A stretch of DNA of 64,000 nt, from contig CAZEVD010000001.1 of the NCBI GenBank assembly GCA_964515475.1, forward strand, positions 156,125 to 220,124, in the 5' to 3' direction. The notes under the pieces are model-generated. The model had not been told where the DNA came from and made no database searches. It saw nothing but the letters and a program-made list of their open reading frames with translations. Position numbers and translations under genes: made by a program. Positions 1 through 64,000 of this stretch are shown piece by piece. Numbering within the stretch: position 1 is the stretch's first letter; every line of letters begins with the position of its first letter. This DNA comes from an uncultured Eubacteriales bacterium (lineage in GTDB: Bacteria; Bacillota; Clostridia; TANB77; UBA1234).

Positions 1-1
1 A

Positions 2-394
2 GTGGATGCTATTAGAAAATCTGCTTTTGATGTTATAATATTAAACTTTGCTAACTGTGATATGGTTGGTCATACAGGTATTCAAGATGCTGCAATAAAA
101 GCGGTTGAAACTGTAGATGAGTGTATCGGAAGAGTTGTTGAAGAAGTTAGAAGAGTGAACGGAACAATATTTATAACAGCTGATCACGGAAACGCTGAAC
201 AAATGGTGGATTATGAAACGGGTGATCCTCATACTGCACATACAACAAATTTAGTACCAATAGTTGCTGTTGGACTTCCTGAAGGAACAAAGTTAAAAGA
301 AGGAAGACTTGCAGATATTGCACCTACAATGCTTGAGGTTATGGGGGTTCCACAACCTGAAGAAATGACAGGTGAAAGCTTAATTGAAAAATAA
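2..394 (+). CDS. gpmI: 2,3-bisphosphoglycerate-independent phosphoglycerate mutase, C-terminal fragment (gene starts upstream of window)
   Basis: C-terminal iPGM motifs (ADHGNAEQM, metal-binding His/Asp cluster); ORF runs off left edge. Confidence 0.85.
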
Positions 395-443
395 ATTGAT
401 TTATAAAACGTGTTAAGTTTTTACTTAGCACGTTTTTTTTGCG

Positions 444-538
444 TCTCTTTGGGGACAGTCCTAAAAAGGACATGTAGCTGAAATTGTATGTTATAAAAAC
501 TCAAACTCCAGATGTCCTTTTAAGGACTGTCCCCCTCT
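444..538. repeat. Palindromic intergenic element copy 1: arms ggggacagtcctaaaaaggacat / atgtccttttaaggactgtcccc with ~38-nt loop; probable terminator for gpmI
   Basis: Near-perfect inverted repeat read directly; second copy at 48788-48890. Confidence 0.7.
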
Positions 539-572
539 AACCCTTCAACAATTGTTGTAAATTTACATAAAA

Positions 573-601
573 TTGACAAACTGATTATCAGGTTATATAA
601 T
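573..601 (+). promoter_or_regulatory. Sigma-A-type promoter TTGACA-17-TATAAT followed by ~160-nt leader
   Basis: ttgaca at 573-578, tataat at 596-601, 17-bp spacer. Confidence 0.5.
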
Positions 602-762
602 CTGTCTGAAAAGTATGAATTTGTGAATGAAGATGGATAATTTCGTTTTTAAGCAAGCTAATAGAAGTTATTTGTTTTGATTTCCAGATTGTATTTTCTG
701 AAGACAAACTTGGCAAAATAGGATAGAATGTTAGTAACAAAAACAAATTATGGAGGAGTGAT

Positions 763-1281
763 ATGAAATATCTAATAGTTGTAGACTATCAAAAAGATTT
801 TGTAATAGGTGCGCTAGGAAGTGAACGTGCCAAAAGGATCTTTGCTGAGATTCAAAAGAAGATTAGCGAATACAGCAATAATGGTTGGAAAGTAGTTTTC
901 ACGTATGATACTCATTACGAAAACTACATGGAAACAGCCGAAGGTCATAAACTTCCGGTAGTACATTGCGTTGAAGGTACTGACGGCTGGCAGCTTTACA
1001 TGGAAGTGGATCAAGCTGTTAACGGAGAACCTATTTATGTGAAGAAAAACACATTTGGATACACTGAGTGGAAGAGCATTATTCCTGACGCAGATGAAAT
1101 CGTAATTATTGGTGTATGCACTGATATTTGTGTGATTTCTAATGCACTTATTTTGAAAGCTCTGTTCACTGAAATCCCGATTTCTGTTGATGCAAGTTGC
1201 TGTGCTGGTACTTCTGATGAAGCTCATAATGCTGCGCTTACAACGATGAAATCTTGTCAAATTGATGTGTATGGTGAATAA
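763..1281 (+). CDS. Isochorismatase-family cysteine hydrolase (nicotinamidase-like)
   Basis: VVDYQKDF N-terminal motif, catalytic Cys in GVCTDICV; local GC clearly higher than surroundings. Confidence 0.7.
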   Translation: MKYLIVVDYQKDFVIGALGSERAKRIFAEIQKKISEYSNNGWKVVFTYDTHYENYMETAEGHKLPVVHCVEGTDGWQLYMEVDQAVNGEPIYVKKNTFGYTEWKSIIPDADEIVIIGVCTDICVISNALILKALFTEIPISVDASCCAGTSDEAHNAALTTMKSCQIDVYGE

Positions 1282-1300
1282 ACCATAATGGAGGTAAATA

Positions 1301-2203
1301 ATGAAACGGTTTTGGGAAGACACGCGTAACGGCTTAAAGATTTATAACTGCGATAATTTAGAATTGTTGCAGTCTCTTAGAAGTGATTCTATAAATCTCA
1401 TATATTGTGACATCCTCTATAATACAGGTAAGAAGTTTGATGATTACGATGACAATCTCGGTTCTCCAGAAGAAGCTGTTGAATGGTATCGGCTCCGCAT
1501 GATTGAAATGCGTAGAGTCCTTGCCGAAAATGGCAGCATATTTATTCATTGCAACTGGCGACTTGATTCGTATATTCGTATTCTGATGGATCAAATTTTT
1601 GGCGGTGATTGTTTTAGAAATCGAATTTATCGTAAACACAGTGCGGAACGCGGTTTCTACAGCAATTTCGATTCTCAAATGGATGTTATTCTCTACTACG
1701 TAAAGGATAAGGCAAATTTTGTTTTCCATGAGCTTTTGGGTGAGCGCGAAAGCATTGTACCGCTGTTCGAAAATGGTTATATCCAGGGTAGAAGCGAAGC
1801 GCGTTGTTGCAACTGTCAAATTATTAATTTAGGGGAAATGAATAAGCATTGGCTGATATCTGATAATCAGCTTATTGACATGGACCTTAAAGGTGAGGTT
1901 AGAGTAATTGACGGTTTGCCGTATCGTTTTTCGAAAGTTATTCCGGTCGGTAACCTGTGGGCTGAAGATGAGATGCTTGATGAGTATAGTCGTACGAATA
2001 CTGCTTTGGCCTATGATACGCCTAAGCCCGACGCGGTTCTCGAACGCATCATAAGAATGTGTTCCAACGAATATGATACCGTCGCAGACTTCTTTATGGG
2101 CGGAGGTACAACCGCGCATGTTGCAAAAAGGCTTAATCGAAAGTTCATCGGTTGCGACATAAGCCAAAAAGCTTGCTGCGTTACAATTTCAAAATTGAAA
2201 TAA
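1301..2203 (+). CDS. Beta-class (N6A/N4C-type) DNA methyltransferase, orphan, non-canonical motif IV (DILY instead of DPPY)
   Basis: Order motif IV (IYCDILYN) .. FRNRIY .. C-terminal motif I (DFFMGGGTT..IGCDI); no restriction gene adjacent; GC-elevated. Confidence 0.7.
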   Translation: MKRFWEDTRNGLKIYNCDNLELLQSLRSDSINLIYCDILYNTGKKFDDYDDNLGSPEEAVEWYRLRMIEMRRVLAENGSIFIHCNWRLDSYIRILMDQIFGGDCFRNRIYRKHSAERGFYSNFDSQMDVILYYVKDKANFVFHELLGERESIVPLFENGYIQGRSEARCCNCQIINLGEMNKHWLISDNQLIDMDLKGEVRVIDGLPYRFSKVIPVGNLWAEDEMLDEYSRTNTALAYDTPKPDAVLERIIRMCSNEYDTVADFFMGGGTTAHVAKRLNRKFIGCDISQKACCVTISKLK

Positions 2204-2213
2204 CAAATTTTCG

Positions 2214-2258
2214 AAGAGAGGTTAATTTATTCCAAATTAGGATAGGTTAACCTCTTTT
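2214..2258 (+). terminator. Rho-independent terminator after MTase gene
   Basis: agaggttaa..ttaacctct hairpin followed by T-run. Confidence 0.6.
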
Positions 2259-2378
2259 GTCATATAATAAAAACGTTAAAATGACGCTTGGTCTATTGAA
2301 AAAATAGGCTTTTTTTTATATAATAAGTCTTGCGAAAATTATTATTGCTTAAATAAAAATTAAGAGGAGGAATTATAA

Positions 2379-3071
2379 ATGATATACTCAAAAGAAGTTG
2401 AAAATATGTGCCCAGTGGCTAAAGGAGTTAATCATGGACCTGCACCAATACCTGAAGAAGGCAAATGGGTTAAGTCTAAAGAAATTAAAGATATTTCAGG
2501 ATTAACACATGGTATTGGTTGGTGTGCACCTCAACAAGGAGCTTGTAAATTAACATTAAACGTTAAAGAAGGAATTATTGAAGAAGCTTTGGTAGAAACA
2601 CTAGGATGTTCAGGAATGACACATTCAGCTGCTATGGCTGGTGAAATCTTAGTTGGAAAAACAATTCTTGAAGCTTTAAACACTGACTTAGTTTGTGATG
2701 CTATTAATACTGCAATGAGAGAATTATTCTTACAAATCGTATATGGTAGAACACAATCTGCATTTTCAGAGAATGGACTTCCAATTGGAGCTGGTCTTGA
2801 AGATTTAGGAAAAGGACACAGAAGCCAAGTTGGTACAATATATAGTACAAATATTAAAGGACCAAGATACTTAGAACTTGCTGAAGGTTATATTACAGAA
2901 GTTGGTCTAGATAAAGATAATGAAATCATTGGTTACAAATACGTAAACTTAGGAAAAATGATGGAAAATATTAAAAAAGGAATCGAACCTATGGAAGCTA
3001 TTGAGAAAGCTTCTGGTAAGTATGGTAGATTTGATGAAGCGGTAAAAACTATTGATCCACGTGCAGAATAA
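2379..3071 (+). CDS. NifU/IscU-like Fe-S scaffold domain protein; first gene of GGGtGRT cassette
   Basis: Segment TLNVKEGIIEEALVETLGCSGMTHSAAMAGEILVGKTILEALN parallels IscU core; conserved Cys (GWCAPQQGAC, GCSG, VCDA); strong RBS aagaggagg. Confidence 0.5.
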   Translation: MIYSKEVENMCPVAKGVNHGPAPIPEEGKWVKSKEIKDISGLTHGIGWCAPQQGACKLTLNVKEGIIEEALVETLGCSGMTHSAAMAGEILVGKTILEALNTDLVCDAINTAMRELFLQIVYGRTQSAFSENGLPIGAGLEDLGKGHRSQVGTIYSTNIKGPRYLELAEGYITEVGLDKDNEIIGYKYVNLGKMMENIKKGIEPMEAIEKASGKYGRFDEAVKTIDPRAE

Positions 3072-3108
3072 AATATATGAATAAAAATAAAAAAATAGGA
3101 GCTCAGAT

Positions 3109-3465
3109 ATGGATGAAAATATAATGTCGTTAGTCCCACAAATGTCAGTACAACCGGATAAATTTTTATTTGATTATAAAATATTGATAGTTGCAGTAGT
3201 TATATTAATTGTAGCTATTGTTGTTGCGCGCAAAAAGAAATCTTTAAAGAAAGCTATGATAAATCTTTGGGCAGCAGAAACAATTGCCACAATAATATAT
3301 GTTTACAATAGAATATATGATACATATAAATGGGGATATACATATTTTTTAGAAACAAATAATGATTTTTCGGAATTGATTTTATTTGTTTCTGAGATTC
3401 TGATTTTGTTTTTAGTATTGTTTTTCGGCGGAAAAATAATAGATAAAATTAAAGGAGGTAAATAA
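3109..3465 (+). CDS. Small membrane protein (2-3 TM), translationally coupled to next gene
   Basis: Hydrophobic segments; stop overlaps downstream start (taaATAACatg) with RBS aaaggaggt. Confidence 0.4.
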   Translation: MDENIMSLVPQMSVQPDKFLFDYKILIVAVVILIVAIVVARKKKSLKKAMINLWAAETIATIIYVYNRIYDTYKWGYTYFLETNNDFSELILFVSEILILFLVLFFGGKIIDKIKGGK

Positions 3466-3466
3466 C

Positions 3467-4465
3467 ATGGCTTTATTTGAAAGTTATGAGAGAAGAATAA
3501 ATCAAATCTTACCAGTATTAAATAAATATGGTATTAAAGATTTGGAAGAAGCTAAAAAAGTTTGTGAAGAAAAAGGAATTAATCCTTATGAAATAGTTAA
3601 AGGAATTCAACCAATCGCATTCGAAAACGCTGGTTGGGCTTATACAGTTGGTGCTGCTATAGCAATTAAACAAGGTTGTACAAAAGCTGCTGATGCTGCT
3701 AAAGCAATCGGTGAGGGATTACAATCATTCTGTATTCCTGGAAGTGTTGCTGATGACAGAAAAGTTGGTTTAGGTCATGGTAATCTTGCATCAATGTTAT
3801 TATCTGAAGAAACAAAATGTTTCGCATTCTTAGCTGGTCACGAATCATTCGCTGCTGCTGAAGGTGCTATCGGTATTGCTAAATCAGCAAACAAAGTTAG
3901 AAAAGAACCTTTAAGAGTTATTTTAAATGGTCTTGGAAAAGACGCTGCACAAGTAATTTCAAGAATCAATGGATTCACATATGTTCAAACAGAATTCGAT
4001 TTCTTCACAGGTAAAGTAAATGTAGTTATGGAAAAAGCTTATTCAGATGGAGAAAGATCAAAAGTTAGATGCTATGGTGCAAACGATGTTAGAGAAGGTG
4101 TTGCAATCATGCATTTAGAAGGTGTTGACGTTTCTATTACAGGTAACTCAACAAACCCAACAAGATTCCAACATCCAGTTGCTGGAACATACAAGAAAGA
4201 ATGTATTGAACAAGGTAAGAAATACTTCTCAGTGGCATCAGGTGGTGGAACAGGAAGAACTCTTCACCCAGATAACATGGCTGCAGGGCCAGCTTCTTAT
4301 GGTATGACAGATACTATGGGAAGAATGCATTCAGATGCACAATTTGCTGGTTCATCATCAGTTCCTGCTCATGTAGAAATGATGGGATTAATCGGAGCTG
4401 GTAACAACCCAATGGTTGGTATGACAGTTGCTGTTGCAGTTGCTATCGAGGAAGCAATGAAATAA
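3467..4465 (+). CDS. GGGtGRT-family protein
   Basis: Literal SGGGTGRTLHPDNMAAGPASYGMTD signature near C-terminus. Confidence 0.8.
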   Translation: MALFESYERRINQILPVLNKYGIKDLEEAKKVCEEKGINPYEIVKGIQPIAFENAGWAYTVGAAIAIKQGCTKAADAAKAIGEGLQSFCIPGSVADDRKVGLGHGNLASMLLSEETKCFAFLAGHESFAAAEGAIGIAKSANKVRKEPLRVILNGLGKDAAQVISRINGFTYVQTEFDFFTGKVNVVMEKAYSDGERSKVRCYGANDVREGVAIMHLEGVDVSITGNSTNPTRFQHPVAGTYKKECIEQGKKYFSVASGGGTGRTLHPDNMAAGPASYGMTDTMGRMHSDAQFAGSSSVPAHVEMMGLIGAGNNPMVGMTVAVAVAIEEAMK

Positions 4466-4486
4466 AAATATTTTAAATAAATTTTT

Positions 4487-4521
4487 CATCCGTTGATACT
4501 TTTGTCAGCGGATGTTTTTTA
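4487..4521 (+). terminator. Rho-independent terminator
   Basis: catccgttgata..tgtcagcggatg hairpin + T6. Confidence 0.65.
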
Positions 4522-4685
4522 TTGAATTTTTTTAGAAAAGAAAAACACCCAATTGCTAGTTGGGTGTTTCTTTTTGGCCTGTCGGGGTCATTCTTTCAGC
4601 TCGGAGATAAGAGCTGATCCCGACAATCCAAATCAAGTTTGTCGGGTAAAAGCGGTAGCTTTAATCAAAATTTGTTTTGGGATAG

Positions 4686-5252
4686 TTATCCGTTCCAAGG
4701 AACAAAGCCCTCGTATTTGCTCTTATCATTGAAATCGTAATGATAAATCGAGCAGTATGGGAATTTTTGCTTGTCGTATCCGAATGTACGAATGAGCATT
4801 GCGTGAGCTACAACGATGATTTTTTCAAAGTTCAAATTGTAATAACGCTGAAGGACAGCATAAGCTCTTTTGGCGACTTCGTCAGCACTCTCCCAATCGT
4901 ATTCGCAAGTGGAGTCATGCTTTCCGTTATGAGCCAAAAATTCGTGATACGCAAGTTTTCCGTAATAAGGATTAAGTGTACGAGTGTGCGTGGTGTCCTC
5001 AAGCCATTCGTGTAAGCCGGGCTCGACTACGATTCCAATACCAGTTTTACGAGAAACGATAGCTGCTGTTTGAAGAGCTCTGGTATAGGGAGAGCTGACG
5101 ATTACTCCAGCATTTTGCAAGCAAGGGTCGTTTGCAAGCAATTCGGCTTGTCCAACACCTTCTACGGTAAGTCCGCCCAAATATGACGGGATAGAATAAT
5201 CTTTCAACTTTTCGTAATTAGGTTCGCCGTGTCTAATGAACAAAACTTCCAT
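4686..5252 (-). CDS. Histidine phosphatase family protein (phosphoglycerate mutase-like / CobC-like)
   Basis: MEVLFIRHGEPNYE with RHG catalytic motif; GC-elevated gene. Confidence 0.75.
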   Translation of the reverse strand: MEVLFIRHGEPNYEKLKDYSIPSYLGGLTVEGVGQAELLANDPCLQNAGVIVSSPYTRALQTAAIVSRKTGIGIVVEPGLHEWLEDTTHTRTLNPYYGKLAYHEFLAHNGKHDSTCEYDWESADEVAKRAYAVLQRYYNLNFEKIIVVAHAMLIRTFGYDKQKFPYCSIYHYDFNDKSKYEGFVPWNG

Positions 5253-5612
5253 ATTTTTCTCCTTTCAAAAATTTTGACTTGGAATAAATTGGTTACTATA
5301 TGCATCAAATATGTTCGAGAGAGAGTATATCACCTTTTTTATAATTTGTAAATTTGACTTTAAAAGCAAAAGAGTGTATCATATGCCTGTTAAATAAATA
5401 GGGAGCTTTTATTATTTTATAAAGAACATAAATTGTTGTCGTAATATATTTGTAACATAAAATTAATACCCGTGTAATTGTAAAAAAACATCGAAAAATG
5501 TACAATAATATCAAGGATAAGTGAGTAGATTCGGGTTTCGTTTCTTCGCACAACATAATGCAAATACTAATGAGAATAGGAGGAATGAATAGTTAATTAA
5601 AAGTTAACTATT

Positions 5613-6374
5613 TTGAATACTATGGAAAATAACGAAGTTGATGTACGTTCAGTAGAATTACAAAGATATATACAAAAGCTAGAAAAACTAGAAAGGATGA
5701 TTAATCCTAATAGTAAAAAGGCAATGATTTTATGGGAAGAGGATGATTCTTTTAAAAGATTAATTTCTGATTTGAAAGAATATGCTCTTACTTGTGATAC
5801 AGAAGAATTTCCAGTTGAGTTATTAGATAAGTTGAATGCTTTAAATTTAGATGCTGCAAGTCAAATAACTTTAAGTGCTTCTAAAATAGATGAATTAAAA
5901 GCTCAAATTAAAGAAAATAAAGAATTAAGTAATGTATTATCTGATGTATATATGGCAGCAACAGCAGCAAAATCTCTTGATTCTTATGCTGAAACTCTTG
6001 AAAAAGATGCTTTATCTTCAATGAAAGAGTATCTTCAAACGATTGCAACAACAGCTTCTGATTCAGAAGAATATGTTCAAGCAGAGAAGACTGTTAAAGC
6101 TAAAATAAATAATTTAGAAAACAGTGTTCATGTAACTACTGATTTAGAAAGAGTTACAAGCAAAGTCGGAGCTTTGGAATATATTAAAACGGAACTTGCT
6201 CCTGCAATAGAGAGATTACAAGCAGAGTATGATGCTAAGTATGTAATTGTTGATGCTGCGGAAGAGGCTGAAATGGCGTTAGCTATTAGAAAGACATTAA
6301 AAGAGAAAATGTACGACGCTATTGTTAAACCTATTACATCATTGTTTAAGAGAAAAACAAAAATTAAAAACTAA
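5613..6374 (+). CDS. Hypothetical coiled-coil protein
   Basis: 253-aa ORF, charged heptad-like sequence, no recognised domain. Confidence 0.4.
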   Translation: MNTMENNEVDVRSVELQRYIQKLEKLERMINPNSKKAMILWEEDDSFKRLISDLKEYALTCDTEEFPVELLDKLNALNLDAASQITLSASKIDELKAQIKENKELSNVLSDVYMAATAAKSLDSYAETLEKDALSSMKEYLQTIATTASDSEEYVQAEKTVKAKINNLENSVHVTTDLERVTSKVGALEYIKTELAPAIERLQAEYDAKYVIVDAAEEAEMALAIRKTLKEKMYDAIVKPITSLFKRKTKIKN

Positions 6375-6493
6375 ATTATGAATTATTAAGATGCCAGTTT
6401 TGTACATTACCCACTGTACAGGACTGGCATCGCTTTGTTTTATGACAAAACTATTATATGTAAATTTATTATTTTTATAAGGAAAAGAAATAT

Positions 6494-8860
6494 ATGAATT
6501 CAAAAAGTTTAAAAATGTTAGAGTATCAAAAAGTAATTGCTATGCTTAAAAAATATGCAGTTACAGAAATGGGATTAAAAAAATGTGAAAATTTAATTCC
6601 TGAAAATGAATTTAATATTGTAACACGTATGCAAAAAGAAACGTCTGAAGCGGTTTCTGTTTCTTTAAGAATAGGTAATCCGCCATTAATTCCTATTGCT
6701 GAGTTTGAATCAGTTATAAAGAAAATAAAAATAGGAGGAGTGTTAATACCAAAAGAACTTCTTAATACGGCGACGATATTAAAAAGTATGCGAGAAGTTA
6801 AAGAATTTTATAATGAGATTTCACATGAAGAATATGAGATTTTAAATTTATATTTTGAAAACTTATATTCTAATTTGAATGTTGAAAGAGAAATTTTTAG
6901 ATGTATAAAAAATGAAGAAGAATTAGACGATCATGCAAGTCCAGAATTATATAATATAAGAAGACACATTCAAGATGCAGAAAGTAAGATAAAAGAAAAA
7001 TTGAGTAATATTCTTCATGATTCTGAAACTGCAAAATATCTTCAAGATCAGGTCATAACATTTAGAAATGATAGATATGTTATTCCTGTTAAACAAGAAT
7101 ACAAAAATGAAGTTAAAGGTTTGATCCATGATTCTTCTGCATCTGGTAGTACTATATTTATTGAACCATCTATTATTTTCAATATTAATAATGAAATTAA
7201 AGAGTTAAAAATAAAGGAAGAGTTAGAAATTCAAAGAATACTTGCCTTGCTAACACAAATGATTGATCCGATTTATGAAGATATAGAACATGGAATCTTA
7301 AATTTAACTAATATAGATTTTGCGTTTGCAAAAGCCAAGTTATCTTTAGAACTTGAATGCTTTGAACCAAAATTAAATGAAATTGGATATATTAATTTAA
7401 AAAGAGCAAGACATCCATTAATTGATAAAAATGAAGTTGTACCTATAGATGTTTGGCTTGGAAAAGATTATAAGTCTTTAATAATAACTGGACCAAATAC
7501 AGGTGGCAAAACGGTTACTTTAAAAACTGTAGGCTTATTTGCTCTTATGGCTCAAAGTGGACTTCATTTGCCAACGAGTGAAAACTCAGAACTTACTGTT
7601 TTTGAAAATATATATGCAGATATTGGAGATGAACAAAGTATTGAACAATCTTTAAGTACATTCTCATCTCATATGAAAAATGTAATTGAAATAACAAAAA
7701 ATGTTACTAATAAAGATTTAGTTTTATTAGATGAGTTAGGATCGGGAACAGATCCTGTCGAAGGTGCGGCTTTGGCAATGTCAATATTAGAATATTTAAA
7801 AGAAATTTCTTGCTTGACAATGGCTACAACACATTATAGTGAGTTAAAGACATATGCTATGAATACAGAAAATGTTGAAAATGCATCTTGTGAATTTGAT
7901 GTAGAAACATTAAGACCAACATATAAATTGTTGATTGGAATTCCGGGTAGAAGTAATGCTTTTGCTATTTCTAAAAAACTAGGATTATCTGATACTATTT
8001 TAGAAAATGCAAACTCGTTTTTGACAAAAGAATCAATTAAATTTGAAGAAATTTTATCTAAAATGGAAAAAGATAGAATAACAGCTGAAAGAGAAAAAGA
8101 ATATGCGGCTAAACTTTTAAAAGAAGTTGAAGAAGAAAAAGCAAAAGTGGAAAAGGAATCTAAAAAGTTAGAAACGAAAAAAGATGAAATTATACAAAAA
8201 GCAAGAATTGAAGCAAGAGAAGTTTTGTTAGATGCAAAAGCAGAAGCAGATGAAATTATAAAAGATTTAACAAACTTAAGAAAAGATAAAACTAAAAATG
8301 TAAATAAGGCTGCTGAAGAAGCAAGACAAAAAATAAAAGGAAGTATTTCGGAAATACAAAAAGATTTAGCAAAACCACAAAAACAATCTAAGAATACTAT
8401 TAATCCAAAAGAAATAAAAGTTGGAATGACTGTATATGTTGCGTCAATTGATGCAAATGCAACGATTATTTCTTTACCAGATAGAAAAGATAATGTGCAA
8501 ATTCAATCTGGAATAATGAAGCTAAGTGTTCATGTTTCTGGAATAGAAAAAATTCCAGAAGAAAAATCTGCGCCAAAAGTAAAAATTAATTCAATGATAA
8601 AAAGTAAAGCTAAAGATATAGAAACAGAAATAAAACTTTTAGGGTTAACTGTTACTGAAGCGATTGCAGAATTAGAAAAATATCTAGATGATGCATATCT
8701 TGCGGGATTAAAAGCTGTAAGAGTTGTTCACGGAAAAGGTAGTGGACAATTAAGGAAAGGTGTACAAGATTATTTAAGAAAAAATCCACATGTAAGTTCT
8801 TTTAGACTTGGAATGTATGGAGAAGGCGATAGTGGAGTAACAATAGTTGAATTAAAATAA
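6494..8860 (+). CDS. mutS2: Endonuclease MutS2 (MutS ATPase + C-terminal Smr domain)
   Basis: Walker A GPNTGGKT, C-terminal Smr (LLGLTVTEA..VVHGKGSGQLRK). Confidence 0.9.
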   Translation: MNSKSLKMLEYQKVIAMLKKYAVTEMGLKKCENLIPENEFNIVTRMQKETSEAVSVSLRIGNPPLIPIAEFESVIKKIKIGGVLIPKELLNTATILKSMREVKEFYNEISHEEYEILNLYFENLYSNLNVEREIFRCIKNEEELDDHASPELYNIRRHIQDAESKIKEKLSNILHDSETAKYLQDQVITFRNDRYVIPVKQEYKNEVKGLIHDSSASGSTIFIEPSIIFNINNEIKELKIKEELEIQRILALLTQMIDPIYEDIEHGILNLTNIDFAFAKAKLSLELECFEPKLNEIGYINLKRARHPLIDKNEVVPIDVWLGKDYKSLIITGPNTGGKTVTLKTVGLFALMAQSGLHLPTSENSELTVFENIYADIGDEQSIEQSLSTFSSHMKNVIEITKNVTNKDLVLLDELGSGTDPVEGAALAMSILEYLKEISCLTMATTHYSELKTYAMNTENVENASCEFDVETLRPTYKLLIGIPGRSNAFAISKKLGLSDTILENANSFLTKESIKFEEILSKMEKDRITAEREKEYAAKLLKEVEEEKAKVEKESKKLETKKDEIIQKARIEAREVLLDAKAEADEIIKDLTNLRKDKTKNVNKAAEEARQKIKGSISEIQKDLAKPQKQSKNTINPKEIKVGMTVYVASIDANATIISLPDRKDNVQIQSGIMKLSVHVSGIEKIPEEKSAPKVKINSMIKSKAKDIETEIKLLGLTVTEAIAELEKYLDDAYLAGLKAVRVVHGKGSGQLRKGVQDYLRKNPHVSSFRLGMYGEGDSGVTIVELK

Positions 8861-8871
8861 TAAATAAAAAG

Positions 8872-8925
8872 CCCCGTAAGGATCGGCATTATATCTTGAC
8901 CGAGATACGGGGTTTTGTGTATTTT
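8872..8925 (+). terminator. Rho-independent terminator after mutS2
   Basis: ccccgtaagg..tacgggg hairpin + T-run. Confidence 0.7.
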
Positions 8926-8942
8926 GTAGGCATTAATTTTTA

Positions 8943-9299
8943 ATTTTAGGTTTTGAAAATAAAGCTGCTATAAATCCAAATAAGATTGCTGCAGAAATTC
9001 CAGCAGCCGTTGCTTTTATTCCTCCTGTAAATATTCCAATAAAGCCATTTTCATCTATAGCATCCATTGTTCCTTTTGCTAAGGAATATCCAAAGCCAGT
9101 AAGAGGTACTGTGGCGCCAGCACCGGCTAATTCTACAATTTTGGGATATATTCCGTAGTCCAGTAAGTATTGCTCCTAAAGTTACGAATAATACTAGGAT
9201 TCTAGCTGAAGTAAGTTTTGTTTTATCTATTAAAATTTGCCCAATCATGCATATTAGACCACCAATTAAAAAAGCCCATAAATATTGTTTTGTATCCAT
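8943..9299 (-). pseudogene. spoVAEB: Stage V sporulation protein AEB/AC-family gene with internal 1-bp frameshift (N-part frame 9051-9299, C-part in +1 frame to stop near 8943)
   Basis: N-term MDTKQYLWAFLIGGLICMIGQILID matches SpoVAEB. After the shift near 9165, the other frame reads YGIYPKIVELAGAGATVPLTGFGYSLAKG..GISAAILFGFIAALFSKPKIKN. Confidence 0.6.
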
Positions 9300-9399
9300 T
9301 TTTTCGGCAATTTAAGCCTAGTCTCCTTTCAAATTGTTCTAATATTTATAATTTCCTTAATTTCAAAAAAATATGTTTTTTTATTAAAAAATGTACTAA

Positions 9400-9428
9400 T
9401 TGACGATGATTTTGGTGTGTGATATAAT
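9400..9428 (+). promoter_or_regulatory. Sigma-A promoter TTGACG-17-(TG)TATAAT
   Basis: ttgacg 9400-9405, tgatataat 9420-9428. Confidence 0.55.
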
Positions 9429-9486
9429 TTGCCCGGCAAATACCAATTATACAAATACTTACCACTTATTAAGGAGGTGCAAAGAA

Positions 9487-10737
9487 ATGTCCTTTTCGAA
9501 AAATTACAGAGAACATTCGAAGCGGAGAAAAGAGCGTGAACTTTCTCAAAGCGTCGAACAATATCTGCGTGATTTCGGCAACGAATATTACGAACTTAAG
9601 CTTAAAAAGCAGTACACGAATAGGAATTTCGCTCAAATTTTGATTAATTCCTTGTGGAAACAGGGAATTTCTATTAATGAGGCTGAGGCAAATTCGGTAG
9701 AAAAATCGCTTGCGATTTTAGGCACATATTTTCTTTATACCCACATTGAAGGATTGAAACTTTGTGGCGGGTGTGAGAGTACATTTGATAAAGGTTGTTA
9801 TTGTGTTGAATGTACAAAGTGCAAAAATACAAAAGCGATGGGAGCAAACGGGACAGAACCGGAATTTAGAAAGTATATTACAGCATTGCAAAATGAACTT
9901 ATTGCTGCGCTTTTGATTATTACGGTTGAACATCAAGGAATTTCTTTTTTCAACGTGGTTGAATCGTTAATGGATGCTTATGATATTCCATGGAGTTTCG
10001 ATTCATTTGATGCTGCGCTCAAGGAATACGAATATTCAATTGATGAGCATGTTGAGATGAGAGTTCTTCAAAGAAGCAAAGATGCATATGGATGGATTAG
10101 CGATCTTTTTGCAAACAAATTAGACGTATTGACACAAAATGCAACGGCTAAATCCTTTGAAACCTTAAGTAGTATTAGTGACAGAAACACAGAAGTTGGG
10201 TGCACGTGGGCAGAGTACTTTAAAGAATTTTTTATCGAAAACATTAGATATTTTGATGATGAGTTGCTTTTTGAACTTGTACCTGCCGCTTTCCCAGAGA
10301 TGGAACCGGAAATTTTACAGTTTGCATTGTTTGACGCAATGTGGAAAATCCGTTGGCGTTCTATCAGCAAAATTCTTTCTAAAATGCTTCCATACGGAAA
10401 GTATGAAATCGAGCATAAGGCAAAGTTTGAAGTGGAGCTCTACTATGACAAGATTATAAATATGCTTGTGTGTGAAGATTCTTTAGAAAAAGAACCTGGG
10501 ATAGAGCTTCAAACTGTAGTGGGGTTGCTTATTGATGGTTTCGGTGTTCCGGAAAAAGATGTCAAAGAGCTTGTTGATTATGCGGTTCATTCATATATGT
10601 TGTATGAAAATTCTCAAACAGCGCACGGTGTTATGCATTTGATAAAGCTTTTGTCTTGTAAGGAAGCTTTTGAAATTATTGACAAATTGAATCCGCACAT
10701 CGCGGAATCCTGTAAATCATATTTCGAATTTTTGTAG
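9487..10737 (+). CDS. Hypothetical protein with Cys-cluster (CGGCESTFDKGCYCVECTKCKN); likely real start at 9487 rather than track start 9400
   Basis: RBS aaggagg 8 nt before ATG 9487; GC-elevated relative to flanks; no recognised domain. Confidence 0.5.
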   Translation: MSFSKNYREHSKRRKERELSQSVEQYLRDFGNEYYELKLKKQYTNRNFAQILINSLWKQGISINEAEANSVEKSLAILGTYFLYTHIEGLKLCGGCESTFDKGCYCVECTKCKNTKAMGANGTEPEFRKYITALQNELIAALLIITVEHQGISFFNVVESLMDAYDIPWSFDSFDAALKEYEYSIDEHVEMRVLQRSKDAYGWISDLFANKLDVLTQNATAKSFETLSSISDRNTEVGCTWAEYFKEFFIENIRYFDDELLFELVPAAFPEMEPEILQFALFDAMWKIRWRSISKILSKMLPYGKYEIEHKAKFEVELYYDKIINMLVCEDSLEKEPGIELQTVVGLLIDGFGVPEKDVKELVDYAVHSYMLYENSQTAHGVMHLIKLLSCKEAFEIIDKLNPHIAESCKSYFEFL

Positions 10738-10898
10738 GAAAAACAAAGGTCTAATGACTTGTAGAAATTGGCTGGCTGTAGTGTTTTACGGCTGGCCGAT
10801 TTTCCTTTTTGAAAAAAATAAAAAATAAATCAAAAAAATGTTGACATTTATTTTAGTAAATGTTAGTATAATTCCTGTAACCAAAAAACATGCGTTAT

Positions 10899-10986
10899 GC
10901 GCGAGTGGCGGAACAGGCAGACGCACAGGACTTAAAATCCTGCGCCCGATGAGGGCGTACCGGTTCGATTCCGGTTTCGCGCACCA
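10899..10986 (+). tRNA. tRNA-Leu (anticodon TAA), class II with long variable arm, CCA encoded
   Basis: Cloverleaf read by hand: acceptor GCGCGAG/TTCGCGC, D-arm GGCGGAAC, anticodon loop CTTAAAA, variable arm CGCCCGATGAGGGCG, T-arm ACCGGTTCGATTCCGGT. Confidence 0.8.
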
Positions 10987-11141
10987 TAGGTATCAAGGCT
11001 TTGAAGAATCATTGTCTTGGTACTTTTTTTATACAAAAAATAATGTAAAAGTGTCAACTTTTTCCAATGTGGAAGTATTGACATTAAACTACATTTTAAT
11101 TAATATAAAAGTATAAGATGCTCGTAGGAGGTGTTACGAAA

Positions 11142-11237
11142 ATGAAACAAAGAACAAAAAATATTTTTAGAGTTATATGTATAATATTAGCGTTAATGTT
11201 TATTGTACCATCTGTAATGATGTTATTTTCTTATTAA
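11142..11237 (+). CDS. 31-aa hydrophobic peptide MKQRTKNIFRVICIILALMFIVPSVMMLFSY upstream of cdaA
   Basis: Strong RBS taggaggtg 8 nt upstream; single TM; not in ORF track (<60 aa). Confidence 0.35.
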   Translation: MKQRTKNIFRVICIILALMFIVPSVMMLFSY

Positions 11238-11256
11238 TATATGGATGTGAGTTTAT

Positions 11257-12138
11257 ATGGATTATATCATTGAGTCAGTAAAGCTTTTTTATGAAACACA
11301 TGTAGTAAGTTATTTTAATATGTTAGCAGAATATCCAATAAAAATTTTAGCTCTACTTATAGATATAGTAATTGTGCTATATCTTTTTATGTGGCTTGTT
11401 AAGATGCTAAAAGGTACTAGAGCGATGTCGTTATTAAAAGGTATTGTATTTCTTATGATAGCGACAGCACTTAGTGATTTTCTATCTTTAAATATTTTGC
11501 ATTATATTTTAAGTGCTATTAGTACATATGGTGTGGTAATGGTTATTGTTATTTTTCAACCAGAGCTTAGACGTACTTTAGAGCAAATGGGTAGCACAGA
11601 TATACGAAAATTTTTCGATACAGAAACAACAGATGAAAGCGCGATTGATAAAATTGTTACGGCTGTATATAACATGTCGTCAACTAAAACAGGCGCCTTA
11701 ATTGTTTTTGAAAGAGAAATGAGTTTAGATTCGATTGTTTCAAGTGGAGTTCCTATTGAAGCCAAAATTTCAAAAGAACTTATTGAAAATATCTTCGTTA
11801 AAGATACACCATTGCATGATGGAGCTATGATTATAAAAAATTCGAGAGTTGTTGCTGCTTCTTGTATACTACCAATAACAAATCGTGAAGATTTAGATAG
11901 AGAGTATGGAACAAGACATCGTGCAGCAATAGGACTTTCTGAACAATATGATGCAATAGTAGTTGTTGTGTCAGAAGAAACAGGAAAAGTTTCTTTGGTA
12001 ATAGATGGGAAAATTATTCGTGGATTAAACGAAGAAATTTTGAAAAAAGAATTAAAGAGAAGACTTGAGAGAAAAAGTCAAAAAGCAATAAAAGAAATTT
12101 TAGAAAAACAGAAAAATTTAATATCATCAAAAAAATAA
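11257..12138 (+). CDS. cdaA: Diadenylate cyclase CdaA (c-di-AMP synthase, 3 N-terminal TM + DAC domain)
   Basis: TGALIVFERE, TPLHDGAMII, GTRHRAAIGLSE motifs; collinear with B. subtilis CdaA. Confidence 0.85.
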   Translation: MDYIIESVKLFYETHVVSYFNMLAEYPIKILALLIDIVIVLYLFMWLVKMLKGTRAMSLLKGIVFLMIATALSDFLSLNILHYILSAISTYGVVMVIVIFQPELRRTLEQMGSTDIRKFFDTETTDESAIDKIVTAVYNMSSTKTGALIVFEREMSLDSIVSSGVPIEAKISKELIENIFVKDTPLHDGAMIIKNSRVVAASCILPITNREDLDREYGTRHRAAIGLSEQYDAIVVVVSEETGKVSLVIDGKIIRGLNEEILKKELKRRLERKSQKAIKEILEKQKNLISSKK

Positions 12139-12243
12139 TTATGACCTCCAGCTTAGATGCAAGTTGGAGGTTTTATATTATTGTTTTGTTTTATATACAA
12201 AAGTGATAATATTTATATAAGATTTATTATTTGTGGAGGATAA

Positions 12244-13482
12244 ATGAAACCGAAATTTATAAAATATAAAATAAAAGAAATAAAAAACAGTAATATTAGT
12301 GAATCTGAGAAAAAAGAAGAAATTAGAAAGCTTCTTGAAAAAGAGAAGGATAGAGAATCACAAAACGAAAAGATACAAAATAAAGAATTTTTAATAGAAT
12401 TAGTCTGGATTGCGATTATCTTGATTGTGTTTGCTATAATTGGAGGAACAGGTATTTTAGAAAAAAAGATATGGGCAAATCTGTTTTTTTGTGCACTATT
12501 TATTGTGGTAATAGCTGTTTTTATATACTGGGGATATAAATGTATTAAAGAAATTTATCAAAAAAAACATTGGGCCAATATACTGAAACGAGAAGCTGAG
12601 GAACTTCGAAAAAAATGCGAAGAATTATGTGATATTGCAGAGTGTGACTTAAAGGTAAAACGAAATAAAATTCAAATAAGTTATTTTCTTTTCTTTATTT
12701 CGGCAATAGTACCATGGTTTATATTTCTTTATTATTTGTATGCAAGTGAATCTCCACAGGAATATGTGATGTATATATTTTTAGGTGTGTATTCTATGAT
12801 TTTTGTTTTTTGGACTAATAAGATGGATAAAACAAAAAAAGAATATGTGAGTTTATATAAGCAAAAAGTTATTAGTAAATTTATAAAAGATGTTAATGAT
12901 AGTATGGAATATAGAGAAAAAGGGAAAAGAAAAATAGCTAATGATTATAAATACGTTGGATTTGATATGACTGATAAAAATATATTAAGAATCGACATTG
13001 AGGATTATTGTAGTGAAAATATTAATGAGCACAAAATGGAGATGGCGGATATTGTTGCATATGAATATTTTGATATAGGAAGATATAAACGTGGAGATAC
13101 TTTGTTTAAAGGAAATTTTATGGTTATAACTGCTTCTAAAAAATATGAAAGAGTTGAAGTTAGATTGAATAAATTTAAATTTTTAGACAGCAGGAAAAAA
13201 ATAAATATAGGTGATGAAAAGTTTTGTAAATATTTTAAAGTTTATGCTGAAAGTAATGAAATAGAAGAATGTTTAAGTAGTAGTATGATAGAATTTTTAA
13301 GTGACTTTAGAGAAAAATATGACATTGATTTTGAAATTATATTTGAAGATAAAATATATATAAAATTTTATACGGATGATATATTTGCACCAAAGATTAA
13401 TAGGAAAGCTATGGATCAATATTCGATATATAAATTTTTTGCTTTAACCAAATTTGCAAGAGAAATAGAAAAAATATTGTAG
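12244..13482 (+). CDS. Membrane protein of unknown function, paralog A (K/E-rich N-term, TM helices, conserved C-terminal domain; possibly DUF3137-like)
   Basis: C-terminus DKIYIKFYT..SIYKFFALTKF..EI..IL shared with next gene. Confidence 0.45.
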   Translation: MKPKFIKYKIKEIKNSNISESEKKEEIRKLLEKEKDRESQNEKIQNKEFLIELVWIAIILIVFAIIGGTGILEKKIWANLFFCALFIVVIAVFIYWGYKCIKEIYQKKHWANILKREAEELRKKCEELCDIAECDLKVKRNKIQISYFLFFISAIVPWFIFLYYLYASESPQEYVMYIFLGVYSMIFVFWTNKMDKTKKEYVSLYKQKVISKFIKDVNDSMEYREKGKRKIANDYKYVGFDMTDKNILRIDIEDYCSENINEHKMEMADIVAYEYFDIGRYKRGDTLFKGNFMVITASKKYERVEVRLNKFKFLDSRKKINIGDEKFCKYFKVYAESNEIEECLSSSMIEFLSDFREKYDIDFEIIFEDKIYIKFYTDDIFAPKINRKAMDQYSIYKFFALTKFAREIEKIL

Positions 13483-13539
13483 TTGTAATTATTATGAATA
13501 ATTAGTTGTAATTTTAGAAGAATAGCAAAGGAGATTTGT

Positions 13540-14676
13540 ATGAAAAATTCGAAAAAAGCCTTAATAATACTTGTATTTACTTTATTAGTTATGCTTGAGA
13601 AGATTAGTAGAGATATTCCTATTTTAGATGGGCTTTTAGCAATAGTAGGAATAGTTGTTATTATTGTTTTAATTGTGAAAGGAATAAATAAAATAGAACT
13701 TAAGTTAAAACAAGCTCAAGAACTAAAGAAAGAAAAAATGGGATTACTACATTATGAGAGTGAAGAATTGGTTGATACAATAGATAATTTGTATAAAAAT
13801 AGTAAAAACTTATTAGATAAAGAAAGACGCACATATCTGTATGGAAATATAATCGTACTTCTTATATGTTCAATTGTTGCATACATAGTTACTAAATATT
13901 TTTACGATGAAAAATTGTTTGAAGAAGTTGTGTCGTGGATAATTTTTCTAGTGGTTATGTCTTTTGATTTGTATATACTGATCTTTTTTATTTATAAATT
14001 AAGATATAGATATAAAACAATATTGGGAAACAATTTAATCAATAATTTTTCAAATTATTCTGATTTTGGGTTGAAATATTATATGGACTTATCTATTTTT
14101 GAAAAAGAAACTAATTATAATGGAAATAAGCATAAAGAAATTGTTGATGAATTATTAAATGCTAAAGTTAATCAAGAAGCTATAGATGGATACGAAATAG
14201 AAGATTATATGACAGGGGATTATTGCGATACTTCTGTTCAGATGATGGATTCATATTTTTATAGATTAATAAGTAATGGAAAAACAACTTATAGGCAAAG
14301 TGTATTTTGTGGCAATTTGGTAATTATAGATAAGAATGAAGAGGATAAAAATATAAAAATTATTGATAAAAAAATAAATGATATGGCTATGGAAAATCAA
14401 GATGTTAATTATGATTTTGATACGTATTTTAATTTGATCGAAAACAATATAGAAGATGAAAAATTAATACTTGATTTAAAAAATTTTCTTACAGAGTTTA
14501 GAAAAAAATATAAAATAAAATTTGATATAATTATTAAGAATAAAATTTATATTAAATTTTATACTAAAAATATGTTCGAAGTTAAGTTCTCTAACACTCC
14601 AATTAATGAAGACTCAATCTATCAATTTTATGTTATAACCAAATTTATAGAAGAAATTTTAGAAATATTAAATTAA
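13540..14676 (+). CDS. Membrane protein of unknown function, paralog B of 12244-13482
   Basis: Same architecture; C-terminus NKIYIKFYT..SIYQFYVITKF..EILEIL. Confidence 0.45.
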   Translation: MKNSKKALIILVFTLLVMLEKISRDIPILDGLLAIVGIVVIIVLIVKGINKIELKLKQAQELKKEKMGLLHYESEELVDTIDNLYKNSKNLLDKERRTYLYGNIIVLLICSIVAYIVTKYFYDEKLFEEVVSWIIFLVVMSFDLYILIFFIYKLRYRYKTILGNNLINNFSNYSDFGLKYYMDLSIFEKETNYNGNKHKEIVDELLNAKVNQEAIDGYEIEDYMTGDYCDTSVQMMDSYFYRLISNGKTTYRQSVFCGNLVIIDKNEEDKNIKIIDKKINDMAMENQDVNYDFDTYFNLIENNIEDEKLILDLKNFLTEFRKKYKIKFDIIIKNKIYIKFYTKNMFEVKFSNTPINEDSIYQFYVITKFIEEILEILN

Positions 14677-14845
14677 AAATAATATTAATAAAAAAAACGA
14701 GCACATTTTTGTGAAGTTGTAAACTGAAAGTAGACGCCAAAAGTGTCTGCTCGCTTTTTTATGGTTGTTTTATTAAAAGTTTTACTTTTTAGTTGACTAT
14801 GATATAATTTCGATGTGTAAGTATTAGTCGAAGGGGGAATATTTA

Positions 14846-16690
14846 GTGAAGAAAATTTTTGTAATAATAGCTGTACTAATTGTCTTTGGAACGTGTTTTG
14901 TATGTGGAGCGACATTTAATGATATTGAAGGATTATGGGCTGAAGCTGTTATAAATGAAATGGCACAAAAAGGAATTATTAATGGTTTTGAAGATGGAAC
15001 TTTTAGACCAGAAGAGGATGTGTCAAGAGAACAGTTTGCTAAAATCTTAGTTGAAAGTTTTAATATAGAAGAATTAAATACAAGTGTAACATTTCAGGAC
15101 GTTGAAGAGGATAGATGGTCTAGAGAATATGTTTCGAGAGCAACAAAGTACATGACAGACTATATTTATCCAGGACAATATTGGTTTAGACCAGAAGAGA
15201 GTTGCACAAGAGCAGAAGTTGCGAAAGCTGTTGTTAAAGCTTATGGTTTAGATTATTCCACTCCAGATTATACAGTGTTAAATAAGTTTTCAGATGTTTA
15301 TGAAATTAGAGAAGCTGACAAAAAATATGTAGCGATAGCGATTGAAAACGAACTTATGAGAGGAAAAGGTGAATTCTTTGATCCACAAAGTGGATTAAAG
15401 AGAGCTGAAGTATGTCAACTAATTTTTAATGTATATCAAAAAATTGAAGCGGAAAGTATTTTATATGGAGATGTAAATTCAGACGAGAAAATTAATTCGA
15501 TAGATGTAAACAAGTTAAAAAAATATTTAAATACGCATGAAGAAGAAATTGATTTTCGTGCTGCTGATGTGAACTGTGATGAAGAACTGTCTGAAAATGA
15601 TATTTGGATACTAAAAGCTGTAGTAGATAAATATGATGTAAAATTGCCACATATTTGCTCGGGATACACAGAAACATATACAAGATTAAATGATGAAAAA
15701 CATGAAAAAATAGAACTTTGTAATTGTGGAAGTATAAAAGTTTTATTGAAGACAGAAAAACACAAATTTAAAGAAGATAAATGTGTTTGCGGTGCTTTGG
15801 ACGGAAACGAATACATAATTTTAGAAGAATTTGAATACAGAGTTAGACCTTCATCAAACACATATAAAAAATTTGTGGAAATACAAATAGGAAGTGGTGA
15901 TTTTGTTTCATATCAAGATGATGATATTGTAATAACACCTAAACCAGATGAAATAAACACAGATAAATTTGGAAATTTGTATGCGTATTATGATATAAAT
16001 GAAGTAGAAGAAGATACGATTTTTAAAGTTAGTGTACAAAGAAGAGTTACAAGTGTACCATATGTGGAAAAAATACCTACGGATACAAACACAAACATAT
16101 TAGAAGGTTTTGAAATATATATAGAACCACAAGAAAGAATAGATTCTAATTACGAAGCTATTGTTTTAAAAGCAAAAGAGTTGACAGATGGGTGCGAAAG
16201 TGATTATGAAAAAGCAAAATGTATTTTTGAGTATGTAAATGTAAACTTAGAAAGTGATCTTTCTATAGAATATGCAAATAAAGGCTCTATTGCAGCAATT
16301 GAAAATTTGAGAGGATCTTCAGAAGAATTTTCGACTTTATTTGTAGCGATGTGCAGGGCGGTTGAAATCCCTAGTAGAGCTGTTTCGGGGTATGAGCTTA
16401 GAGATGGTGAGTTAATTAATATCCTTAGATCAGAAATTTATTTAGAAAAATATGGATGGGTTCCGGTTGATTCAAATTGCATATATATGATTGGAAGCGA
16501 AAGAGTTCCGTATTTTGATTCTTTTTGTAAATTGCAAGCAGATTCTTTTATAGTGAAAAATATTTATAATTATGAAAAGGCTTCTAGAACTATGAGAGGG
16601 GTTACAGAAGAAAGCTACACGTTAAAATTAATAAATAAAAGTGAAGTAAAAGGATATGATCTGTTGGAAGTACAAAACAACGTATATTAA
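14846..16690 (+). CDS. Cell-surface protein: signal peptide, SLH domains, dockerin-like repeat, C-terminal transglutaminase-like cysteine protease domain
   Basis: SLH motif (GFEDGTFRPEEDVSREQFAKIL), dockerin-like GDVNSDEKINSIDVNKLKKYL, transglutaminase core FSTLFVAMCRAVEIPSRAVSGYEL. Confidence 0.65.
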   Translation: MKKIFVIIAVLIVFGTCFVCGATFNDIEGLWAEAVINEMAQKGIINGFEDGTFRPEEDVSREQFAKILVESFNIEELNTSVTFQDVEEDRWSREYVSRATKYMTDYIYPGQYWFRPEESCTRAEVAKAVVKAYGLDYSTPDYTVLNKFSDVYEIREADKKYVAIAIENELMRGKGEFFDPQSGLKRAEVCQLIFNVYQKIEAESILYGDVNSDEKINSIDVNKLKKYLNTHEEEIDFRAADVNCDEELSENDIWILKAVVDKYDVKLPHICSGYTETYTRLNDEKHEKIELCNCGSIKVLLKTEKHKFKEDKCVCGALDGNEYIILEEFEYRVRPSSNTYKKFVEIQIGSGDFVSYQDDDIVITPKPDEINTDKFGNLYAYYDINEVEEDTIFKVSVQRRVTSVPYVEKIPTDTNTNILEGFEIYIEPQERIDSNYEAIVLKAKELTDGCESDYEKAKCIFEYVNVNLESDLSIEYANKGSIAAIENLRGSSEEFSTLFVAMCRAVEIPSRAVSGYELRDGELINILRSEIYLEKYGWVPVDSNCIYMIGSERVPYFDSFCKLQADSFIVKNIYNYEKASRTMRGVTEESYTLKLINKSEVKGYDLLEVQNNVY

Positions 16691-16711
16691 ACTTTTATTT
16701 GATATAAAGTA

Positions 16712-16745
16712 AAAAAACGAGCACAAAGATGTGCTCGTTTTTTAT
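16712..16745. terminator. Bidirectional rho-independent terminator (A-run, cgagcacaaagatgtgctcg hairpin, T-run) shared by convergent genes
   Basis: Perfect 8-bp stem flanked by A7 and T7. Confidence 0.75.
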
Positions 16746-16748
16746 GTG

Positions 16749-16871
16749 CTAGTTACATCCACAACCAATTCCTCTATTATCATTTCCACCACAACAGTTA
16801 CAGATAATGAATATTAAAATTATAATCCAAATGAAATCATCGCATCCTCCAAAACAACCTCTGTTTCCCAT
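16749..16871 (-). CDS. 40-aa Cys/Gly-rich membrane peptide MGNRGCFGGCDDFIWIIILIFIICNCCGGNDNRGIGCGCN
   Basis: RBS aaaggaggg 7 nt upstream; paralogous to adjacent 65-aa gene (MGN..C..C..DD, TM, CNCC/GCGC). Confidence 0.45.
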   Translation of the reverse strand: MGNRGCFGGCDDFIWIIILIFIICNCCGGNDNRGIGCGCN

Positions 16872-16902
16872 ACAAATTCCCTCCTTTCAATTAAAACTAA
16901 TT

Positions 16903-17100
16903 TTATGAACAACCGCACCCGTTGTTGCAATTATTTATTCCCATTGTGTTGCAACCACAATCAGAGTTATTATTACAACCACAGTTGCAATTTGAATTAC
17001 AGTTACCGCTTGAACCATTCCAAAACAGTAATAAGAATAAAATCAAAAACCAAAGTATGTCATCGTCATTATTGCAAAAACATCTAAATAAATTTCCCAT
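16903..17100 (-). CDS. 65-aa Cys/Asn-rich membrane peptide (MGNLFRCFCNNDDD-TM-CNSNCNCGCNNNSDCGCN..CNNGCGCS)
   Basis: RBS aaggagg 7 nt upstream; sigK/sigE-like CATAgcTA element ~25 nt upstream of ATG; tandem with 40-aa paralog. Confidence 0.5.
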   Translation of the reverse strand: MGNLFRCFCNNDDDILWFLILFLLLFWNGSSGNCNSNCNCGCNNNSDCGCNTMGINNCNNGCGCS

Positions 17101-17270
17101 GGAAACCTCCTTAAAAGTTTGTTTTTGTAGCTATGTTATATACTATTCAAATTTTAAAAATGTGTTACTGAGTTTTTGATTTTATTAATATTCTGTAATT
17201 TTTACATTGCATTTCGAGGTATATGATATAATGTAGCTATCTAAAAAGTTCGGGGAAGAAAGGTGAAAGC

Positions 17271-18300
17271 ATGAATGAATTTGAAAAAGAAGTTAAAGGC
17301 TTAAAAAAACTTGGAGTATATTTTTTTGTTTCACTTATATGTTATTTAGTTTTTAAAAATATACATGAATATGTTGAATCTTTATTACGTATGGTTGTTT
17401 TGTGTTTGGGATTTTATTTCTTTATATTATTTATTGTAGTAGCAGTGCAATATTTAGGTATGTTGTTTGGAAAAATCCTAGGCTCTTCTAAAAGAAAAAT
17501 GAGTCAATTAGATAAAACTGATTTTAAGTTAGAAAAGGAATATTATCGAGAAATATTAAAAAATAGTTCGCCATTAATAATTGGATATATAGATAATTTT
17601 AAATTAAGTAAAAATAAAATTATAGCCGAGTTATTGTATTTGAAAAGGAAAAATTTAATAATATTTGATGATGATAAAATAATGAAAGCTGAAGATTGTG
17701 AAAATGTTCAATTACTAAAAAGTGAAAAAATGATACTGGATTCTATATATCACAACAAATTTAGAGTATCTGATTACGATACTTTTTTAGAAGAACTAAA
17801 AGAAAATGTTATAAATGAAGCGGAAAATTTATTGCTTGTAAAAGAGAAAAAAGCTAAAAACAAAAGTAAAAAAATTAATATCGACTGGAAAACAATTATT
17901 GATAGATATCTTCGGTTTGATTATATTTGTACCAACTATTTTAGTTTCGTTGATTACGCTGTTATTTCCTTTTATAATCAAATATTTGGAAATGATAGCG
18001 GCAATGTTGATGTTGTCAACTTTGTTTTTGGCTGGAATTTGGGTAATTAAAACTTTAATAAAACGAGGATATGATGCGGGGAAAGGTCGACTATGCAAAC
18101 GAACATCTAAAGGACGTGAATTAAACTTAAAATTAGAGGGATTAAAAGAATATTTGAAAGATTATAGTTTGCTAGATGAAAGAGAAGTGAGAGAAATCGA
18201 ATTGTGGGAAGATTATTTAATATATTCGGTTATGTTTGGACAAAATAAAAATATCGTAGAAGAATTTGATAAATACATGGATATACAAAAGAAAATATAA
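17271..18300 (+). pseudogene. DUF2207-like membrane protein split by frameshift (ORFs 17271-18050 and 17899-18300 overlap in different frames)
   Basis: C-terminal part has DUF2207-like LWEDYLIYSVMFG motif; frame change near 17905-17920. Confidence 0.45.
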
Positions 18301-18440
18301 TTTGAACTGAGAAGAATCTTGAAAATATCAAGATTCTTTTTTATGTTTATCTGTTGTCATGAAAAAGTAATATTACATATTTGTATCTTTATTGAATAAA
18401 ACTTTTTGATTGTGATACTATTTTCTTGTAAACAAATATC

Positions 18441-19235
18441 GTGCTTTTATGCAAATCTTTAAGTAAGGAGATGAGAACAATGACGGGCGGATGTCCAGAA
18501 ACAGCAAAACAGGTAGTAGCATATGCATTAGATGTATTGGATCGGGAAGACAAGTATCTGGGCGTTGTCCTTTGTGAAGGCGTCTGGGGAGGAATCGATG
18601 TAACGTTGTACCAAGAAATTTATCCGCAACTTTTAGTTATTCCTGCGGGTGGTTGCGAACACATTTTGAAGTATATCCCAACAGTTCGAAAACGGTTGTA
18701 TGATTACACCGTGGTAGGCTTGATTGACAGAGATTCTAGACCAAAAAAAGAAATTCGACAATTGGAAAAAGAGGGCATATATTGCACCAAACTTCCATTT
18801 ATCGAAAACATCATTTCATGTCCGGAAGTAATAAGGATTTTAGCTCCTAAACGAGGTTATGATCCTGACGAAGTTCTTGAAAAAATAGAACGAAATCTTT
18901 TGAGCATGTTGTGTAAGAAGCTTAGGAATTCTTTGCCTATAAATATTCCTTTTGCGAACGAAGAAACTGAAACGTTTTCTGTAAAAATCCAAATAGCGAG
19001 TACAACGGGTGAATGCGTTGAAAAGTTTGTGGATAGAGGTAGCGTTTTATATGCTTATCGCGACAAATCTGTTGCGAATGAGACTTCGTTTATGCTTGGG
19101 CTTCATGGGCGCAAAAAGTATTACGAGTTTTTCTGCGACAGCTTAAAGGATCCGGAAATAAGAGATGATTTGCTTAAGTGTGCTAACAAATTTTTGCCAG
19201 AAATTTACCTTAATGAATCAAACGAAACCGAATAA
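18441..19235 (+). CDS. DUF4435 / OLD-family Toprim-like domain protein (RloB-like), without adjacent ATPase partner
   Basis: VVLCEGVWGGIDVTLYQEIY (VEG..D..Y start) and GLIDRDSRP (DxD) motifs; GC-elevated. Confidence 0.45.
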   Translation: MLLCKSLSKEMRTMTGGCPETAKQVVAYALDVLDREDKYLGVVLCEGVWGGIDVTLYQEIYPQLLVIPAGGCEHILKYIPTVRKRLYDYTVVGLIDRDSRPKKEIRQLEKEGIYCTKLPFIENIISCPEVIRILAPKRGYDPDEVLEKIERNLLSMLCKKLRNSLPINIPFANEETETFSVKIQIASTTGECVEKFVDRGSVLYAYRDKSVANETSFMLGLHGRKKYYEFFCDSLKDPEIRDDLLKCANKFLPEIYLNESNETE

Positions 19236-19354
19236 CAAATTTGAAAAACGAAATAAAAAAGAAAAGGCCATATTCTTAAATGAATATGGTTTTTTTCCGT
19301 AAAAAGAAAAAAGCCGCAGCACGCCATGCGTGCCACGGGTAAGATTAGAGTGTG

Positions 19355-19864
19355 TCAAATAAGACCTAAATTTTTGCGGTCGCGGTGTAAGACCTCTTTG
19401 CACGTAACTTCACTCAACTCTTTCTTTATCATATGAATTTTAAATGGGTGGAATTCTTGTGTTTCAATGTGTACACAACGAGCGTTTTGAGAAGGTGTTA
19501 TAGTGGTGTGATACTTGAAACTACCGCACGCAGTTGGCAATTCGCTTGTCCATACTATCGTGGTTTTGCAATTCCAGCAATATTCACCAATGATTAATTC
19601 ATACTCCATATTACCTTCATAATTTTCTTCATACTCGTTGAAGAAACGTTTGAAATCACTTGTTGCAGTCGTAAAGCCAACACAGTCAAAGCCTGTAGGA
19701 ATACGATTTGCAGCGACATCGCCAGGGTACATATCATAAAGAATTTTTAAAAATCGATCGCGTCTGCTTTCAAGCATCATGTCGAGTAATGATTGTACAG
19801 TTATGTAGGTCCCGCCAAATTCTCTGATGTTAATGTGTTCTTGCAATAATTCTAATCTTGTCAT
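19355..19864 (-). CDS. Hypothetical 169-aa protein, paralog 1 (likely start ATG at 19862-19864; the track's TTG start at 19903 lies inside a palindrome)
   Basis: RBS ggagga 7 nt before ATG; shares FD.V.F..NYEG..EYE..W..CKT.IVW with 20078-20587. Confidence 0.5.
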   Translation of the reverse strand: MTRLELLQEHINIREFGGTYITVQSLLDMMLESRRDRFLKILYDMYPGDVAANRIPTGFDCVGFTTATSDFKRFFNEYEENYEGNMEYELIIGEYCWNCKTTIVWTSELPTACGSFKYHTTITPSQNARCVHIETQEFHPFKIHMIKKELSEVTCKEVLHRDRKNLGLI

Positions 19865-19886
19865 TTTCTTTTCCTCCACTGATAAT

Positions 19887-19911
19887 TCTGGAGGTTCGCG
19901 CAACCTCCAGA
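19887..19911 (-). promoter_or_regulatory. 5'UTR palindrome TCTGGAGGTT-cgcgc-AACCTCCAGA between promoter (TTGCAA-17-TATAAT at ~19950-19978) and RBS
   Basis: 10-bp perfect arms; pairs an SD-like GGAGG with CCTCC; conserved upstream of paralog 2. Confidence 0.5.
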
Positions 19912-20077
19912 AAGAATATAATAATTGTCTTTTTAGGTTGCGTCTTATGAATAAAACATAAGAATATATAAATTATACCACGTTTTATGCAAATTTGCAA
20001 TATTTGGAAATTTATGGGGTATAAACAGTTATTTATATAGTAAAAGCCTCCACGTACAGTGTACGGGAGGCCGGGTA

Positions 20078-20587
20078 TTAAATCAAAATTGAAGCTCTGT
20101 TTATCAATGCCTGATAAGTAACTGGAGTAACATTGTTTCGAATCATTTTAATGTTTGCAGAAGAGCCGTGGACAGTATGAAGGCTATTTAATTTCGTGTA
20201 TTTACTTGTTGATTCGATTTCGGTTATGTAATTGAAGGCACCAAAACTCAAATTAGCTCTTGGGTGCCAAACTATAGAAGTTTTACAGGCTAATTTCCAA
20301 TTACCGTTAACTGTAATTTCATATTCCAAAGAGCCTTCATAGTTTGAAGTATGCTTATGGAAAGGTTCTGAAAAAGGCTCCAAAAGAGATTTGAAAGCTA
20401 CAGCATCAAAGCCATCTTCTAAATTTTTGATAATAGCTCCGTCTGGCAAAGAGAAAAGAATTTCGAAAAATTTATTTCTACGATTTTTACAGATTTCTGC
20501 AATAAGTTCTTGGAGAGTGGCTTCATAACAGCCGATTGATGTTAAGTCGATTGTAATGTTTTGTACTTGCTTTAATTTTAATTTCAT
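20078..20587 (-). CDS. Hypothetical 169-aa protein, paralog 2
   Basis: Same length and conserved blocks as paralog 1; RBS ggagga. Confidence 0.5.
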   Translation of the reverse strand: MKLKLKQVQNITIDLTSIGCYEATLQELIAEICKNRRNKFFEILFSLPDGAIIKNLEDGFDAVAFKSLLEPFSEPFHKHTSNYEGSLEYEITVNGNWKLACKTSIVWHPRANLSFGAFNYITEIESTSKYTKLNSLHTVHGSSANIKMIRNNVTPVTYQALINRASILI

Positions 20588-20616
20588 ATGCTGGTTCCTC
20601 CGGGGTAAGTGCTACA

Positions 20617-20640
20617 CTAGAGGTTATGCATAACCTCTAG
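20617..20640 (-). promoter_or_regulatory. 5'UTR perfect 24-nt palindrome CTAGAGGTTATGCATAACCTCTAG downstream of promoter TTGACG-17-TATAAT (about 20698-20726, minus strand)
   Basis: Same GAGGTT-N-AACCTC core as 19887-19911. Confidence 0.5.
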
Positions 20641-20829
20641 AAGAATAATAGTGTCTACTAAAAGTCATGCTTGAGCATAAATATTAGATTTGACAGATTA
20701 TACCATATGTTATGTAAAGCGTCAATTCTTAATAAACTAAAAATCATACGCTATATTATATGATTTTCTTTACTGCGTTTTACATAATATGATATAATTC
20801 TGGTGTCGAAAGAGGAGGAATTTTATTAT

Positions 20830-21399
20830 ATGCGACTATGGACACTACAAGACGAAGATGTTTACAACACTGTTATGACGGAGGGGCAATACCGATGTAT
20901 AGCGAGTAAGTCCGAATGTTTGAAAGATGATCGTTTTAAAAGAGCTTATGATTGGCTTGTAACAAAAATGGAAGAAAAGCTTGGAATGGTACCAAAAGGG
21001 GTTGTATATCCTGTATGGGCTTGGCTAAAGAAACCAGATATGCGAAAACACAATTTTTATCCTAAAGGAATGAAAATTTATCGAATCCAGTTTGAAATTG
21101 ATTTAAAAGATATTTTCTTAACGGATTATAATTTGTGGCATTTTGTCCTTAACAACGAGATGTATTTTGACTTTGACCCGAAAGATTATGAAGATGTTAA
21201 CGAATGGTACGATACGTGGTATGCAGAAGAAAGAAAAATTATAATGATGGGTCGAGATGTCTATGAAAAGGCAAAACGCGAAAGTTGGAATGTGGTAATT
21301 TGTGATGAAGAATCGCCAAGCAATAGAATAGTTCAAGTTACATTTTGGGAACTAAAAAAAGAGCAAATCAAAAAAGTAGATATTTTTTATAGAGATTGA
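20830..21399 (+). CDS. Hypothetical 189-aa protein (possibly DUF3841-like); start ATG 20830 rather than track GTG 20803
   Basis: RBS agaggagg 9 nt before ATG; W/Y-rich conserved-looking protein. Confidence 0.45.
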   Translation: MRLWTLQDEDVYNTVMTEGQYRCIASKSECLKDDRFKRAYDWLVTKMEEKLGMVPKGVVYPVWAWLKKPDMRKHNFYPKGMKIYRIQFEIDLKDIFLTDYNLWHFVLNNEMYFDFDPKDYEDVNEWYDTWYAEERKIIMMGRDVYEKAKRESWNVVICDEESPSNRIVQVTFWELKKEQIKKVDIFYRD

Positions 21400-21597
21400 T
21401 CAAACAGAATGACACCGTAATTAACGGTGTTTTTTTCTTTTTGATATTTGATTTTGAGGATTTTTATTTGGCGTCTATACACTAATCAAAAGACGTTCTT
21501 GAAAATAGTCCACAGTATTATTTTGTGTCAATCCCTATTATTTGTTCAAAAAAATAGATACAGCTAAAGCTAAAGCTGTATCTATTCATTATGGTGA

Positions 21598-21620
21598 CCC
21601 ATACGGGAATCCAGAGCGCG
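21598..21620 (-). repeat. Partial duplicate (~22 nt) of the 3' end of tRNA-Glu (tggtgacccatacgggaatcc), preceded by its own terminator-like hairpin
   Basis: 20/21 identity to 21725-21745; tRNA body upstream of it is absent. Confidence 0.6.
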
Positions 21621-21724
21621 TCGGGAAAATAGTCCACTGGACTATTTTCTGATTCCTCCTTTTCGATTCACGTAGTTTTTTCAAAACAAAAAAGAAACAT
21701 AGCTGAAGCCATGTTTCTTTTTGT

Positions 21725-21799
21725 TGGTGACCCATACGGGAATCGAACCCATGATTCGGCCTTGAGAGGGCCGCGTCTTAACCGCTTGACCAATGGGCC
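21725..21799 (-). tRNA. tRNA-Glu (anticodon CTC), CCA encoded
   Basis: Reverse complement GGCCCATTGGTCAAGCGGTTAAGACGCGGCCCTCTCAAGGCCGAATCATGGGTTCGATTCCCGTATGGGTCACCA, near-identical to Bacillus tRNA-Glu except anticodon loop CTCTCAA. Confidence 0.8.
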
Positions 21800-22000
21800 A
21801 TTTACAAATGCAAGTTAAAGTATAACATTGTGGTTTGAAAATGACAAGAGGTTTTAAAAAAGAATTTTATAGTGAATTTAGGAGAAAATATTATTTAGAA
21901 AGTTTAAAATCGACAAAATATTTCCTTTTTTGCTCGCTTTTGTTAACTTTATAGTGTATAATACATCCGTAAAAATAATTTAAAAGGGGGATTTACCACA

Positions 22001-22960
22001 GTGAACAACCTAAAGATATTCGCATGTAACTCAGCAGAAGAGTTTGCCGAAAAAGTTTGTAAAGAACTTGGCGTCGAACTTGGCAAAAAAGAAGCTTTTA
22101 AATTCAAAAATGATAACACATTCGTGAAAATTCTGGAGACTGTCAGAGATGACGATGTCTTTGTAATCCAAACAACAAAACCGCCTGTAGACGAACGCAT
22201 AATGGAACTTTTGATCACGGTTGATGCTTTGAGAAGAGCTTCGCCTCGCAGAATCACAGTTGTTGTACCGTATTATCCTTATTCAAGATCGGATAAGAAG
22301 GATCAGCCTCGCGTGCCTATTACTGCAAAACTTGTCGCTGACATGATTGTGACTGCGGGTGCAGACAGGGTGTTGACTTGCGATTTGCACAATCCGGCCA
22401 TCCAAGGTTATCTCGACATTCCTTCAGATCAGCTTAAGGCAAAAGACATATTTGTTGAATACTTCAAACCTATCGCAGAAGCTGGCAATGTTACTGTTGT
22501 TGCAACGGATGCTGGTAGCACAAAGAAGGCATATAAGTATGCTGGTGCGCTTAACGCACAAATGGCTATGCTTGACAAGCGTAGAGACGGAAACGATGAC
22601 AGAGCAATCGCTTCTCACGTTATCGGTAATGTCGAAGGCAGAACATGCTTGATTTTTGATGACGAAGTTGATACTGCCGGTTCCTTGGTAGAAACTATCA
22701 ATGCGCTTAAAAAACACGGCGCAGCCGATATCTATGCAGCGTGCACTCACGCTGTACTTTCTGGTCCTGCTATTGAAAGGATTCAGGCTGCTGACTTCAA
22801 AGAGTTGGTAGTTACAAATACGATTCCTTTGACTGAAGAAAAACAAATCGACAAAATCAAAGTTTTGGATATTGCTCCGCTGTTTGGCAGAGCTATCAGA
22901 AAGATCCACGACGGCGAAGGCGTTGGTGAGTTGTTCGAAGACAAAAAAATGGAATTTTAA
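22001..22960 (+). CDS. prs: Ribose-phosphate pyrophosphokinase (PRPP synthetase), GTG start; GC-elevated copy
   Basis: PRPP synthetase N-terminal and PRTase motifs; RBS aaaggggga. Confidence 0.9.
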   Translation: MNNLKIFACNSAEEFAEKVCKELGVELGKKEAFKFKNDNTFVKILETVRDDDVFVIQTTKPPVDERIMELLITVDALRRASPRRITVVVPYYPYSRSDKKDQPRVPITAKLVADMIVTAGADRVLTCDLHNPAIQGYLDIPSDQLKAKDIFVEYFKPIAEAGNVTVVATDAGSTKKAYKYAGALNAQMAMLDKRRDGNDDRAIASHVIGNVEGRTCLIFDDEVDTAGSLVETINALKKHGAADIYAACTHAVLSGPAIERIQAADFKELVVTNTIPLTEEKQIDKIKVLDIAPLFGRAIRKIHDGEGVGELFEDKKMEF

Positions 22961-22989
22961 TTTTTGACGTAAACAAATTGGCAAATGTT

Positions 22990-23045
22990 AAATAAAGAGG
23001 TATGAATGATTGACTAGAGCAATCATTTGTACCTCTTTATTTTTA
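22990..23045 (+). terminator. Long hairpin terminator after prs
   Basis: aaagaggtatgaatgattg..caatcatttgtacctcttt + T-rich tail. Confidence 0.55.
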
Positions 23046-23208
23046 TTTCATAGGAAAGTAACACAAAAATAAAATTATTATGTTATTTAAATACTTTCCG
23101 TATGAAACAACAAAAGCACCTTATTAAGTTGCCGAAGGCAACATGAGAAAATTGAAAATCTTTTGATTTTCTAATTTTCTCTTTTGTTATATAAAATATA
23201 AGAAAAAA

Positions 23209-23240
23209 CTTGATTTTTGCCATGCTGAATGGTAAAATTA
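23209..23240 (+). promoter_or_regulatory. Sigma-A promoter TTGATT-17-TGgTAAAAT for rpsB-tsf, ~120-nt leader
   Basis: Hexamers read directly. Confidence 0.5.
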
Positions 23241-23362
23241 AGCGGTGCGTAAGCACAAATCCACATATAATATTAATCAAATAGCCTAGTGCCAATGATT
23301 GGTGGCTTTTTGGTGATGAGATATTATAGAGGAAATAAAACAAAAAATAGGAGGAAATTAAA

Positions 23363-24091
23363 ATGTCAGTAGTTGCAATGAAACAATTATTGGAAGCTGG
23401 TGTTCACTTTGGACATCAAACAAGAAGATGGGATCCAAGAATGGCTCCATATATCTTCACACAAAGAAATGGTATTTATATCATTGATTTACAAAAAACA
23501 ACAAAGAAAATTGATGAGGCTTATGATGTATTAAAGAGCATTATCGATGAAGGTAAAACAGTTATCTTCGTTGGTACAAAGAAACAAGCTCAAGAATGCG
23601 TTAAAGAAGCTGCAGAAAAATGTGGAATGTACTATGTTAACCAAAGATGGCTAGGTGGTATGTTAACAAACTTCGATACTATCAAAACAAGAATTGATAG
23701 ATTAAAAGAATTAGAAAAAATGGAAAATGATGGTACATTTGAAGTTTTACCTAAAAAAGAAGTTATTTTATTAAAGAAAGAAATGTCTAAATTAGAAGCT
23801 AACTTAGGCGGAATCAAAGAAATGAACGAAGTTCCAGGAGCTATGTTCGTTGTTGATCCTAAGAAAGAAAGAATTGCTATTTTAGAAGCTAGAAAATTAG
23901 GAATCCCTGTAATTGGTTTAGTTGATACAAACTGTAACCCAGAAGATGTTGATTACGTTATCCCTGGTAACGATGATGCTATCAGAGCTATCAAATTAAT
24001 CGTTGAAGCTATGGCTGATGCTGTAATCGAATCAAAACAAGGTGAAGCTCCTGCAAGAGCTGAAGAATCAGAAGAAATGGTTCAAGAATAA
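23363..24091 (+). CDS. rpsB: 30S ribosomal protein S2
   Basis: [32 protein letters not shown]. Confidence 0.95.
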
Positions 24092-24125
24092 TAGAAAATT
24101 TATATTATCAAGGGAGGATACTAGA

Positions 24126-24773
24126 ATGATATCTGCAGAACAAGTTAAAGAACTTAGAGAAATGACAGGTGCTGGTATGATGGAATGCAAAAAAGTACTT
24201 GTAGAAACTGATGGAGACATGGAAAAAGCAACAGAACTTCTTAGAGAAAGAGGAGTTGTTAAAGCTGCTAAAAAAGCAGGAAGAATTGCTGCTGAAGGTT
24301 TAGTTGAAAGCTATATTCATGGTGATGGAAGAATTGGTGTATTAGTTGAAGTTAACATTGAAACAGACTTCGCTGCTAAAAACCCAGAATTCAGAGAATT
24401 CGTTAAAGATATCGCTATGCAAATTGCTGCTGCAAAACCAGAATATGTAAAAAGAGAAGATGTACCAGCTGACGTATTAGAAAAAGAAAAAGAAATTATG
24501 AAAAACCAAGCTATTAACGAAGGTAAACCAGAAGCTGTAGCTGAAAAAATCGTTGCTGGTAAAATTGATAAATATTATGCAGATGTTTGCTTGTTAGAAC
24601 AAGATTTCGTTAAAGATCCTGATAAAACAGTTCAACAAGTTTTAACAGAAAAAATCTCAAGCATTGGTGAAAACATCACAATCAGAAGATTCGTAAGATT
24701 CGAAAGAGGAGAAGGTTTAGCTAAGAGAGAAGAAAACTTTGCTGAAGAAGTTATGAAACAAATTAATGGTTAA
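24126..24773 (+). CDS. tsf: Elongation factor Ts (start 24126; the track ORF from 24042 is an upstream in-frame extension)
   Basis: [25 protein letters not shown]; RBS agggagga. Confidence 0.9.
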
Positions 24774-24790
24774 TTAGAAAGTTTTTTAGG

Positions 24791-24837
24791 GCGGATTTAA
24801 ATGACGTTTGGTTGTTTAAATCCGTTCTTTTTTTATC
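24791..24837 (+). terminator. Rho-independent terminator after tsf
   Basis: cggatttaaa..tttaaatccg hairpin + T8. Confidence 0.7.
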
Positions 24838-24986
24838 TGATTTTGACATCTTCTAATATCTTCCAAATTAGCTTTTGCAAATTTTTATTTTATTAGAAAA
24901 TAACGCAATTATATGTACTTTTTTTGGCTGTTATGTGATAAAATATCTCTAGTTAAAATGCGTATTTATCATAGGAGGGAATTGTT

Positions 24987-26846
24987 TTGGCAAAATACAA
25001 AAGTAATGCAAAAGAGAGAAGAATATTAGCTTCAAAAGAATTTATAAGCAAAGCTGCAAAAATTCTTTTGTGTGCTTTTTGTGTTCAGTTTATTTTTTAT
25101 TTAATTTTGATTAATATTGTACCGCTTAGTTATTCAGATGCAGAAGGAAATTCTCATATAAGTGGATTGTATGTTGAGAATTGGCATAATTATAAAGGCA
25201 GTGGAGTTAATGTACATAAAGAAGGTAACGGTATTAAATTTATATATTGGTACAACATGATATTGTTAATTGCCAACTTGTTACTTTGTATGTATTACAT
25301 TGTTAATATCTTTATGGAAGAAAATCAAAGATATCCTGGCAAAGCTATAAAAATGTTCTTTAAAGAACATAAAGGTTTGTTATGGTTATTTGTATTTATG
25401 ACATGGGCATTTTTAAGTTCGGTAGGTGCTTATGATAAATTTAGATCTTTTATTGGCTGTTATAATCTAAGAGATGGTTATTTTTCTTTTATGTTTTATG
25501 GTTCAATGTTAGTAAACATGTTGTTCTTAGGTCTTGCGGGATTTGATAGCGAAGATAAAACAAAGAAAGATCCTAGAAAATTAATTATAGATTTACTTTT
25601 AATTACTGCAACTATTGTTGCAATTATTACAACAATGAATTATAGCGTGTTAAATTCTTATGAAATCGATCCTAATACTGAAGAAAAAGTATATATACTT
25701 GATTATATAACTTCTGGACTAAAAGTAGAACCAGTTGTATATAGAAGTACAGTTACATCTTCTGTATTTAATAATAGTAATCATTATGGATATTATTTGG
25801 CAATTACGGTTGTAGTAGCAGCATGTATGTTTATAAAGGACGAAGATTTCAAGAGAAAAGCATTATATTTTATCAGCTTTTGCGCGATGACATATGTATT
25901 AGTTATTAACGATACTTTTGGAGCTTTCTTAGGAGTAATGCTTGCTTTGATATTTATGCTTATTCAAACATTAATATCAAGAAAAAATTGGATAGAAGCA
26001 TTAATCGTTGCAATTGCATTTGTTTCAATTATTGCAAATGTAGAAAATCCTGATGGTGAAGTTATTATTGCAAAAGATTTTGAATATATCGGAAATAGCA
26101 TAAAAGCAATTTTAAATTCGACACCTGAAGAAGTTATTAGTGGAGATGAAGAAATAGAACCAAAAATAGATTTAGAACAATTATATTTTAAATCTGGTGA
26201 TGAAATAATGCGTGGATATTTATCTGGAGAGATTGTTGACGGTAATAAATTGTCTGGTGAAATTATTTCTGGCGAAGTTGTTTCTGGTGAAATTGTTTCA
26301 GGTGAATTTATTCCAAATGAAACACCAACTAATAATACAACTAAGAGTGAAACAGGAATTGAAGATGCTGGCGATGCTGGTTCTGGTAGATGGAAATTAT
26401 GGGTTGTCGGTATGCAAATTGCTTTTGAAGGAGCAAAAGATACAAGCGATGATGATCTTGCTACTGGTAGAGCGTACGGTTCACCACTATTTGGTGTTGG
26501 TCTTGAAAATATGTTATATGCGTATAATGCCAAAGGTGTAAATGAAGGTAGATCACATAATTTAATTGTTCAACTTGCAGGAACGTTAGGAATTCCAGCA
26601 CCAGTATTTTATGTTTTAGCAATGGCATTTATTTTCTTTGCTGGTTTAAAAACTATTAAAACGTGGGATATGTATATGTATACAGGTATGGCTGTAATGA
26701 TTTCATATTTATTCACTTCACTTACAGGAAATTCTGGATTCTATACATCTGGTTATTTCTACATTTTTGTTGGATTAGTTGTTTTAGAATTAATGAAACA
26801 AAAGAAAATGAAAAAAGAATTAGTAAATGGTAATAATAAAAAGTAA
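24987..26846 (+). CDS. Wzy_C (O-antigen ligase / O-oligosaccharyltransferase) family polytopic membrane protein with large extracytoplasmic loop carrying SGE(I/V) tandem repeats
   Basis: Wzy_C-like blocks (NNSNHYGYYLAI, RSHNLIVQLAGTLGI), >10 TM; 15-nt tandem repeats tctggtgaaattgtt at ~26220-26300. Confidence 0.6.
   Translation: MAKYKSNAKERRILASKEFISKAAKILLCAFCVQFIFYLILINIVPLSYSDAEGNSHISGLYVENWHNYKGSGVNVHKEGNGIKFIYWYNMILLIANLLLCMYYIVNIFMEENQRYPGKAIKMFFKEHKGLLWLFVFMTWAFLSSVGAYDKFRSFIGCYNLRDGYFSFMFYGSMLVNMLFLGLAGFDSEDKTKKDPRKLIIDLLLITATIVAIITTMNYSVLNSYEIDPNTEEKVYILDYITSGLKVEPVVYRSTVTSSVFNNSNHYGYYLAITVVVAACMFIKDEDFKRKALYFISFCAMTYVLVINDTFGAFLGVMLALIFMLIQTLISRKNWIEALIVAIAFVSIIANVENPDGEVIIAKDFEYIGNSIKAILNSTPEEVISGDEEIEPKIDLEQLYFKSGDEIMRGYLSGEIVDGNKLSGEIISGEVVSGEIVSGEFIPNETPTNNTTKSETGIEDAGDAGSGRWKLWVVGMQIAFEGAKDTSDDDLATGRAYGSPLFGVGLENMLYAYNAKGVNEGRSHNLIVQLAGTLGIPAPVFYVLAMAFIFFAGLKTIKTWDMYMYTGMAVMISYLFTSLTGNSGFYTSGYFYIFVGLVVLELMKQKKMKKELVNGNNKK
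26212..26301 (+). repeat. In-frame tandem 15-bp repeats encoding (L)SGEI(I/V) x5-6 inside Wzy_C gene
   Basis: tctggagagattgtt / tctggtgaaattatt / tctggcgaagttgtt / tctggtgaaattgtt / tcaggtgaattt. Confidence 0.7.
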
Positions 26847-26865
26847 AATTGGAAGGAAAGAAAAA

Positions 26866-28707
26866 ATGAGCTTTATATCAAAAATTGAAAAGTTACCTAC
26901 AAATTTAAAAACTTTTATTCTTTACGTTATTGACGCTTTAGCGGTATTAATGAGTTTTTATATTGTGATGGCGCTTGAAGGAATGCCTTTTTCTTTAGCA
27001 GATCATCCTACACGTAATACAATTTTTCCGATAATGCTTATGTATATAATTGCATTTAGTCTTATAGGTGTTTATAAAGGAATTATTAAATATACAAGTG
27101 CGAAAGATTATATCTTTATAGGAGGTACATCTTTAGTTATTTCGATGGTATTTTGTACAGCGAAACAATATGTTGTACCTCGCACACTTGAAGCTAATGT
27201 TATAATCTTAGCGGCTGTGTTTGCTGCAATTATAAGTATTTCTTTTAGAGTTTTTGTGAGAATGTTTTGGTATGCGGTTGCTGGTATTGGTAATAACAAA
27301 CAACGTTTGTTAATTATTGGTGCGGGACAGTCTACATCGCAAGTTATAAAAACTCTTCAAACAACGCTCGCTGCACAGTACCATATTGTTGGTATTATCG
27401 ATGATGATCCTTCGAAGCAAAAAAGAATGATGTTTGGCATAAAAATTTTAGGTACTCGTGATGATATAGCACGTATTTGTGAAGAAGAGAATATTGATGT
27501 TATTTTCTTCTCGATTGATAACATTAAACCTAAAGAAAAAAATAAGATTTTAAAAATTTGTGATAAAACAAATGCAAAAGTAAAAATTGTTTTACCATTA
27601 GCACAAATTATTTCGGGAAAAGATTTTAATGATGCAATAAGGGATGTTGAAGTTGAAGATTTGCTTGGTCGTGAACCTATCTCTTTAAACAATGGAAAGA
27701 TTACAGAATATTTAACTGGTAAAACAGTTCTAGTTACAGGTGCTGGTGGTTCAATTGGTTCAGAACTTTGTAGACAAATTATTAAATTTAAACCTAAAAA
27801 AATTGTAATGGTTGATATATATGAAAATACTTTATATGAAACTGAAATGGAGTTAAGACAAACGAATAAGAATGCTCCGATTATTACGATTATTGCAAGT
27901 GTTCGTGATAGAGAAAGAATGGAAATGCTTTTTGAGAAATATAGACCTCAAGTTGTTTTCCATGCTGCGGCTCACAAGCATGTTCCTTTAATGGAAACAA
28001 GCCCACTTGAAGCTATTAAAAATAACGTGTTTGGAACATATAATGTTGTTGAATGTAGCGATAAATATGGAGTGGAAAAATTCACATTTATTTCAACAGA
28101 TAAAGCAGTAAACCCTACTAGTATAATGGGTGCAACAAAGAGAATTTGTGAAATGATTATTCAAGCTAAAAACAGAACAAGTAAAACTGTTTTTGCTGCA
28201 GTTAGATTTGGTAATGTACTTGGAAGTCACGGTTCGGTTATTCCATTGTTTAAAAAACAAATTGCTGCTGGTGGACCGGTTACAGTTACTCATAAAGAGA
28301 TTACAAGATATTTTATGCTTATTCCAGAAGCGGTAGGTTTGATTTTACAATCTGCGACTTTTGCAAATGGTGGAGAAATATTTGTTTTAGATATGGGTGA
28401 ACCTGTTAAGATTTATGATTTGGCAACAACACTTATTAAAATGTCTGGAAAGAATATTCCTATTGAAGTTGTAGGTTTAAGAAAAGGTGAGAAGTTATAC
28501 GAAGAATTATTAATGGCTGAAGAAGGTTTAATAAAAACCTTACATGACAAAATTATGATTTCTCAAATTAAAGCTCCAACAGATGATGAAATGAAAATAA
28601 TGATGGACAAGTTACGTGATATTATCAAAGACAATAATGTTACTAGAAAAGAAGTAAAAGAATTAGTAAAAGAGGTTGTACCTACGTTTATTGATTTAGA
28701 AGACTAA
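26866..28707 (+). CDS. Membrane-anchored UDP-N-acetylglucosamine 4,6-dehydratase (PglF/CapD/WbpM family)
   Basis: N-terminal TMs; Rossmann VLVTGAGGSIGSELCRQI; CapD-like C-terminal domain; start 26866 with RBS ggaaggaaag. Confidence 0.85.
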   Translation: MSFISKIEKLPTNLKTFILYVIDALAVLMSFYIVMALEGMPFSLADHPTRNTIFPIMLMYIIAFSLIGVYKGIIKYTSAKDYIFIGGTSLVISMVFCTAKQYVVPRTLEANVIILAAVFAAIISISFRVFVRMFWYAVAGIGNNKQRLLIIGAGQSTSQVIKTLQTTLAAQYHIVGIIDDDPSKQKRMMFGIKILGTRDDIARICEEENIDVIFFSIDNIKPKEKNKILKICDKTNAKVKIVLPLAQIISGKDFNDAIRDVEVEDLLGREPISLNNGKITEYLTGKTVLVTGAGGSIGSELCRQIIKFKPKKIVMVDIYENTLYETEMELRQTNKNAPIITIIASVRDRERMEMLFEKYRPQVVFHAAAHKHVPLMETSPLEAIKNNVFGTYNVVECSDKYGVEKFTFISTDKAVNPTSIMGATKRICEMIIQAKNRTSKTVFAAVRFGNVLGSHGSVIPLFKKQIAAGGPVTVTHKEITRYFMLIPEAVGLILQSATFANGGEIFVLDMGEPVKIYDLATTLIKMSGKNIPIEVVGLRKGEKLYEELLMAEEGLIKTLHDKIMISQIKAPTDDEMKIMMDKLRDIIKDNNVTRKEVKELVKEVVPTFIDLED

Positions 28708-28727
28708 CATAAGAAGGAGAGGATTTA

Positions 28728-29858
28728 ATGAATAAAGTAGTATTGGCAACTCCACATATGTCAAAAGAAGGATATGAACAAGAATATGTTAAAGAAGCTT
28801 TTGATACAAATTGGATTGCTCCACTTGGAGAAAACGTAAACAAATTTGAAGAAGGTATTGCAAATTATGTTGGTGTAAAATCAGCAGCCGCTTTGTCTTC
28901 TGGAAGTGCTGCACTTCACTTAGCACTTAAACGTGCTGGTGTGCAGAGAAACGATATCGTTTTGTGCCAATCGCTTACTTTTTCAGCTAGTGCAAATCCT
29001 ATTTTATACGAAGGGGCAATACCTGTTTTTATTGATAGCGAAAAAGAAAGTTGGAACATGGATCCTAAAGCTTTAAAGATTGCTTTAGAAAAATATCCAA
29101 ATGCAAAGGCGGTAATTGCTGTAAATTTATATGGCAATCCTGCAAAGCTTGATGAAATTTTAGAGATTTGTAACAAACATAATGTTACATTAATAGAAGA
29201 TGCGGCAGAAAGTTTGGGTTCAATTTATAAAGGAAAACAAACAGGAACTTTTGGTAAATATAATGCATTTTCATTCAATGGAAATAAGATTATTACAACA
29301 AGCGGTGGCGGAATGTTAGTTTCAGATGATGAAGAAGGAATTAATAAAGTTAGATTTTGGTCAACACAATCTAAAGAAAACGTTCCGTATTATCTGCATA
29401 AAGAAATTGGTTACAATTATAGAATGAGTAATATTTGTGCGGGAATTGGAAGAGGCCAATTAAAAGTTCTTGACGAAAGAATTGAAAAGAAAAACAAAAT
29501 ATATGAAAAGTATAAAGAAGCTCTAGAAAAAGATGGAGCATTTACAATGATTCCTGTTCCTGAAAATTCTAGACCTAATCACTGGTTATCTGTTGCAATT
29601 ATAAATGACGAAAAAATTACACCAACTGAGTTGATGGAAGCTTTGAAAGAAAAAGATATTGAAACAAGAAGAGTTTGGAATCCAATGCATTTGCAACCAA
29701 TATTTGAAAACAATGATTATATCAAAGCTTCTGAAGAAGATGTATCGAAATGGTTATTTGAAAGAGGAATTTGTTTACCAAGTGATACAAAAATGACAGA
29801 TGAAGAACAAGAATATGCAATAGATGAAATTTTAAAAGTAGTAAATAAGACAAAATAA
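28728..29858 (+). CDS. DegT/DnrJ/EryC1/StrS-family PLP aminotransferase (PglE-like, UDP-4-amino-4,6-dideoxy sugar)
   Basis: Family motifs throughout; pyridoxal Lys region FSFNGNKIITTSGGGM. Confidence 0.85.
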   Translation: MNKVVLATPHMSKEGYEQEYVKEAFDTNWIAPLGENVNKFEEGIANYVGVKSAAALSSGSAALHLALKRAGVQRNDIVLCQSLTFSASANPILYEGAIPVFIDSEKESWNMDPKALKIALEKYPNAKAVIAVNLYGNPAKLDEILEICNKHNVTLIEDAAESLGSIYKGKQTGTFGKYNAFSFNGNKIITTSGGGMLVSDDEEGINKVRFWSTQSKENVPYYLHKEIGYNYRMSNICAGIGRGQLKVLDERIEKKNKIYEKYKEALEKDGAFTMIPVPENSRPNHWLSVAIINDEKITPTELMEALKEKDIETRRVWNPMHLQPIFENNDYIKASEEDVSKWLFERGICLPSDTKMTDEEQEYAIDEILKVVNKTK

Positions 29859-29874
29859 AAGGAGCGCTATTTTA

Positions 29875-30486
29875 GTGTATAAAAATTTTATAAAAAGATT
29901 CTTAGACATACTTTTTAGTTTGATTTTACTAATAGTACTATCTCCAATTTTATTGGTGTTAATGATTATTGTAAGAATAAAACTTGGTTCGCCAATTTTC
30001 TTTAAACAAGAAAGACCAGGCAAAGATGGAAAAATATTTACGTTATATAAATTTAGAACGATGACTGATAAGAAAAATGAAAAGGGCGAATTACTTCCAG
30101 ATTCAGAAAGACTTACTTCATTCGGAAAGTTGCTTAGAAGTACAAGTTTAGACGAACTTCCAGAATTAATTAATATTCTAAAAGGCGATATGAGTTTTAT
30201 AGGACCAAGACCTTTATTAGTGGAATATTTGGAACTTTATAATGAAGAACAAAAACATCGTCATGATGTTAGACCTGGTCTTACTGGTTTGGCACAGGTT
30301 GAAGGAAGAAATTTATTATCGTGGGAAGAACGTTTTAAATTAGATGTGAAGTATGTTGAAAATGTAGGTTTTATTAATGATATAAAAATTATATTAAAAA
30401 CTATAGGTGTGGTTTTTAAAAGAGAAGGTGTTTCTTCGGCAACTTCTAGCACTATGGAAAAATTTACAGGGACAAAAGAAAAATAA
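29875..30486 (+). CDS. Undecaprenyl-phosphate sugar phosphotransferase (PglC-like small bacterial sugar transferase), GTG start
   Basis: KRFLDILFSLILL..PIFFKQERPGKDGKIFTLYKFRTM canonical block. Confidence 0.85.
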   Translation: MYKNFIKRFLDILFSLILLIVLSPILLVLMIIVRIKLGSPIFFKQERPGKDGKIFTLYKFRTMTDKKNEKGELLPDSERLTSFGKLLRSTSLDELPELINILKGDMSFIGPRPLLVEYLELYNEEQKHRHDVRPGLTGLAQVEGRNLLSWEERFKLDVKYVENVGFINDIKIILKTIGVVFKREGVSSATSSTMEKFTGTKEK

Positions 30487-30509
30487 TTATATTGGAGGGT
30501 GTTATACAT

Positions 30510-31631
30510 ATGAAAAAGGTTTTGTTTGTTGCTTCAGTAACAAGACATATTACAACATTTCATGTTCCATACTTAAAATATTTTAAAGATAATGGCTATG
30601 AGGTTCATGTTGCAAGTTATGGAGAAAGACCAATTCCTCATTGTGATAAACATTTTAATTTAGAATTTCAAAGATCACCTTTTAAGGCAAGTAATATAAA
30701 GGCGTATAAAGAGCTTAAAAAAATTATAAATGAAGAAAAATATGAAATTATACATTGTCACACACCTGTTGCAAGTGTTTTGACAAGACTTGCTGCAAAG
30801 AAAACAAGAAAAGAAAATGGTACGCGTGTGATTTATACGGCTCATGGTTTTCATTTTTACAAAGGTGCTCCAAAGAAAAATTGGATGATTTATTATCCAA
30901 TTGAAAAATATTTATCAAAGTATACAGATACTTTAATAACAATTAATTATGAAGACTATGAGATTGCAAAAGAAAAATTTCATGCAAAACAAATTGAACA
31001 TGTTCATGGCGTAGGAATAGATGAGAGAAAATTCACAGGTATGATATCAGATGATGAGATAAAAGCTTTTAAAGCAGGATTATCTTTAAAGCCATTAGAC
31101 TATGTAATCACATATGTTGCGGAGTTAAATAATAATAAAAATCAGATGATGATTATTCGAGCTATGAAAGAAGTTGTTCGTAAGCATCGCAGCGTAAAAG
31201 TTCTTTTAGTTGGTGATGGGGTATACGAAGAAAAACTTCGTGCTGAAATTAAAAAGAATCTGTTGCAAAACAATGTTTTGTTATTGGGATATAGAACAGA
31301 TATACCGATGCTTCTTAGAATATCTGATTTATACGTTGCAACGAGTAAAAGAGAAGGTTTGCCTGTAAATATTTTAGAAGCCATTTGTGCAGGACTTCCT
31401 CTTTTAGTTACAGACTCAAGAGGGCAAAGAGAACTTGTTGAAGATGGTGTAAACGGATATTTAGTTAGAAATAATGACTATGAAGATTTGGTACAAAAAA
31501 TAAATAATGTTTATTCAGATTTCAAAATTAGAAATCATTTTAGACAAAATTCTAGAGCAAATCTTTCTAAGTATCTTATAGAAAATGTTTTTGAAGAAAT
31601 GAAAAAGATTTACAACATAGAAGGAGTATAA
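30510..31631 (+). CDS. Glycosyltransferase family 4 (GT-B)
   Basis: GT4 C-terminal E..E motif region (REGLPVNILEAICAGLPLLVTD); start 30510. Confidence 0.8.
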   Translation: MKKVLFVASVTRHITTFHVPYLKYFKDNGYEVHVASYGERPIPHCDKHFNLEFQRSPFKASNIKAYKELKKIINEEKYEIIHCHTPVASVLTRLAAKKTRKENGTRVIYTAHGFHFYKGAPKKNWMIYYPIEKYLSKYTDTLITINYEDYEIAKEKFHAKQIEHVHGVGIDERKFTGMISDDEIKAFKAGLSLKPLDYVITYVAELNNNKNQMMIIRAMKEVVRKHRSVKVLLVGDGVYEEKLRAEIKKNLLQNNVLLLGYRTDIPMLLRISDLYVATSKREGLPVNILEAICAGLPLLVTDSRGQRELVEDGVNGYLVRNNDYEDLVQKINNVYSDFKIRNHFRQNSRANLSKYLIENVFEEMKKIYNIEGV

Positions 31632-31634
31632 TCT

Positions 31635-32252
31635 ATGAAAGATGTAATTATTATAGGTGCAGGCGGTCACGCTAAAGTTATTGCTGATATTGTTATAAGA
31701 AGTAATGATAACTTAATAGGTTTTTTAGATGACAGTAAACCATTTGGAACAAAAGTACTTGGCGATTATGAAGTTTTAGGATCAACAAATTTAATTGAAT
31801 CGATAAAAGGTGAAAATAAATTTTTCATAATTGCTATAGGAGATAATTTTATACGAAAAGAATTTTATAAAAAATATGATGTGAATTATTATACCGCAAT
31901 ACATCCTACAGCAATAATTGGAACTGATGTTGAGATTGCTGAAGGAACTTGCGTAATGCCAAATGCTTGTATTAATGCAAATTCAAAAATTGGAAAGTGT
32001 TGTATCATTAATTCTGGAGCTTTGGTAGAACATGATTGCGTGCTTGCTGATTTTGTTCATATATCCCCAACAGCAACTCTTTGTGGAACTGTTAAAATTG
32101 GAGAGCTGACTCAAATTGGAGCAAGAGCGACGGTGAGAAATAATGTAACAATTGGAGAAGAAATTCTTATTGGAATGGGAGCAACAGTTGTTAAAGACAT
32201 ATTAGATAAAGGTACTTATGTGGGAACACCTGCAAAATTAAAAGAAGACTAA
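31635..32252 (+). CDS. Hexapeptide-repeat sugar N/O-acetyltransferase (PglD/NeuD family)
   Basis: MKDVIIIGAGGHAKV Rossmann-like N-term + left-handed beta-helix repeats. Confidence 0.8.
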   Translation: MKDVIIIGAGGHAKVIADIVIRSNDNLIGFLDDSKPFGTKVLGDYEVLGSTNLIESIKGENKFFIIAIGDNFIRKEFYKKYDVNYYTAIHPTAIIGTDVEIAEGTCVMPNACINANSKIGKCCIINSGALVEHDCVLADFVHISPTATLCGTVKIGELTQIGARATVRNNVTIGEEILIGMGATVVKDILDKGTYVGTPAKLKED

Positions 32253-32263
32253 GGAGGATTTTT

Positions 32264-33112
32264 TTGAAGACAACTTTAAAATTATTAAGAGTAAAGCATT
32301 ATATAAAAAACATTTTAATATTTATACCTTTTATTTTTGGAACAGTATTAAATTTTGCTAGAGTAGGAAATATGTTTATCGCTTTCTTTGCATTCTCTTT
32401 TATGGCTTCTGCTATATATATAATAAATGATTTAAAAGATATCGAGAAAGATAAACTTCATCCAAAAAAATGTTTACGTCCTATTGCGAGTGGAAAAGTT
32501 TCAAAGAAAACTGCAATAATAATTGCGATTTTAATGTTTTTTTGTTCAATAGTTTTAAATTTTTTTGCAGCAAATACATGGCAATCATATATGTGGCTTT
32601 CAATATATTTTGTTGTTAATTTGTTGTATAGTTTAAAGCTAAAAAATGTTCCTGTAATAGACATTGCTATTTTAGTTGCGTTTTATATTATTAGAGTATA
32701 TTACGGTGCAGCTGTTGCCGAGGTTCCCGTAAGTAGTTGGCTTTATTTAACTATTATGTCTGGAGCATTATTCTTAGCTTTTAGTAAACGTAGAAATGAA
32801 CTTAAGATAAAAGGTGCAGAAGCAAGAAACGTATTAAGATTTTATACTATTGATTATCTAGATAAATTTATGTATATGAGTTTAGCTGTAACAATTGCTT
32901 TTTATTCATTGTGGACAGTCGAACATACAAATAAATTATATCCTTATACAATTCCTTTTGTATTGTTGATTTGTATAAGATATTGCTTAGTAGTTGAAAC
33001 AACAGATAACGATGATCCTGTTGAAATTGTAACAAAGGATAAAATGCTAATTTTATTTGAGGTATTATTTCTTTTGTTTGGTGTGGCTATTACAATATTT
33101 AATATTTTTTAA
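32264..33112 (+). CDS. UbiA-family prenyl-phosphate 5-phosphoribosyltransferase-like protein (homolog of mycobacterial DPPR synthase Rv3806c), TTG start
   Basis: KHYIKNILIF and NDLKDIEKDKLHPKKCLRPIASGKVS closely parallel the DPPR synthase motif NDxxDxxxDxxHPxKxxRPIA. Confidence 0.65.
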   Translation: MKTTLKLLRVKHYIKNILIFIPFIFGTVLNFARVGNMFIAFFAFSFMASAIYIINDLKDIEKDKLHPKKCLRPIASGKVSKKTAIIIAILMFFCSIVLNFFAANTWQSYMWLSIYFVVNLLYSLKLKNVPVIDIAILVAFYIIRVYYGAAVAEVPVSSWLYLTIMSGALFLAFSKRRNELKIKGAEARNVLRFYTIDYLDKFMYMSLAVTIAFYSLWTVEHTNKLYPYTIPFVLLICIRYCLVVETTDNDDPVEIVTKDKMLILFEVLFLLFGVAITIFNIF

Positions 33113-33128
33113 TAGGAGATAAAAATAA

Positions 33129-33695
33129 ATGAATGCATATGATTTTGATGGAACAATATATGACGGTGATTCGGGGATGGATTTTGTTAAGTATGCTTTA
33201 TCCAAAAGACCGTTTTTGGTATTATTTCATTTGTTAAAATGTACAAAACCCGCGATAGAATATAAGCTTGGTAAGATTGATTTCAAAACAGCCAAAAGTA
33301 AAGTTTTTTCTTTTGTTAGTAAAATAGATAATTTGGAAGAAATGACAAAATCTTTTGCAGAAAAAAATAAACATAAAATAAAAATGTATTATCCAGATAA
33401 TAAAAAAGAAGATGACATAGTAATAAGTGCATCTTTAGATTTTTATTTATTACCACTATGCAAAGCAATTGGTTTAAGCAATGTAATGTGTACTAAATAT
33501 GATGTGAAAACAGGGAGTATTGTTGGTGAGAATTGTAAAGGCGAAGAAAAGGTAAAGCGTTTTGAAGAAGTTTATGGAAAAGATGCAATAATTGAAAATG
33601 CATATGGAGACAGTAAAGGTGATATTCAATTGCTTAATAGAGCGCAAAAAGGATTTATGATAGTAAAACAAGAAGTTATAGAATATAAAGGTTAA
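33129..33695 (+). CDS. HAD-superfamily hydrolase (putative phosphatase)
   Basis: N-terminal DxDGT (YDFDGTIYDGD). Confidence 0.55.
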   Translation: MNAYDFDGTIYDGDSGMDFVKYALSKRPFLVLFHLLKCTKPAIEYKLGKIDFKTAKSKVFSFVSKIDNLEEMTKSFAEKNKHKIKMYYPDNKKEDDIVISASLDFYLLPLCKAIGLSNVMCTKYDVKTGSIVGENCKGEEKVKRFEEVYGKDAIIENAYGDSKGDIQLLNRAQKGFMIVKQEVIEYKG

Positions 33696-33708
33696 GGGGG
33701 AGAATAGT

Positions 33709-34749
33709 GTGGAAAAAGTTTTTATAACAGGTGGAAGCGGATTTCTGGGAATAAATCTAATAAGGATGCTTCTTGAAAAAGGATATGAAGTTGTTTCTTT
33801 GGATTTGTTACCTTTTGAATATGAAGATTGTAAGGATAAAATTAAATGGGTTGTTGGAGATATTAGAAATAAGGAAACGGTTGATGAGTGTACGAAAGGT
33901 GTGGACTATGTAGTGCATTGTGCTGCAGCATTACCTCTTTATAAAAAAGAAGATATTTTTTCAACAGATATAGATGGTAGCAGAAATGTAGTGCAAAGTG
34001 CATATGAACACAAAGTAAAAAGATTTATTCAAATTTCTTCAACTGCTGTTTACGGCATTCCTGATCATCATCCTTTAGTTGAAGAAGATAAGTTAGATGG
34101 TGTTGGACCATATGGTGTCGCTAAAATCGAAGCTGAAAAAGTTTGTGCTGAATATAGAGAAAAAGGTTTACCAACAGCAATAATTAGACCTAAATCATTT
34201 GTTGGACCTGAAAGATTAGGAGTTTTTGCATTGTTTTATGAATGGGCAAAAGATGGTCACGGTTTTCCAATGATAGGTAGCGGAAATAACAGATATCAAC
34301 TTTTAGATGTTGAAGATTTATGCGATATGATTTTAACTTGCATGACAATCGATGAAGAAAAAATGAATGATACATTTAATATTGGAGCTAAAGAATTCAC
34401 AACAATGAAAGAAGATTATCAAGTTGTTTTGGATAAAGCGGGATTTGGAAAGAAAATTCATGGTTTTCCGGCAGCACCTGCTATTTGGGGTCTAAGATTT
34501 TTAGAATTGTTGCATCTTTCGCCACTTTACAAATGGGTATATGAAACTGCTTCAAAAGATTCGTTTGTATCTATTGAAAAAGCTGAGAATAAATTAGGAT
34601 ATAAACCAAAATATTCCAATAAAGACGCTCTTTTAAGAAATTATGATTGGTATTTAAAAAATTATGAGAAATTCGAAGGGCAAACAGGTGTAAATCACAG
34701 AGTTCCATGGAAGCAAGGTGCTCTTAAAATAATAAAAATGTTTTATTAA
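33709..34749 (+). CDS. NAD-dependent epimerase/dehydratase (extended SDR)
   Basis: ITGGSGFLGINLIRML; YxxxK region (YGVAK). Confidence 0.8.
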   Translation: MEKVFITGGSGFLGINLIRMLLEKGYEVVSLDLLPFEYEDCKDKIKWVVGDIRNKETVDECTKGVDYVVHCAAALPLYKKEDIFSTDIDGSRNVVQSAYEHKVKRFIQISSTAVYGIPDHHPLVEEDKLDGVGPYGVAKIEAEKVCAEYREKGLPTAIIRPKSFVGPERLGVFALFYEWAKDGHGFPMIGSGNNRYQLLDVEDLCDMILTCMTIDEEKMNDTFNIGAKEFTTMKEDYQVVLDKAGFGKKIHGFPAAPAIWGLRFLELLHLSPLYKWVYETASKDSFVSIEKAENKLGYKPKYSNKDALLRNYDWYLKNYEKFEGQTGVNHRVPWKQGALKIIKMFY

Positions 34750-34799
34750 TGCGTATTTTATGATATAAATATATTGAAAAAATTTAAGGAGGTTTTTTT

Positions 34800-35510
34800 A
34801 TGCCAAAGGCAAAGTACAAGAGAGTTCTACTAAAACTTAGTGGTGAAGCAATGTCTGGACCAAATGGATTTGGAATAGATGCTGACACACTTGGAAACAT
34901 TTGTGATTACATTAAGAAAATTGTAGATATGGGTGTTGAAGTTGCTATTGTTGTAGGTGGTGGAAATTTTTGGAGAGGAAGACAAGCTCATAAAATGGAA
35001 AGAACTACAGCAGATTACATGGGAATGCTTGCGACTATAATGAACGGTCAAGCATTACAAGATGCTTTGGAATATAGAGGTTTGGATACAAGACTTCAAA
35101 CATCTATTGAAATGAGTCAAATTGCTGAACCTTACATAAGAAGAAAAGCTGTTAGACACTTAGAAAAAGGAAGAGTTGTAATATTTTCTGGTGGTACAGG
35201 AAATCCATTTTTCTCGACAGATACTTGTGCTGCGCTAAGAGCAAGTGAGATAAATGCCGAAATTATATTGTTTGGAAAAACTATTGATGGTGTTTATGAT
35301 TCAGATCCAAAAGAAAATCCAAATGCGAAGAAATATGATTCAATATCTTATACAGAAATATTGAAAAACAACTTAAAAGTAATTGATTCTACTGCAGCAT
35401 CTTTATGTAGAGATAATAAAATGCCAACTATGATTTTTGCTTTGAAGAATGCGGAAGACTTAATTAAAGCTGTTTCTGGTGAAAACATCGGAACAATAAT
35501 AAGTGAATAA
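34800..35510 (+). CDS. pyrH: UMP kinase
   Basis: [12 protein letters not shown] and amino-acid kinase fold motifs. Confidence 0.9.
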
Positions 35511-35546
35511 GGCGACAATGTCGTTATTTTGAAAGGGGAATTTTAT

Positions 35547-36092
35547 ATGTATTCACACATAGAAGAAAAAATGAAAAAAACTTTAGGAGCTTTAGATAAT
35601 CAATTAGCAGAAATTAGAGCTGGTCGTGCTAATCCAAAAATATTGGATAGAATAATGGTTAGTTATTATGGTGTTCCAACACCAATTAATCAAGTTGCTA
35701 ATATCATGGTTCCAGAAGCTAGAATGATTACTATTCAACCATGGGATGGTAGTTTATTAAAAGAAATCGAAAAAGAAATTCAAAAAGCTGATTTAGGAAT
35801 AAATCCAACAAATGATGGAAAATGCATTAGACTTGTTTTCCCAGAATTAACAGAAGAAAGAAGAAAATCTTTGGTTAAAGATATTAAAAAGATTTCTGAA
35901 GATAATAAGATTGCTATTAGAAGTATCAGAAGAGACGGTATTGAAGAATTTAAAGCAAAACAAAAAGCTAGTGAAATTACAGAGGATGATTTAAGAGACG
36001 CTGAAGATAAAATTCAAAAATTAACAGACAAGTATGTTGATAAAATCGATGAAGCTTGTGCTGCTAAAGAAAAAGAAATTATGACTGTATAA
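35547..36092 (+). CDS. frr: Ribosome recycling factor (start 35547; the track ORF from 35529 is an upstream extension)
   Basis: Collinear with B. subtilis RRF (AEIRAGRANPKILD, VPEARMITIQPWD). Confidence 0.9.
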   Translation: MYSHIEEKMKKTLGALDNQLAEIRAGRANPKILDRIMVSYYGVPTPINQVANIMVPEARMITIQPWDGSLLKEIEKEIQKADLGINPTNDGKCIRLVFPELTEERRKSLVKDIKKISEDNKIAIRSIRRDGIEEFKAKQKASEITEDDLRDAEDKIQKLTDKYVDKIDEACAAKEKEIMTV

Positions 36093-36162
36093 ATTTGTTT
36101 TGATGGGGTGAGCAGAATTATCTTCTCACCCTTGCTATAATATTGGAGAGGGGACTAATAAT

Positions 36163-36870
36163 ATGAGTGAAGAAAGAAGAATACCAGAACATATAGCGAT
36201 AATACTAGATGGTAACAGAAGATGGGCTAAACAAAGAGGATTACCTTCTTTGCAAGGACATACAGAAGGAGCAAATAACTTAGAAAAAATTGCAAGTTAT
36301 TGTAATAAAATAGGTGTTAAATATTTAACAGTATATGCTTTTTCAACAGAGAATTGGAAAAGATCTGAAGAAGAAGTTGGATATTTAATGAAACTTTTTG
36401 AAAAATATTTAGCTGATTTTGAAACTAAGTTTAAAGATTCAACTGCTAGAATCAGACTTGCTGGTGGAATTGAAAGATTACCAGAAAATCTTCAAGAGGG
36501 AGTTAGAAGAATTGAAGAGAAAACAAAGAATAATACAGGTTTAACTTTAAATCTTTGTATTAATTATGGTGGTAGAGATGAGATTGTTAATGCTACAAAG
36601 ATACTTGCAGAGCAAGTTAAAAATGGTGAGATAGCAACAGAAGATATTACAGAAGAATTATTTGCAAAATATCTTAGAACAAAAGATGCTCCAGATCCAG
36701 ATTTAATGATTAGAGCTGGTGGAGAACAAAGACTTAGTGGCTTTTTATTATGGCAAACATCTTATTCAGAATTATATTTTGCAGATCCTATGTGGCCTGA
36801 TTTTAATGAAGAAGAATTAGAAAAAGCTATAGATGAATTCAATAGTAGAAAAAGAAGATTTGGAAAATAA
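36163..36870 (+). CDS. uppS: Undecaprenyl diphosphate synthase (isoprenyl transferase)
   Basis: IPEHIAIILDGNRRWAKQRGLP. Confidence 0.9.
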   Translation: MSEERRIPEHIAIILDGNRRWAKQRGLPSLQGHTEGANNLEKIASYCNKIGVKYLTVYAFSTENWKRSEEEVGYLMKLFEKYLADFETKFKDSTARIRLAGGIERLPENLQEGVRRIEEKTKNNTGLTLNLCINYGGRDEIVNATKILAEQVKNGEIATEDITEELFAKYLRTKDAPDPDLMIRAGGEQRLSGFLLWQTSYSELYFADPMWPDFNEEELEKAIDEFNSRKRRFGK

Positions 36871-36916
36871 TTTGTGTAATCTTGTAATTTAAAAGTTCAA
36901 AGAGGAGGAAAATTAT

Positions 36917-37720
36917 ATGGCTAAGAGAGTTATTTCTGCTATTGTTGGATTGGGTGTTTTAATTTTTGTTTTTATTTTTAATAATTTGACAATAATGAAT
37001 ATAGCACTTGCAATTGTAGCTTTAATGGCGCTTGCGGAATTTTATCATGCTTTTGAGCAAAAAGGATTTAAACCAATAAAAATACCAGGATATATATTGT
37101 CCCTTGGAATTATCATGATAGGCTTAGTAGAAGCTGAAATATTAAAACCAATTTTATTTATGACTTTACCGGTATTAATTTTTATATATTTTTGCAAATC
37201 AATTTTTACGAATATGAAAGTGAACATTGTTGATATTTGTATTTCAATTTTGGGTGTTATATATGTTCCTTTTTTATTTAGTTTTATTTCTTTTACTAGA
37301 AGTTTAACTAATGGAGAATATTTTGTTTGGTTTATTTTAGGTGGTGCTTGGCTAACTGATACATTTGCTTACTTGGTTGGTGTGAAATTTGGTAAACACA
37401 AGTTTTCGAAAATAAGTCCAAAGAAATCTATTGAAGGTTGTATTGGTGGAGTTTTGGGTTGCATGTTATTTTTTGGAATATATGCATATTATTTGAATAG
37501 TATAAACATTGAAATGAACTGGATTCTGATGACGTTTTTAGGAATGTTAATAAGTGTGATATCTCAAATTGGAGATTTTGCGGCTTCATCAATCAAAAGA
37601 TTTTGTGAAGTAAAAGATTTTGGTTCGATAATGCCAGGACATGGAGGAGCTCTTGATAGATTTGATAGTGTTATTATGATAGCTCCGTTTATTTATTTTA
37701 TTTTTCAATTTATTGTTTAA
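36917..37720 (+). CDS. cdsA: Phosphatidate cytidylyltransferase
   Basis: CTP_transf_1 C-terminal signature (SIKRFCEVKDFGSIMPGHGGALDRFDS). Confidence 0.85.
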   Translation: MAKRVISAIVGLGVLIFVFIFNNLTIMNIALAIVALMALAEFYHAFEQKGFKPIKIPGYILSLGIIMIGLVEAEILKPILFMTLPVLIFIYFCKSIFTNMKVNIVDICISILGVIYVPFLFSFISFTRSLTNGEYFVWFILGGAWLTDTFAYLVGVKFGKHKFSKISPKKSIEGCIGGVLGCMLFFGIYAYYLNSINIEMNWILMTFLGMLISVISQIGDFAASSIKRFCEVKDFGSIMPGHGGALDRFDSVIMIAPFIYFIFQFIV

Positions 37721-37729
37721 GGAGAAGAT

Positions 37730-38980
37730 ATGATTATTTTTACATGGCTATTTAATTTGTTGAAAATTGTTGTGATTTTAGGGACTCTAATTACAATTCA
37801 CGAGTTGGGTCATTTTATTGTTGCAAAGCTATGTGATGTAAAGGTAAATAAGTTTTCAATTGGTTTTGGTCCAAAACTTTTGAAAAAAACTTCGGGCGAA
37901 ACGGAATATACGCTTCGCCTTATTCCTTTTGGTGGCTTTGTTCAAATGGAGGGGGAAGAACTACGCTCGGATGATAAAAGAGCGTTTAATAATAAGAAAA
38001 TATGGCAACGTATTGCAATTGTTGCTGCGGGAGCAATTGTAAATATTGTTTTTGCACTACTTATTTATTTTACAATTGCATCTGTGAATAATTCGTATTA
38101 TTCGACTGAAGTTACAGGCCTTGCAGATGGACCATTGTATGAAGCTGGAATCAGAAGCGGAGATGTAATTTTAAAAGTAAATGATAAAAAAGTTTTAATG
38201 CAAGGCGATATTCAAACTATCATTGAAGAAAACGAGAGTGATGAATTTTTATTTACTATTCAAAGAAGTGGAGAAATTTTAGAGATACCAGTTACAATTC
38301 CATATACTGAAACTGGCTATCTGGGTGTTGCTTTCTATGAAAGTGGAGAAATTATGTATTTAGTTAATGGATCACCAGCTTCTAAAATGGACTTGTTACC
38401 TGGAGATGTTGCAATAGCTGTTAATGATAAAGAATATTCAAATTCAGCAGAATTAATTGGAGCTATAAGAGAAATAAAAAATTCACCTATAACAATTGAT
38501 GTTGTAAGAAACGGTGAAGTTCTAAAAGTAGAAGGAAATACAGAAACTACATCATATCGTTTATATTCATTAGATTGTGTAGTTATTGAACCTGGTTTTT
38601 GGAAAGGTTTAAAGTATGCATGTAATACAACTGAATTTTATTTAACAGCAACTGTAGTTGGTACTTTTGAGATATTCACAGGTCAAGCAGAAAATGTAGA
38701 AGTAATGGGGCCTGTTGGTATTGCTGAAAAAATTTCAGAAACTAGTGCGTGGGAAGATTTCTTTTATTTAATGTCTGCAATAAGCTTAAGTTTGGGAATA
38801 TTTAATTTACTTCCTGTTCCAGCATTAGATGGTGGAAGAATTTTGATTTTAGTAATAGAAGGTATAAGAAGAAAACCGATGAAAGAATCTATTGAGCAAG
38901 GATTAATTTTAGCTGGTTTTGCAGTGATAATATTACTTGCTTTAGTAATAACAATAAGTGACGTAATAAAATTATTTTAA
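37730..38980 (+). CDS. rseP: RIP zinc metalloprotease RseP (site-2 protease with PDZ domain)
   Basis: HELGHF zinc motif, PDZ, LPVPALDGG motif. Confidence 0.85.
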   Translation: MIIFTWLFNLLKIVVILGTLITIHELGHFIVAKLCDVKVNKFSIGFGPKLLKKTSGETEYTLRLIPFGGFVQMEGEELRSDDKRAFNNKKIWQRIAIVAAGAIVNIVFALLIYFTIASVNNSYYSTEVTGLADGPLYEAGIRSGDVILKVNDKKVLMQGDIQTIIEENESDEFLFTIQRSGEILEIPVTIPYTETGYLGVAFYESGEIMYLVNGSPASKMDLLPGDVAIAVNDKEYSNSAELIGAIREIKNSPITIDVVRNGEVLKVEGNTETTSYRLYSLDCVVIEPGFWKGLKYACNTTEFYLTATVVGTFEIFTGQAENVEVMGPVGIAEKISETSAWEDFFYLMSAISLSLGIFNLLPVPALDGGRILILVIEGIRRKPMKESIEQGLILAGFAVIILLALVITISDVIKLF

Positions 38981-38993
38981 AGGGTGATAAAAG

Positions 38994-41168
38994 ATGATAG
39001 CAGAAGTAATTGTTAATTCGACAGCGAATGAACTAAATAGAACTTTTGATTATAAAGTACCAGATGAATTAACAGTTACTTTAGGCTCTCGCGTATTAGT
39101 TCCTTTTGCGAATAGAAAAATTCCAGAAGTGGGATATATTACTGGTTTTAAAGAAACTTCAGAGTTTCGTTGTAAAAGCATAATACGTGTTATTGATCAA
39201 GTTTTTGATGATGAAAAACTTGATCTGGCTAAGTGGATCAGCAATAAATATTTTTGCAATTTAGCAGAAGCGATTAGGTTGCTTGTTCCTCCGGGAACTT
39301 CAACTAATTATAATAAAGTGAAAGAAAAAACTGAAAAAGTTGTATATTTAAATTTAGATGCAGATATTTCGAAAGTTAAATCTGAGAAGCAAAGAAAAGT
39401 AATTGATTTTTTATTAGATAATATTAGTGCACCTAAGAATGTTTTGAAAGAACTTACTGATACCTCAGATGCTGTATTAAAAACCTTAGAGAAAAATATG
39501 TTCATAAGTATTAAAGACGAACAGGTTTTTAGAAATCCTTTTGCTTGTAAAATGATTTCAGAAACGAATAAGTTTAAATTGACAAATGAACAAAAGCAAG
39601 TATTTGAAAGTATTAATTTAGATTGTTATAAACAGTATTTGATTCATGGAGTAACTGGAAGTGGAAAAACAGAAATTTATTTGCAACTTATTGAAAGTGT
39701 TATATGTGCTGGGAAAAGCGCTATTGTTCTAGTTCCAGAGATTTCATTAACTCCACAAATAACAGATAGATTTTTAGCTCGTTTTGGTAATGTTGTAGCA
39801 ATACTTCATAGTGGTCTTTCAGCTGGAGAACGATTTGATGAATGGCAAAGAATTAATAAAGGCGAAGCAAGAATTGTTATCGGAGCAAGATCTGCTATTT
39901 TTGCTCCGATAAAAGATATAGGTATAATTATAATAGATGAAGAGCATGATGGTTCATACAAGTCAGATAATTTAATTAAATATGATGCAAGAGAAGTAGC
40001 TAATAGAATTGCATATATTAATAATATTCCTGTTGTTATGGGGTCTGCTACTCCAGATATTAATACTTATTATAAAGCATTAAATAATGAAATTGAACTT
40101 TTAAAACTTGATAAAAGAATTTCAAATTCTGGCCTTCCTGAAATTGAAGTGGTTGATATGAGAGAAGAGCTCGCAACAGGAAATAAAACGGTATTTAGTA
40201 GAAAACTTTATTATGCTATGAAAGAGGCAATAAAAAATAAAGAACAAATTATGCTTTTTTTAAATCGAAGAGGGTATTCAACATTTGTAATGTGCAGAGA
40301 TTGTGGGTACGTTGCAAAATGTAAAGAATGTGATGTTTCTTTGACATATCATTCAGATGAAAATAAGCTTATTTGTCATTATTGTGGGAAAACTGATAGT
40401 ATTACAGAAATTTGTCCAGAATGTTCTAGTAAAAATATTAGATATTTCGGTACAGGAACTCAGAAAATTGAAGCAGAAATTAAAAAGTATTTCCCGGAAG
40501 CATCTGTCATTAGAATGGATATAGATACAACTCGTGTTAAGAATGGACACGAAAAAATTATTAACAAATTTCGCGATGAAAAGATTGATATTTTACTTGG
40601 GACTCAAATGATAGCTAAAGGTCATGATTTTAGTAATGTAACTTTAGTAGGTATTTTGGCAGCTGATAGTTCTATGAATATAGGTGATTTTAGAGCTAAT
40701 GAACGAACATACCAACTATTAACTCAAATGGCTGGTAGAGCTGGAAGAGGTGACAAAAAGGGGATAGCGATAGTACAAACTTATATGCCAGATGAATTCT
40801 GTATAGAAGCAGTAAAAAAACAGAATTTTACAGAATTTTGCAAAAACGAAATAAATCTGCGAGAAAAGTTGAATTATCCGCCTTTTTGCGATATAATTGT
40901 ATCGGTTATAACTGGCGCGGACGAGCAAAAAGTTCAAAAAGAAGCAATGGAATTATATACATTGTTAGTTAGCGAGTTTAAGCCATATTCTCCGGTGCCT
41001 GCACCAATAAGTAAAATTAATGGAGAATACCGATGGAGAATACTTATAAAAGATATTCTAGATGATGAAAAAATAGAAAAGCTGAAAAATATTATTGATA
41101 TGTATCGAAAAACTCAAAGTACAGATGTAAAAATGGTTATCGATATTAATCCTAATAATATGCTTTAA
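38994..41168 (+). CDS. priA: Primosomal protein N' (PriA helicase)
   Basis: Walker A GVTGSGKT, DEEH, Cys4 zinc fingers (CRDCGYVAKCKECD..CHYCG). Confidence 0.9.
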   Translation: MIAEVIVNSTANELNRTFDYKVPDELTVTLGSRVLVPFANRKIPEVGYITGFKETSEFRCKSIIRVIDQVFDDEKLDLAKWISNKYFCNLAEAIRLLVPPGTSTNYNKVKEKTEKVVYLNLDADISKVKSEKQRKVIDFLLDNISAPKNVLKELTDTSDAVLKTLEKNMFISIKDEQVFRNPFACKMISETNKFKLTNEQKQVFESINLDCYKQYLIHGVTGSGKTEIYLQLIESVICAGKSAIVLVPEISLTPQITDRFLARFGNVVAILHSGLSAGERFDEWQRINKGEARIVIGARSAIFAPIKDIGIIIIDEEHDGSYKSDNLIKYDAREVANRIAYINNIPVVMGSATPDINTYYKALNNEIELLKLDKRISNSGLPEIEVVDMREELATGNKTVFSRKLYYAMKEAIKNKEQIMLFLNRRGYSTFVMCRDCGYVAKCKECDVSLTYHSDENKLICHYCGKTDSITEICPECSSKNIRYFGTGTQKIEAEIKKYFPEASVIRMDIDTTRVKNGHEKIINKFRDEKIDILLGTQMIAKGHDFSNVTLVGILAADSSMNIGDFRANERTYQLLTQMAGRAGRGDKKGIAIVQTYMPDEFCIEAVKKQNFTEFCKNEINLREKLNYPPFCDIIVSVITGADEQKVQKEAMELYTLLVSEFKPYSPVPAPISKINGEYRWRILIKDILDDEKIEKLKNIIDMYRKTQSTDVKMVIDINPNNML

Positions 41169-41188
41169 TTGAAAGGAATGAATTATAA

Positions 41189-41668
41189 ATGGCACAAAGA
41201 CAAATTAGAGAAGTGGGAGACGATTTGTTAAGAAAAAAATCGAGAGAAGTTGAAGTTGTTGATGATAAAATTAGACAATTATTAGATGATATGTATGATA
41301 CATTAAAAGCTTCTAATGACGGAATTGGTCTTGCTGCTCCTCAAGTTGGAGTGTTAAAAAGAGTAATTGTTATTGATTTAGGTGAAGAAGGAAATGGTAA
41401 AGTATACAAACTTATTAATCCTGTTATCACAAAGAAAAAAGGTGAACAAATTTGTAGAGAAGGTTGTTTAAGTGTACCTGGTCTTTTAGGAGATGTTGTA
41501 AGACCTAAAGAAATAACTGTTGAAGCTCTTGACGAAAATGGAGAAAAGGTTGTTATAAAAGCTCAAGATTTATTTGCGATTTGTCTATCTCATGAAATAG
41601 ATCACTTAGATGGAATTTTATTTATAGATAAAGCAACTGAAATCTTTGATGCAGATGCGGAGGAATAA
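41189..41668 (+). CDS. def: Peptide deformylase
   Basis: GLAAPQVG, EGCLS, HEIDHLDG motifs. Confidence 0.9.
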   Translation: MAQRQIREVGDDLLRKKSREVEVVDDKIRQLLDDMYDTLKASNDGIGLAAPQVGVLKRVIVIDLGEEGNGKVYKLINPVITKKKGEQICREGCLSVPGLLGDVVRPKEITVEALDENGEKVVIKAQDLFAICLSHEIDHLDGILFIDKATEIFDADAEE

Positions 41669-41677
41669 TATTAATTA

Positions 41678-42619
41678 ATGAATATTGTATTTATGGGAAC
41701 ACCAGATTTTGCGGTGGAATCTTTGAAAAGATTATATGAAAATGGGCATAATATAATGGCTGTAATTTCTCAGCCTGATAGAAAATCAGGAAGAGGTATG
41801 AATGTGGTTCCGACTCCTGTTAAGGAATATGCTGAAAGTAAAGGTTTAAAAGTTTATCAACCTGAACGAATTAGAAAAGATAAAGAATTAATTGAAAAAA
41901 TAAAAGATATGAAGCCAGATGTAATTGTTGTTGTTGCGTTTGGTCAAATCCTTCCAAAAGAAATTTTGGATATACCAAAGTACGGAGCAATAAATGTACA
42001 TGGTTCATTGCTTCCAAAATATAGAGGCGCAGCTCCTATACAATGGTCAATAATTAATGGTGAAACGGTTACTGGTATAACAACAATGTATATGGATGTT
42101 GGTATGGATACTGGCGATATGTTGGAAAAATTTGAAGTGGAAATTGAATATGATGATACGTATGGAACATTATATGAAAAATTAAAAGTTGCTGGAGGCA
42201 AAGCAATTGTTTCAACTTTAGATAAAATTGTAGAGGGTGTGTTGAAGCGTACACAACAAGGTGATGATTTTACAATGGCTCCTATGATAGAAAAAGAGAT
42301 GGGAGAAATTGATTGGAGTAAAACATCTACAGAAATTAGAAATCTTGTTAGAGGATTAAATCCAATGCCGGGTGCTTTTTCTTATGTAGGAAAAGAAAGA
42401 ATAAAAATTTGGAATACAGAAATCTCAACATTTCATAATGAAGATGCTGAACCAGGAACTATTTTGTTAGATAGTGAAAAGCATGGTCTAGTTATAAAAA
42501 CAGGAGATGGAGCTTTAGAACTTACAGAAATTCAAATGCCAAATCAAAAGAGAATGTCAGCTAAAGATTATTTAAGAGGGCATAAAATTAATTTTGAAAG
42601 ATTAGGAGGTAATTTGTAA
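41678..42619 (+). CDS. fmt: Methionyl-tRNA formyltransferase
   Basis: MNIVFMGTPDFA, HGSLLPKYRGAAPIQ. Confidence 0.9.
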   Translation: MNIVFMGTPDFAVESLKRLYENGHNIMAVISQPDRKSGRGMNVVPTPVKEYAESKGLKVYQPERIRKDKELIEKIKDMKPDVIVVVAFGQILPKEILDIPKYGAINVHGSLLPKYRGAAPIQWSIINGETVTGITTMYMDVGMDTGDMLEKFEVEIEYDDTYGTLYEKLKVAGGKAIVSTLDKIVEGVLKRTQQGDDFTMAPMIEKEMGEIDWSKTSTEIRNLVRGLNPMPGAFSYVGKERIKIWNTEISTFHNEDAEPGTILLDSEKHGLVIKTGDGALELTEIQMPNQKRMSAKDYLRGHKINFERLGGNL

Positions 42620-43086
42620 TGGGTGAAAAGAAAAACAAAGATTTAGAAGTGGTAGAATCAACACAAGATGTAAAAGAAACAGAAGTTAATGGTATTAAAA
42701 TAGCAGAAGATGTTGTTGCTAAAATAGCAGGTATTGCTACATCTGAAGTAAAAGGTGTTTCAAGCATGAATACAGGTTTTGTAGATGGATTGTTTGGAAA
42801 GAAAAACTTTTCAAAAGGTGTAAAAGTACAAGTTAACGATAAAGATGCAACTATTGATCTATTTATAATGGTTGATTATGGTTGCAGAATTCCTGACATA
42901 GCATGGGAAATTCAAAATAGAGTAAAAACATCTGTTGAAAATATGACAGGTCTAAAAGTATTAGAAGTAAATATTCATGTACAAGGTGTTAACATCCCAA
43001 GTTCAGCCAAGGAAGAAAAAGTTGAAGAAAACAAGGACGAAATAAAAGTAGGAAAAGTTGAAGATGTTGTAAATTCAGAAGAATAA
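42619..43086 (+). CDS. Asp23/Gls24-family alkaline shock protein
   Basis: Asp23 family core (KIAGIATSEVKGV). Confidence 0.75.
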   Translation: MGEKKNKDLEVVESTQDVKETEVNGIKIAEDVVAKIAGIATSEVKGVSSMNTGFVDGLFGKKNFSKGVKVQVNDKDATIDLFIMVDYGCRIPDIAWEIQNRVKTSVENMTGLKVLEVNIHVQGVNIPSSAKEEKVEENKDEIKVGKVEDVVNSEE

Positions 43087-43143
43087 TTATAAATGTAATG
43101 CCGAGTTTTCGGCATACATATATGAAGAGAGGATGATTTAATT

Positions 43144-43824
43144 ATGAAAATAATAGACAAGCTAATATCTTTTATATTTGATTTAGTTATAATTGTAATA
43201 GCAAGTACGATTTTGTTAGTTACTTTTGATATAGTGCAATATGAAGTGATAGAAGGTTTATTAACAGGATATTTATTTAATCCTTCTTACGAAGTAATAG
43301 TTGGAGCTGCTGCGGTAATTGTAATTCTTTTAGCTTTAAAAGTTACAGTTTTCACATCTTCTCTTTCTAATAAAACAAAGAAAAACATAATGGTTGATAC
43401 TCCGCATGGTAAAATTCAAATTGCACAATCAACTATTGAGGGAATTGCAAAGAATGTAATAAAAGATTATCCTCAAGTAAAAGATGTACAAGCTGCAATG
43501 ACAAAAGCAAGAAATGGTATCAACATGTATATGGCACTAGTTGTTTATCAAGGTATTAATATAAAAGATACTATAACTAAAGTTCAATATGATGTAAAAA
43601 CTCAAATTGAATCAACAACAAGTGTGCATGTAAATAAGATTGATGTTAAAATCAAAAACGTTTTGAAAATAGATAAAGCTTTGGTTAATCAAGAGAAAAA
43701 AATCAAAGAAGCTAGTATTGAAGAAATAGAAAAGAAAAATGATTTAACAGAAACTTTAAGAAATGAAACTGAAATTACTGCTGTTAATTCTGTAACAGAG
43801 AGTAATAAATCAACAGAAGAATAA
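43144..43824 (+). CDS. amaP: Alkaline shock response membrane anchor protein AmaP-like
   Basis: N-terminal TM, position downstream of asp23, coiled C-terminus. Confidence 0.5.
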   Translation: MKIIDKLISFIFDLVIIVIASTILLVTFDIVQYEVIEGLLTGYLFNPSYEVIVGAAAVIVILLALKVTVFTSSLSNKTKKNIMVDTPHGKIQIAQSTIEGIAKNVIKDYPQVKDVQAAMTKARNGINMYMALVVYQGINIKDTITKVQYDVKTQIESTTSVHVNKIDVKIKNVLKIDKALVNQEKKIKEASIEEIEKKNDLTETLRNETEITAVNSVTESNKSTEE

Positions 43825-43836
43825 AAAGAATGGAGG

Positions 43837-44052
43837 TTGTTTTGTATGTTAGAAAAAGTAGGAAAGTTTATTGAGAAACACGCAGGTTTTATTATAGGTG
43901 CGTTAATAGGTTTATTATTAGTTGTACTAAAATGGACTACATTTATCATTAATGTAATTATAATCGTATTTTTAGGTTATGCAGGTAAATATGTACAAGG
44001 CAACAAAGATGTTGTTAAAGAAAAAATTAAAAATCTAATTGAAAAATGGTAG
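43837..44052 (+). CDS. Small membrane protein (DUF2273-like) of the asp23 locus
   Basis: Two TM, typical locus partner. Confidence 0.4.
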   Translation: MFCMLEKVGKFIEKHAGFIIGALIGLLLVVLKWTTFIINVIIIVFLGYAGKYVQGNKDVVKEKIKNLIEKW

Positions 44053-44061
44053 GAGAAAATT

Positions 44062-44499
44062 ATGAGCAGAAAAATTGCAAGAGAAGTAGCTTTTAAAATA
44101 ATCTTTTCAAATGAATTTGAATTTGAAAAAGATACTCTAAAAGAATTAATTGAAAATATTATATCTGATGTAGAGTTGGTAGAGACTACTAATAAAAATG
44201 ATATTTCTTCAGAAGATAAAAAATATATTGAACAAGTTGTATCAGGAATCGCCGAAAAGAGAGACGAACTTGATGAAAAAATAAAAACATATTTAAAAGG
44301 TTGGACTATGGATAGAATAAGTAAAACAGACTTAGCTATCCTAAGACTTGCTGTATATGAAATGTTATATAGAGAAGATATTCCTTGCAAAGTTTCAATC
44401 AATGAAGCAATTGAACTTGCAAAAGCTTTCTGCGAGGAATCTTCACCTTCATTTATAAACGGTGTTCTTGCCGGAGTAGTTAATTCTTTAGAAAACTAA
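44062..44499 (+). CDS. nusB: Transcription antitermination factor NusB
   Basis: MSRKIAREVAFKIIF, NusB fold motifs. Confidence 0.85.
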   Translation: MSRKIAREVAFKIIFSNEFEFEKDTLKELIENIISDVELVETTNKNDISSEDKKYIEQVVSGIAEKRDELDEKIKTYLKGWTMDRISKTDLAILRLAVYEMLYREDIPCKVSINEAIELAKAFCEESSPSFINGVLAGVVNSLEN

Positions 44500-44528
44500 T
44501 TAATAAATACAAAGGGTGAAAGTATAAC

Positions 44529-45731
44529 GTGGGAGAATTTTTTAGACCAGAGCCGATGACAGTATCGGCTCTTAATCGATATATAAAAAATTTAATAGAT
44601 AATGATGAACTGTTGGGCATGGTTTATATAAAAGGTGAAATATCGAATTTTAAGAAGCATTATTCAGGACATCTTTATTTCACTTTAAAAGATGAATCGT
44701 GCCTTATTAAATGTGTAATGTTTAAAACGTATACACCTAATCTAGATTTTGAACCTAAAGATGGGGATAGTGTTTTGATTTTAGGATCAGTTGCAGTGTA
44801 TGAACGAGACGGAATCTATCAAATATATGTAAAAGGTATGGAGATAGATGGAGTCGGTGCACTTTATGCTGAATATGAAAAATTAAAAGCTAGACTTGCT
44901 GATGAAGGTTTATTTGATGAAGATAAAAAGAAACCAATACCAATGCTTCCTAAATCAATTGGAGTGATCACTTCAAAAACTGGAGCGGTAATAAGAGATA
45001 TAATAAACGTAACAACTCGTAGATTTCCAAATGTAAATATAAAATTATATCCAGCGAGTGTGCAGGGAACAGGAGCATCTGCAACTATTGTAAAAGCGTT
45101 AGAATATTTTAATGAGGAAAAGAATGTAGACGTAATAATTGTTGCACGCGGTGGCGGATCGCTAGAAGATTTATGGCCGTTTAATGAAGAGGCTACAGCA
45201 CGAGCAATATATGCTTCTGAAATTCCTGTAATTTCTGCGGTAGGACATGAAACAGATTTTACGATAGCTGATTTTGTAGCTGATTTAAGAGCGCCAACGC
45301 CTTCTGCAGCCGGAGAACTTGCGGTTCCAGAGATTAATGAAGTTAAATGGAAAATAAATAATTCTCAAAATAAATTAAAAATATTACTTAAACAAAAAGT
45401 AGAGGCGATGAAAGCTCGTTTTGAAAAAATTATGAAATCTAGAATTTTTAAAGACCCGTTTGATATGCTAAGACAGCGTCAAATGACAATATCTAATTTT
45501 GAAAAGCAAATGGCTAATAAAGTAAAATTAAACTTAAAAGATAATCGAATATCACTTATAGAAAAGATTTCAAAATTAGATGCGTTAAGTCCTTTAAAAA
45601 CATTGACAAGAGGATATGCAATAGTAGAAAATAAAGAAAAGAAAGTTGTAACATCTACTAATGATTTAGAATCGGGTGATGTTGTAAAAATTGTTTTACA
45701 AGACGGAAATAAAGAAGCTACTATTATATAG
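44529..45731 (+). CDS. xseA: Exodeoxyribonuclease VII large subunit
   Basis: OB-fold N-term, catalytic core (RGGGSLEDLWPFNEE). Confidence 0.9.
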   Translation: MGEFFRPEPMTVSALNRYIKNLIDNDELLGMVYIKGEISNFKKHYSGHLYFTLKDESCLIKCVMFKTYTPNLDFEPKDGDSVLILGSVAVYERDGIYQIYVKGMEIDGVGALYAEYEKLKARLADEGLFDEDKKKPIPMLPKSIGVITSKTGAVIRDIINVTTRRFPNVNIKLYPASVQGTGASATIVKALEYFNEEKNVDVIIVARGGGSLEDLWPFNEEATARAIYASEIPVISAVGHETDFTIADFVADLRAPTPSAAGELAVPEINEVKWKINNSQNKLKILLKQKVEAMKARFEKIMKSRIFKDPFDMLRQRQMTISNFEKQMANKVKLNLKDNRISLIEKISKLDALSPLKTLTRGYAIVENKEKKVVTSTNDLESGDVVKIVLQDGNKEATII

Positions 45732-45740
45732 GAGGAAATT

Positions 45741-45974
45741 ATGAAAGATATGACTTTTGAAGAAGCAATGACTGAACTTGAAAAAACAGTAAATGAATTA
45801 GAAGTTGAAAAATTAAGTTTAGATGAATCTGTAAAGAAATTTGAAAAAGGAATGGAATTATCTAAACATTGCACAGAACTTTTAGATAAAGCCGAAAAAA
45901 GTATTTCAATACTTATCGAACAATCAAATGGTGAAATGAAAGAAGAAACATTTGAAATCTCTACTGAAGAATAG
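45741..45974 (+). CDS. xseB: Exodeoxyribonuclease VII small subunit
   Basis: FEEAMTELEKTVNELE. Confidence 0.85.
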   Translation: MKDMTFEEAMTELEKTVNELEVEKLSLDESVKKFEKGMELSKHCTELLDKAEKSISILIEQSNGEMKEETFEISTEE

Positions 45975-45995
45975 TTGTAGGAGGAGTACGAATAC

Positions 45996-46433
45996 ATGGT
46001 AAGTATATTAGAAAATATATATTTTTGGACAGCTGCATACTCTTGGCTTATTGCACAAGTAATAAAAGTAATAAATGATTTGATAGTACACAAAAAATTA
46101 AATGTGAGACGTTTATGGGGAAGCGGTGGAATGCCTAGTTCACACGCAGCAACAGTTATGTCTCTTACAACAGTAGTTGGAATTATAAATGGTTGGGATT
46201 CGGCAATATTTGCAGTATCATTTATATTTGCAATAGTTGTAATGTATGATGCGGCCGGAGTAAGAAGAGCGGCTGGAAAACAAGCTAAAGTATTAAATCA
46301 AATGATTGAAGAAAAGGGCGTAAAAATGAAGGAAAGATTAACAGAGTTATTAGGACATACTCCTTTTGAAGTGTTTATGGGTGCTTTTCTAGGAATCGTA
46401 AATGCGTGGTTTGTGTATAATATTTGGGGATAA
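45996..46433 (+). CDS. DUF212 / YuiD-family divergent PAP2-like membrane protein (occupies the position usually held by ispA downstream of xseB)
   Basis: GGMPSSHAATVMSL motif. Confidence 0.6.
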   Translation: MVSILENIYFWTAAYSWLIAQVIKVINDLIVHKKLNVRRLWGSGGMPSSHAATVMSLTTVVGIINGWDSAIFAVSFIFAIVVMYDAAGVRRAAGKQAKVLNQMIEEKGVKMKERLTELLGHTPFEVFMGAFLGIVNAWFVYNIWG

Positions 46434-46454
46434 TATTTTATATATTAGGTATAG

Positions 46455-46491
46455 AAAAAAGCTCAACTTTTAAAGTTGAGCTTTTCGTTTT
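46455..46491. terminator. Bidirectional rho-independent terminator (A6-gctcaactttTAAAgttgagc-T-run)
   Basis: Perfect 9-bp stem flanked by A/T runs. Confidence 0.75.
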
Positions 46492-46499
46492 GGATCTTT

Positions 46500-46655
46500 A
46501 TTTATAAGAACACTCGCTATCATCTTCATGAGGGTCATCAAAAGACCAAACTACTCCTACGCCACTGCATGAACCTTTTATGTTCTCTCTTTCAGGATCA
46601 CGATCTGAATCATCCGGTACAAACCAATTACATGTTCCACACATTCTTGCCATAT
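46500..46655 (-). CDS. 51-aa acidic Cys-containing small protein MARMCGTCNWFVPDDSDRDPERENIKGSCSGVGVVWSFDDPHEDDSECSYK
   Basis: Strong RBS aggagga 9 nt upstream of ATG; terminator immediately 3'; the opposite-strand track ORF 46476-46724 lacks an RBS. Confidence 0.4.
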
Positions 46656-46778
46656 TTAATTCCTCCTAAAAAACAAATTAAATCGTTGAAAGAGTCTAAC
46701 TCAATCAACCAATTAAAATTATAGCACAAATTTGACATAAATTCAACGAATTTTGACAGATATTGCTATTTTTTAAGC

Positions 46779-46807
46779 TTGAAATCAAAATTAAAGTCTG
46801 TTAAGAT
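46779..46807 (+). promoter_or_regulatory. Sigma-A-like promoter TTGAAA-17-TAAGAT predicted to drive the downstream structured RNA
   Basis: Hexamers and 17-bp spacer read directly. Confidence 0.4.
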
Positions 46808-46814
46808 ATAAATC

Positions 46815-47412
46815 AATAAGTGGTGTGTTATTCTAGTTTTCATTGTTGATTGCGAGGGTAGGCCTAAAAATCTACTGAAAGAGCATATCGATGAAGTTCT
46901 TTAAGTTTGCTTGCGACGCCCAGTCGTGGGTTCTCTTAGGGAGTAAAGGTTTAAGGGCAAGCCATAACGGCATATGGTAAATGACCCTTCTACCGTGGAG
47001 ACACATACGTCACATTGCGATGACGTTTTGTGATAAACCTGCGAGGCTTCCCACATGAAAAGGGGAAGTACACAGTGTAGCTTTCCTTGAGCGATAAAAA
47101 GCGGATGACAACCTGAAACTTGCATTGCAAAAGAGGATAAACAGTCAAGACGTGAAGTCTGGGAAAACCTCTAGAACATTCTACAAAAGAGATACCTTAG
47201 AGATTGAAGTGTGGACTAAGTGGTAATCTAGGCTCCTATCTGGTGACAGTAGGATCTTATCTTTAAACGGAAACGACTGAGATGGCGACATCTTAGTAGA
47301 TATTAGGGAAACCCTTCTAGACCTAAGCCGCAAAATTTATCTAAGGTATTACCACTATTTACTTTAAAATTAGAAGCCCCAAAATCTTTGATTTTAGAGT
47401 TTCTTTTTTTTA
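46815..47412 (+). ncRNA. ole: Candidate OLE (ornate large extremophilic) RNA, ~600 nt
   Basis: ORF-free, GC-elevated ~600-nt region between xseB/DUF212 and a 193-aa 4-TM protein, which is the canonical ole-oapA context. Predicted promoter upstream and T-rich terminator at ~47381-47410. No primary-sequence verification was possible here. Confidence 0.45.
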
Positions 47413-47465
47413 TAAAAGTTAAGTTTGACTAGAAAATTATTAAATTTAGAATGGAGTAGTTTAAA

Positions 47466-48047
47466 GTGAGTAAAAATCCAAAAGGATCAGATAAAAAGAA
47501 TGATAAAAAGCAATCTGCACATAAATGGTGGTTGGTAAAAATATTTATAGTAACATTTATCTTATCTATTGTGTTCAACTATTTGTCTTCTACATTAGTT
47601 GAAAATTTAAATGTTATAGTTTCTTCATTAATACTTATATTAGTTATATTAACAGGTGTTATTTCAGACCTTATTGCAACTGCTGTTACAGCTGCAGAAG
47701 AAGCTCCTTTCCACGCGAAAGCTGCAGATAAAAAAAGAGGAGCTAAACAATCTGTAATGGTAATTAAGTCGGCAGACAAAGTTTCAAACGTCTGTGGTGA
47801 CGTTATAGGTGATATTTGTGGTGTATTAAGTGGTGCTACAAGTGCTCTTATTGCAATAGAACTTTCAGAACAAATATTTAATGGTGGATATATTACAGTT
47901 ATTACAATGTTGGTTACAGCTCTTGTAACTGCATGTACTGTACTTGGAAAAGGTATTGGTAAACACGTGGGCATTGAAAAAGCAAACGAGATTGTTAATA
48001 TATTAGGTGTTATAATTTCATATGTTCCTTTTGTAGGGAAAAAATAG
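47466..48047 (+). CDS. 193-aa small polytopic membrane protein, candidate OapA (OLE-associated protein A)
   Basis: Lys-rich N-terminus, ~4 TM, position immediately 3' of candidate OLE RNA. Confidence 0.4.
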   Translation: MSKNPKGSDKKNDKKQSAHKWWLVKIFIVTFILSIVFNYLSSTLVENLNVIVSSLILILVILTGVISDLIATAVTAAEEAPFHAKAADKKRGAKQSVMVIKSADKVSNVCGDVIGDICGVLSGATSALIAIELSEQIFNGGYITVITMLVTALVTACTVLGKGIGKHVGIEKANEIVNILGVIISYVPFVGKK

Positions 48048-48787
48048 TGAATAATTTACCTTCTTTGGAAAATACTAAATTTGAGTATTTCCTAAGGAAG
48101 GTGATTTTTTTGTTTAAAAATAATCTTAAATATTTAGTGATTGTATTTGCTGCATTTTATATTTATTTAGGAATTTTGTATATAACGAATTCGAATAATC
48201 AAATAGAAGAAACTATTTCACGTTATGGTTCAACAGGAAGTGAAGTTACGCAGATACAGACTAAATTAAAAAGATGGGGATATTATAATGGCCCAATTGA
48301 TGGCATATATGGGACAAAAACATATAATGCCGTAAAATATTTTCAAAGAAAAAATGGATTAACAGTTGATGGAATTGCTGGAAAAAATACGTTAGCTGCA
48401 ATGGGGATTTATAATACCACTAATAGTGGAACAAATACGGCTAATGTAGAGCTTTTAGCAAGAATTATTAACGGCGAAGCAAGAGGCGAACCGTACAAAG
48501 GGATGGTTGCTGTGGGAGCTGTAGTTTTAAACCGTGTAGATGATCCAAAGTTTCCTAGCACAATAGCAGGAGTTATTTATCAGTCTGGCGCTTTTGATGC
48601 AGTGTCAGATGGGCAGATTAATATGACTCCATCAGCAAGTGCGTATAATGCTGCTCGTGACGCTTTAAACGGCTGGGATCCATCTGGCGGTGCAATATAT
48701 TATTTTAATCCAGCAACAGCGACGAATAAATGGATTTGGTCAAGACCTTTAACTGTTGTAATTGGTAATCATAGATTTTGCAAATAA
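48047..48787 (+). CDS. sleB: Spore cortex-lytic enzyme SleB (PG-binding domain + SleB/Hydrolase_2 domain)
   Basis: PG_binding_1 repeat (GSEVTQIQTKLKRWGYYNGPIDGIYG..) and LARIINGEARGEPYKGMVAVGAVVLNRV core. Confidence 0.8.
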   Translation: MNNLPSLENTKFEYFLRKVIFLFKNNLKYLVIVFAAFYIYLGILYITNSNNQIEETISRYGSTGSEVTQIQTKLKRWGYYNGPIDGIYGTKTYNAVKYFQRKNGLTVDGIAGKNTLAAMGIYNTTNSGTNTANVELLARIINGEARGEPYKGMVAVGAVVLNRVDDPKFPSTIAGVIYQSGAFDAVSDGQINMTPSASAYNAARDALNGWDPSGGAIYYFNPATATNKWIWSRPLTVVIGNHRFCK

Positions 48788-48890
48788 ATGTCTCGAAGGG
48801 GACAGTCCTAAAAAGGACATCAATTCAAATTAAAGCTTACTAATTTGATTAATGTTGATGTCCTTTTTAGGACTGTCCCCTTCGAGACAT
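48788..48890. repeat. Palindromic intergenic element copy 2 with ~37-nt perfect arms (aatgtctcgaaggggacagtcctaaaaaggacatcaa / ttgatgtcctttttaggactgtccccttcgagacatt) and an internally palindromic loop
   Basis: Same core as 444-538; starts 1 nt after sleB stop. Confidence 0.75.
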
Positions 48891-48961
48891 TTATTTAATG
48901 TGAATTTTTTTGTTCTAAAAAATTTTTCCCTGCATATATATAGAACTAAGGAGTGAAGTAT

Positions 48962-49870
48962 ATGTATTTGAAAATATATTCTGAAATATTATCTTTCTTT
49001 CCTGAAAAGATAAAAAAACATTTTGATAATCTTTCAAATGAAATTTGGACAAGCGTCAAAGAAATACGAATAAGGATAGATAGACCAATCCTTATTGAAT
49101 GTTTTGATAAAGAATATTTTTTAGATTATCTGGTAAAGCAAGAAGACATTTTAAGACTTATAGAAAATTTTTCGGAAAATTCAATGTATTCATTTCAAAA
49201 TGAAATTAATGCAGGGTTTATTACAATTAGAGGTGGACATAGAGTTGGGATTTCAGGGACAAGCGTTTTCGAAAATAATCAGATAAAAAATATTAAATAC
49301 ATATCTAGTTTAAATATAAGAGTAGCGCGAGAAATTAAATTTTGCAGTGAAGAACTTATGAAAAAAATATGTATGGAAGATTTTGAAAATACAATTATTA
49401 TTTCTCCACCAGGGTGTGGAAAAACTACGTTATTAAGAGATGCAATTAGAATTTTAAGTAATGGTAATGAAAATATAAAAGGTAAAAATATTGGTTTGGT
49501 AGATGAACGTTCGGAAATTGCTGCTATTTATAAAGGTGTTCCGCAAAATGATATAGGTATAAGAACCGATGTTATGAATAATTGTAAAAAAGAAATTGGT
49601 ATGCGAATGCTTATTAGAAGCATGGGACCTCAAATAATTGCTACAGACGAGATTGGAAATAATGATGATGTGAGCGCAATTATGGATGCGTGTAATTCTG
49701 GAATTAAATTATTACTTACAAGTCACGGAAATGATATAGATGATATACCAGATGAGCTTATAAAGAAACAAATTTTTAGTAATGTTGTGATTTTAGATAA
49801 TAATGGAAAACCAGGTGAAATTAAAAAAATCTATAGATTGGAGAGTAAAGAATATGTGGCTGTTTCTTAA
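48962..49870 (+). CDS. spoIIIAA: Stage III sporulation protein AA (ATPase)
   Basis: Walker A SPPGCGKTT; ATG at 48962 preferred, with RBS aaggag at 48946-48951. Confidence 0.85.
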   Translation: MYLKIYSEILSFFPEKIKKHFDNLSNEIWTSVKEIRIRIDRPILIECFDKEYFLDYLVKQEDILRLIENFSENSMYSFQNEINAGFITIRGGHRVGISGTSVFENNQIKNIKYISSLNIRVAREIKFCSEELMKKICMEDFENTIIISPPGCGKTTLLRDAIRILSNGNENIKGKNIGLVDERSEIAAIYKGVPQNDIGIRTDVMNNCKKEIGMRMLIRSMGPQIIATDEIGNNDDVSAIMDACNSGIKLLLTSHGNDIDDIPDELIKKQIFSNVVILDNNGKPGEIKKIYRLESKEYVAVS

Positions 49871-50381
49871 ATTTATTTTGATATTATTAGTGTTTGTTAT
49901 ATCTACGCTTGTTGGATATGCGCTTGCAGGAAGGTACAAAATGAGAGTTGCAGAAATCAATGATTTTATGAAAGCTTTAGAAATGTTAGAAACTAAAATT
50001 AAGTATACATATGATTCTTTAGGAACATCTTTTTTATATATTGCGGATAACTTAAAAACTAAAGTATATAGAATATTTTATATCACTGCTGAACTAATAA
50101 ATGCAAATAAAAATTTATCTGCGGGAGATTGTTATAAACAGGTTGTGGAAGATGAAAAAATATTTTTATCGCTTAATAAAGATGACATAGAAATAATAAA
50201 AGAATTAGGTGTTTCTTTAGGACAAGTTGATATTGAAGGACAATTAAAGACCATTAAGTTGGTACATACAGGATTGAAAAAACAATTGGAGTATGCGCAA
50301 GAAGAAAATAGTAAGAATTTTAAATTGTATAGAAATATGGGTGTCTTATCAGGTTTAGTAATTATGATAATTCTTTTATAG
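49854..50381 (+). CDS. spoIIIAB: Stage III sporulation protein AB
   Basis: Operon position, N-terminal TM, size. Confidence 0.75.
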   Translation: MWLFLKFILILLVFVISTLVGYALAGRYKMRVAEINDFMKALEMLETKIKYTYDSLGTSFLYIADNLKTKVYRIFYITAELINANKNLSAGDCYKQVVEDEKIFLSLNKDDIEIIKELGVSLGQVDIEGQLKTIKLVHTGLKKQLEYAQEENSKNFKLYRNMGVLSGLVIMIILL

Positions 50382-50394
50382 ATAGGAGATTTAT

Positions 50395-50589
50395 ATGGAT
50401 GTTGAATTGTTATTTAAAATTGCAGCAATTGGAATATTAGTTGCAGTGCTTCATCAAGTGTTAGTGCGTGCAGGTAGAGAAGATCAAGCAATGATGACTA
50501 CATTAACAGGTCTTGTAATTGTTTTAGCAATGGTGGTTCAGCAAATAAGTGAATTATTTAATACAGTAAAAACATTGTTTAATTTATAA
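50395..50589 (+). CDS. spoIIIAC: Stage III sporulation protein AC
   Basis: 64-aa two-TM protein, conserved AVLHQVLVRAGREDQA. Confidence 0.85.
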   Translation: MDVELLFKIAAIGILVAVLHQVLVRAGREDQAMMTTLTGLVIVLAMVVQQISELFNTVKTLFNL

Positions 50590-50602
50590 AAGGAGAATTT
50601 TT

Positions 50603-50986
50603 ATGAATGTTATTCAAATTGTTTCGATAGCTTTAATTTCCACTTTTATAATTATTTTATTTAAACAGTATAGGCCTGAATTTGCAATTTTAATTTCACT
50701 ACTTACTTGCGCTTTTGTTTTAGTTTTTTCATTTGAAAAGATAAAATTAATCATTTCGATGATTGAAAATCTTATAAATAATATTGATATAAATAAAGAA
50801 TTTTTTGCTATTTTATTAAAAGTAACTGGAATTGCGTACATCATAGAATTTGCATCAAATTTATGTTTGGATGCAGGTGAAAAAGCGGTAGCATCTAAAA
50901 TCGAATTCGCAGGTAAGATTATTATTGTTACTATGGCCATTCCGATAGTTGAAACTTTAATCGAAACAATAACAGAGGTGATTTAG
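50603..50986 (+). CDS. spoIIIAD: Stage III sporulation protein AD
   Basis: 127-aa 4-TM protein in operon position. Confidence 0.8.
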   Translation: MNVIQIVSIALISTFIIILFKQYRPEFAILISLLTCAFVLVFSFEKIKLIISMIENLINNIDINKEFFAILLKVTGIAYIIEFASNLCLDAGEKAVASKIEFAGKIIIVTMAIPIVETLIETITEVI

Positions 50987-52099
50987 TGAAAAAAATTTGT
51001 TTTTTAATTTTTATATTACTTCTGAACATGAATGTTTCATATGCTGTCGATGAAAGTAGTGTTGAAATATTTTTAGAGGAACTAAAAAATTATACAAATA
51101 GTAATTTTCAGCAAATTGAAGATAAAAATATTTTAAAAGAAATTATAAGTGGAGGGATTGTAGAAAAAGAAAAAATAATATCTGGAGTTGGAAATATTTT
51201 TTTTAAAGAAGTAAAAGAAGCCATTTCGTTATTAACCAAAATTTTATTAGTGACGATATTTTGTAGTTTGCTAAAAAATATAGGTCCGCAATCTGAAAAT
51301 AGTGTAAAAGAAATTGCATTTTATATTTGTTATTTAGTTGTTATACGGATTGATTATTGGTTCTTACATAAATATTAGTGATGTTTGTAAAAGTACAATA
51401 ACTAAACTTACAGAATTTATGAATTTACTAATACCACTTGTTTTATCTTTTCTTGTTGCAAATGGAACAATTGTAGCTGCAGGGATGATAAAACCAGTAT
51501 TATTGTTAATGATAAGTTTTATAAATGTTTTGATATCAAAAATACTTTTGCCAGTTACATTTCTATCATTGATTATGAGTGTTATAGGTAATATATCAGA
51601 AAATATTAAGTTTTCAAAACTTCCAGAAGTGATACAAAAAATTTCTTTAACGTTTTTAAAGTGTACATTAGCAATTTTTATAGGGATACTTTCAATAGAA
51701 GGTACGCTTGCTGCTAATGTTGATGGTTTTACTTCGAAAACAACAAAAGCAATTGTCAGTACAACGATACCAGTAGTGGGCAAAGCATTAAGTGATGCTG
51801 CAGATAGTGTAATTGGTGCAACTTCGATAACTAAAAATGCAATAGGTGTTTTGGGTATTATAGTTATTTTTATTATTGCTATTGAACCGTTATTAAAATT
51901 ATTTGTTTTAATGATTACTTTTGATATAGCTGGTGGTCTAATGGAGCCTATTGCTGATAAAAGAATTTCGAATTGTATGAGTTTAACTAGTAATTCGATA
52001 AAAATGTTATTAGCGTTATTAGCTGTTATAAGTATAATGTTTATTTTAGCAATTTCAATGATGATAAAGATTAGTAATTTTTCATTAATGTATTCTTAA
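50986..52099 (+). pseudogene. spoIIIAE: Stage III sporulation protein AE interrupted by +1 frameshift near 51338-51350 (ORFs 50986-51378 and 51338-52099)
   Basis: Combined length ~370 aa equals SpoIIIAE; signal peptide + soluble domain + 7 TM; two frames overlap by 40 nt. Confidence 0.65.
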
Positions 52100-52663
52100 G
52101 TGGAGATAGATATGATTATAGAAAGCTTAACAAATTATACATATTTACTTATTATAACTGTATTTATAACTAACATTATTCAAATGGTTTCACCAGAAGG
52201 AAAAATGAAAAAATATATTTTATTTATTTCTTCTTTAATTGTAACAATAATCTTACTAGAACCAATTTTGAAATTTATTAATAAAGATATTAATATGGAA
52301 AATATTTTTAGTACAAATCTAGAAGAATATAAATTACGTTTTGAAGAAAATGAAACTAACTTAGATTCAGAAATATTAGCAACGTATAAGGAAAATATAA
52401 AAACAGATATAATAAAGCGACTAGAAGATTTAGATTATACCGTGCACTCAGTTTCGTGTGAATATGATGAACTAACGTTAGAACCTAAATATATAAGATT
52501 AGAAATATCATCGTACGACGGAGAAATACGACCGGTTAAGATTGAGATATCAAATACCAATAGTAATGAAATTCCTCAGATTGAAAAATGGAAAATAGAA
52601 ACGTTATTAAAAGATACGTATGGATTCAAGGAGGTGGAAATCAGATCGTGGAAAAGTTATTAG
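52100..52663 (+). CDS. spoIIIAF: Stage III sporulation protein AF
   Basis: Operon position, N-terminal TMs. Confidence 0.7.
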   Translation: MEIDMIIESLTNYTYLLIITVFITNIIQMVSPEGKMKKYILFISSLIVTIILLEPILKFINKDINMENIFSTNLEEYKLRFEENETNLDSEILATYKENIKTDIIKRLEDLDYTVHSVSCEYDELTLEPKYIRLEISSYDGEIRPVKIEISNTNSNEIPQIEKWKIETLLKDTYGFKEVEIRSWKSY

Positions 52664-53205
52664 AAAAATTTATGAATAAGAAAACAGTAGAAAATTTAAT
52701 TGTTTTTTTGATTCTTATTATCATAACGATTATTGCATTGAATAGTATGTATAAAGATGAAGAAGAATTTACTCAAACCAGTAATACTATGATAATAGAC
52801 AGTCAAAATAAAACTGGATATAAAACTGAGTTTGAGATAAGACTTGAAAATGTTTTATCTAAAATAAATGGTGTAGGTGATGTAGATGTAATGGTTACGC
52901 ACGAAAATGATGTTAAGAAGATTCCAATGACAGATACGAAAAATATAACAACAATAACAAGTGAAAAAGATACAGCAGGAGGAGAAAGGAAAACTGAAGA
53001 GATAAATAGTGAAACAACAATTGTGTATGAAACAAATGGAAATAATAAAATTCCTGTAATTCAAGAATATACTATACCACAAATAGCGGGAGTTATAGTT
53101 GTTGCAGAAGGTGGAGATGATGCTTTTGTAAAAGAAAAATTAATTTCTGCTGTTGAATCGGTTACAGGAATTTCAATACATAAAATTCAAGTCTTTGGTA
53201 AATAA
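52646..53205 (+). CDS. spoIIIAG: Stage III sporulation protein AG (GTG start after RBS aaggagg)
   Basis: Single N-terminal TM + C-terminal ring-forming domain, operon position. Confidence 0.7.
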
Positions 53206-53208
53206 TTT

Positions 53209-53808
53209 TTGGAGGTTAACATGAATTTTAGAGTAAGTGTAATAAAGAAAAATCAAATATTAACTTGGGGACTTATAATAGTTTTGGTTATTGCAGGATA
53301 TTTAAATTATACAAATGATCCTCAACGACTATATAGTGTTGAAGTTGCGGATATGTATGAACCCGAGCTTGGAGATGCTGTTTTTGTTGATAGTAATAAT
53401 TTAGTTACAAATGTCGATGAATTAATAACAGATGTGAAAAATGAAAATTTTGTAAAAACATCGGATGAATTTTTTAGCGAAAATAGGATTAATAGGAATA
53501 AAATATATTCTGAACAATTAGAAAGATATGAAGAGGTCCTTAAAGAGGCTAGTTCAAGTGAAAGTAGTCTTAAGTTTGCACAAGAAGAAATTATAAGAAT
53601 TAACAATGAAAGGAATGCAATTACAATTGCGGAAAATCTTATAAAATTAAAAGGTATAGAAGAAGTTGTTATAATGGTTAATGGAGCGAGTGTGAATGTA
53701 ATTGTTTTGGAAGATGAGCTAACAGAGGCAAAGATTGCTCAAATACAAAATATTGTTCAAAATGAGTTAGGTGTAGAAATTTCAAATATCCATATAAACG
53801 AGTTATAA
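53209..53808 (+). CDS. spoIIIAH: Stage III sporulation protein AH
   Basis: N-terminal TM, YscJ/FliF-like C-terminal domain, operon position. Confidence 0.7.
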   Translation: MEVNMNFRVSVIKKNQILTWGLIIVLVIAGYLNYTNDPQRLYSVEVADMYEPELGDAVFVDSNNLVTNVDELITDVKNENFVKTSDEFFSENRINRNKIYSEQLERYEEVLKEASSSESSLKFAQEEIIRINNERNAITIAENLIKLKGIEEVVIMVNGASVNVIVLEDELTEAKIAQIQNIVQNELGVEISNIHINEL

Positions 53809-53930
53809 TATGCAAATGTAAAAATATGGAATGTAAAAGGCGCATTATGTAAAAAAAGTGTTGATAAATGGCGGGAAATGATGTAAAATCATACGGTAGA
53901 AAAGAACGCAATAGAGAGGAGTTTTTAATA

Positions 53931-54488
53931 ATGATAAGCGCAGGAGATTTTAGAAATGGTGTAACATTTGAAATGGATAGTCAAGTGTTCAAAATAGTTG
54001 AATTCCAACATGTTAAACCAGGTAAAGGTGCGGCTTTCGTAAGAACAAAATTAAAAAATGTAATGACTGGAGCTGTATTAGAAAGAACTTTTAACCCTAC
54101 AGAAAAAGTTCAAGAAGCACAAATTGATAGAAAAGAAATGCAATATTTATATAATGATGGTGATATGTACTATTTCATGGATAATGAAACTTATGAACAA
54201 TTACCATTAACAGCAGATGATTTAGGAGATACTTTAAATTATCTTGTTGATAATATGAATGTTAAAGTAATGTCTTATAAAGGAAAAGTATTTGGTGTTG
54301 AAGCTCCATTATTCGTAGAGCTTGAAATCACATATACAGAACCTGGTTTCAAAGGTGATACATCTACAGGTGCTACAAAACCAGCTACAACACAAACAGG
54401 ATATGTATTAAATGTACCTTTATTTGTTGATATTGGAGATAGAATCCGTATCGATACACGTACTGGTGAATATATGGAAAGGGTATAG
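53931..54488 (+). CDS. efp: Elongation factor P (start 53931; the track ORF from 53868 is an extension)
   Basis: [30 protein letters not shown]. Confidence 0.9.
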
Positions 54489-54923
54489 GTGCCAAAGATT
54501 ATGTCAGAAGAGATGAAAAAGAAAGTTCAAGAAATTGAAAGTACTATTTCAAACAAAGAAGAAGCTACAAAGGTTCTTGGTTTGGTTACTGAATTAATCG
54601 ATATGTTTGCAACTAAAGTTGTAGAAGTTAAAGAAGGTCAAGTAAAATTAGAAGAAAAAGTTGAAGATGTTTTCGAACTTCTTTCAAACATTGAAGAAGA
54701 AATGATTGAAAACTTTAACAATGAATATGAAGCTCAATGCCCATATTGTGGAGAAATCATTCCGTTCAAGATTCCAGAAGAGGAAGATGAAGAGTTTGAA
54801 TGTCCAATGTGTGGTAAAGTGATTGAAATGGAATTATTATTCGGAGACGATGATTGTGATTGTGGTTCTTGCCATGAATGTGGTGGTTGTGGACATGATC
54901 ACGATGAAGATGATGAAGACTAA
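54489..54923 (+). CDS. Acidic protein with C-terminal Cys4 zinc-ribbon and CDCGSCHECGGCGHDHD tail (CD1247-N-domain-like), GTG start overlapping efp stop
   Basis: CPYCG..CPMCG ribbon; highly acidic. Confidence 0.45.
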   Translation: MPKIMSEEMKKKVQEIESTISNKEEATKVLGLVTELIDMFATKVVEVKEGQVKLEEKVEDVFELLSNIEEEMIENFNNEYEAQCPYCGEIIPFKIPEEEDEEFECPMCGKVIEMELLFGDDDCDCGSCHECGGCGHDHDEDDED

Positions 54924-55008
54924 TTCTAAAATAAATTAAACGACTAAGATATCTGGTTAAAGTAAAACGCTTTCAATTAGATATCTTTTTTATATAGGAG
55001 AGATTTTA

Positions 55009-56385
55009 ATGAGCACAAAAATAGAAGTTGTTAATCAAGAAAAAATAATGCAAGAAGCAAAACTATATACAAATGGGCTTAAGTATCACATTAACACTAT
55101 GGGATGCAAACTTAATGAAAATGATTCGGAAAAAATTGCTGGTATGCTTGAAGAGATGGGCTATGAATTAACTGATAAGGTTGATGATGCTAATATAGTT
55201 GTTTTTAATACTTGTTGTATAAGAGAAAATGCCGAAGAGAAACTATATGGAAAACTTGGAGAATTAAAAAATATTAAAGCTCAAAATAACATGATCATTT
55301 GTGTTGGTGGTTGTATGAGCCAAGAAGAGCATGTTGTAGAAAAACTTAGAAAAAGTTATCCACATGTTGACGTTGTTTTTGGAACTCACAATACACATAT
55401 GCTTCCAGAAATGGTTTTAGAAAGATTAAAGATAAAGAAAAGAGTATATGATGTTTGGGACGTGGATGGTGATATATATGAAGGTCTTCCTATAAAAAGA
55501 ACTAGTCCTAAGAATGCGCTAGTTACAATAATGTATGGTTGTAACAATTTTTGCTCATACTGTATTGTGCCTTATACAAGAGGTCGTGAAAGAAGTAGAC
55601 GTTATGAAGATATTTTAAATGAAATAAAGATACTTGCTAAAGATGGTTGTAAAGAAATAATGCTTTTAGGGCAAAATGTTAATTCTTATGATGGTGGCAA
55701 CGGATATAAATTTGCCAATTTACTAAGAGATATCGATAAAATAGAAGGAATTGATATTGTAAGATTTATGTCTCCCCATCCTAAGGATTTTACAGATGAT
55801 GTTATAGATGCAATTGCAGAGTGTAAAAGTGTATGCAAAGTAATTCATTTACCTTTACAATCTGGAAGCACGAATGTTTTGAAACTTATGAATAGAAAAT
55901 ATACAAAAGAGCAGTATCTTACTTTGGTAAATAAAATTCGTGAAAAAGTACCAGATGTTTCTTTTACAACAGATATAATAGTTGGGTTCCCGGGAGAAAC
56001 AGAGGAAGATTTTGAAGACACTTTAGATGTAGTAAGTAAAGTTAATTTCGAGCAAGTGTTCATGTTTATTTATTCTGTACGTAAGGGAACGGTTGCAGAA
56101 AGAATGGAAAACCACATTCCAGAAGAGATAAAATCTGCAAGATTTGATAAATTAAAAAGTTTAGCGGATTCTATGACTATGGAAGATATTAAAAAGTATG
56201 TTGGAACTGTTCAAAAAATTTTGATTGAAGGTGAAAGTAGAACTAATCCGGACGTTTTGACTGGTAGAACAAGAAGTAATAGAATAGTTAATTTCGTCGC
56301 TGATAAGTCATTGATAGGAAAAGAAGTGAATATAAATATTACAGCTGAAAAAGGTTGGTATCTAACTGGTGAAGTTGTTGAATAA
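55009..56385 (+). CDS. miaB: tRNA-i6A37 methylthiotransferase MiaB (radical SAM + TRAM)
   Basis: MTTase N-domain cysteines, CNNFCSYC radical-SAM motif. Confidence 0.9.
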   Translation: MSTKIEVVNQEKIMQEAKLYTNGLKYHINTMGCKLNENDSEKIAGMLEEMGYELTDKVDDANIVVFNTCCIRENAEEKLYGKLGELKNIKAQNNMIICVGGCMSQEEHVVEKLRKSYPHVDVVFGTHNTHMLPEMVLERLKIKKRVYDVWDVDGDIYEGLPIKRTSPKNALVTIMYGCNNFCSYCIVPYTRGRERSRRYEDILNEIKILAKDGCKEIMLLGQNVNSYDGGNGYKFANLLRDIDKIEGIDIVRFMSPHPKDFTDDVIDAIAECKSVCKVIHLPLQSGSTNVLKLMNRKYTKEQYLTLVNKIREKVPDVSFTTDIIVGFPGETEEDFEDTLDVVSKVNFEQVFMFIYSVRKGTVAERMENHIPEEIKSARFDKLKSLADSMTMEDIKKYVGTVQKILIEGESRTNPDVLTGRTRSNRIVNFVADKSLIGKEVNINITAEKGWYLTGEVVE

Positions 56386-56387
56386 GA

Positions 56388-56428
56388 TTAAGCACTCTGC
56401 TTTTATGTAAAGCAGAGTGCTTAATAAA
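56388..56428 (+). terminator. Hairpin terminator after miaB
   Basis: ttaagcactctgcttt..aaagcagagtgcttaa perfect 16-bp stem. Confidence 0.6.
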
Positions 56429-56481
56429 TTGTTGACTAGAACTGGTAGATTCGATAAAATTACAGTGTAGGAGGAGTTTTT

Positions 56482-58128
56482 ATGATAAACATTACTTATA
56501 AAAATAAAGAATATACAATAGAAAAAGGAAAATTTGTTATTGATTTTATTAGAGAAAATTTAGATGAAGATTTATTAACAATTTTAGCTTGTAAAGTAAA
56601 TAATGAAGTTAAATCATTAAATTACGCAATACAAGATAATTGTGAATTAGACTTAATAGATTATACTACTTCAGATGGTAGCAGAATTTATGTAAGAGGC
56701 TTAACATTTATAATGACGCAAGCTTTTGAAGAATTATACCCAGAAAAGAAAATAATAGTAAATTATTCTTTAGGACATTCTTTATATTGTGAAGATGCTA
56801 CTGGGGCAGAAGTTACTGACGAAGAAATTGAAAAAGTTATTTCTAGAATGAATGAAATTGTAGAGAAAGATTATCCATTTGTAAAAAGTGAATTATCTAT
56901 TGAAGATGCGAAAAAGATGTATGAAAGAAGCGGAAGAACAGACAAATTAGATCTTTTAGAAACTAGAACAAAAGACTATGTTTCTTTATATTCTTGTGGA
57001 AAAACAATAAATTATTTTTATGGTGTAATGCCAGTTTCAACAGGATATATGAAATATTTTGACTTGATAAATTATGAAAAAGGTTTTTTACTTGCTTATC
57101 CAAGACGTTTTAATCCAACAAAAGTAGAAAAAATAAAAGATACAAAGAAACTTTATGCTACTTTTAATGAATATGACAAACTTCATAAAGAGCTTGGAGT
57201 TCAAAATATTTCTGAGTTAAATACTTGGATTAAAGAAGGTAGAGTCTCTGAGTTAATAAGAATTTGTGAAGCTTTACATGAAAAGAAAATTGCTCAAATA
57301 GCTGATATGATTGCTGCAGATAAAAAGAAAAAACTTGTACTTATTGCTGGCCCTTCATCTTCAGGAAAGACAACTTTTGCACAAAGATTAGGAATACAAT
57401 TAAGAGTTAATGGTATAACATCTCTTGCGTTATCAATGGATAACTATTTCGTAAATAGAGAAGATAATCCAAAAGATGAAAATGGTAACTATGATTTTGA
57501 ATGTTTAGAAGCTATCGATATCAAATTATTTAACGAACAACTTTCTGCATTACTTGCAGGTGAAGAAGTTGAATTACCAACATTTGATTTTACGGATGGA
57601 AAGAGAAAATATCTTGGAAATAAAGCAAAACTTGAAGAAAATCAAGTTTTAATAGTAGAAGGTATTCACGGTTTAAATGAAAAATTAACTTCTGCAATTG
57701 ATAGAGAAAATAAATTCAAAATATACATAAGTGCTTTGACAGCTCTTAATATTGATAATTATAATAGAATTTCAACAGCAGATTCTAGAATGCTTAGAAG
57801 AACGTTAAGAGATTTACAATTTAGAAATCATCCTCCAAAAGCTACAATAAAAATGTGGCCATCAGTAAGAGCTGGTGAAGAAAAATATATCTTCCCATTC
57901 CAAGAGGATGCGGATGTAATGTTTAATTCATCATTAGTTTATGAAGCTTCTGTTATCAAAGGTTTCTTAGAACCACATTTAGCAGAAGTTGAAAAAGGAT
58001 CTCCTGAATATTCTGAAGCTAAACGCTTGTATGAATTTTTAGGATATTTCTTGCCAATTGATGCTAATGAAGTTCCTGTAAATTCAATATTAAAAGAATT
58101 TATAGGTGGAGGTTGTTTTTATAGATAA
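56482..58128 (+). CDS. P-loop nucleoside kinase (uridine kinase/PRK family) with N-terminal TGS-like domain
   Basis: Walker A LIAGPSSSGKTTFAQRL. Confidence 0.55.
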   Translation: MINITYKNKEYTIEKGKFVIDFIRENLDEDLLTILACKVNNEVKSLNYAIQDNCELDLIDYTTSDGSRIYVRGLTFIMTQAFEELYPEKKIIVNYSLGHSLYCEDATGAEVTDEEIEKVISRMNEIVEKDYPFVKSELSIEDAKKMYERSGRTDKLDLLETRTKDYVSLYSCGKTINYFYGVMPVSTGYMKYFDLINYEKGFLLAYPRRFNPTKVEKIKDTKKLYATFNEYDKLHKELGVQNISELNTWIKEGRVSELIRICEALHEKKIAQIADMIAADKKKKLVLIAGPSSSGKTTFAQRLGIQLRVNGITSLALSMDNYFVNREDNPKDENGNYDFECLEAIDIKLFNEQLSALLAGEEVELPTFDFTDGKRKYLGNKAKLEENQVLIVEGIHGLNEKLTSAIDRENKFKIYISALTALNIDNYNRISTADSRMLRRTLRDLQFRNHPPKATIKMWPSVRAGEEKYIFPFQEDADVMFNSSLVYEASVIKGFLEPHLAEVEKGSPEYSEAKRLYEFLGYFLPIDANEVPVNSILKEFIGGGCFYR

Positions 58129-58143
58129 TAAGGAGAATTTTTA

Positions 58144-58458
58144 ATGGCTAATTTTACAGAAATAGATGAAGAATTTGTTTGTGAACATTGTGGTAAAAAT
58201 GTTCCAAAGTTAAATTATTCTTGTAGGGATCACTGTCCATATTGTTTATATGCTAAACATGTTGATATAAATCCTGGTGACAGAGCTGAAACTTGTCATG
58301 GTTTACTTGAACCGATAGGAATTGAAAATAACCCTAAAAAAGGTTATGTAATAGTATATAAATGTGTGAAGTGTGGTAAGATTAGAAAGTGTGTTGCTGC
58401 GAAAGACGATAATATAAAATTAATTATTAAGCTTAGTGGTAATCCTTTAGCATATTAA
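58144..58458 (+). CDS. RNHCP-domain zinc-binding protein
   Basis: CRDHCPYC signature with additional CxxC pairs. Confidence 0.6.
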   Translation: MANFTEIDEEFVCEHCGKNVPKLNYSCRDHCPYCLYAKHVDINPGDRAETCHGLLEPIGIENNPKKGYVIVYKCVKCGKIRKCVAAKDDNIKLIIKLSGNPLAY

Positions 58459-58526
58459 TAAAAATAGGAATATTATTTAAATCCTTCTAATACTTATTTT
58501 ATAGATAAGTGTTAGGAGGATTTTTT

Positions 58527-59357
58527 ATGAAAATAAAGTTTATTATTTTAGTGGCGATAGTAATAGCTTTAATAATGATTTTTAATAATGCATCCCGAGA
58601 AGAAGAAAAAATTTCTTTTGATCCTTTAGAATTAGAGTTGGGGCAAGAGTTTACAGCTTTAAAATCAGATAAAGCTAAGTATGTTTTAAACTATTCTATC
58701 TCAGACGTTACTGGTGATACCGTAAATGATGTAATAATCGTAGTTGGCGAAAAAATGGATGAAGGAAAATATACCAATTTTGATGTAGTTGTATATGATA
58801 CTGATAGCGAAAAAATATATAAAGCAATTAATAAAAAAACTGCAAGCAAAGTAACAAAAATTGAATCAAAAGATTTAACTGGTGATGATTTGAATGATAT
58901 TATTTTTATTTGCGAAAACGAAGACAAAACTTTAAGCGTGAATGTCGCAGCATATAAAGAGGGGGGATTTAAAGAAATATTTAGTGAGCGAGAAAATGAA
59001 GGAGTTAGTGTAAGTGGAGCTTTTTTGGATGGATTTAAAGCCGATATCAATTTAAAAACTTTCGGTAAGAAAAGTACATATGACTTAAAAGAAAATAAAC
59101 AAAATTATATAACTAGTGGATTTTATGCTGAAAATGGGAAGTTACTTTCTAAGAATATGACAATACGAGCTTCGAAATTTGCAGAAGTTGAATTTGTAAT
59201 GCTTTCTAATTCGTATGGACTTAGAACTAAACAATTTATTAAAGGATTTGATAATTTAGACATATTAGATGAAATTCAAGTTTTGTGGAAATATGAAAAT
59301 AATAAATGGATACCTTGCGAAGCGATGAGTACAAAATTAGGAAATTTATTATATTAA
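58527..59357 (+). CDS. Secreted protein with FG-GAP/VCBS-like repeats (start 58527)
   Basis: Signal peptide; DVTGDTVNDVI and DLTGDDLNDII repeats; RBS aggagga. Confidence 0.45.
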   Translation: MKIKFIILVAIVIALIMIFNNASREEEKISFDPLELELGQEFTALKSDKAKYVLNYSISDVTGDTVNDVIIVVGEKMDEGKYTNFDVVVYDTDSEKIYKAINKKTASKVTKIESKDLTGDDLNDIIFICENEDKTLSVNVAAYKEGGFKEIFSERENEGVSVSGAFLDGFKADINLKTFGKKSTYDLKENKQNYITSGFYAENGKLLSKNMTIRASKFAEVEFVMLSNSYGLRTKQFIKGFDNLDILDEIQVLWKYENNKWIPCEAMSTKLGNLLY

Positions 59358-59363
59358 TTTGTA

Positions 59364-59390
59364 ACATTTTTTTTAGTTCTTCATAAAATA
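59364..59390 (+). promoter_or_regulatory. SigK-like promoter AC-N16-CATAAAATA upstream of small Cys-rich peptide gene
   Basis: Matches mother-cell sigma K consensus AC-16/17-CATAnnnTA. Confidence 0.35.
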
Positions 59391-59419
59391 TAGTATAAAA
59401 TTTATGGAGGTATGAGAGT

Positions 59420-59548
59420 ATGGATTGTTTAGGAAATAATTCTTTGGGAAATTTGTGTTGTAATGATATGAATTCTGGAGAAAACTCATGTTGTAGCAAT
59501 AAATTTTTATTTTTTATTCTAATATATATATTACTTTTCTTAAGATAA
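59420..59548 (+). CDS. 42-aa Cys-rich peptide MDCLGNNSLGNLCCNDMNSGENSCCSNKFLFFILIYILLFLR with C-terminal TM
   Basis: RBS ggaggt 9 nt upstream; CC doublets similar to 16.7-17.1 kb peptides; not in ORF track. Confidence 0.4.
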   Translation: MDCLGNNSLGNLCCNDMNSGENSCCSNKFLFFILIYILLFLR

Positions 59549-59615
59549 ATTAGATGTATCTAATAAGCAAGTGTGATAAAATTGTTTTATAAATTTGAAA
59601 GGGGTGTATATACTA

Positions 59616-60563
59616 ATGAAAAAATTAATATGGATTTTAGTTATGGCAATGATTATTGGAATTGTTGTTGGATGTACACAAAATATTTCGGAAAATGAGC
59701 AAGTAGAAAATAACAATTTGAGTGGAGAAACGCAAAGTGGAGAAATAGAAGAAGATAACGAATTAGAATCGGGTTCGGAACTTGAAGTTGAGCTTAGTGG
59801 TGATGAGATTCAAGAAACTGAAGAAGTGATTGAAGATGTAGAGGTAACTCCGACTGTTTCAACAGATCTTCCTAACACAGTTTGTGCGTGGGGATTTGTT
59901 CGAAAGAAAGATGAAGTTCAACCAGAAATATACGGTCCTTATTCTAAGGTGTTAGATGCATATAATGGTATATACATAGGAAATAAAGACGAAAAGAAGA
60001 TTTATCTTACATTTGATGAAGGATATGAAAATGGATATTCTGATGATATATTAGATACTTTAAAAGAAAAAAATGTTAAAGCTACTTTTTTTGTTACGAT
60101 GCCATATGTGAAACAAAATAAAGAATTAATACAAAGAATGATTGATGAAGGGCATATTGTTGGAAATCACACTGTAAATCATCCAAGTATGCCAGAAGTA
60201 ACGGATGATGAAAAACTAAAAAAAGAAGTTATGGATCTACATGATTATATGGTAGAAAACTTTAATTATGAAATGACATACTTAAGACCACCAAAGGGAG
60301 AATATAGTGAAAGAACAGTGAAGATTTGTAAAGATTTAGGTTACACACATGTACTTTGGAGTAGCGCATATGATGATTGGGATGTAAATAATCAAAAAGG
60401 AAATGAGTATGCGAAGAAAATGATTTTGAATTATTCGCATAATGGTTGCGTTATGTTATTACATGCGGTTTCAAAAGATAATACAGAAGTTTTAGGTGAT
60501 ATCATTGATGAATTAAGAAATAGAGAGTATGAATTTTGCTCTCTAGACGATTTTGAAAGGTAA
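59616..60563 (+). CDS. Polysaccharide deacetylase (NodB domain) lipoprotein with acidic SGE-type linker
   Basis: Lipobox IVVGC, NodB motifs TFDEGY / HTVNHP; start 59616. Confidence 0.8.
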   Translation: MKKLIWILVMAMIIGIVVGCTQNISENEQVENNNLSGETQSGEIEEDNELESGSELEVELSGDEIQETEEVIEDVEVTPTVSTDLPNTVCAWGFVRKKDEVQPEIYGPYSKVLDAYNGIYIGNKDEKKIYLTFDEGYENGYSDDILDTLKEKNVKATFFVTMPYVKQNKELIQRMIDEGHIVGNHTVNHPSMPEVTDDEKLKKEVMDLHDYMVENFNYEMTYLRPPKGEYSERTVKICKDLGYTHVLWSSAYDDWDVNNQKGNEYAKKMILNYSHNGCVMLLHAVSKDNTEVLGDIIDELRNREYEFCSLDDFER

Positions 60564-60569
60564 TCATTA

Positions 60570-60827
60570 ATGAAGAAAAATAGTATTAGAGAGAAAATAG
60601 AAAAAGCTTTGGAAATGCCTCTTGAATTATTAAAGAACATTCCCAGAGTTACATTGATAGGAAACGAAAATGTCCTTATAGAAAACTATAAATCAATAGT
60701 TGAATATGAAAAAAATATTATTAGAGTAAGTAACAATGTTTGTATTTTGGGAGAAGAATTAAATGTTTCTGAACTTAGTGCAGAAGAATTAATAATAACT
60801 GGTAAAATAAAATCTATAGAAGTTTAA
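60570..60827 (+). CDS. yqfC: Sporulation protein YqfC (YabP family)
   Basis: YabP/YqfC conserved core (VTLIGNENVLIENYKSIVEYE). Confidence 0.8.
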   Translation: MKKNSIREKIEKALEMPLELLKNIPRVTLIGNENVLIENYKSIVEYEKNIIRVSNNVCILGEELNVSELSAEELIITGKIKSIEV

Positions 60828-60881
60828 GGACGGGACTTAGCGTAAGCTAAGTCCTTTTATATTAAATTTAGGAGGGGTAAG

Positions 60882-62064
60882 ATGTTTCTACAAAATACAT
60901 ATAAATTTTTAAGAGGTTTTATAAAAGTTAGAGCAGAAGGATATTTTGTAGAACGATTACTTAATTTATGTCAAACTAGGGATATAGAAACGTGGGACGT
61001 TTTACTAAGAGAAAGTGGTACGATTGAATTTAAGATGAGAGCCAGAGATTATAGAAAACTTAAAGAAATTGCTAAAATTACTCACTCTGAAATTGAAATA
61101 CTTGGTGAAGAGGGGGCTTGGAATTTTCTAAAAAAATACAAAAAAAGAAAAATATTTTTGATGGCAGGAGTATTTGCCGTTATAACTATTTACTTGTTGA
61201 GTTTGCGAATTTGGAGTATTGAAATTATTGGCAATGAGAAAATAAGTATAGCAGACATAAAAACAGAGTTACATAATGAAGGAATTACAGTAGGTGTAAC
61301 AAAAGATAAATTAGACTTTAATACCGTAAAAAGTAATATTTATTTGAGACGAAATGATATTCTTTGGCTAGGTTTTAAAGTGAATGGGACAAAAATGATT
61401 GTTGAAGTGTTAGAAAGAAAAAATCCAATAAAAGATGATTTTCAAAACGTTCCATGCAATATAATTGCAGAAAAAGATGGAATAATAGATAGTATTTATG
61501 TAAAACAAGGAACGAAGTGTGTTGATGTTGGGGATATGGTTTTTAAAGGTGATGTTATCGTAAGTGGGATTGTTACAAGTGAGTATTCAGATGCAAAAGA
61601 AGTGTCGGCAAATGCGGAAATAACAATGAAAACTTGGTATACTGAAAAAGTAGCGATTCCTTATGAAAAAAGTATTATTGTAAAGTCGGGAAATATCGAT
61701 TATGACTATAAATTAAAGGTCCGGAAATTGTGTGATAAATTTATTAAATAATAGTACAAAATTTGAAAAGTATGATACAATTAACAGTGTGAAAAGACTT
61801 GTTTTATTTGGAAAATATGAATTACCGATTAAATTAGAAACGCTAAAAAAGGAAGAATATTTTTTAGATGAAATAAGTTACACAAAAGATCAAGCTGAAA
61901 TCATTGCAAAAACTACAGTTTTGCAACTTGTAAAGGGTAATATTCCTGATGATAGCAAAATTGTTAATAGCGAGTATAATGTCTATGAAGATGAAAATGA
62001 AGTTATTGTTAGGGTTACTGTCGAATGCATTGAAGAAGTTGGTCAAAAAGAGGAAATAAAATAA
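60882..62064 (+). pseudogene. yqfD: Sporulation protein YqfD split by +1 frameshift near 61717-61748 (ORFs 60882-61751 and 61732-62064)
   Basis: Combined ~399 aa equals YqfD; N-terminal part has YqfD TM and core; C-terminal part continues in +1 frame. Confidence 0.65.
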
Positions 62065-62099
62065 ATGTTATGTAACCTCGAAAAGGTTGGAGGGATAAA

Positions 62100-63308
62100 A
62101 TGGCAGAGTTACAATTAAAAGTAGTAAAAAACACAGGAGATGGTATTTGGGGGAAAGCTCTAAATAATTTTAATAAGGTATTATATTCATCTGGTGGAGG
62201 ACTTTTTAATATTGTAATAAATTCAAAGAGAAATGCTTTAATAAAAGCTAACGCAAATTATGTAGAGATGATAAATATACCTAATGAGAAAAAGCGTAAC
62301 ACAATAGCTGACAAATATGAAAAAGCTTATGATGCGTATTTAACATCGTTAGAAAAGTTTATAACGGATACTGTATATACAAGAGTTCAAAAACGTGTTA
62401 GCAATTTGAAAGAAAATAGATTGCTTTCAGAATATTATGAAGTTAATGCTTTAAAAGGAACTGAATATTGCGAATACAAATATAGAAGACAAATAATGTT
62501 ACTCCAAATGGATTGGGAAAATGTTTTGACATCTAAATCAGAATTATTTGTTGCTAAATATAAAAAATTCTACGTAGATGTTGTTGACCAATTGTATAAA
62601 GGATTAATGAGACATTATTCTGTTAAACTAACAAGTAAAGCAGATGATAAAACTCAAACATTCCAAAAGATTTATGATTCTGTTGAAGATTATATAAAAC
62701 TTGTTTTGCCATATCTAGAAGAAACAGAAGGCAGAAAGCAAGTTCTTGAAAGTTATAAAACTTATATCCAAACTATAGACATGTATGCAAAAAAAGAAAT
62801 TAATTCTATAAAGAGAGAATTGTATTTACTTGAATTAGGAATTGGTTTATTTACATACTGTTTACCTATTCTTGCGACAGAAGAATGTTATTTGGATTTG
62901 ATTTCGCGTGCACGTATGGGAATTCCTAATATATACATCACAGCTGATAAGTTTGAAATGTATAATTTGTTATTAGATTCAATTGAAAATTATGCTTACA
63001 ATGTCTTAGCCAATAGAAATATGTGGGATACAGAAGAAGACAAAGAAGAGTTTAAAGTTTTTTGGGACAAGTTTGCTGAATATAAAAAATTACAAAGAAT
63101 TGATTTAAATGAATATAAGAGAGTTAGAGAAATTTTATTTATCAATTGGGAAAAGAAAATTCTTGATAAAGAAAATATTGAAGCAAGAGAACTTCGTAAT
63201 TATTACAGAGAAAGAATGAAGACGATTGGTGGTCTTAGAAAGTTTAAGAATTCTTTTAGAAAATTAGAAGGTAAATGGAAGACTAGAAGAAGATGTGAAG
63301 CATCTTAG
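62100..63308 (+). CDS. Hypothetical 402-aa protein occupying the position usually held by phoH between yqfD and ybeY
   Basis: No P-loop, no recognised domain. Confidence 0.4.
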   Translation: MAELQLKVVKNTGDGIWGKALNNFNKVLYSSGGGLFNIVINSKRNALIKANANYVEMINIPNEKKRNTIADKYEKAYDAYLTSLEKFITDTVYTRVQKRVSNLKENRLLSEYYEVNALKGTEYCEYKYRRQIMLLQMDWENVLTSKSELFVAKYKKFYVDVVDQLYKGLMRHYSVKLTSKADDKTQTFQKIYDSVEDYIKLVLPYLEETEGRKQVLESYKTYIQTIDMYAKKEINSIKRELYLLELGIGLFTYCLPILATEECYLDLISRARMGIPNIYITADKFEMYNLLLDSIENYAYNVLANRNMWDTEEDKEEFKVFWDKFAEYKKLQRIDLNEYKRVREILFINWEKKILDKENIEARELRNYYRERMKTIGGLRKFKNSFRKLEGKWKTRRRCEAS

Positions 63309-63325
63309 AAAATGTGGAGAAGTAT

Positions 63326-63790
63326 ATGGTAGAGATATATTATGATGATGGAATTCAAAAGATTAAAGAAGATGAAATCTTAGAAACAGTTGTAAAAACA
63401 GTTTTGAATATGGAAGGCATAAAAAAGAATGTGAATGTTTATATCACGTTAACAGATAATGCTAATATTCAAGTAATTAATGCTGAGCATAGAAACATAG
63501 ATAAACCAACTGATGTATTGTCTTTTCCAATGTTTGAAAGAGAAGAAATTGATGGTTTGAAGGAAGAGGATGAGCAAGAAGATATTCTGGGAGATATTAT
63601 TGTTTCTCTTGAAAAGGTTAAAGAACAAGCAGATGAATACGGCCATTCTTTTAAAAGAGAACTTGCTTACCTAGTGACTCACGGAATGCTTCATTTGCTT
63701 GGCTACGATCACATGATTGAAGAAGAAAAAGTTGTGATGAGAAAAAGAGAAGAAGAAATATTAGGAGCTTTAGAAATAACACGAGATTAA
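63326..63790 (+). CDS. ybeY: Endoribonuclease YbeY
   Basis: HGMLHLLGYDH zinc motif. Confidence 0.9.
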   Translation: MVEIYYDDGIQKIKEDEILETVVKTVLNMEGIKKNVNVYITLTDNANIQVINAEHRNIDKPTDVLSFPMFEREEIDGLKEEDEQEDILGDIIVSLEKVKEQADEYGHSFKRELAYLVTHGMLHLLGYDHMIEEEKVVMRKREEEILGALEITRD

Positions 63791-63823
63791 CTTATGATAA
63801 GGAGTGGGATTATATGGATAGAA

Positions 63824-64000
63824 AAGCTAGAATTGGTATAGCCTTTTTAATAACAGTTATTATTTGTGCAGGACTTATCGCGGGAGCTTATTCTACTAAG
63901 AAAAATGAAACGATAAATAACGATATAGAAAGCGGAGATGTTATTTCGGGCGAAGTTAGTGGAGATATCGAAAGCGGAGATATCGAAAGTGGCGATGAAG
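63824..64000 (+). CDS. N-terminal fragment of membrane-anchored protein with SGD/SGE-I-E tandem repeats (continues beyond window)
   Basis: RBS aaggagtggg; TM helix then ESGDVISGEVSGDIESGDIESGDE encoded by 18-nt tandem repeats. Confidence 0.4.

What the first reader, a model, noticed from the sequence alone, without database searches (positions are those of the whole stretch)
16749..17270. Tandem small Cys/Gly/Asn-rich membrane peptides with sigma-K-like promoter (third copy at 59420-59548)
Two adjacent minus-strand genes of 65 and 40 aa share MGN-x-C-F-x-x-C-(N/D)DD, a ~12-residue hydrophobic helix and a tail rich in CNC/CC/GCGC motifs. Both have strong RBSs (aaggagg, aaaggaggg). A CATAgcTA element (sigK/sigE -10-like) sits ~25 nt upstream of the first. 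A third 42-aa peptide with CC doublets at 59420 is preceded by a good sigK-type promoter (AC-N16-CATAAAATA). Small Cys-rich proteins transcribed in the mother cell are typical spore coat/exosporium cross-linking components (CdeC/CdeM/CotY-like), but these are far smaller and have a TM segment. They fall below standard ORF callers, as two of the three are absent from the track, so they are probably unannotated.
Basis: partly seen in the sequence, partly recalled or inferred. Interest (0 to 1): 0.55.

Follow-up and report, generated by a model that had tools for sequence, protein, structure and literature searches.

The report
Tiny cysteine-rich late-sporulation peptide genes
Two adjacent, real but uncatalogued genes encode 65- and 40-residue greasy, cysteine-rich peptides from a small family in uncultured gut Clostridia that nearly always sits behind a late mother-cell (sigma-K type) sporulation promoter, so they are most likely tiny components of the spore's outer layers.

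Summary
Two minus-strand ORFs (17100..16903, 65 aa; 16871..16749, 40 aa) have strong ribosome-binding sites, a 31-nt gap and one strong terminator. They are real genes: the long-then-short pair recurs in six other, diverged kinds of locus, with dN/dS about 0.04-0.3. The overlapping plus-strand ORFs are broken by stop codons in relatives.

The peptides belong to a rare, unnamed family of uncultured gut Clostridia: a short N-terminus, acidic residues, an 11-15-residue hydrophobic helix (ILWFLILFLLLFW type), then a Cys/Gly/Asn tail, or a Gly/Tyr tail in one locus. No Pfam or NCBIfam model matches.

The main new result is a promoter footprint, GTAAC(A/C)-N15-16-(C/A)ATAnnnT(A/G), which is the sigma-K type. 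It lies upstream of the first family gene in 16 of 17 family loci examined, including 7 of 8 fetched after the pattern was fixed. The window also carries pdaA and a yqfD-like gene, so the organism probably sporulates.

The third peptide (59420..59548) has a canonical sigma-K promoter and one syntenic counterpart, but homology to the pair is not shown.

Best reading: late mother-cell peptides built into the spore coat or envelope, analogous to Bacillus YjcZ/SscA. Expression and location are untested.

The parts
17162..17168 (-). -35 element GTAACAC of the conserved sigma-K-type promoter
   Evidence: Identical GTAACAC at a fixed distance in window, L006, L010, L011, L013, L014, L015, L017, L020, L022, L025 and L030, while the spacer varies. 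An AC at -35 marks sigma-K as opposed to sigma-E (PMC3789822).
17139..17147 (-). -10 element AATAGTATA (non-canonical first base; the canonical form is CATAnnnTA)
   Evidence: It lies 16 nt after the AC of the -35. More distant family members have CATAGTATA, CATATTATG or CATACAATA at the same position. The pattern GTAACAN{15,17}MATANNNTA hits only here and at 59361..59390 in 64 kb (0.16 expected).
17128..17135 (-).
   Evidence: It is conserved as (A/C)CATA(GCTA/AGCA/CTAA) only in the clade whose -10 reads AATA. It has no conserved -35 partner. Its role is unexplained.
17106..17112 (-). RBS AAGGAGG of the long gene
   Evidence: It ends 5 nt before the ATG. All orthologues have an equivalent RBS.
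16903..17100 (-). Long peptide gene, 65 aa: short N-terminus, DDD, helix ILWFLILFLLLFW, and a 38-residue Cys/Asn/Gly tail
   Evidence: ORF. Homologues. dN/dS is 0.05-0.33. It is the only frame open in all 7 orthologues. AlphaFold2 gives a helix at residues 12-27 and a disordered tail.
16879..16887 (-). RBS AAAGGAGGG of the short gene
   Evidence: It ends 7 nt before the ATG and is conserved in orthologues.
16749..16871 (-). Short peptide gene, 40 aa: GCFGGCDD, helix FIWIIILIFII, tail CNCCGGNDNRGIGCGCN
   Evidence: ORF. Homologues at 84-93% identity. dN/dS is 0-0.11, and L010 versus L011 shows 12 synonymous and 0 non-synonymous changes.
16712..16743 (-). Intrinsic terminator that ends the two-gene transcription unit
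   Evidence: A 14-pair stem followed by a T run. It is the only terminator-like site in 16400..17600.
59361..59390 (+). Canonical sigma-K-type promoter GTAACA-N15-CATAAAATA in front of the third peptide
59420..59548 (+). Third peptide gene, 42 aa, with the inverted build: a Cys/Asn/Gly-rich N-terminus, then the hydrophobic run FLFFILIYILLFL at the C-terminus
   Evidence: ORF and GGAGG RBS (59406..59410). L017 has a syntenic counterpart upstream of pdaA (MGEGCGCNNNNSNENCCCNSKFLFFVLIFLILATNN) with an RBS. Peptides of the same build sit in family arrays in L021, L022 and L030. No protein homologue is on record. hhalign against the family gives only 37%.

Best explanation
The locus is a two-gene operon for tiny, very hydrophobic, cysteine-rich peptides made late in sporulation in the mother cell.

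Proposed mechanism:
1. RNA polymerase carrying sigma-K starts at the conserved promoter (GTAACAC, 14 nt, AATAGTATA).
2. One short mRNA carries both ORFs, each with a strong RBS, and ends at the hairpin terminator.
3. Each peptide folds into one short helix of 11-15 purely hydrophobic residues, preceded by acidic residues. This helix drives self-association or insertion into the membrane or lipid-rich layer around the forespore.
4. The flexible Cys/Gly/Asn tail is then locked into the coat or exosporium matrix by disulfide bonds. Relatives whose tails are Gly/Tyr-rich would use tyrosine cross-links instead.

The third peptide at 59420 is a separately transcribed peptide of the same class.

Shown here: the genes are real and under selection, the pair order is conserved, the promoter footprint is conserved, and the organism has sporulation genes.

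Inferred: sigma-K dependence (from the motif), the spore coat or envelope location, and the cross-linking. The last two rest on composition and on analogy with B. subtilis YjcZ and SscA.
For: Real genes: the pair is conserved in the L006-L009 type, L010, L011, L013, L017 and L020. dN/dS is 0.04-0.33. The antisense frames carry stops in most orthologues.

Family: profile searches find only short unnamed metagenome proteins with the same build. Genome hits are all uncultured Clostridia MAGs from sheep, goat and human gut and one other metagenome.

Promoter: GTAAC-N16-18-[AC]ATAnnnT[AG] occurs 18 times in 180 kb of non-redundant loci, and 14 of those hits lie directly upstream of a family gene. 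Of 8 loci fetched after the pattern was fixed, 7 have it. The eighth has AC-N16-CATATATTT. Chance per 150-nt upstream region is 0.06-0.26%. The literature gives AC at -35 with a CATA-type -10 as the sigma-K signature in B. subtilis and C. difficile (PMC517825, PMC3789822).

Sporulation context: pdaA scores 298.8 bits against a cut-off of 298, and a yqfD-like gene is in the window. spo0A and ytfJ lie next to family arrays elsewhere.

Precedent: B. subtilis yjcZ is assigned to the sigma-K regulon (PMC517825). The 28-aa hydrophobic SscA is a safA-dependent inner-coat protein, and loss of sscA reduces CotB, CotG and CotH in spores (PMC13417171).

Tail chemistry: Cys-rich tails are replaced by GYGYGY tails in L025 while the helix is kept. 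Tail length varies by indels between close relatives, as expected for a low-complexity structural segment.
Against: There are no expression, proteomic or localisation data; the organism is uncultured.

In the window's clade the -10 starts with A, not the highly conserved C, so recognition by sigma-K is less certain there. A second conserved CATA block just downstream is unexplained.

No sigK gene was looked for in this genome.

No profile similarity to YjcZ/Tiny_TM_bacill was found, so the link to Bacillus peptides is analogy only.

A hydrophobic run of 11-15 residues is short for a bilayer-spanning helix.

Cys-rich tails could equally serve to bind metal.
Confidence: 0.55

Rival explanations
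1. These are late mother-cell membrane micro-proteins with an assembly, regulatory or lytic role rather than a structural one. They insert into the outer forespore or mother-cell membrane. There they modulate a partner complex, as SpoVM and CmpA do, or permeabilise the mother cell to help release the spore.
For: The peptides have a single hydrophobic helix and are very small. The promoter is sigma-K type, which means late mother cell. Small mother-cell proteins with non-structural roles are known (SpoVM and CmpA; PMC10730256).
Against: The hydrophobic run of 11-15 residues is short for a transmembrane span. SpoVM and CmpA are sigma-E dependent, and SpoVM is amphipathic rather than uniformly hydrophobic. 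The multi-copy arrays with fast-evolving low-complexity Cys or Gly/Tyr tails look structural. No conserved partner gene lies nearby: the neighbours differ between loci.
Confidence: 0.2
2. These are anchored metal-binding peptides, like metallothioneins. The CxC/CC-rich tails chelate Zn, Cu or Fe-S and load or buffer metal in the developing spore.
For: The tails are dominated by CGC, CNC and CC motifs, and several short-type members end in CC-COOH. One array (L025) lies near a Csp copper-storage gene.
Against: The array next to Csp is the very one whose tails have lost their cysteines (0-1 Cys; Gly/Tyr-rich instead) while keeping the helix and promoter. Cysteine is therefore not the conserved essential feature. 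Cys positions are not conserved in register between relatives. No metal transporter or regulator is consistently nearby.
Confidence: 0.1
3. These are precursors of a secreted, modified peptide (a RiPP or bacteriocin), or type I toxins of a toxin-antitoxin pair.
For: The peptides are small, Cys-rich or hydrophobic, and sit in tandem. One member gave a very weak hit to an rSAM-modified RiPP model (E 0.16).
Against: No maturase, radical-SAM enzyme, protease or ABC exporter gene is consistently adjacent in the loci. The one exception is L028, where a radical-SAM and an ATP-grasp gene lie downstream. No SCIFF or other RiPP or toxin model matches. The conserved promoter is a sporulation type, not the sigma-A type usual for type I toxins (PMC10730256). 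No conserved antisense promoter was seen, and there is no Rfam match.
Confidence: 0.04
4. These are chance ORFs in AT-rich DNA, or the overlapping plus-strand ORFs (16905..17087, 16922..17179) are the real genes.
For: The plus-strand ORFs are open in the window, and partly open in L011.
Against: Substitutions are overwhelmingly synonymous in the minus-strand frames. The two antisense frames carry stop codons in five of the six other orthologues each. RBS, promoter and terminator all serve the minus strand.
Confidence: 0.01

Closest known systems
Bacillus YjcZ / SscA (YhzE) tiny sporulation peptides (Pfam Tiny_TM_bacill PF09680, NCBIfam TIGR01732; the accession-to-family assignment is from my own knowledge)
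   Same: Both are 28-50-residue peptides with one central, very hydrophobic stretch flanked by Gly/Cys/Tyr-rich low-complexity segments (that description of the Bacillus peptides is from my own knowledge). yjcZ is assigned to the sigma-K regulon (PMC517825). SscA is a hydrophobic inner-coat protein whose loss reduces several coat proteins in spores (PMC13417171).
   Different: No profile match was found at E up to 10 for 37 family members. The helix motif differs: (D/E)x(I/L)LW(F/I)(I/L)IL(F/I)... with an invariant Trp and acidic residues before it. Tails are much richer in Cys and Asn. The genes occur as a conserved long-plus-short pair or as 3-4-gene arrays. The hosts are uncultured gut Clostridia, not Bacillaceae.
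Cysteine-rich coat and exosporium morphogenetic proteins (C. difficile CdeC/CdeM, Bacillus CotY/CotZ/ExsY)
   Same: Both are expected to be sigma-K-dependent, cysteine-rich, and disulfide cross-linked into the outer spore layers.
   Different: Those proteins are roughly 100-400 residues long and soluble, with no hydrophobic helix. There is no sequence similarity (no Pfam hit).
SpoVM / CmpA (small mother-cell proteins of B. subtilis)
   Same: Both are very small proteins made in the mother cell that act at the forespore surface (PMC10730256).
   Different: SpoVM and CmpA are sigma-E dependent, and SpoVM is an amphipathic helix that senses membrane curvature. The peptides here are uniformly hydrophobic, have Cys-rich tails and carry a sigma-K-type promoter.
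SCIFF / ranthipeptide precursors (six cysteines in forty-five residues) of Clostridia
   Same: Both are short Cys-rich peptides that are widespread in Clostridia.
   Different: SCIFF has no hydrophobic helix and is always next to a radical-SAM maturase. Here there is no model match and no consistently adjacent maturase.

Membership tests
YjcZ / Tiny_TM_bacill family (PF09680, TIGR01732) | Significant match to the family profile | tested here: not met
   hmmscan against Pfam-A and NCBIfam at E up to 10 was run for the 3 window peptides, the 27 members of A2 (Pfam only) and 10 further members. No hit to these models appeared. Caveat: HMMER's filters can drop weak hits on short, biased sequences.
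YjcZ / Tiny_TM_bacill family (PF09680, TIGR01732) | About 30-50 aa, with one central hydrophobic stretch flanked by Gly/Cys/Tyr-rich segments | tested here: met
   Lengths are 36-67 aa, hydrophobic runs 11-15 residues, and flanks Cys/Gly/Asn-rich or Gly/Tyr-rich. AlphaFold2 predicts a single helix.
Sigma-K regulon (late mother-cell genes) | Promoter with AC at -35 and CATAnnnTA at -10, 16-17 nt apart | tested here: met
   The third peptide has the canonical form, GTAACA-N15-CATAAAATA. The pair has GTAACAC-N14-AATAGTATA, with a non-canonical first base in the -10. Other family members have the canonical form. The consensus is taken from PMC517825 and PMC3789822.
Sigma-K regulon (late mother-cell genes) | Transcription depends on sigK and occurs late in the mother cell | not testable with these tools
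   No expression data are available, and the organism is known only from metagenomes.
Spore coat / exosporium structural proteins | Physically present in the coat or exosporium of mature spores | not testable with these tools
   This needs spore proteomics or fusion-protein localisation.
SCIFF / radical-SAM-modified RiPP precursors | Profile match and an adjacent radical-SAM maturase | tested here: not met
   There is no TIGR03973 hit, and the only RiPP-model hit is E 0.16 for one member. No maturase lies next to the pair in the window, L001-L011, L020, L021 or L022.
Type I toxin-antitoxin toxins | Toxin family match, an overlapping antisense RNA, and vegetative (sigma-A) expression | tested here: inconclusive
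   There is no toxin-family hit and no Rfam sRNA above noise. The conserved promoter is a sporulation type. An antisense RNA cannot be excluded without transcript data.
Bacterial lipoproteins (signal peptide II) | Positively charged n-region, h-region, and a lipobox [LVI][ASTVI][GAS]C | tested here: not met
   By inspection of the sequences: the region before the hydrophobic run is net acidic (1 basic against 2-4 acidic residues). The residues before the first tail Cys (FWNG-, IICN-, LILF-) do not form a lipobox. In the window's long peptide the first tail Cys lies 7 residues after the run.

The most novel reading that the evidence does not exclude
Spore-forming gut Clostridia carry a previously undescribed class of sigma-K-driven lipophilic micro-peptides, encoded in pairs or arrays. 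An ultra-short hydrophobic helix self-assembles into a water-repellent layer of the spore envelope. Interchangeable cross-linking tails (Cys for disulfides, Gly/Tyr for dityrosine) staple that layer to the coat. This would be a convergent or extremely diverged counterpart of Bacillus YjcZ/SscA, and a general, overlooked building principle of endospore surfaces.
Probability: 0.3. Interest if true: 0.6.

Novelty: new variant of a known kind. Interest (0 to 1): 0.45.

Why it matters
Spore coats of gut Clostridia are poorly understood. Few Bacillus coat proteins are conserved there, and peptides under 70 residues are routinely missed by annotation and by proteomics.

This locus defines a family that is absent from Pfam and NCBIfam and carries no name in any source consulted. 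Its promoter footprint is clean enough to assign it to the late mother-cell programme by computation alone.

If the peptides are coat components, three things follow:
- They add a hydrophobic, cross-linkable element to clostridial spore architecture, with possible bearing on spore hydrophobicity, adhesion and resistance.
- They give a tiny, highly expressed anchor for spore display, the use recently proposed for SscA in Bacillus.
- They supply a compact sigma-K promoter consensus (GTAACAC-N14/15-CATAGTATA) usable for regulon prediction in uncultured Clostridia.

Tried and rejected
- Pfam and NCBIfam scans of the three window peptides and of 37 family members gave no meaningful family. The DltX hit (2 members, E 6e-4) is a match between hydrophobic helices and was disregarded.
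- tblastn of the long peptide against 72,556 plasmids found nothing.
- The protein search with the third peptide found no candidate, and the exact look-up found no record.
- hhalign of the third peptide against the family aligned only the hydrophobic stretch, at probability 37%. It is therefore not filed as a homologue.
- Rfam on 16400..17500 gave only sub-threshold noise.
- Tandem Repeats Finder on the tail-coding DNA found no repeat array, so the Cys motifs are not a recent DNA repeat.
- AlphaFold2 gave only the expected single helix at low confidence (pLDDT 55), so no fold search was run.
- The sigma-70 scan found no more sites than in shuffles.
- A sigma-G/F reading (GAATA ... CATAGCTA) was rejected because the spacing is 8 nt. 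A sigma-E reading was rejected because the conserved -35 is AC, not ATA.
- A functional link to the convergent SLH-dockerin-transglutaminase-like gene (14846..16690) was rejected. That neighbour is replaced by other genes in L003, L006, L010 and L011.
- Lipoprotein, RiPP and toxin readings are covered under the rivals and the membership tests.
- Literature searches for the helix motif and for Tiny_TM_bacill found no paper.

Full report
**1. What is in the sequence**

On the minus strand, two ORFs lie head to tail:
- 17100..16903, 65 aa: MGNLFRCFCNNDDDILWFLILFLLLFWNGSSGNCNSNCNCGCNNNSDCGCNTMGINNCNNGCGCS
- 16871..16749, 40 aa: MGNRGCFGGCDDFIWIIILIFIICNCCGGNDNRGIGCGCN

Each has a strong Shine-Dalgarno sequence: AAGGAGG at 17112..17106 and AAAGGAGGG at 16887..16879. 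The gap between the genes is 31 nt and holds no terminator. A 14-pair hairpin with a T run at 16743..16712 follows the second gene. It is the only terminator-like site in 1.2 kb.

Both peptides share one build:
- a short N-terminus with Cys and one Arg;
- two or three acidic residues;
- an uninterrupted hydrophobic run of 13 and 11 residues;
- a Cys/Gly/Asn tail (11 Cys of 65 residues; 7 Cys of 40).

**2. Are they genes?**

Yes.
- The exact long peptide is called on five metagenome contigs, each time followed by a 40-aa gene. That gene encodes the window's short peptide on four contigs and differs by one residue on L003.
- Diverged versions of the same long-then-short pair occur in the L006-L009 type, L010, L011, L013, L017 and L020. 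In L006 the long gene had not been called.
- Codon-level comparison shows strong purifying selection in the minus-strand frames. dN/dS is 0.05-0.33 for the long gene and 0-0.11 for the short gene. L010 versus L011 in the short gene shows 12 synonymous and 0 non-synonymous differences.
Those two antisense frames carry stop codons in five of the six other orthologues each, and only the sense frame is open in all seven.
- Rfam finds nothing above noise in the region.

**3. The family**

- No Pfam or NCBIfam model matches the window peptides or any of 37 relatives at E up to 10.
- Word-indexed searches and one exhaustive profile search of 1.84 billion cluster representatives found only a handful of short unnamed proteins: 17 clusters at E up to 1e-3. 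No source gives any of them a name.
- The common core is (D/E)-x-(I/L)-L-W-(F/I)-(I/L)-I-L-(F/I)-(L/F)-(L/I)-(L/I), with Trp, Ile and Leu invariant.
- Two subtypes form the conserved pair: long (ILWFLILFLLLFWNG...) and short (FIWIIILIFIIC.CCGGN..GIG..C).
- More distant genomes have single genes or arrays of 2-4 genes (L021, L022-L024, L025, L030).
- One 67-aa ORF fuses two units (P0021).
- Tails vary by indels even between close relatives. In L025 they are Gly/Tyr-rich (GFGGYGYGYPKK) with 0-1 Cys, while the helix is kept.
- AlphaFold2 with the family alignment predicts one helix, residues 12-27 of the long peptide, and a disordered tail (pLDDT 55).
- Every genome hit is an uncultured Clostridia MAG from sheep rectum, goat colon, human gut or another metagenome.

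**4. Genomic context**

The pair lies in a cdaA...prs neighbourhood whose intervening genes differ between relatives. None of the immediate neighbours is conserved with it. These include an SLH-dockerin-transglutaminase-like protein, DUF2207-like and DUF4435 proteins here, and uvrC/ytfJ, an MGDG synthase and spo0A elsewhere. There is no consistently adjacent maturase, exporter or immunity gene.

The window itself encodes pdaA (delta-lactam de-N-acetylase; 298.8 bits against a cut-off of 298) and a YqfD-like protein. The organism is therefore very probably an endospore former.

**5. The promoter: the key result**

Aligning the DNA upstream of the first family gene shows a two-block footprint with a variable spacer: GTAAC(A/C)(C/A), then 14-16 nt, then (C/A)ATAnnnT(A/G).

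- In the window this is GTAACAC (17168..17162) and AATAGTATA (17147..17139).
- Distant members read GTAACAC-N15-CATAGTATA (L022, L025), GTAACAC-N14-CATACAATA (L030), GTAACC-N15-CATATTATG (L021) and GTAACC-N16-CATAGTATG (L028).
- An AC at -35 with a CATA---TA -10 at this spacing is the published sigma-K signature. Sigma-E shares the -10 but has ATA at -35 (PMC517825, PMC3789822).
- The pattern was fixed, from the window and the loci shown. Of eight family loci examined afterwards, seven carry the strict pattern: L017 minus strand, L020, L021, L022, L025, L028 and L030. The eighth, L026, carries AC-N16-CATATATTT.
- In 180 kb of non-redundant loci the strict pattern occurs 18 times, 14 of them directly upstream of a family gene.
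- Shuffled upstream regions show the pattern in 0.06-0.26% of trials.

Two caveats apply.
1. In the window's clade the first base of the -10 is A, not the canonical C.
2. I read it as the start site or leader region, but it is unexplained.

**6. The third peptide**

The ORF at 59420..59548 encodes 42 aa (MDCLGNNSLGNLCCNDMNSGENSCCSNKFLFFILIYILLFLR). It has a GGAGG RBS and a textbook sigma-K-type promoter, GTAACA-N15-CATAAAATA at 59361..59390.

- It is not in the protein collection and has no protein homologue there.
- One relative does have a counterpart. In L017, whose pdaA is 76% identical, an ORF with an RBS sits at the same place upstream of pdaA: MGEGCGCNNNNSNENCCCNSKFLFFVLIFLILATNN. By my inspection of the sequence it is followed by a hairpin.
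- Its build is inverted: the Cys-rich part comes first, the hydrophobic run comes last, and there is no tail.
- hhalign against the family aligns only the hydrophobic run, at probability 37%. Homology is not shown.
- Peptides of the same inverted build sit inside family arrays in L021 (48 aa), L022 (50 aa) and L030 (32 aa). It therefore belongs to the same functional class, if not demonstrably the same family.
- pdaA itself is sigma-G-controlled in C. difficile (PMC3789822), so this promoter is unlikely to be pdaA's own. No terminator separates the peptide gene from pdaA in the window.

**7. How it most likely works**

- Inferred from the promoter: sigma-K RNA polymerase transcribes the bicistronic unit late in the mother cell.
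- Shown: both peptides are encoded and selected.
- Inferred from the anatomy: the short, purely hydrophobic helix, capped by acidic residues, drives self-association or insertion at the forespore surface. The flexible Cys-rich tail is oxidatively cross-linked into the coat or exosporium. The replacement of Cys tails by Gly/Tyr tails in L025, with the helix and promoter unchanged, fits a cross-linking or structural tail better than a metal-binding one.
- Precedent: B. subtilis yjcZ is assigned to the sigma-K regulon (PMC517825). The 28-aa hydrophobic SscA is an abundant, safA-dependent inner-coat protein, and spores from an sscA deletion strain have reduced CotB, CotG and CotH (PMC13417171).

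I put about 0.55 on this full statement. Taken separately: about 0.97 that the genes are real, about 0.8 that they are sigma-K driven, and about 0.5 that they are structural coat or envelope components.

**8. Rivals**

- A non-structural membrane role (assembly factor, or help with mother-cell lysis): 0.2.
- Metal binding: 0.1.
- A RiPP precursor or a type I toxin: 0.04.
- Chance ORFs or antisense genes: 0.01.

The evidence for and against each is given in the rival entries.

**9. Comparison with what is known, and novelty**

In function and architecture the closest thing is the Bacillus YjcZ/SscA group of tiny sporulation peptides. Membership fails the only sequence test I could run (no profile match), so I call this an analogue or a very distant relative, not a member.

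It differs from CdeC, CdeM and CotY (large, soluble), from SpoVM and CmpA (sigma-E dependent; SpoVM is amphipathic) and from SCIFF (no helix, always has a maturase).

I rate it a new variant of a known kind. It is a real, conserved, uncurated small-protein family with an unusually clear regulatory assignment. It is of moderate interest to sporulation and small-protein specialists (0.45), but not a new category of system.

Noticed in passing
window 17271..18300 (+): Two overlapping ORFs in different frames: 259 aa with no Pfam hit, and 133 aa that is DUF2207_C. Together they look like one DUF2207-like membrane protein split by a frame change. The same split is called on L001-L004.
   Followed up: no
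window 58509..59357 (+): The N-terminus of this 282-aa protein weakly matches NCBIfam NF040734, 'Cys-Cys-COOH (seleno)protein SaoC' (33 bits against a cut-off of 80). The protein does not end in CC. Several short-type family peptides elsewhere (P0008-P0012) do end in CC-COOH.
   Followed up: no
window 59595..60563 and 60882..61751 (+): pdaA scores at its curated cut-off, and a YqfD-like sporulation protein scores 224.6 bits against a cut-off of 256.7 (289 aa against a 382-position model). Both point to an endospore former.
   Followed up: partly
window 17128..17135 (-), and the equivalent position in L006, L010, L011, L013, L014, L015, L017, L020: A second conserved CATA block lies 3 nt downstream of the non-canonical AATAnnATA -10. 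It is found only in this clade and has no -35 partner, and its role is unexplained.
   Followed up: partly
L006 13177..13206 (-): The same promoter pattern (GTAACT-N15-CATATTATA) lies 29 nt upstream of an unrelated 46-aa hydrophobic ORF. This may be another small sigma-K-dependent membrane peptide.
   Followed up: no
L025 14..388 and 2196..2795: This family array has Gly/Tyr-rich tails with almost no Cys. It lies near a Csp copper-storage gene (PF03860) and a LysM-G5-M23 peptidase gene.
   Followed up: no
L026 2501..2704; P0022, P0027: P0021 is two family units fused in one 67-aa ORF. P0022 (183 aa) and P0027 (102 aa) begin with a family unit and continue into unrelated sequence, which suggests gene fusions or mis-called ORFs.
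   Followed up: no
window 14846..16690 (+): A 614-aa protein combining SLH, a type I dockerin and a transglutaminase-like core lies convergent with the peptide operon. The neighbourhood is not conserved in relatives, so no link is inferred.
   Followed up: partly
L028 3138..5171: An ATP-grasp gene and a radical-SAM (LAM_C) gene lie about 470 nt downstream of the family gene P0023. This is the only locus with possible peptide-modifying neighbours, and it also recurs in L029.
   Followed up: no

Follow-up and report, generated by a model that had tools for sequence, protein, structure and literature searches.

What is made by the glycan genes that stand between tsf and pyrH in an uncultured Eubacteriales bacterium, and onto what is the product transferred? 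The genes lie within a window of 64,000 nucleotides, which is the whole stretch of DNA analysed here, and a sequence-only reading of it had proposed a module for O-linked protein glycosylation.

The operon between tsf and pyrH

The set consists of nine co-directional genes (24987-34749, plus strand) that sit inside a housekeeping operon, with the tsf terminator on one side and pyrH on the other; together they form one operon conserved across a lineage. The six genes named in the sequence-only reading are all present on the plus strand at the positions it gave. The terminator it reported after tsf is a strong intrinsic one (24788-24828, plus strand; 18-bp stem, 5-nt loop and T-run, read directly from the sequence) and separates rpsB-tsf from the glycan operon. 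The gene run had been taken to stop at 32252, but UbiA, HAD and SDR genes, joined by gaps of 11-16 bp, extend it to 34749. The operon is flanked by tsf and pyrH-frr-uppS, and no terminator precedes pyrH (34800), a position that suggests vegetative, constitutive expression.

The locus occupies the same site, next to uppS-cdsA, in about 20 uncultured gut Clostridia species. Glycosyltransferase content varies at this conserved site (GT4 alone, GT4 with two GT2, two GT4, or only PglF), several relatives lack PglD, and in distant clades a ligase-family protein is paired with just a small phosphoglycosyl transferase (PGT). No 10-14-TM Wzx-like protein is encoded in the window, and no Wzx, Wzz or LCP genes were found, whether in the window itself or in the 10 kb on either side of the locus in relatives. 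This absence had been advanced as a case against a classical polysaccharide locus. The absence itself stands; the argument is weak because a flippase is required on any reading, which means that one or more essential genes must be unlinked.

Predicted synthesis of a lipid-linked glycan

The product of the gene at 26866-28707 is a PglF-like membrane-anchored UDP-GlcNAc 4,6-dehydratase (613 aa counted from the start used by gene callers; Polysacc_synt_2, 3e-119), whose best PDB match is the C. jejuni WlaL/PglF protein (5BJU, 1e-90). It is followed by a PglE-like PLP aminotransferase acting at C4 (28728-29858; DegT, 9e-101), which matches C. jejuni PglE (1O61/4ZTC, 1e-102) and reaches 383.7 bits, below the cutoff of 420, with the LegC-family model TIGR04181. 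The small monotopic PglC-like PGT (29875-30486; Bac_transf, 8e-66) aligns over its full length with PglC structures 8E37/8G1N (5.5e-79). GT4 (30510-31631; Glycos_transf_1, Glyco_trans_4_2) has PglA among its top matches (8DVZ, full-length alignment, 2e-18), together with BshA (2.7e-20). The sixth protein is an N-acetyltransferase of the PglD/NeuD family (31635-32252; TIGR03570, 227.8 bits, above the cutoff of 160.8) with PDB matches to VioB, PerB, Neisseria 4M98 and C. jejuni PglD (4e-37 to 2e-28). Profile searches thus uphold all five family assignments made earlier, and the closest solved relatives of four of the genes are Campylobacter PglF, PglE, PglC and PglA.

The specificity of small PGTs for UDP-diNAcBac is marked by a GLLLP motif, an aromatic box and a salt bridge (PMC10186338). 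The relevant residues here are G71-x-L-L-P75, D93-E94, E117, Y118, Y122, W150, F154, K196 and F197: four of the five GLLLP positions are kept, and both the aromatic box and the E117-K196 salt-bridge pair are complete. Specificity for UDP-diNAcBac is predicted on this basis.

By homology, the PglF-, PglE- and PglD-like enzymes would convert UDP-GlcNAc to UDP-diNAcBac, the PGT would place diNAcBac-phosphate onto undecaprenyl phosphate, and GT4 probably adds one further sugar, the second, to Und-PP-diNAcBac. The PDB relatives and the PGT signature strongly support the enzyme set that had been proposed, one for a short Und-PP-diNAcBac-based glycan. Predicted synthesis of Und-PP-diNAcBac-sugar is well supported, and we regard a lipid-linked diNAcBac glycan as very probably the product of the locus.

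The three genes beyond 32252 code for a UbiA-family protein resembling polyprenyl-phosphate phosphoribosyltransferase (DPPR synthase) (32264-33112; NF008978, 199.9 bits, below the cutoff of 207), a HAD-IB phosphatase (33129-33695; PF12710, 5.8e-17) and an extended SDR of the epimerase/dehydratase family (33709-34749; Epimerase, 2.4e-42). The UbiA protein matches PDB 8J8J (1.1e-33) and carries NDLKDIEKD, corresponding to NDxxDxxxD; its gene is accessory, being present among the relatives' loci only in L001, L005, L006, L008, L012 and L022. A PDB search found no relative of the HAD phosphatase, the gene for which is retained in nearly all relatives' clusters in the synteny comparison. The SDR matches generic SDRs only and is very highly conserved (82-94% identity across species). 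In this species UbiA and HAD, possibly with SDR, probably supply a polyprenyl-phospho-pentofuranose donor for extra decoration by a separate enzyme.

The membrane protein as a candidate glycan ligase

The first gene of the operon (24987-26846) starts with TTG at 24987, 7 nt downstream of an AGGAGGG Shine-Dalgarno sequence, and codes for a 619-aa, 12-TM candidate glycan ligase of the WaaL/PglL (Wzy_C) superfamily. Its earlier assignment to Wzy_C holds through homologues and fold, but not for the protein itself, which stays below the Pfam threshold (E=0.035; 14.3 bits, where 31.7 are required). Each of the 18 aligned homologues matches Wzy_C at E<=1 (best 2.9e-18), and the AF2 model (pTM 0.74) has WaaL 7TPG as its top and sole significant PDB match (E 1.2e-5, probability 1.0). 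FNNSNHYGY, INDTFG, GSGRW, GxGLEN, EGRSHN and GNSGFYTSGYFYIFVG are invariant in the 18 sequences of the family, as are R468, aligning with WaaL R265, and H524-N525, aligning with the WaaL HN pair. The predicted topology has the N-terminus inside, with a K+R density of 0.27 in cytoplasmic loops versus 0.07 in outside ones, and puts the conserved Arg...His-Asn motif outside the cell in a large loop. Membership in the WaaL/PglL superfamily is supported by the homologues, the fold and this motif.

The narrower claim of a PglL/PilO-type O-oligosaccharyltransferase is supported as to superfamily but not established as to class: the protein has neither PglL_A nor Wzy_C_2, and NCBIfam gave only single sub-threshold matches in the family pointing in different directions (TfpM, PEP_O_lig_1, repeat-unit polymerase). 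PglL_A and Wzy_C_2 flag the PglL and PglS classes of O-oligosaccharyltransferases (PMC12645811), while Wzy_C alone does not separate such enzymes from the lipid ligase WaaL or the Gram-positive LTA ligase TacL (PMC5727136). Wzy_C alone also fails to tell them from some polymerases. O-oligosaccharyltransferases do have precedent in Gram-positives, namely WsaB and WsfB in Bacillales (PMC2943079).

A Wzy-type polymerase would join Und-PP-linked diNAcBac-sugar units into a wall polysaccharide, such as a secondary cell-wall polymer for SLH proteins, with the Wzx, LCP and chain-length genes located elsewhere. SLH-domain proteins are indeed encoded at 14846-16690 and in L059, so some wall polymer is needed, and one of the 18 family members weakly matches the repeat-unit polymerase model TIGR04370 (6.6e-4). 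Pfam Wzy_C takes in some polymerases as well, B. subtilis TuaE being a putative example. The same diNAcBac route, through EpsC/N/M/L, serves exopolysaccharide synthesis in B. subtilis (PMC10653937). Against a polymerase stand the invariant Arg...His-Asn together with a sole significant fold match to a ligase (FtsW reaches only E 0.5), the pairing with PGT only in some clades, and the finding that, of more than 20 loci, none has Wzx, Wzz or LCP linked to it. Furthermore, glycosyltransferase content, and hence the non-reducing end that a polymerase must recognise, changes while the protein stays orthologous. We therefore judge the polymerase to be unlikely and, because the same family stays at the site as glycosyltransferase content changes, consider the protein probably a ligase.

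A ligase could also act on lipid. In the manner of TacL, it would transfer an Und-PP-linked diNAcBac glycan, which may be short or have been polymerised elsewhere, to a membrane glycolipid; the product would be a lipoglycan or type-IV-like lipoteichoic acid forming a core envelope component of the lineage, and SG[ED] linkers, described below, would be unrelated to it. TacL of S. pneumoniae is a Gram-positive Wzy_C protein, and the first sugar of its glycan is 2-acetamido-4-amino-2,4,6-trideoxyhexose (PMC5727136). The fold and motifs of our candidate equal those of WaaL, a ligase with a lipid acceptor, and the locus is housekeeping-like, occupying one site in all those species. Since several relatives lack PglD, the 4-amine of their first sugar may stay free or be acylated differently. 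However, TacL has about 400 aa and no long acidic loop, whereas members of the ligase family run to 530-800 aa and have additional beta-elements on the outside. Linked genes for a polymerase, a TacF-type flippase or a glycolipid synthase are absent, just one glycosyltransferase follows the PGT, and lipid transfer leaves unaccounted for the SG[ED] motif that recurs in the loop of the enzyme even between deep clades. Lipid transfer is, in our judgement, a somewhat improbable alternative.

The SG[ED] motif and candidate acceptors

A stretch of Ser-Gly-Glu/Asp (SG[ED]) repeats occupies residues 385-442 of the candidate ligase (26139-26312, plus strand), just N-terminal to the GSGRW helix. The repeat had been placed in an extracytoplasmic loop, and the predicted topology agrees, locating it in a 185-residue outside loop. 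It includes a 15-bp tandem repeat at 26253-26306 (TCTGGTGAAATTGTT, 3.6 copies) within a wider run of seven SG[ED] motifs at residues 385-440; the stretch has pLDDT <50, and its Ser codons are both TCN and AGY. Across 40 ligase loops SG[ED] occurs 56 times versus 4.4+-2.0 in shuffles, other orderings of the three residues occurring at most 8 times.

Similar repeats had been noticed in two other envelope proteins, and both were seen again. One is a NodB/PdaA-like polysaccharide deacetylase lipoprotein (59595-60563, plus strand; Polysacc_deac_1, 7e-36), with SG[ED] motifs in the tether behind its lipobox. The tethers of 47 dereplicated orthologues hold 106 SG[ED] versus 4.1+-1.9 in shuffles, and 106 of their 138 Gly residues fall within the motif; the catalytic domains have only 2 in 11,247 aa. 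The other is membrane-anchored and belongs to the DUF3048 family; the window ends within its gene and includes just the N-terminus (63814-64000, plus strand), in which an SGD/SGE run follows the TM segment and the DNA contains a 15-bp repeat at 63961-63989; its L062 orthologue is a DUF3048 protein with the same kind of run. Both are putative acceptors.

SG[ED] clusters were found 12 times in 1,599 ORFs: seven are ligase loops, including clades 27-35% identical, and four follow a signal peptide, lipobox or TM anchor. With an over-representation of about 13- to 25-fold in the ligase outside loop and lipoprotein tethers, Ser-Gly-Glu/Asp is a real short motif selected in outside linkers, which is a new result. 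The proposal that these repeats are glycan acceptors is strengthened statistically by the enrichment and its recurrence in deep clades, and is still circumstantial.

One ligase clade (P0028-P0037) has no SG[ED] in the loop, and P0034 of this clade appears, from contigs of equal length, to share a contig with the motif-bearing NodB protein P0097. SG[ED] is linked to the ligase by association only; alternatively, the motif could be customary in the acidic outside linkers of this lineage, or a different system could target it.

The NodB gene lies directly upstream of yabP-yqfD, with the spoIIIA operon some kb further upstream, and one database source labels an orthologue 'peptidoglycan-N-acetylmuramic acid deacetylase'. 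A sporulation-linked surface glycan would fit these neighbours, with forespore or spore-envelope components decorated and the NodB and DUF3048 proteins taking part in the process. The expression suggested by the operon's position speaks against it, and it specifies acceptors while offering no different mechanism; we find it highly improbable.

Glycosylation of membrane-proximal regions and of the transferase itself has parallels. Mycobacterial lipoprotein tethers are O-mannosylated, and PglB and STT3, both oligosaccharyltransferases, carry glycans themselves. That protein accepts the glycan here is a tentative proposal. An unlinked flippase would bring the Und-PP-disaccharide to the external face of the membrane, where conserved Arg residues of the ligase would bind the pyrophosphate and, by means of the conserved His in its big outside loop, the glycan would pass en bloc to a hydroxyl group of the acceptor, most likely Ser of Ser-Gly-Glu/Asp in membrane-proximal linkers of exported proteins. 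If protein is the acceptor, the ligase would be an O-oligosaccharyltransferase bearing the motif in its own loop too. Transfer of a diNAcBac glycan to SG[ED] serines by such an enzyme is our best single reading of the whole, possible though short of probable.

The cluster between tsf and pyrH

Nine closely spaced genes lie on the + strand between tsf and pyrH (24987-34749). The sequence-only reading described a run of six (24987-32252); all six are present, but the run goes on, to nine genes in total. A strong intrinsic terminator with an 18-bp stem and a T-run is located directly after tsf (24788-24828, + strand). The first gene, coding for a 619-aa putative ligase (24987-26846), starts at TTG 24987 and is preceded by an AGGAGGG Shine-Dalgarno sequence. 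It is followed by genes coding for a PglF-like dehydratase (26866-28707), a PglE-like aminotransferase (28728-29858), a small PglC-like phosphoglycosyl transferase of 203 aa (PGT, 29875-30486), a GT4 (30510-31631), a PglD-like acetyltransferase (31635-32252), a UbiA protein (32264-33112), a HAD-IB phosphatase (33129-33695) and an extended SDR (33709-34749). No terminator was found between the cluster and pyrH (34800), behind which frr, uppS, cdsA and the gene of an M50-family (RseP-like) protease are located; the locus adjoins the undecaprenyl-diphosphate synthase gene. For a leader or regulatory RNA ahead of the cluster, Rfam gave no match in 22900-36500, and scores of a promoter scan were not above those of shuffles. 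The mechanically called tsf frame opens at GTG 24042 (24042-24773) and overlaps rpsB; since EF-Ts of relatives is 215 aa long, translation probably begins near 24126.

About 20 species-level MAGs share the order tsf-[ligase-PglF-PglE-PGT-GT4...HAD]-pyrH-frr-uppS; they carry Clostridia or Eubacteriales labels, and their sources are the guts of sheep, goat, deer, buffalo and humans. No cultured member of the lineage carrying the locus was among the data examined. Cluster enzymes are 63-94% identical across these ~20 species (PglF 63-86% and SDR 82-94% to the window), the ligase just 33-62%. The identity of the SDR equals that of rpsB, tsf and pyrH and is far above that of the other cluster genes. 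A recent horizontal island can be ruled out, as the GC content of the cluster (0.30-0.31) equals that of the flanks, and the site and gene order are kept in ~20 species. In one relative (locus L007) a gene coding for a 220-aa LRR_5 protein (8440-9102) sits between rpsB and tsf, so the conserved operon took other insertions within the lineage.

The core of the cluster is fixed, and the genes around it differ between loci. Several loci lack PglD, two of them with an ATP-grasp-like gene in its place, and the extra genes of some loci are a second GT4 or a pair of GT2. In a single locus (L013) the HAD domain is fused to the N-terminus of GT4. In a deeper clade, all that remains ahead of pyrH is the ligase together with PglF and an acyltransferase, and still more distant ligase homologues have only a small PGT alongside, flanked by the histidyl-tRNA synthetase gene on one side and another aminoacyl-tRNA synthetase gene on the other.

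Elsewhere in the window, positions 12001-16000 have a very low GC content (0.24-0.27) and a high GC skew (0.36-0.45), hold several short A-rich tandem repeats and code for two membrane proteins with no family or DUF3137 only (12244-13482 and 13540-14676). The 614-aa product of 14846-16690 has two SLH domains, a type I dockerin and a transglutaminase-like core, an unusual combination of wall anchoring with a cellulosome-type module. A similar SLH-transglutaminase protein is encoded upstream of the ligase in the relative's locus L059.

Predicted lipid-linked glycan and the accessory module

The bacillosamine-type assignments made from the sequence alone hold, as Pfam and NCBIfam agree on them and solved structures sharpen them. 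The top solved relative of the dehydratase is C. jejuni PglF/WlaL (5BJU, 1e-90), and the aminotransferase matches C. jejuni PglE (1O61/4ZTC) at about 1e-102. The PGT aligns over its full length with PglC (8E37/8G1N, 5.5e-79); the 267 bits of this alignment refer to the match to PglC 8E37 and not to the HMM of the PMC10186338 authors, for which the cutoff is 200 bits. GT4 aligns end to end with PglA (8DVZ, 2e-18), with BshA alongside. The acetyltransferase passes the NeuD/PglB/VioB model TIGR03570 (227.8 bits vs the cutoff of 160.8) and matches VioB, PerB, Neisseria 4M98 and PglD in the PDB. By homology, the cluster covers the three steps of a UDP-diNAcBac (bacillosamine-type sugar) pathway: the 4,6-dehydratase would be of the retaining, membrane-anchored kind, the aminotransferase would act at C4, and the N-acetyltransferase would be a left-handed beta-helix protein of the NeuD/PglB/VioB family.

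PGTs specific for UDP-diNAcBac are known to possess an aromatic box (Y118/Y122/W150/F154/F197), a GLLLP loop at 71-75, an E117-K196 pair and an extended C-terminus (Anderson et al., PMC10186338). The cluster PGT shares residue numbering with C. concisus PglC and has all five aromatics (Y118, Y122, W150, F154 and F197), the loop G71-E-L-L-P75 in place of GLLLP, D93-E94, E117, K196 and the extended C-terminus, by which it is predicted to be a UDP-diNAcBac-specific PGT of the PglC type. The prediction that the cluster makes Und-PP-diNAcBac plus one sugar is well supported by the enzyme homologies together with this signature.

Three PglD-less loci (L005, L006 and L022) code for PGTs which keep the aromatic box but have Q and P instead of the E117-K196 pair; this may be co-variation with an altered sugar. 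L015 and L023 are PglD-less too, yet their PGTs retain E and K. The genes judged by eye to be ATP-grasp-like (L013 6761-7576 and L014 9112-10080) are located near the expected place of PglD in these two PglD-less loci, which suggests that the 4-amino group of the first sugar could be acylated there with a non-acetate group.

The four-step route to Und-PP-diNAcBac, with a GT4 for the second sugar, is common to this locus and the pgl systems of Campylobacter (PglF/E/D/C/A) and Neisseria, and the best solved relatives of four cluster proteins are Campylobacter enzymes. The Neisseria system (PglD/C/B/A and PglL) has the same overall logic, its terminal enzyme also belonging to the Wzy_C superfamily. 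Unlike Campylobacter, the cluster has no PglB-type N-OTase, and unlike the pgl systems it has no linked flippase (PglK or PglF(Nm)), is located between tsf and pyrH and belongs to a low-GC, spore-forming Clostridia lineage.

The UbiA protein aligns over residues 5-271 with mycobacterial DPPR synthase (8J8J, 1.1e-33), carries the motif NDLKDIEKD (NDxxDxxxD) and scores 199.9 bits with NF008978, 7 bits short of the equivalog cutoff of 207. Together with the adjacent HAD phosphatase it plausibly leads to polyprenyl-P-ribofuranose, which the SDR could epimerise. We have found no solved relative of the HAD protein, and those of the SDR do not identify its substrate. The order of a UbiA protein, a phosphatase and an oxidoreductase resembles the decaprenyl-phosphoribose pathway (Rv3806c, a phosphatase and DprE1/E2), but here a soluble HAD-IB takes the place of PAP2, and one extended SDR that of DprE1/E2. 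The decaprenyl-phosphoribose route also serves D-Araf pilin glycosylation in P. aeruginosa. Literature searches for DPPR-synthase homologues in Firmicutes returned nothing relevant.

No more than six loci have the UbiA gene, while the HAD gene is kept almost everywhere, including loci without UbiA, and the SDR occurs without UbiA in L009, L011 and L016. A strict three-step DPA-like pathway is weakened by these occurrences and by the HAD protein having no solved relative. The Wzy_C protein is ruled out as the user of a polyprenyl-P-pentose donor, since it is present in every relative and UbiA in six loci only; no GT-C enzyme which could use such a donor is in view in the window or in the relatives' loci. 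We regard UbiA-HAD-SDR as an accessory decoration pathway with partly assigned steps.

The 619-aa protein, a divergent WaaL/PglL-superfamily member

By itself, the 619-aa protein has no family match in Pfam or NCBIfam. The earlier assignment to Wzy_C does not stand on its own Pfam score (14.3 bits, E 0.035 vs the gathering threshold of 31.7 for PF04932), but it does stand on homologues and fold. A database search has found 58 homologues, most of them with a precomputed PF04932 match, and Wzy_C is matched at E<=1 by all 18 aligned homologues (best 2.9e-18). The window protein misses the Pfam threshold because a long insert with Ser-Gly-Glu/Asp motifs (SG[ED]) splits the domain. A profile search against 1.84 billion representatives has yielded 3,255 relatives with E<=1e-3, of which 366 reach E<=1e-30; most of the distant ones are about 440 aa long and share the C-terminal catalytic module only, and SG[ED] loops are limited to long-loop subfamilies.

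FNNSNHYGY, INDTFG, GSGRW, GxGLEN and EGRSH are invariant in the alignment of 18 sequences, as is the striking C-terminal motif GNSGFYTSGYFYIFVG. R468, R522 and H524 are also invariant, and N525 is replaced by Ser in a few sequences. In a profile search of PDB sequences, R468 falls on R265 of C. metallidurans WaaL (7TPG) and H524-N525 on its His-Asn. Such Arg and His residues of WaaL, PglS and PglL are attributed to pyrophosphate binding and to the catalytic base (PMC12800693).

The AF2 model (pTM 0.74, mean pLDDT 68; the repeat-bearing loop below 50) has WaaL 7TPG_B as its sole significant Foldseek match in the PDB (E 1.2e-5, probability 1.00, target-normalised TM-score 0.50), the runner-up being FtsW with E 0.5. 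Hydropathy, model helices and the positive-inside rule concur on 12 TM segments with both termini inside. They place outside an acidic loop of 185 residues (352-536) which contains the Arg and His motifs. In contrast to Wzy_C (18/18), PglL_A (PF15864) and Wzy_C_2 (PF11846) are matched by 0/18 sequences, even at E<=1. PglL_A and/or Wzy_C_2 alongside Wzy_C mark the PglL/PglS class (PMC12645811, PMC3643930), so the family lacks the marker domains of that class. NCBIfam TfpM is matched by one of the 18 members (7.6e-8), which, like the SG[ED] enrichment described below, is indirect evidence for an O-OTase; the repeat-unit polymerase model TIGR04370 is matched, weakly, by one. The agreement of family-level evidence, modelled structure and predicted topology places the protein in the WaaL/PglL superfamily as a divergent member.

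Like WaaL 7TPG, the protein has 12 TM helices, the Arg and His-Asn residues and, between late TM helices, a big loop on the outside. It differs in having 14% identity and 200 additional residues with an acidic disordered insert, and the WaaL acceptor, lipid A-core, is not expected in an apparently monoderm spore-former. A Wzy_C/WaaL-like core and, as predicted here, en bloc transfer from Und-PP are common to proteobacterial PglL, PglS, TfpO and TfpM and to WsaB/WsfB, the S-layer O-OTases of Bacillales which demonstrate that this kind of enzyme exists in Gram-positives (PMC2943079). The size, about 600 aa, is that of PglL, and the candidate acceptors, like the Ser/Thr/Tyr acceptors of O-OTases, are in exposed low-complexity regions. 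Unlike Neisseria PglL, the protein has neither PglL_A nor Wzy_C_2, and unlike the O-OTases it lacks class-specific domains and TPR, has no adjacent pilin or S-layer target gene and has a putative sequon matching none described, which is also found in its own loop.

In the best-supported mechanism, UDP-diNAcBac would be made in the cytoplasm, diNAcBac would be placed onto Und-P, a single GT4 step would follow, an unlinked flippase would flip the lipid-linked glycan and the WaaL-like protein would then transfer it en bloc. A ligase is preferred over a polymerase because of the WaaL-like Arg...His-Asn architecture and fold, because the protein stays orthologous while distal sugars change, and because some clades pair it with a PGT alone. 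A Wzy polymerase making a wall polymer is possible, and would fit the presence of SLH proteins and the diNAcBac start of the B. subtilis biofilm exopolysaccharide (EpsC/EpsN/EpsM/EpsL/EpsD), which begins by the same sugar route (PMC10653937). Both that system and ours belong to Firmicutes and combine the UDP-diNAcBac route with a small PGT and a second GT4 step; unlike the present locus with its one GT and WaaL-like protein, the eps operon codes for numerous GTs along with a flippase and an EpsG-type polymerase. A polymerase would be expected to have a linked or co-varying Wzx and chain-length regulator, and to change along with the structure of the repeat unit; here the protein is orthologous throughout, and the GT content varies. 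The claim that the window codes for no Wzx-like protein proved correct, and no Wzx, Wzz/tyrosine-kinase or LCP genes were found in the window or within +-10 kb in the relatives' loci.

The SG[ED] motif and the candidate acceptor

The SGE repeat noticed earlier in the ligase loop is a 15-bp tandem repeat (26253-26306) inside a run of seven SG[ED] motifs (residues 385-440). The other two occurrences noticed earlier were found too, with three copies in the post-lipobox tether of the NodB lipoprotein (59595-60563) and five past the TM segment of a membrane-anchored DUF3048 protein (63814). The run is common to the four closest homologues of the ligase, one copy ("VGISGEE") is retained in a large clade, and independent expansions are seen in three other clades (P0027; P0052-54; L025). 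In 40 dereplicated ligase loops S-G-[ED] occurs 56 times vs 4.4+-2.0 in shuffles, each other order of the three residues at most 8 times, and 23 loops have at least one copy (4.1 expected). In 47 dereplicated NodB tethers, otherwise freely divergent, it occurs 106 times vs 4.1+-1.9 and accounts for 106 of the 138 glycines; NodB catalytic domains have 2 copies in 11,247 residues. These sequences are related, so the shuffle statistics overstate independence; the effect is still very large.

The NodB and ligase genes are about 25 kb apart. In L062 NodB is motif-less and the DUF3048 orthologue has four copies; in L063 both lack the motif. Scanning of 1,599 ORFs of the fetched loci has found 12 dense SG[ED] clusters: seven in ligase loops, four behind a lipobox, an anchor or a signal peptide, and one other. 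Serine codons of both the AGY and TCN types are used. The motif is therefore under selection at the protein level, lies outside the cytoplasm and goes with the ligase family.

Two proteins with the motif are encoded less than 10 kb from distant ligase homologues: a Christensenellaceae lipoprotein with an SGD run directly behind the lipobox Cys (L057, 1767-1943) and a signal-peptide protein of a Bacillota MAG with spaced SGE motifs (L024, near 14926). A Ruminococcus ORF (L039, - strand, near 5893) opens with tandem "PTMPQTSGERI" and has no upstream hydrophobic segment; it may have a mis-called start or belong to another kind of repeat protein.

The best single reading, to which we give a little less than an even chance, is that the acceptor would be protein Ser in SG[ED] linkers. 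It is based on the motif data, the PglL-like size of the ligase and the analogy with glycosylated lipoprotein tethers. Three points count against taking a protein acceptor for granted: a Wzy_C match does not tell O-OTases and lipid ligases apart (PMC12645811), the PglL/PglS marker domains are absent, and TacL, a Gram-positive Wzy_C enzyme, uses a glycolipid acceptor (PMC5727136). Ligation of the glycan to a glycolipid is a less likely alternative: TacL (RafX) of S. pneumoniae, an LTA ligase with a core envelope function, belongs to the same superfamily and handles a glycan that begins with 4-amino-trideoxy-HexNAc made by PglF/PglE-type enzymes (PMC5727136), which is compatible with the first sugar predicted here. 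TacL is only 397 aa long, as compared to 619 aa, it moves a polymerised teichoic acid chain, and its partner genes (TacF, polymerase and Lic) have no counterparts in the locus.

If the acceptor is protein, the full picture, which we put forward as possible but rather doubtful, would be a general O-glycosylation system hard-wired in the tsf / pyrH-frr-uppS operon. A divergent WaaL/PglL-superfamily enzyme would place a short diNAcBac glycan on Ser of Ser-Gly-(Glu/Asp), a minimal sequon of a new kind which would recur along the membrane-proximal tethers of anchored proteins and lipoproteins; the enzyme's own tandem copies by the active site might serve self-glycosylation or act as a pseudo-substrate.

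All cluster enzymes come from known families, and the Gram-positive O-OTases WsaB/WsfB are already known. What is new is the uncultured Clostridia lineage, the fixed place of the cluster within the tsf/pyrH-frr-uppS operon, a ligase subfamily which is divergent and has a long loop, the putative accessory phosphoribosyl module and an SG[ED] motif present both in the enzyme loop and in exported tethers. In the literature searched, we have found neither a clostridial system combining diNAcBac with Wzy_C nor an SGE/SGD sequon.

Should the acceptor be protein, strictly anaerobic Gram-positive gut bacteria would gain a general lipid-carrier-dependent O-glycosylation. Its simple, sequence-predictable sequon would make glycoproteomes of uncultured Clostridia predictable from metagenomes, and glyco-engineering with bacillosamine-first glycans would obtain a new combination of O-OTase and sequon. 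Under the rival explanations, too, the locus is the mark of an envelope glycoconjugate conserved in a lineage that is widespread in the gut of ruminants and humans, and the SG[ED] motif itself is a clear, testable sign that exported proteins undergo an unknown modification or interaction.

Follow-up and report, generated by a model that had tools for sequence, protein, structure and literature searches.

Identification of an OLE RNA and its membrane partner

In the window (the whole stretch of DNA analysed here, 64,000 nucleotides), positions 46804-47371 of the plus strand almost certainly encode an OLE (ornate, large, extremophilic) RNA, and the gene at 47466-48047 its membrane partner OapA. 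The Rfam scan yields a match to the OLE family (RF01071) of 398.7 bits (gathering threshold 50, E-value 1.1e-114), which covers model positions 1-616 of 616 without truncation. An earlier note on this DNA, made from the letters alone, had proposed an OLE RNA here and asked for a scan of both strands against the Rfam model; the full-length match on the plus strand, far above threshold, bears that proposal out. In the scan of the whole window, OLE and two tRNAs are above threshold and no further family is, and for positions 44000-50000 no other RNA family overlapping the OLE region was found at E <= 1. Three weak matches to microRNA/sRNA models at 48789-48891 stem from a long inverted repeat and were discarded as false positives.

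The agreement with the family extends to sequence as well as to structure: 210 of the 245 highly conserved (upper-case) nucleotides of the RF01071 consensus are identical in the window RNA (86%), and 123 of 137 mappable consensus base pairs are canonical (14 are non-canonical). As a class, OLE RNAs have about 25% highly conserved nucleotides, form abundant membrane-localised transcripts of ~600 nt and are hosted by anaerobic or extremophilic Bacillota; here the nearest loci belong to Clostridia MAGs from gut and rumen, and the window carries sleB and spoIIIAA/AB. The ole locus is an ordinary addition to a known family, found by a routine Rfam scan, and the family itself has been on record since 2006 and counts more than 2,800 reported members (PMC11332333). 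For annotation, 46804-47371 becomes ole and 47466-48047 becomes oapA.

The oapA gene begins 95 nt past the Rfam match on the same strand. It opens with a GTG start and codes for 193 aa, with a Lys-rich N-terminus, 19 Lys in total and four hydrophobic, putatively transmembrane segments, just as had been read from the sequence before (a Lys-rich protein of 193 aa with about four transmembrane segments). Residues 112-116 read DVIGD (D112-V-I-G-D116), a DxxxD motif that is invariant in 25 diverse homologues; this motif is a hallmark of OapA and is missing from true CNNM domains (PMC11332333). The AF2 model of the protein contains long helices and suggests a CNNM-like transmembrane fold, with 7m1u as its top PDB structure match, which is the same match as published for OapA (BH2780) of Halalkalibacterium halodurans (PMC11332333). 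As expected of an OapA, this predicted fold comes without CBS or CorC domains, and the Pfam CNNM score stays below threshold (18.6 bits against a cut-off of 28.4). Sequence searches of NCBIfam and the PDB with the 193-aa protein gave nothing useful, so that the identification as OapA is made by motif, fold and synteny. Compared with the genes in the oapA position of loci L051 and L034, the window protein shows 43% and 39% identity, respectively, a good if indirect link to the canonical clusters.

Synteny was assessed on the 80 best-matching loci for the downstream protein from a genome search. With the window RNA as single query, nhmmer detects an OLE-like RNA immediately before the oapA homologue, in the same orientation, in 77 of these 80 loci. 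Of the other three, two lack any sequence upstream and the third (L009) has a partial OLE consisting of the 3' domain only (Rfam 100 bits, model positions 436-595), so OLE directly precedes the oapA homologue in 78 of the 78 informative loci among the 80 best-matching ones. In ten sampled loci the OLE is full-length by Rfam, at 248-543 bits. Together with the DxxxD motif, the four transmembrane segments and the CNNM-like fold, this constant association supports the OapA-like assignment made in the earlier note. The best OapA identity among the 80 best-matching loci is 74-75%, and the species appears to be unrepresented among them; an identical locus is present in two public sequencing-run assemblies (SRR14307658 and SRR14307663).

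A complete OLE RNP consists of OapA, OapB and OapC; in published correlations, genomes have oapB (a KOW/SBB protein) and oapC (ybxF) and lack mpfA. By eye, no oapB or oapC candidate was recognised in the first 60 residues of the 79 ORFs of the 64-kb window.

Composition and covariation

The GC content is 41-46% over 46800-47300 and 23-34% in the flanks, in line with the earlier description of the region as GC-rich. Within 46725-47465 the ORFs are only 44-74 aa long, all of them on the minus strand and inside the RNA. None of the four minus-strand ORFs inside OLE has a Pfam match, and the former judgement that this interval holds no credible ORF can thus be maintained.

Covariation was analysed on an alignment of 76 full-length OLE copies, using the Rfam pairs supplemented with P1, P2, P3/P3.1 and P15 from the published architecture (24 helices). 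Across these 76 RNAs the fraction of paired cells is 86.9%; shifting the 3' partners by 1-3 columns lowers it to 39-48%. Of the 165 pairs, 128 show compensatory changes on both sides. Not one of 500 shuffles reaches the observed values of pairing and covariation. Helices 6-8, in the P5-P6 region, are 90-100% paired and helices 20-24, at the four-way junction of the 3' domain, are 85-99% paired, both groups with covariation. This shows that helices P1-P15 are backed by compensatory changes over the 76 homologues.

Anatomy of the window RNA

All elements of the RNA lie on the plus strand. Its structured core runs from the 5' strand of P1 (46819-46824) to the 3' strand of P1 (47351-47356), and encloses P2 (46831-46836 pairing with 47171-47176) and P3/P3.1 (46838-46852 pairing with 47142-47157). 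The P4/P4a hairpin (46857-46876) carries the loop CCUAAAAAUC, whose nucleotides are invariant in 76 of 76 aligned OLEs; in the cryo-EM structure of the Clostridium acetobutylicum RNA the L4 loop forms the A-A dimer bridge B1 (PMC12286853). It is followed by P5/P5.1 (46897-46943, loop GCCCA) and P6 (46948-46994, loop GGCAU), and the loop sequences of both L5 and L6 are conserved in the 76-OLE alignment.

The joining regions within 46887-47002 (J4a/5 AUCGAUGAAGU, J5/6 GGGAGUAAAGG and J6/7 CCGUGGAGAC) agree with the Rfam consensus and are conserved in the alignment as well. Joining regions around P5 and P6 supply the k-turn that is recognised by OapC (YbxF) (PMC9723947, PMC12286853), and those of the window are the predicted OapC k-turn determinants.

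Two arms are reduced in size. The P7 hairpin (47002-47032) is only 31 nt long, with 11 nt deleted relative to the Rfam model; in L034, L051 and L079, whose OLEs are full-length, P7 spans 60-100 nt. P8 (47039-47075) has 13 pairs and is not reduced. The base of P9 (47084-47137) retains the conserved internal loop GGAU...CUGAAAC; only 5 nt (ACAAC) stand in for its distal arm, which takes up about 50 consensus positions in the Rfam model, and consequently the GGCC kissing loop L9.3 is missing from the window RNA. This palindromic GGCC loop makes the intermolecular kissing-loop bridge B3 in the dimer seen by cryo-EM for the C. acetobutylicum RNA (PMC12286853). The reduction is shared: in 18 of the 76 OLEs (including the window, L001-L007 and L076) the distal part of P9 is shorter than 40 nt and has no GGCC, and GGCC is found at the distal P9 arm in 55 of the 76. 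The L9.3 bridge is a trait of full-length OLE, and belonging to the family does not depend on it.

The 3' domain (47191-47350) contains the four-way junction of P12.2, P13, P14 and P15 (47227-47321), in which P15 is GGGAAACCC. P13 (47234-47254) reads UCCUA-U-CUG GUGA CAGUAGGA with a GUGA tetraloop and one bulged U, and P14.1 (47276-47297) ends in a GCGA tetraloop. Binding of OapB requires a GNRA loop and a one-nucleotide bulge in P13, next to P12.2 (PMC7936274); the predicted OapB site, formed by the P13 GUGA loop and the bulged U, is intact in the window OLE.

Gene neighbourhood

Upstream of OLE, Pfam identifies nusB (44062-44499), xseA (44529-45731), xseB (45741-45974) and a DUF212/divergent-PAP2 gene (45996-46433; PF02681, E-value 7.5e-52), all on the plus strand, which for xseA, xseB and DUF212 confirms the neighbourhood named in the earlier note. 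DUF212 is a divergent PAP2-type putative lipid-phosphate phosphatase. The order nusB-xseA-xseB-DUF212 recurs in L001-L003, L007 and L076. Downstream of oapA follow sleB (TIGR02869, 299.6 bits) and then spoIIIAA/spoIIIAB.

The canonical clusters of two other loci illustrate how the gene content varies. The cluster of L051 reads nusB-xseA-xseB-ispA-DUF212-OLE-oapA-dxs-tlyA-nadK (OLE at 543 bits) and that of L034 reads xseB-ispA-OLE-oapA. These arrangements bear out the idea, already put forward from the sequence, that DUF212 occupies the ispA slot in the window. The replacement of ispA and dxs by DUF212 and sleB-spoIIIA fits the published statistical links of OLE with isoprenoid and with cell-envelope and sporulation genes. 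A literature search found, in the papers covered, no DUF212-OLE link.

Transcription of ole and oapA

The upstream operon and OLE are separated by two elements that the earlier note had passed over in placing OLE simply after the xse operon. A bidirectional intrinsic terminator at 46457-46485 (13-bp stem, T-runs on both strands) closes, according to the terminator scan and the sequence, both the xse-DUF212 operon on the plus strand and a 51-aa gene on the minus strand, so that OLE would be insulated from upstream transcription. Given the terminator together with this minus-strand gene, read-through from the xse operon into OLE is unlikely.

The 51-aa gene (46498-46653, minus strand) has an AGGAGG ribosome-binding site and a TG-extended TTGAAT-17-TATAAT promoter, and is also called by the public gene caller. 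An 82-aa ORF on the opposite strand (46476-46724, plus) was rejected as its shadow, because it is the 51-aa gene that has the AGGAGG, a homologue in L001, the right sign of GC skew and the public call. Searches for the family of the 51-aa protein in Pfam and NCBIfam gave nothing, the word-index search returned near-identical matches only, and exhaustive phmmer yielded a single homologue, at 90%, besides a spurious repeat protein.

A sigma-A promoter of ole is predicted at 46779-46807 (plus strand), with the -35 box TTGAAA at 46779-46784, a spacer of 17 nt and the TG-extended -10 box TAAGAT at 46802-46807; transcription is predicted to begin close to 46814, some 5 nt ahead of P1. In the promoter scan this site matches the consensus at 9 of 12 positions, and such matches occur at chance level in this AT-rich DNA (17 sites found, 14.5 expected). 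In eight close relatives the TTG of the -35 box is invariant and the spacing between a -10 box and P1 is constant, and in most of the 76 loci a TGnTATAAT box is found just 5' of P1, whatever the upstream genes. Because of this conservation at a fixed distance from P1, we accept TTGAAA-17-TAAGAT as the likely ole promoter. The site pointed out in the earlier note is present and supported by conservation in relatives, even though standing alone it would be no better than chance.

On the 3' side, an element at 47372-47411 (plus strand; dG -9.7 kcal/mol, z -2.8), made up of a hairpin and, after it, UUUCUUUUUUUU with eight U, resembles a weak intrinsic terminator. This hairpin and U-run could set the 3' end of OLE, which makes a transcript of about 600 nt (from about 46814 to 47411) plausible. 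Of the former claim of a T-rich 3' end, the element itself is found, and the length (given there as about 595 nt) stands as a plausible prediction.

The hairpin belongs to an insertion of about 75 nt between OLE and oapA that is absent from seven close relatives, in which the distance from P1 to the ribosome-binding site of oapA is within about 30 nt. The insertion also includes a promoter-like site, TTGACT-16-TAGAAT (47425-47452, plus strand), with 10 of 12 matches, which is specific to the window; the oapA ribosome-binding site GGAG follows at 47453-47456 (plus strand), 9 nt before the GTG start. Judging from these elements, the insertion could partly uncouple the expression of OLE and oapA.

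Alternative explanations

Several minus-strand ORFs of 44-74 aa in the GC-rich stretch might be taken to speak for something other than OLE, such as a short coding region or a different large structured RNA (riboswitch, sRNA or group II intron fragment). However, these ORFs have no Pfam match, OLE alone matches there in Rfam even at E <= 1, and it is an OLE-specific structure that covaries; this reading is already refuted by the combination of the three, and its probability is close to nil. Slightly more can be said for a decaying or non-functional OLE relic (a pseudogene) kept by recent ancestry: the score of 398.7 bits is well below the 542-543 bits of the full-length RNAs in L034 and L051, the RNA has a short P7 and no distal P9, 14 of the consensus pairs are not canonical here, and a truncated OLE does exist elsewhere (the 3' domain of L009). 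Nonetheless, the trimmed architecture is common to at least eight species-level relatives with OapA proteins 62-75% identical, and the remaining helices of these relatives retain compensatory changes. Moreover, the window RNA keeps 86% of the highly conserved nucleotides, its promoter is conserved, its oapA is intact with the invariant DxxxD, and natural OLE variants with a short P9 have been described (PMC11332333). We therefore regard a relic as very improbable and continue to read the locus as an OLE RNA with its OapA partner.

A further question is how the RNA is produced. The OLE cluster of H. halodurans gives rise to a single polycistronic RNA (PMC12265935), and by analogy the window OLE might be processed from a long transcript starting upstream of nusB/xseA. 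The preserved gene order nusB-xseA-xseB-...-OLE-oapA is in favour of this, as is the modest promoter match (9 of 12 only, at chance frequency). Against it speak the terminator with its 13-bp stem between DUF212 and OLE, the convergent 51-aa gene with a ribosome-binding site and promoter of its own, and the constant spacing between a -35/-10 pair and P1 in relatives, even in loci such as L011, where the upstream genes are entirely different. Overall, processing from such a transcript seems unlikely, and transcription of ole from its own promoter is the preferred reading.

Proposed mechanism

As judged from the sequence, a sigma-A promoter of its own (TTGAAA-17-TAAGAT) would drive ole, with the first transcribed nucleotide some 5 nt ahead of P1, and the terminator and the divergent small gene would insulate it from the xseA-xseB-DUF212 operon. 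The transcript would end at the weak hairpin and U-run or read through into oapA. By analogy with H. halodurans and C. acetobutylicum, the RNA is expected to fold into two domains and to dimerise via the L4 A-A bridge and the contacts of L5, L6 and L7. The published dimer has three bridges, namely B1 (L4 A-A), B2 (L5/L6/L7) and B3 (the L9.3 kissing loop) (PMC12286853). Since B3 is missing, any dimer of the window OLE must rely on the remaining two bridges, and with L9.3 absent it is less sure to dimerise than full-length OLE.

Again by analogy with the studied systems, OapA dimers would bind OLE and tether the RNA to the membrane, OapB would bind P13/P12.2 (GUGA tetraloop and bulged U), and OapC would bind the k-turn by P5. 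The resulting particle may help the cell under stress (alcohol, cold, excess Mg2+ and poor carbon sources), probably at least partly by controlling the flux of metal ions through OapA. A role as divalent-cation transporter, with kinship to MpfA, has been proposed for OapA (PMC12265935, PMC11332333).

The window thus offers a compact OLE of 568 nt in which the predicted OapB and OapC determinants are kept and the P9.3 kissing loop is missing, and which might show, as an experiment of nature, whether bridge B3 is dispensable. A bolder suggestion would be that this is a natural 'minimal' OLE acting as a monomer or with two bridges as a dimer, and that a functional link lies behind its recurrent association with an isoprenoid gene (ispA, then DUF212); we consider this unlikely. 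If true, the isoprenoid link would join the OLE-OapA particle to polyprenyl-phosphate or cell-envelope lipid metabolism during sporulation. The same bold reading would take the OLE system of this gut-Clostridia clade as rewired in four ways: a bridge lost with the OapB site kept, transcription of its own with a window-specific terminator-like element before oapA, DUF212 for ispA, and sleB/spoIIIA flanks. In our view the short P9, DUF212 in place of ispA and the sleB-spoIIIA flanks vary the known pattern only slightly and agree with trends already published.

Comparison with known systems

The window protein is distantly related to the CNNM-domain Mg2+ transporters MpfA, CorB and CorC, from which its sub-threshold Pfam CNNM score sets it apart. 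As to the RNA, the resemblance to full-length OLEs such as those of H. halodurans and C. acetobutylicum is extensive: every named helix from P1 to P15 is present and the joining regions match, the A-rich L4 and the loops L5 and L6 are conserved, the P13 GUGA with its bulged U and the P14.1 GCGA are kept, and oapA follows immediately downstream within the nusB-xseA-xseB neighbourhood. Unlike the full-length type, the window OLE has a short P7 and lacks distal P9 with the L9.3 GGCC, and it has a predicted promoter of its own, upstream insulation and a terminator-like element before oapA. The locus also deviates from the canonical cluster in having DUF212 instead of ispA, and from the canonical cluster of L051 in having sleB and the spoIIIA operon where the latter has dxs-tlyA-nadK.

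The OLE 'variant 1' of Fernando & Breaker (2024), common in the TANB77 gut clade, is marked by shortened P7, P8 and P9 and has frequently lost the OapB site (PMC11332333). The window RNA resembles this variant in its short P7 and P9 and in its lineage of uncultured gut or rumen Clostridia. It differs in that P8 is unreduced at 13 pairs and the predicted OapB site at the tip of P13 is kept, and in that its host carries sporulation genes (sleB, spoIIIAA and spoIIIAB). Overall, the window OLE is an intermediate form.

A small gene divergent from OLE

Between the DUF212 gene and the OLE RNA gene lies a minus-strand gene (46498-46653) for a 51-aa Cys-rich acidic protein with the pattern MARMCGTCNWF...GSCSG...VW...ECSYK. 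The gene has a TG-extended promoter of its own (46746-46718, minus strand) and an AGGAGG ribosome-binding site, and its direction of transcription diverges from that of OLE. At the equivalent position in a related locus (L001:5075-5224, minus strand) lies a gene for a 49-aa homologue (37% identity, identical Cys pattern). In the related locus L007 the gap between DUF212 and OLE is too small for such a gene, and tblastn against the loci beyond L001 gave no match at E <= 1e-4 (a weak test for so short a protein). Pfam and NCBIfam searches assigned the protein to no family, and a search of 1.8 billion representatives yielded a single further homologue cluster.

The 82-aa ORF on the opposite strand (46476-46724, plus) is a shadow of this gene: it lacks a ribosome-binding site, its GC skew is wrong and a family search with it returned zero hits. 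Its annotation as a gene is unwarranted.

Variation of OLE in related loci

Two related OLE RNAs carry extra insertions within the distal P9 arm: about 100 nt in L073 (alignment A4 columns ~487-600), an inverted repeat in its own right, and about 55 nt in L038 (columns ~400-455). These insertions suggest that P9 is a tolerated insertion site. In a third locus (L009:5691-5847) only the OLE 3' domain is present (Rfam model positions 436-595, 100 bits), followed by an intact oapA-like gene; this partial OLE is either a natural truncation or an assembly artefact.

Gene order around OLE

The canonical order, ...xseB-ispA-DUF212-OLE-oapA-dxs-tlyA-nadK, is seen in the related locus L051. The searchable literature holds no mention of DUF212 adjoining OLE. 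In the window, a long inverted repeat (48782-48896; 53-nt arms, 91% complementary, 9-nt spacer) separates the stop codon of sleB from spoIIIAA; it is the sole copy in the window and is missing from every related locus retrieved; the end of a public contig (L081) falls just short of it. The repeat gives rise to spurious, sub-threshold Rfam matches (mir-992, SpF43, mir-2010). Possible explanations for it are a small mobile element or a bidirectional terminator of high strength. In the window, L001-L003 and L007, sleB and then spoIIIAA follow oapA in place of dxs; in the window spoIIIAB and efp follow these too (region 42619-54488). Compared with L051, the window region is a rearranged locus, and ispA has been lost at this place in the window, L001-L003 and L007.
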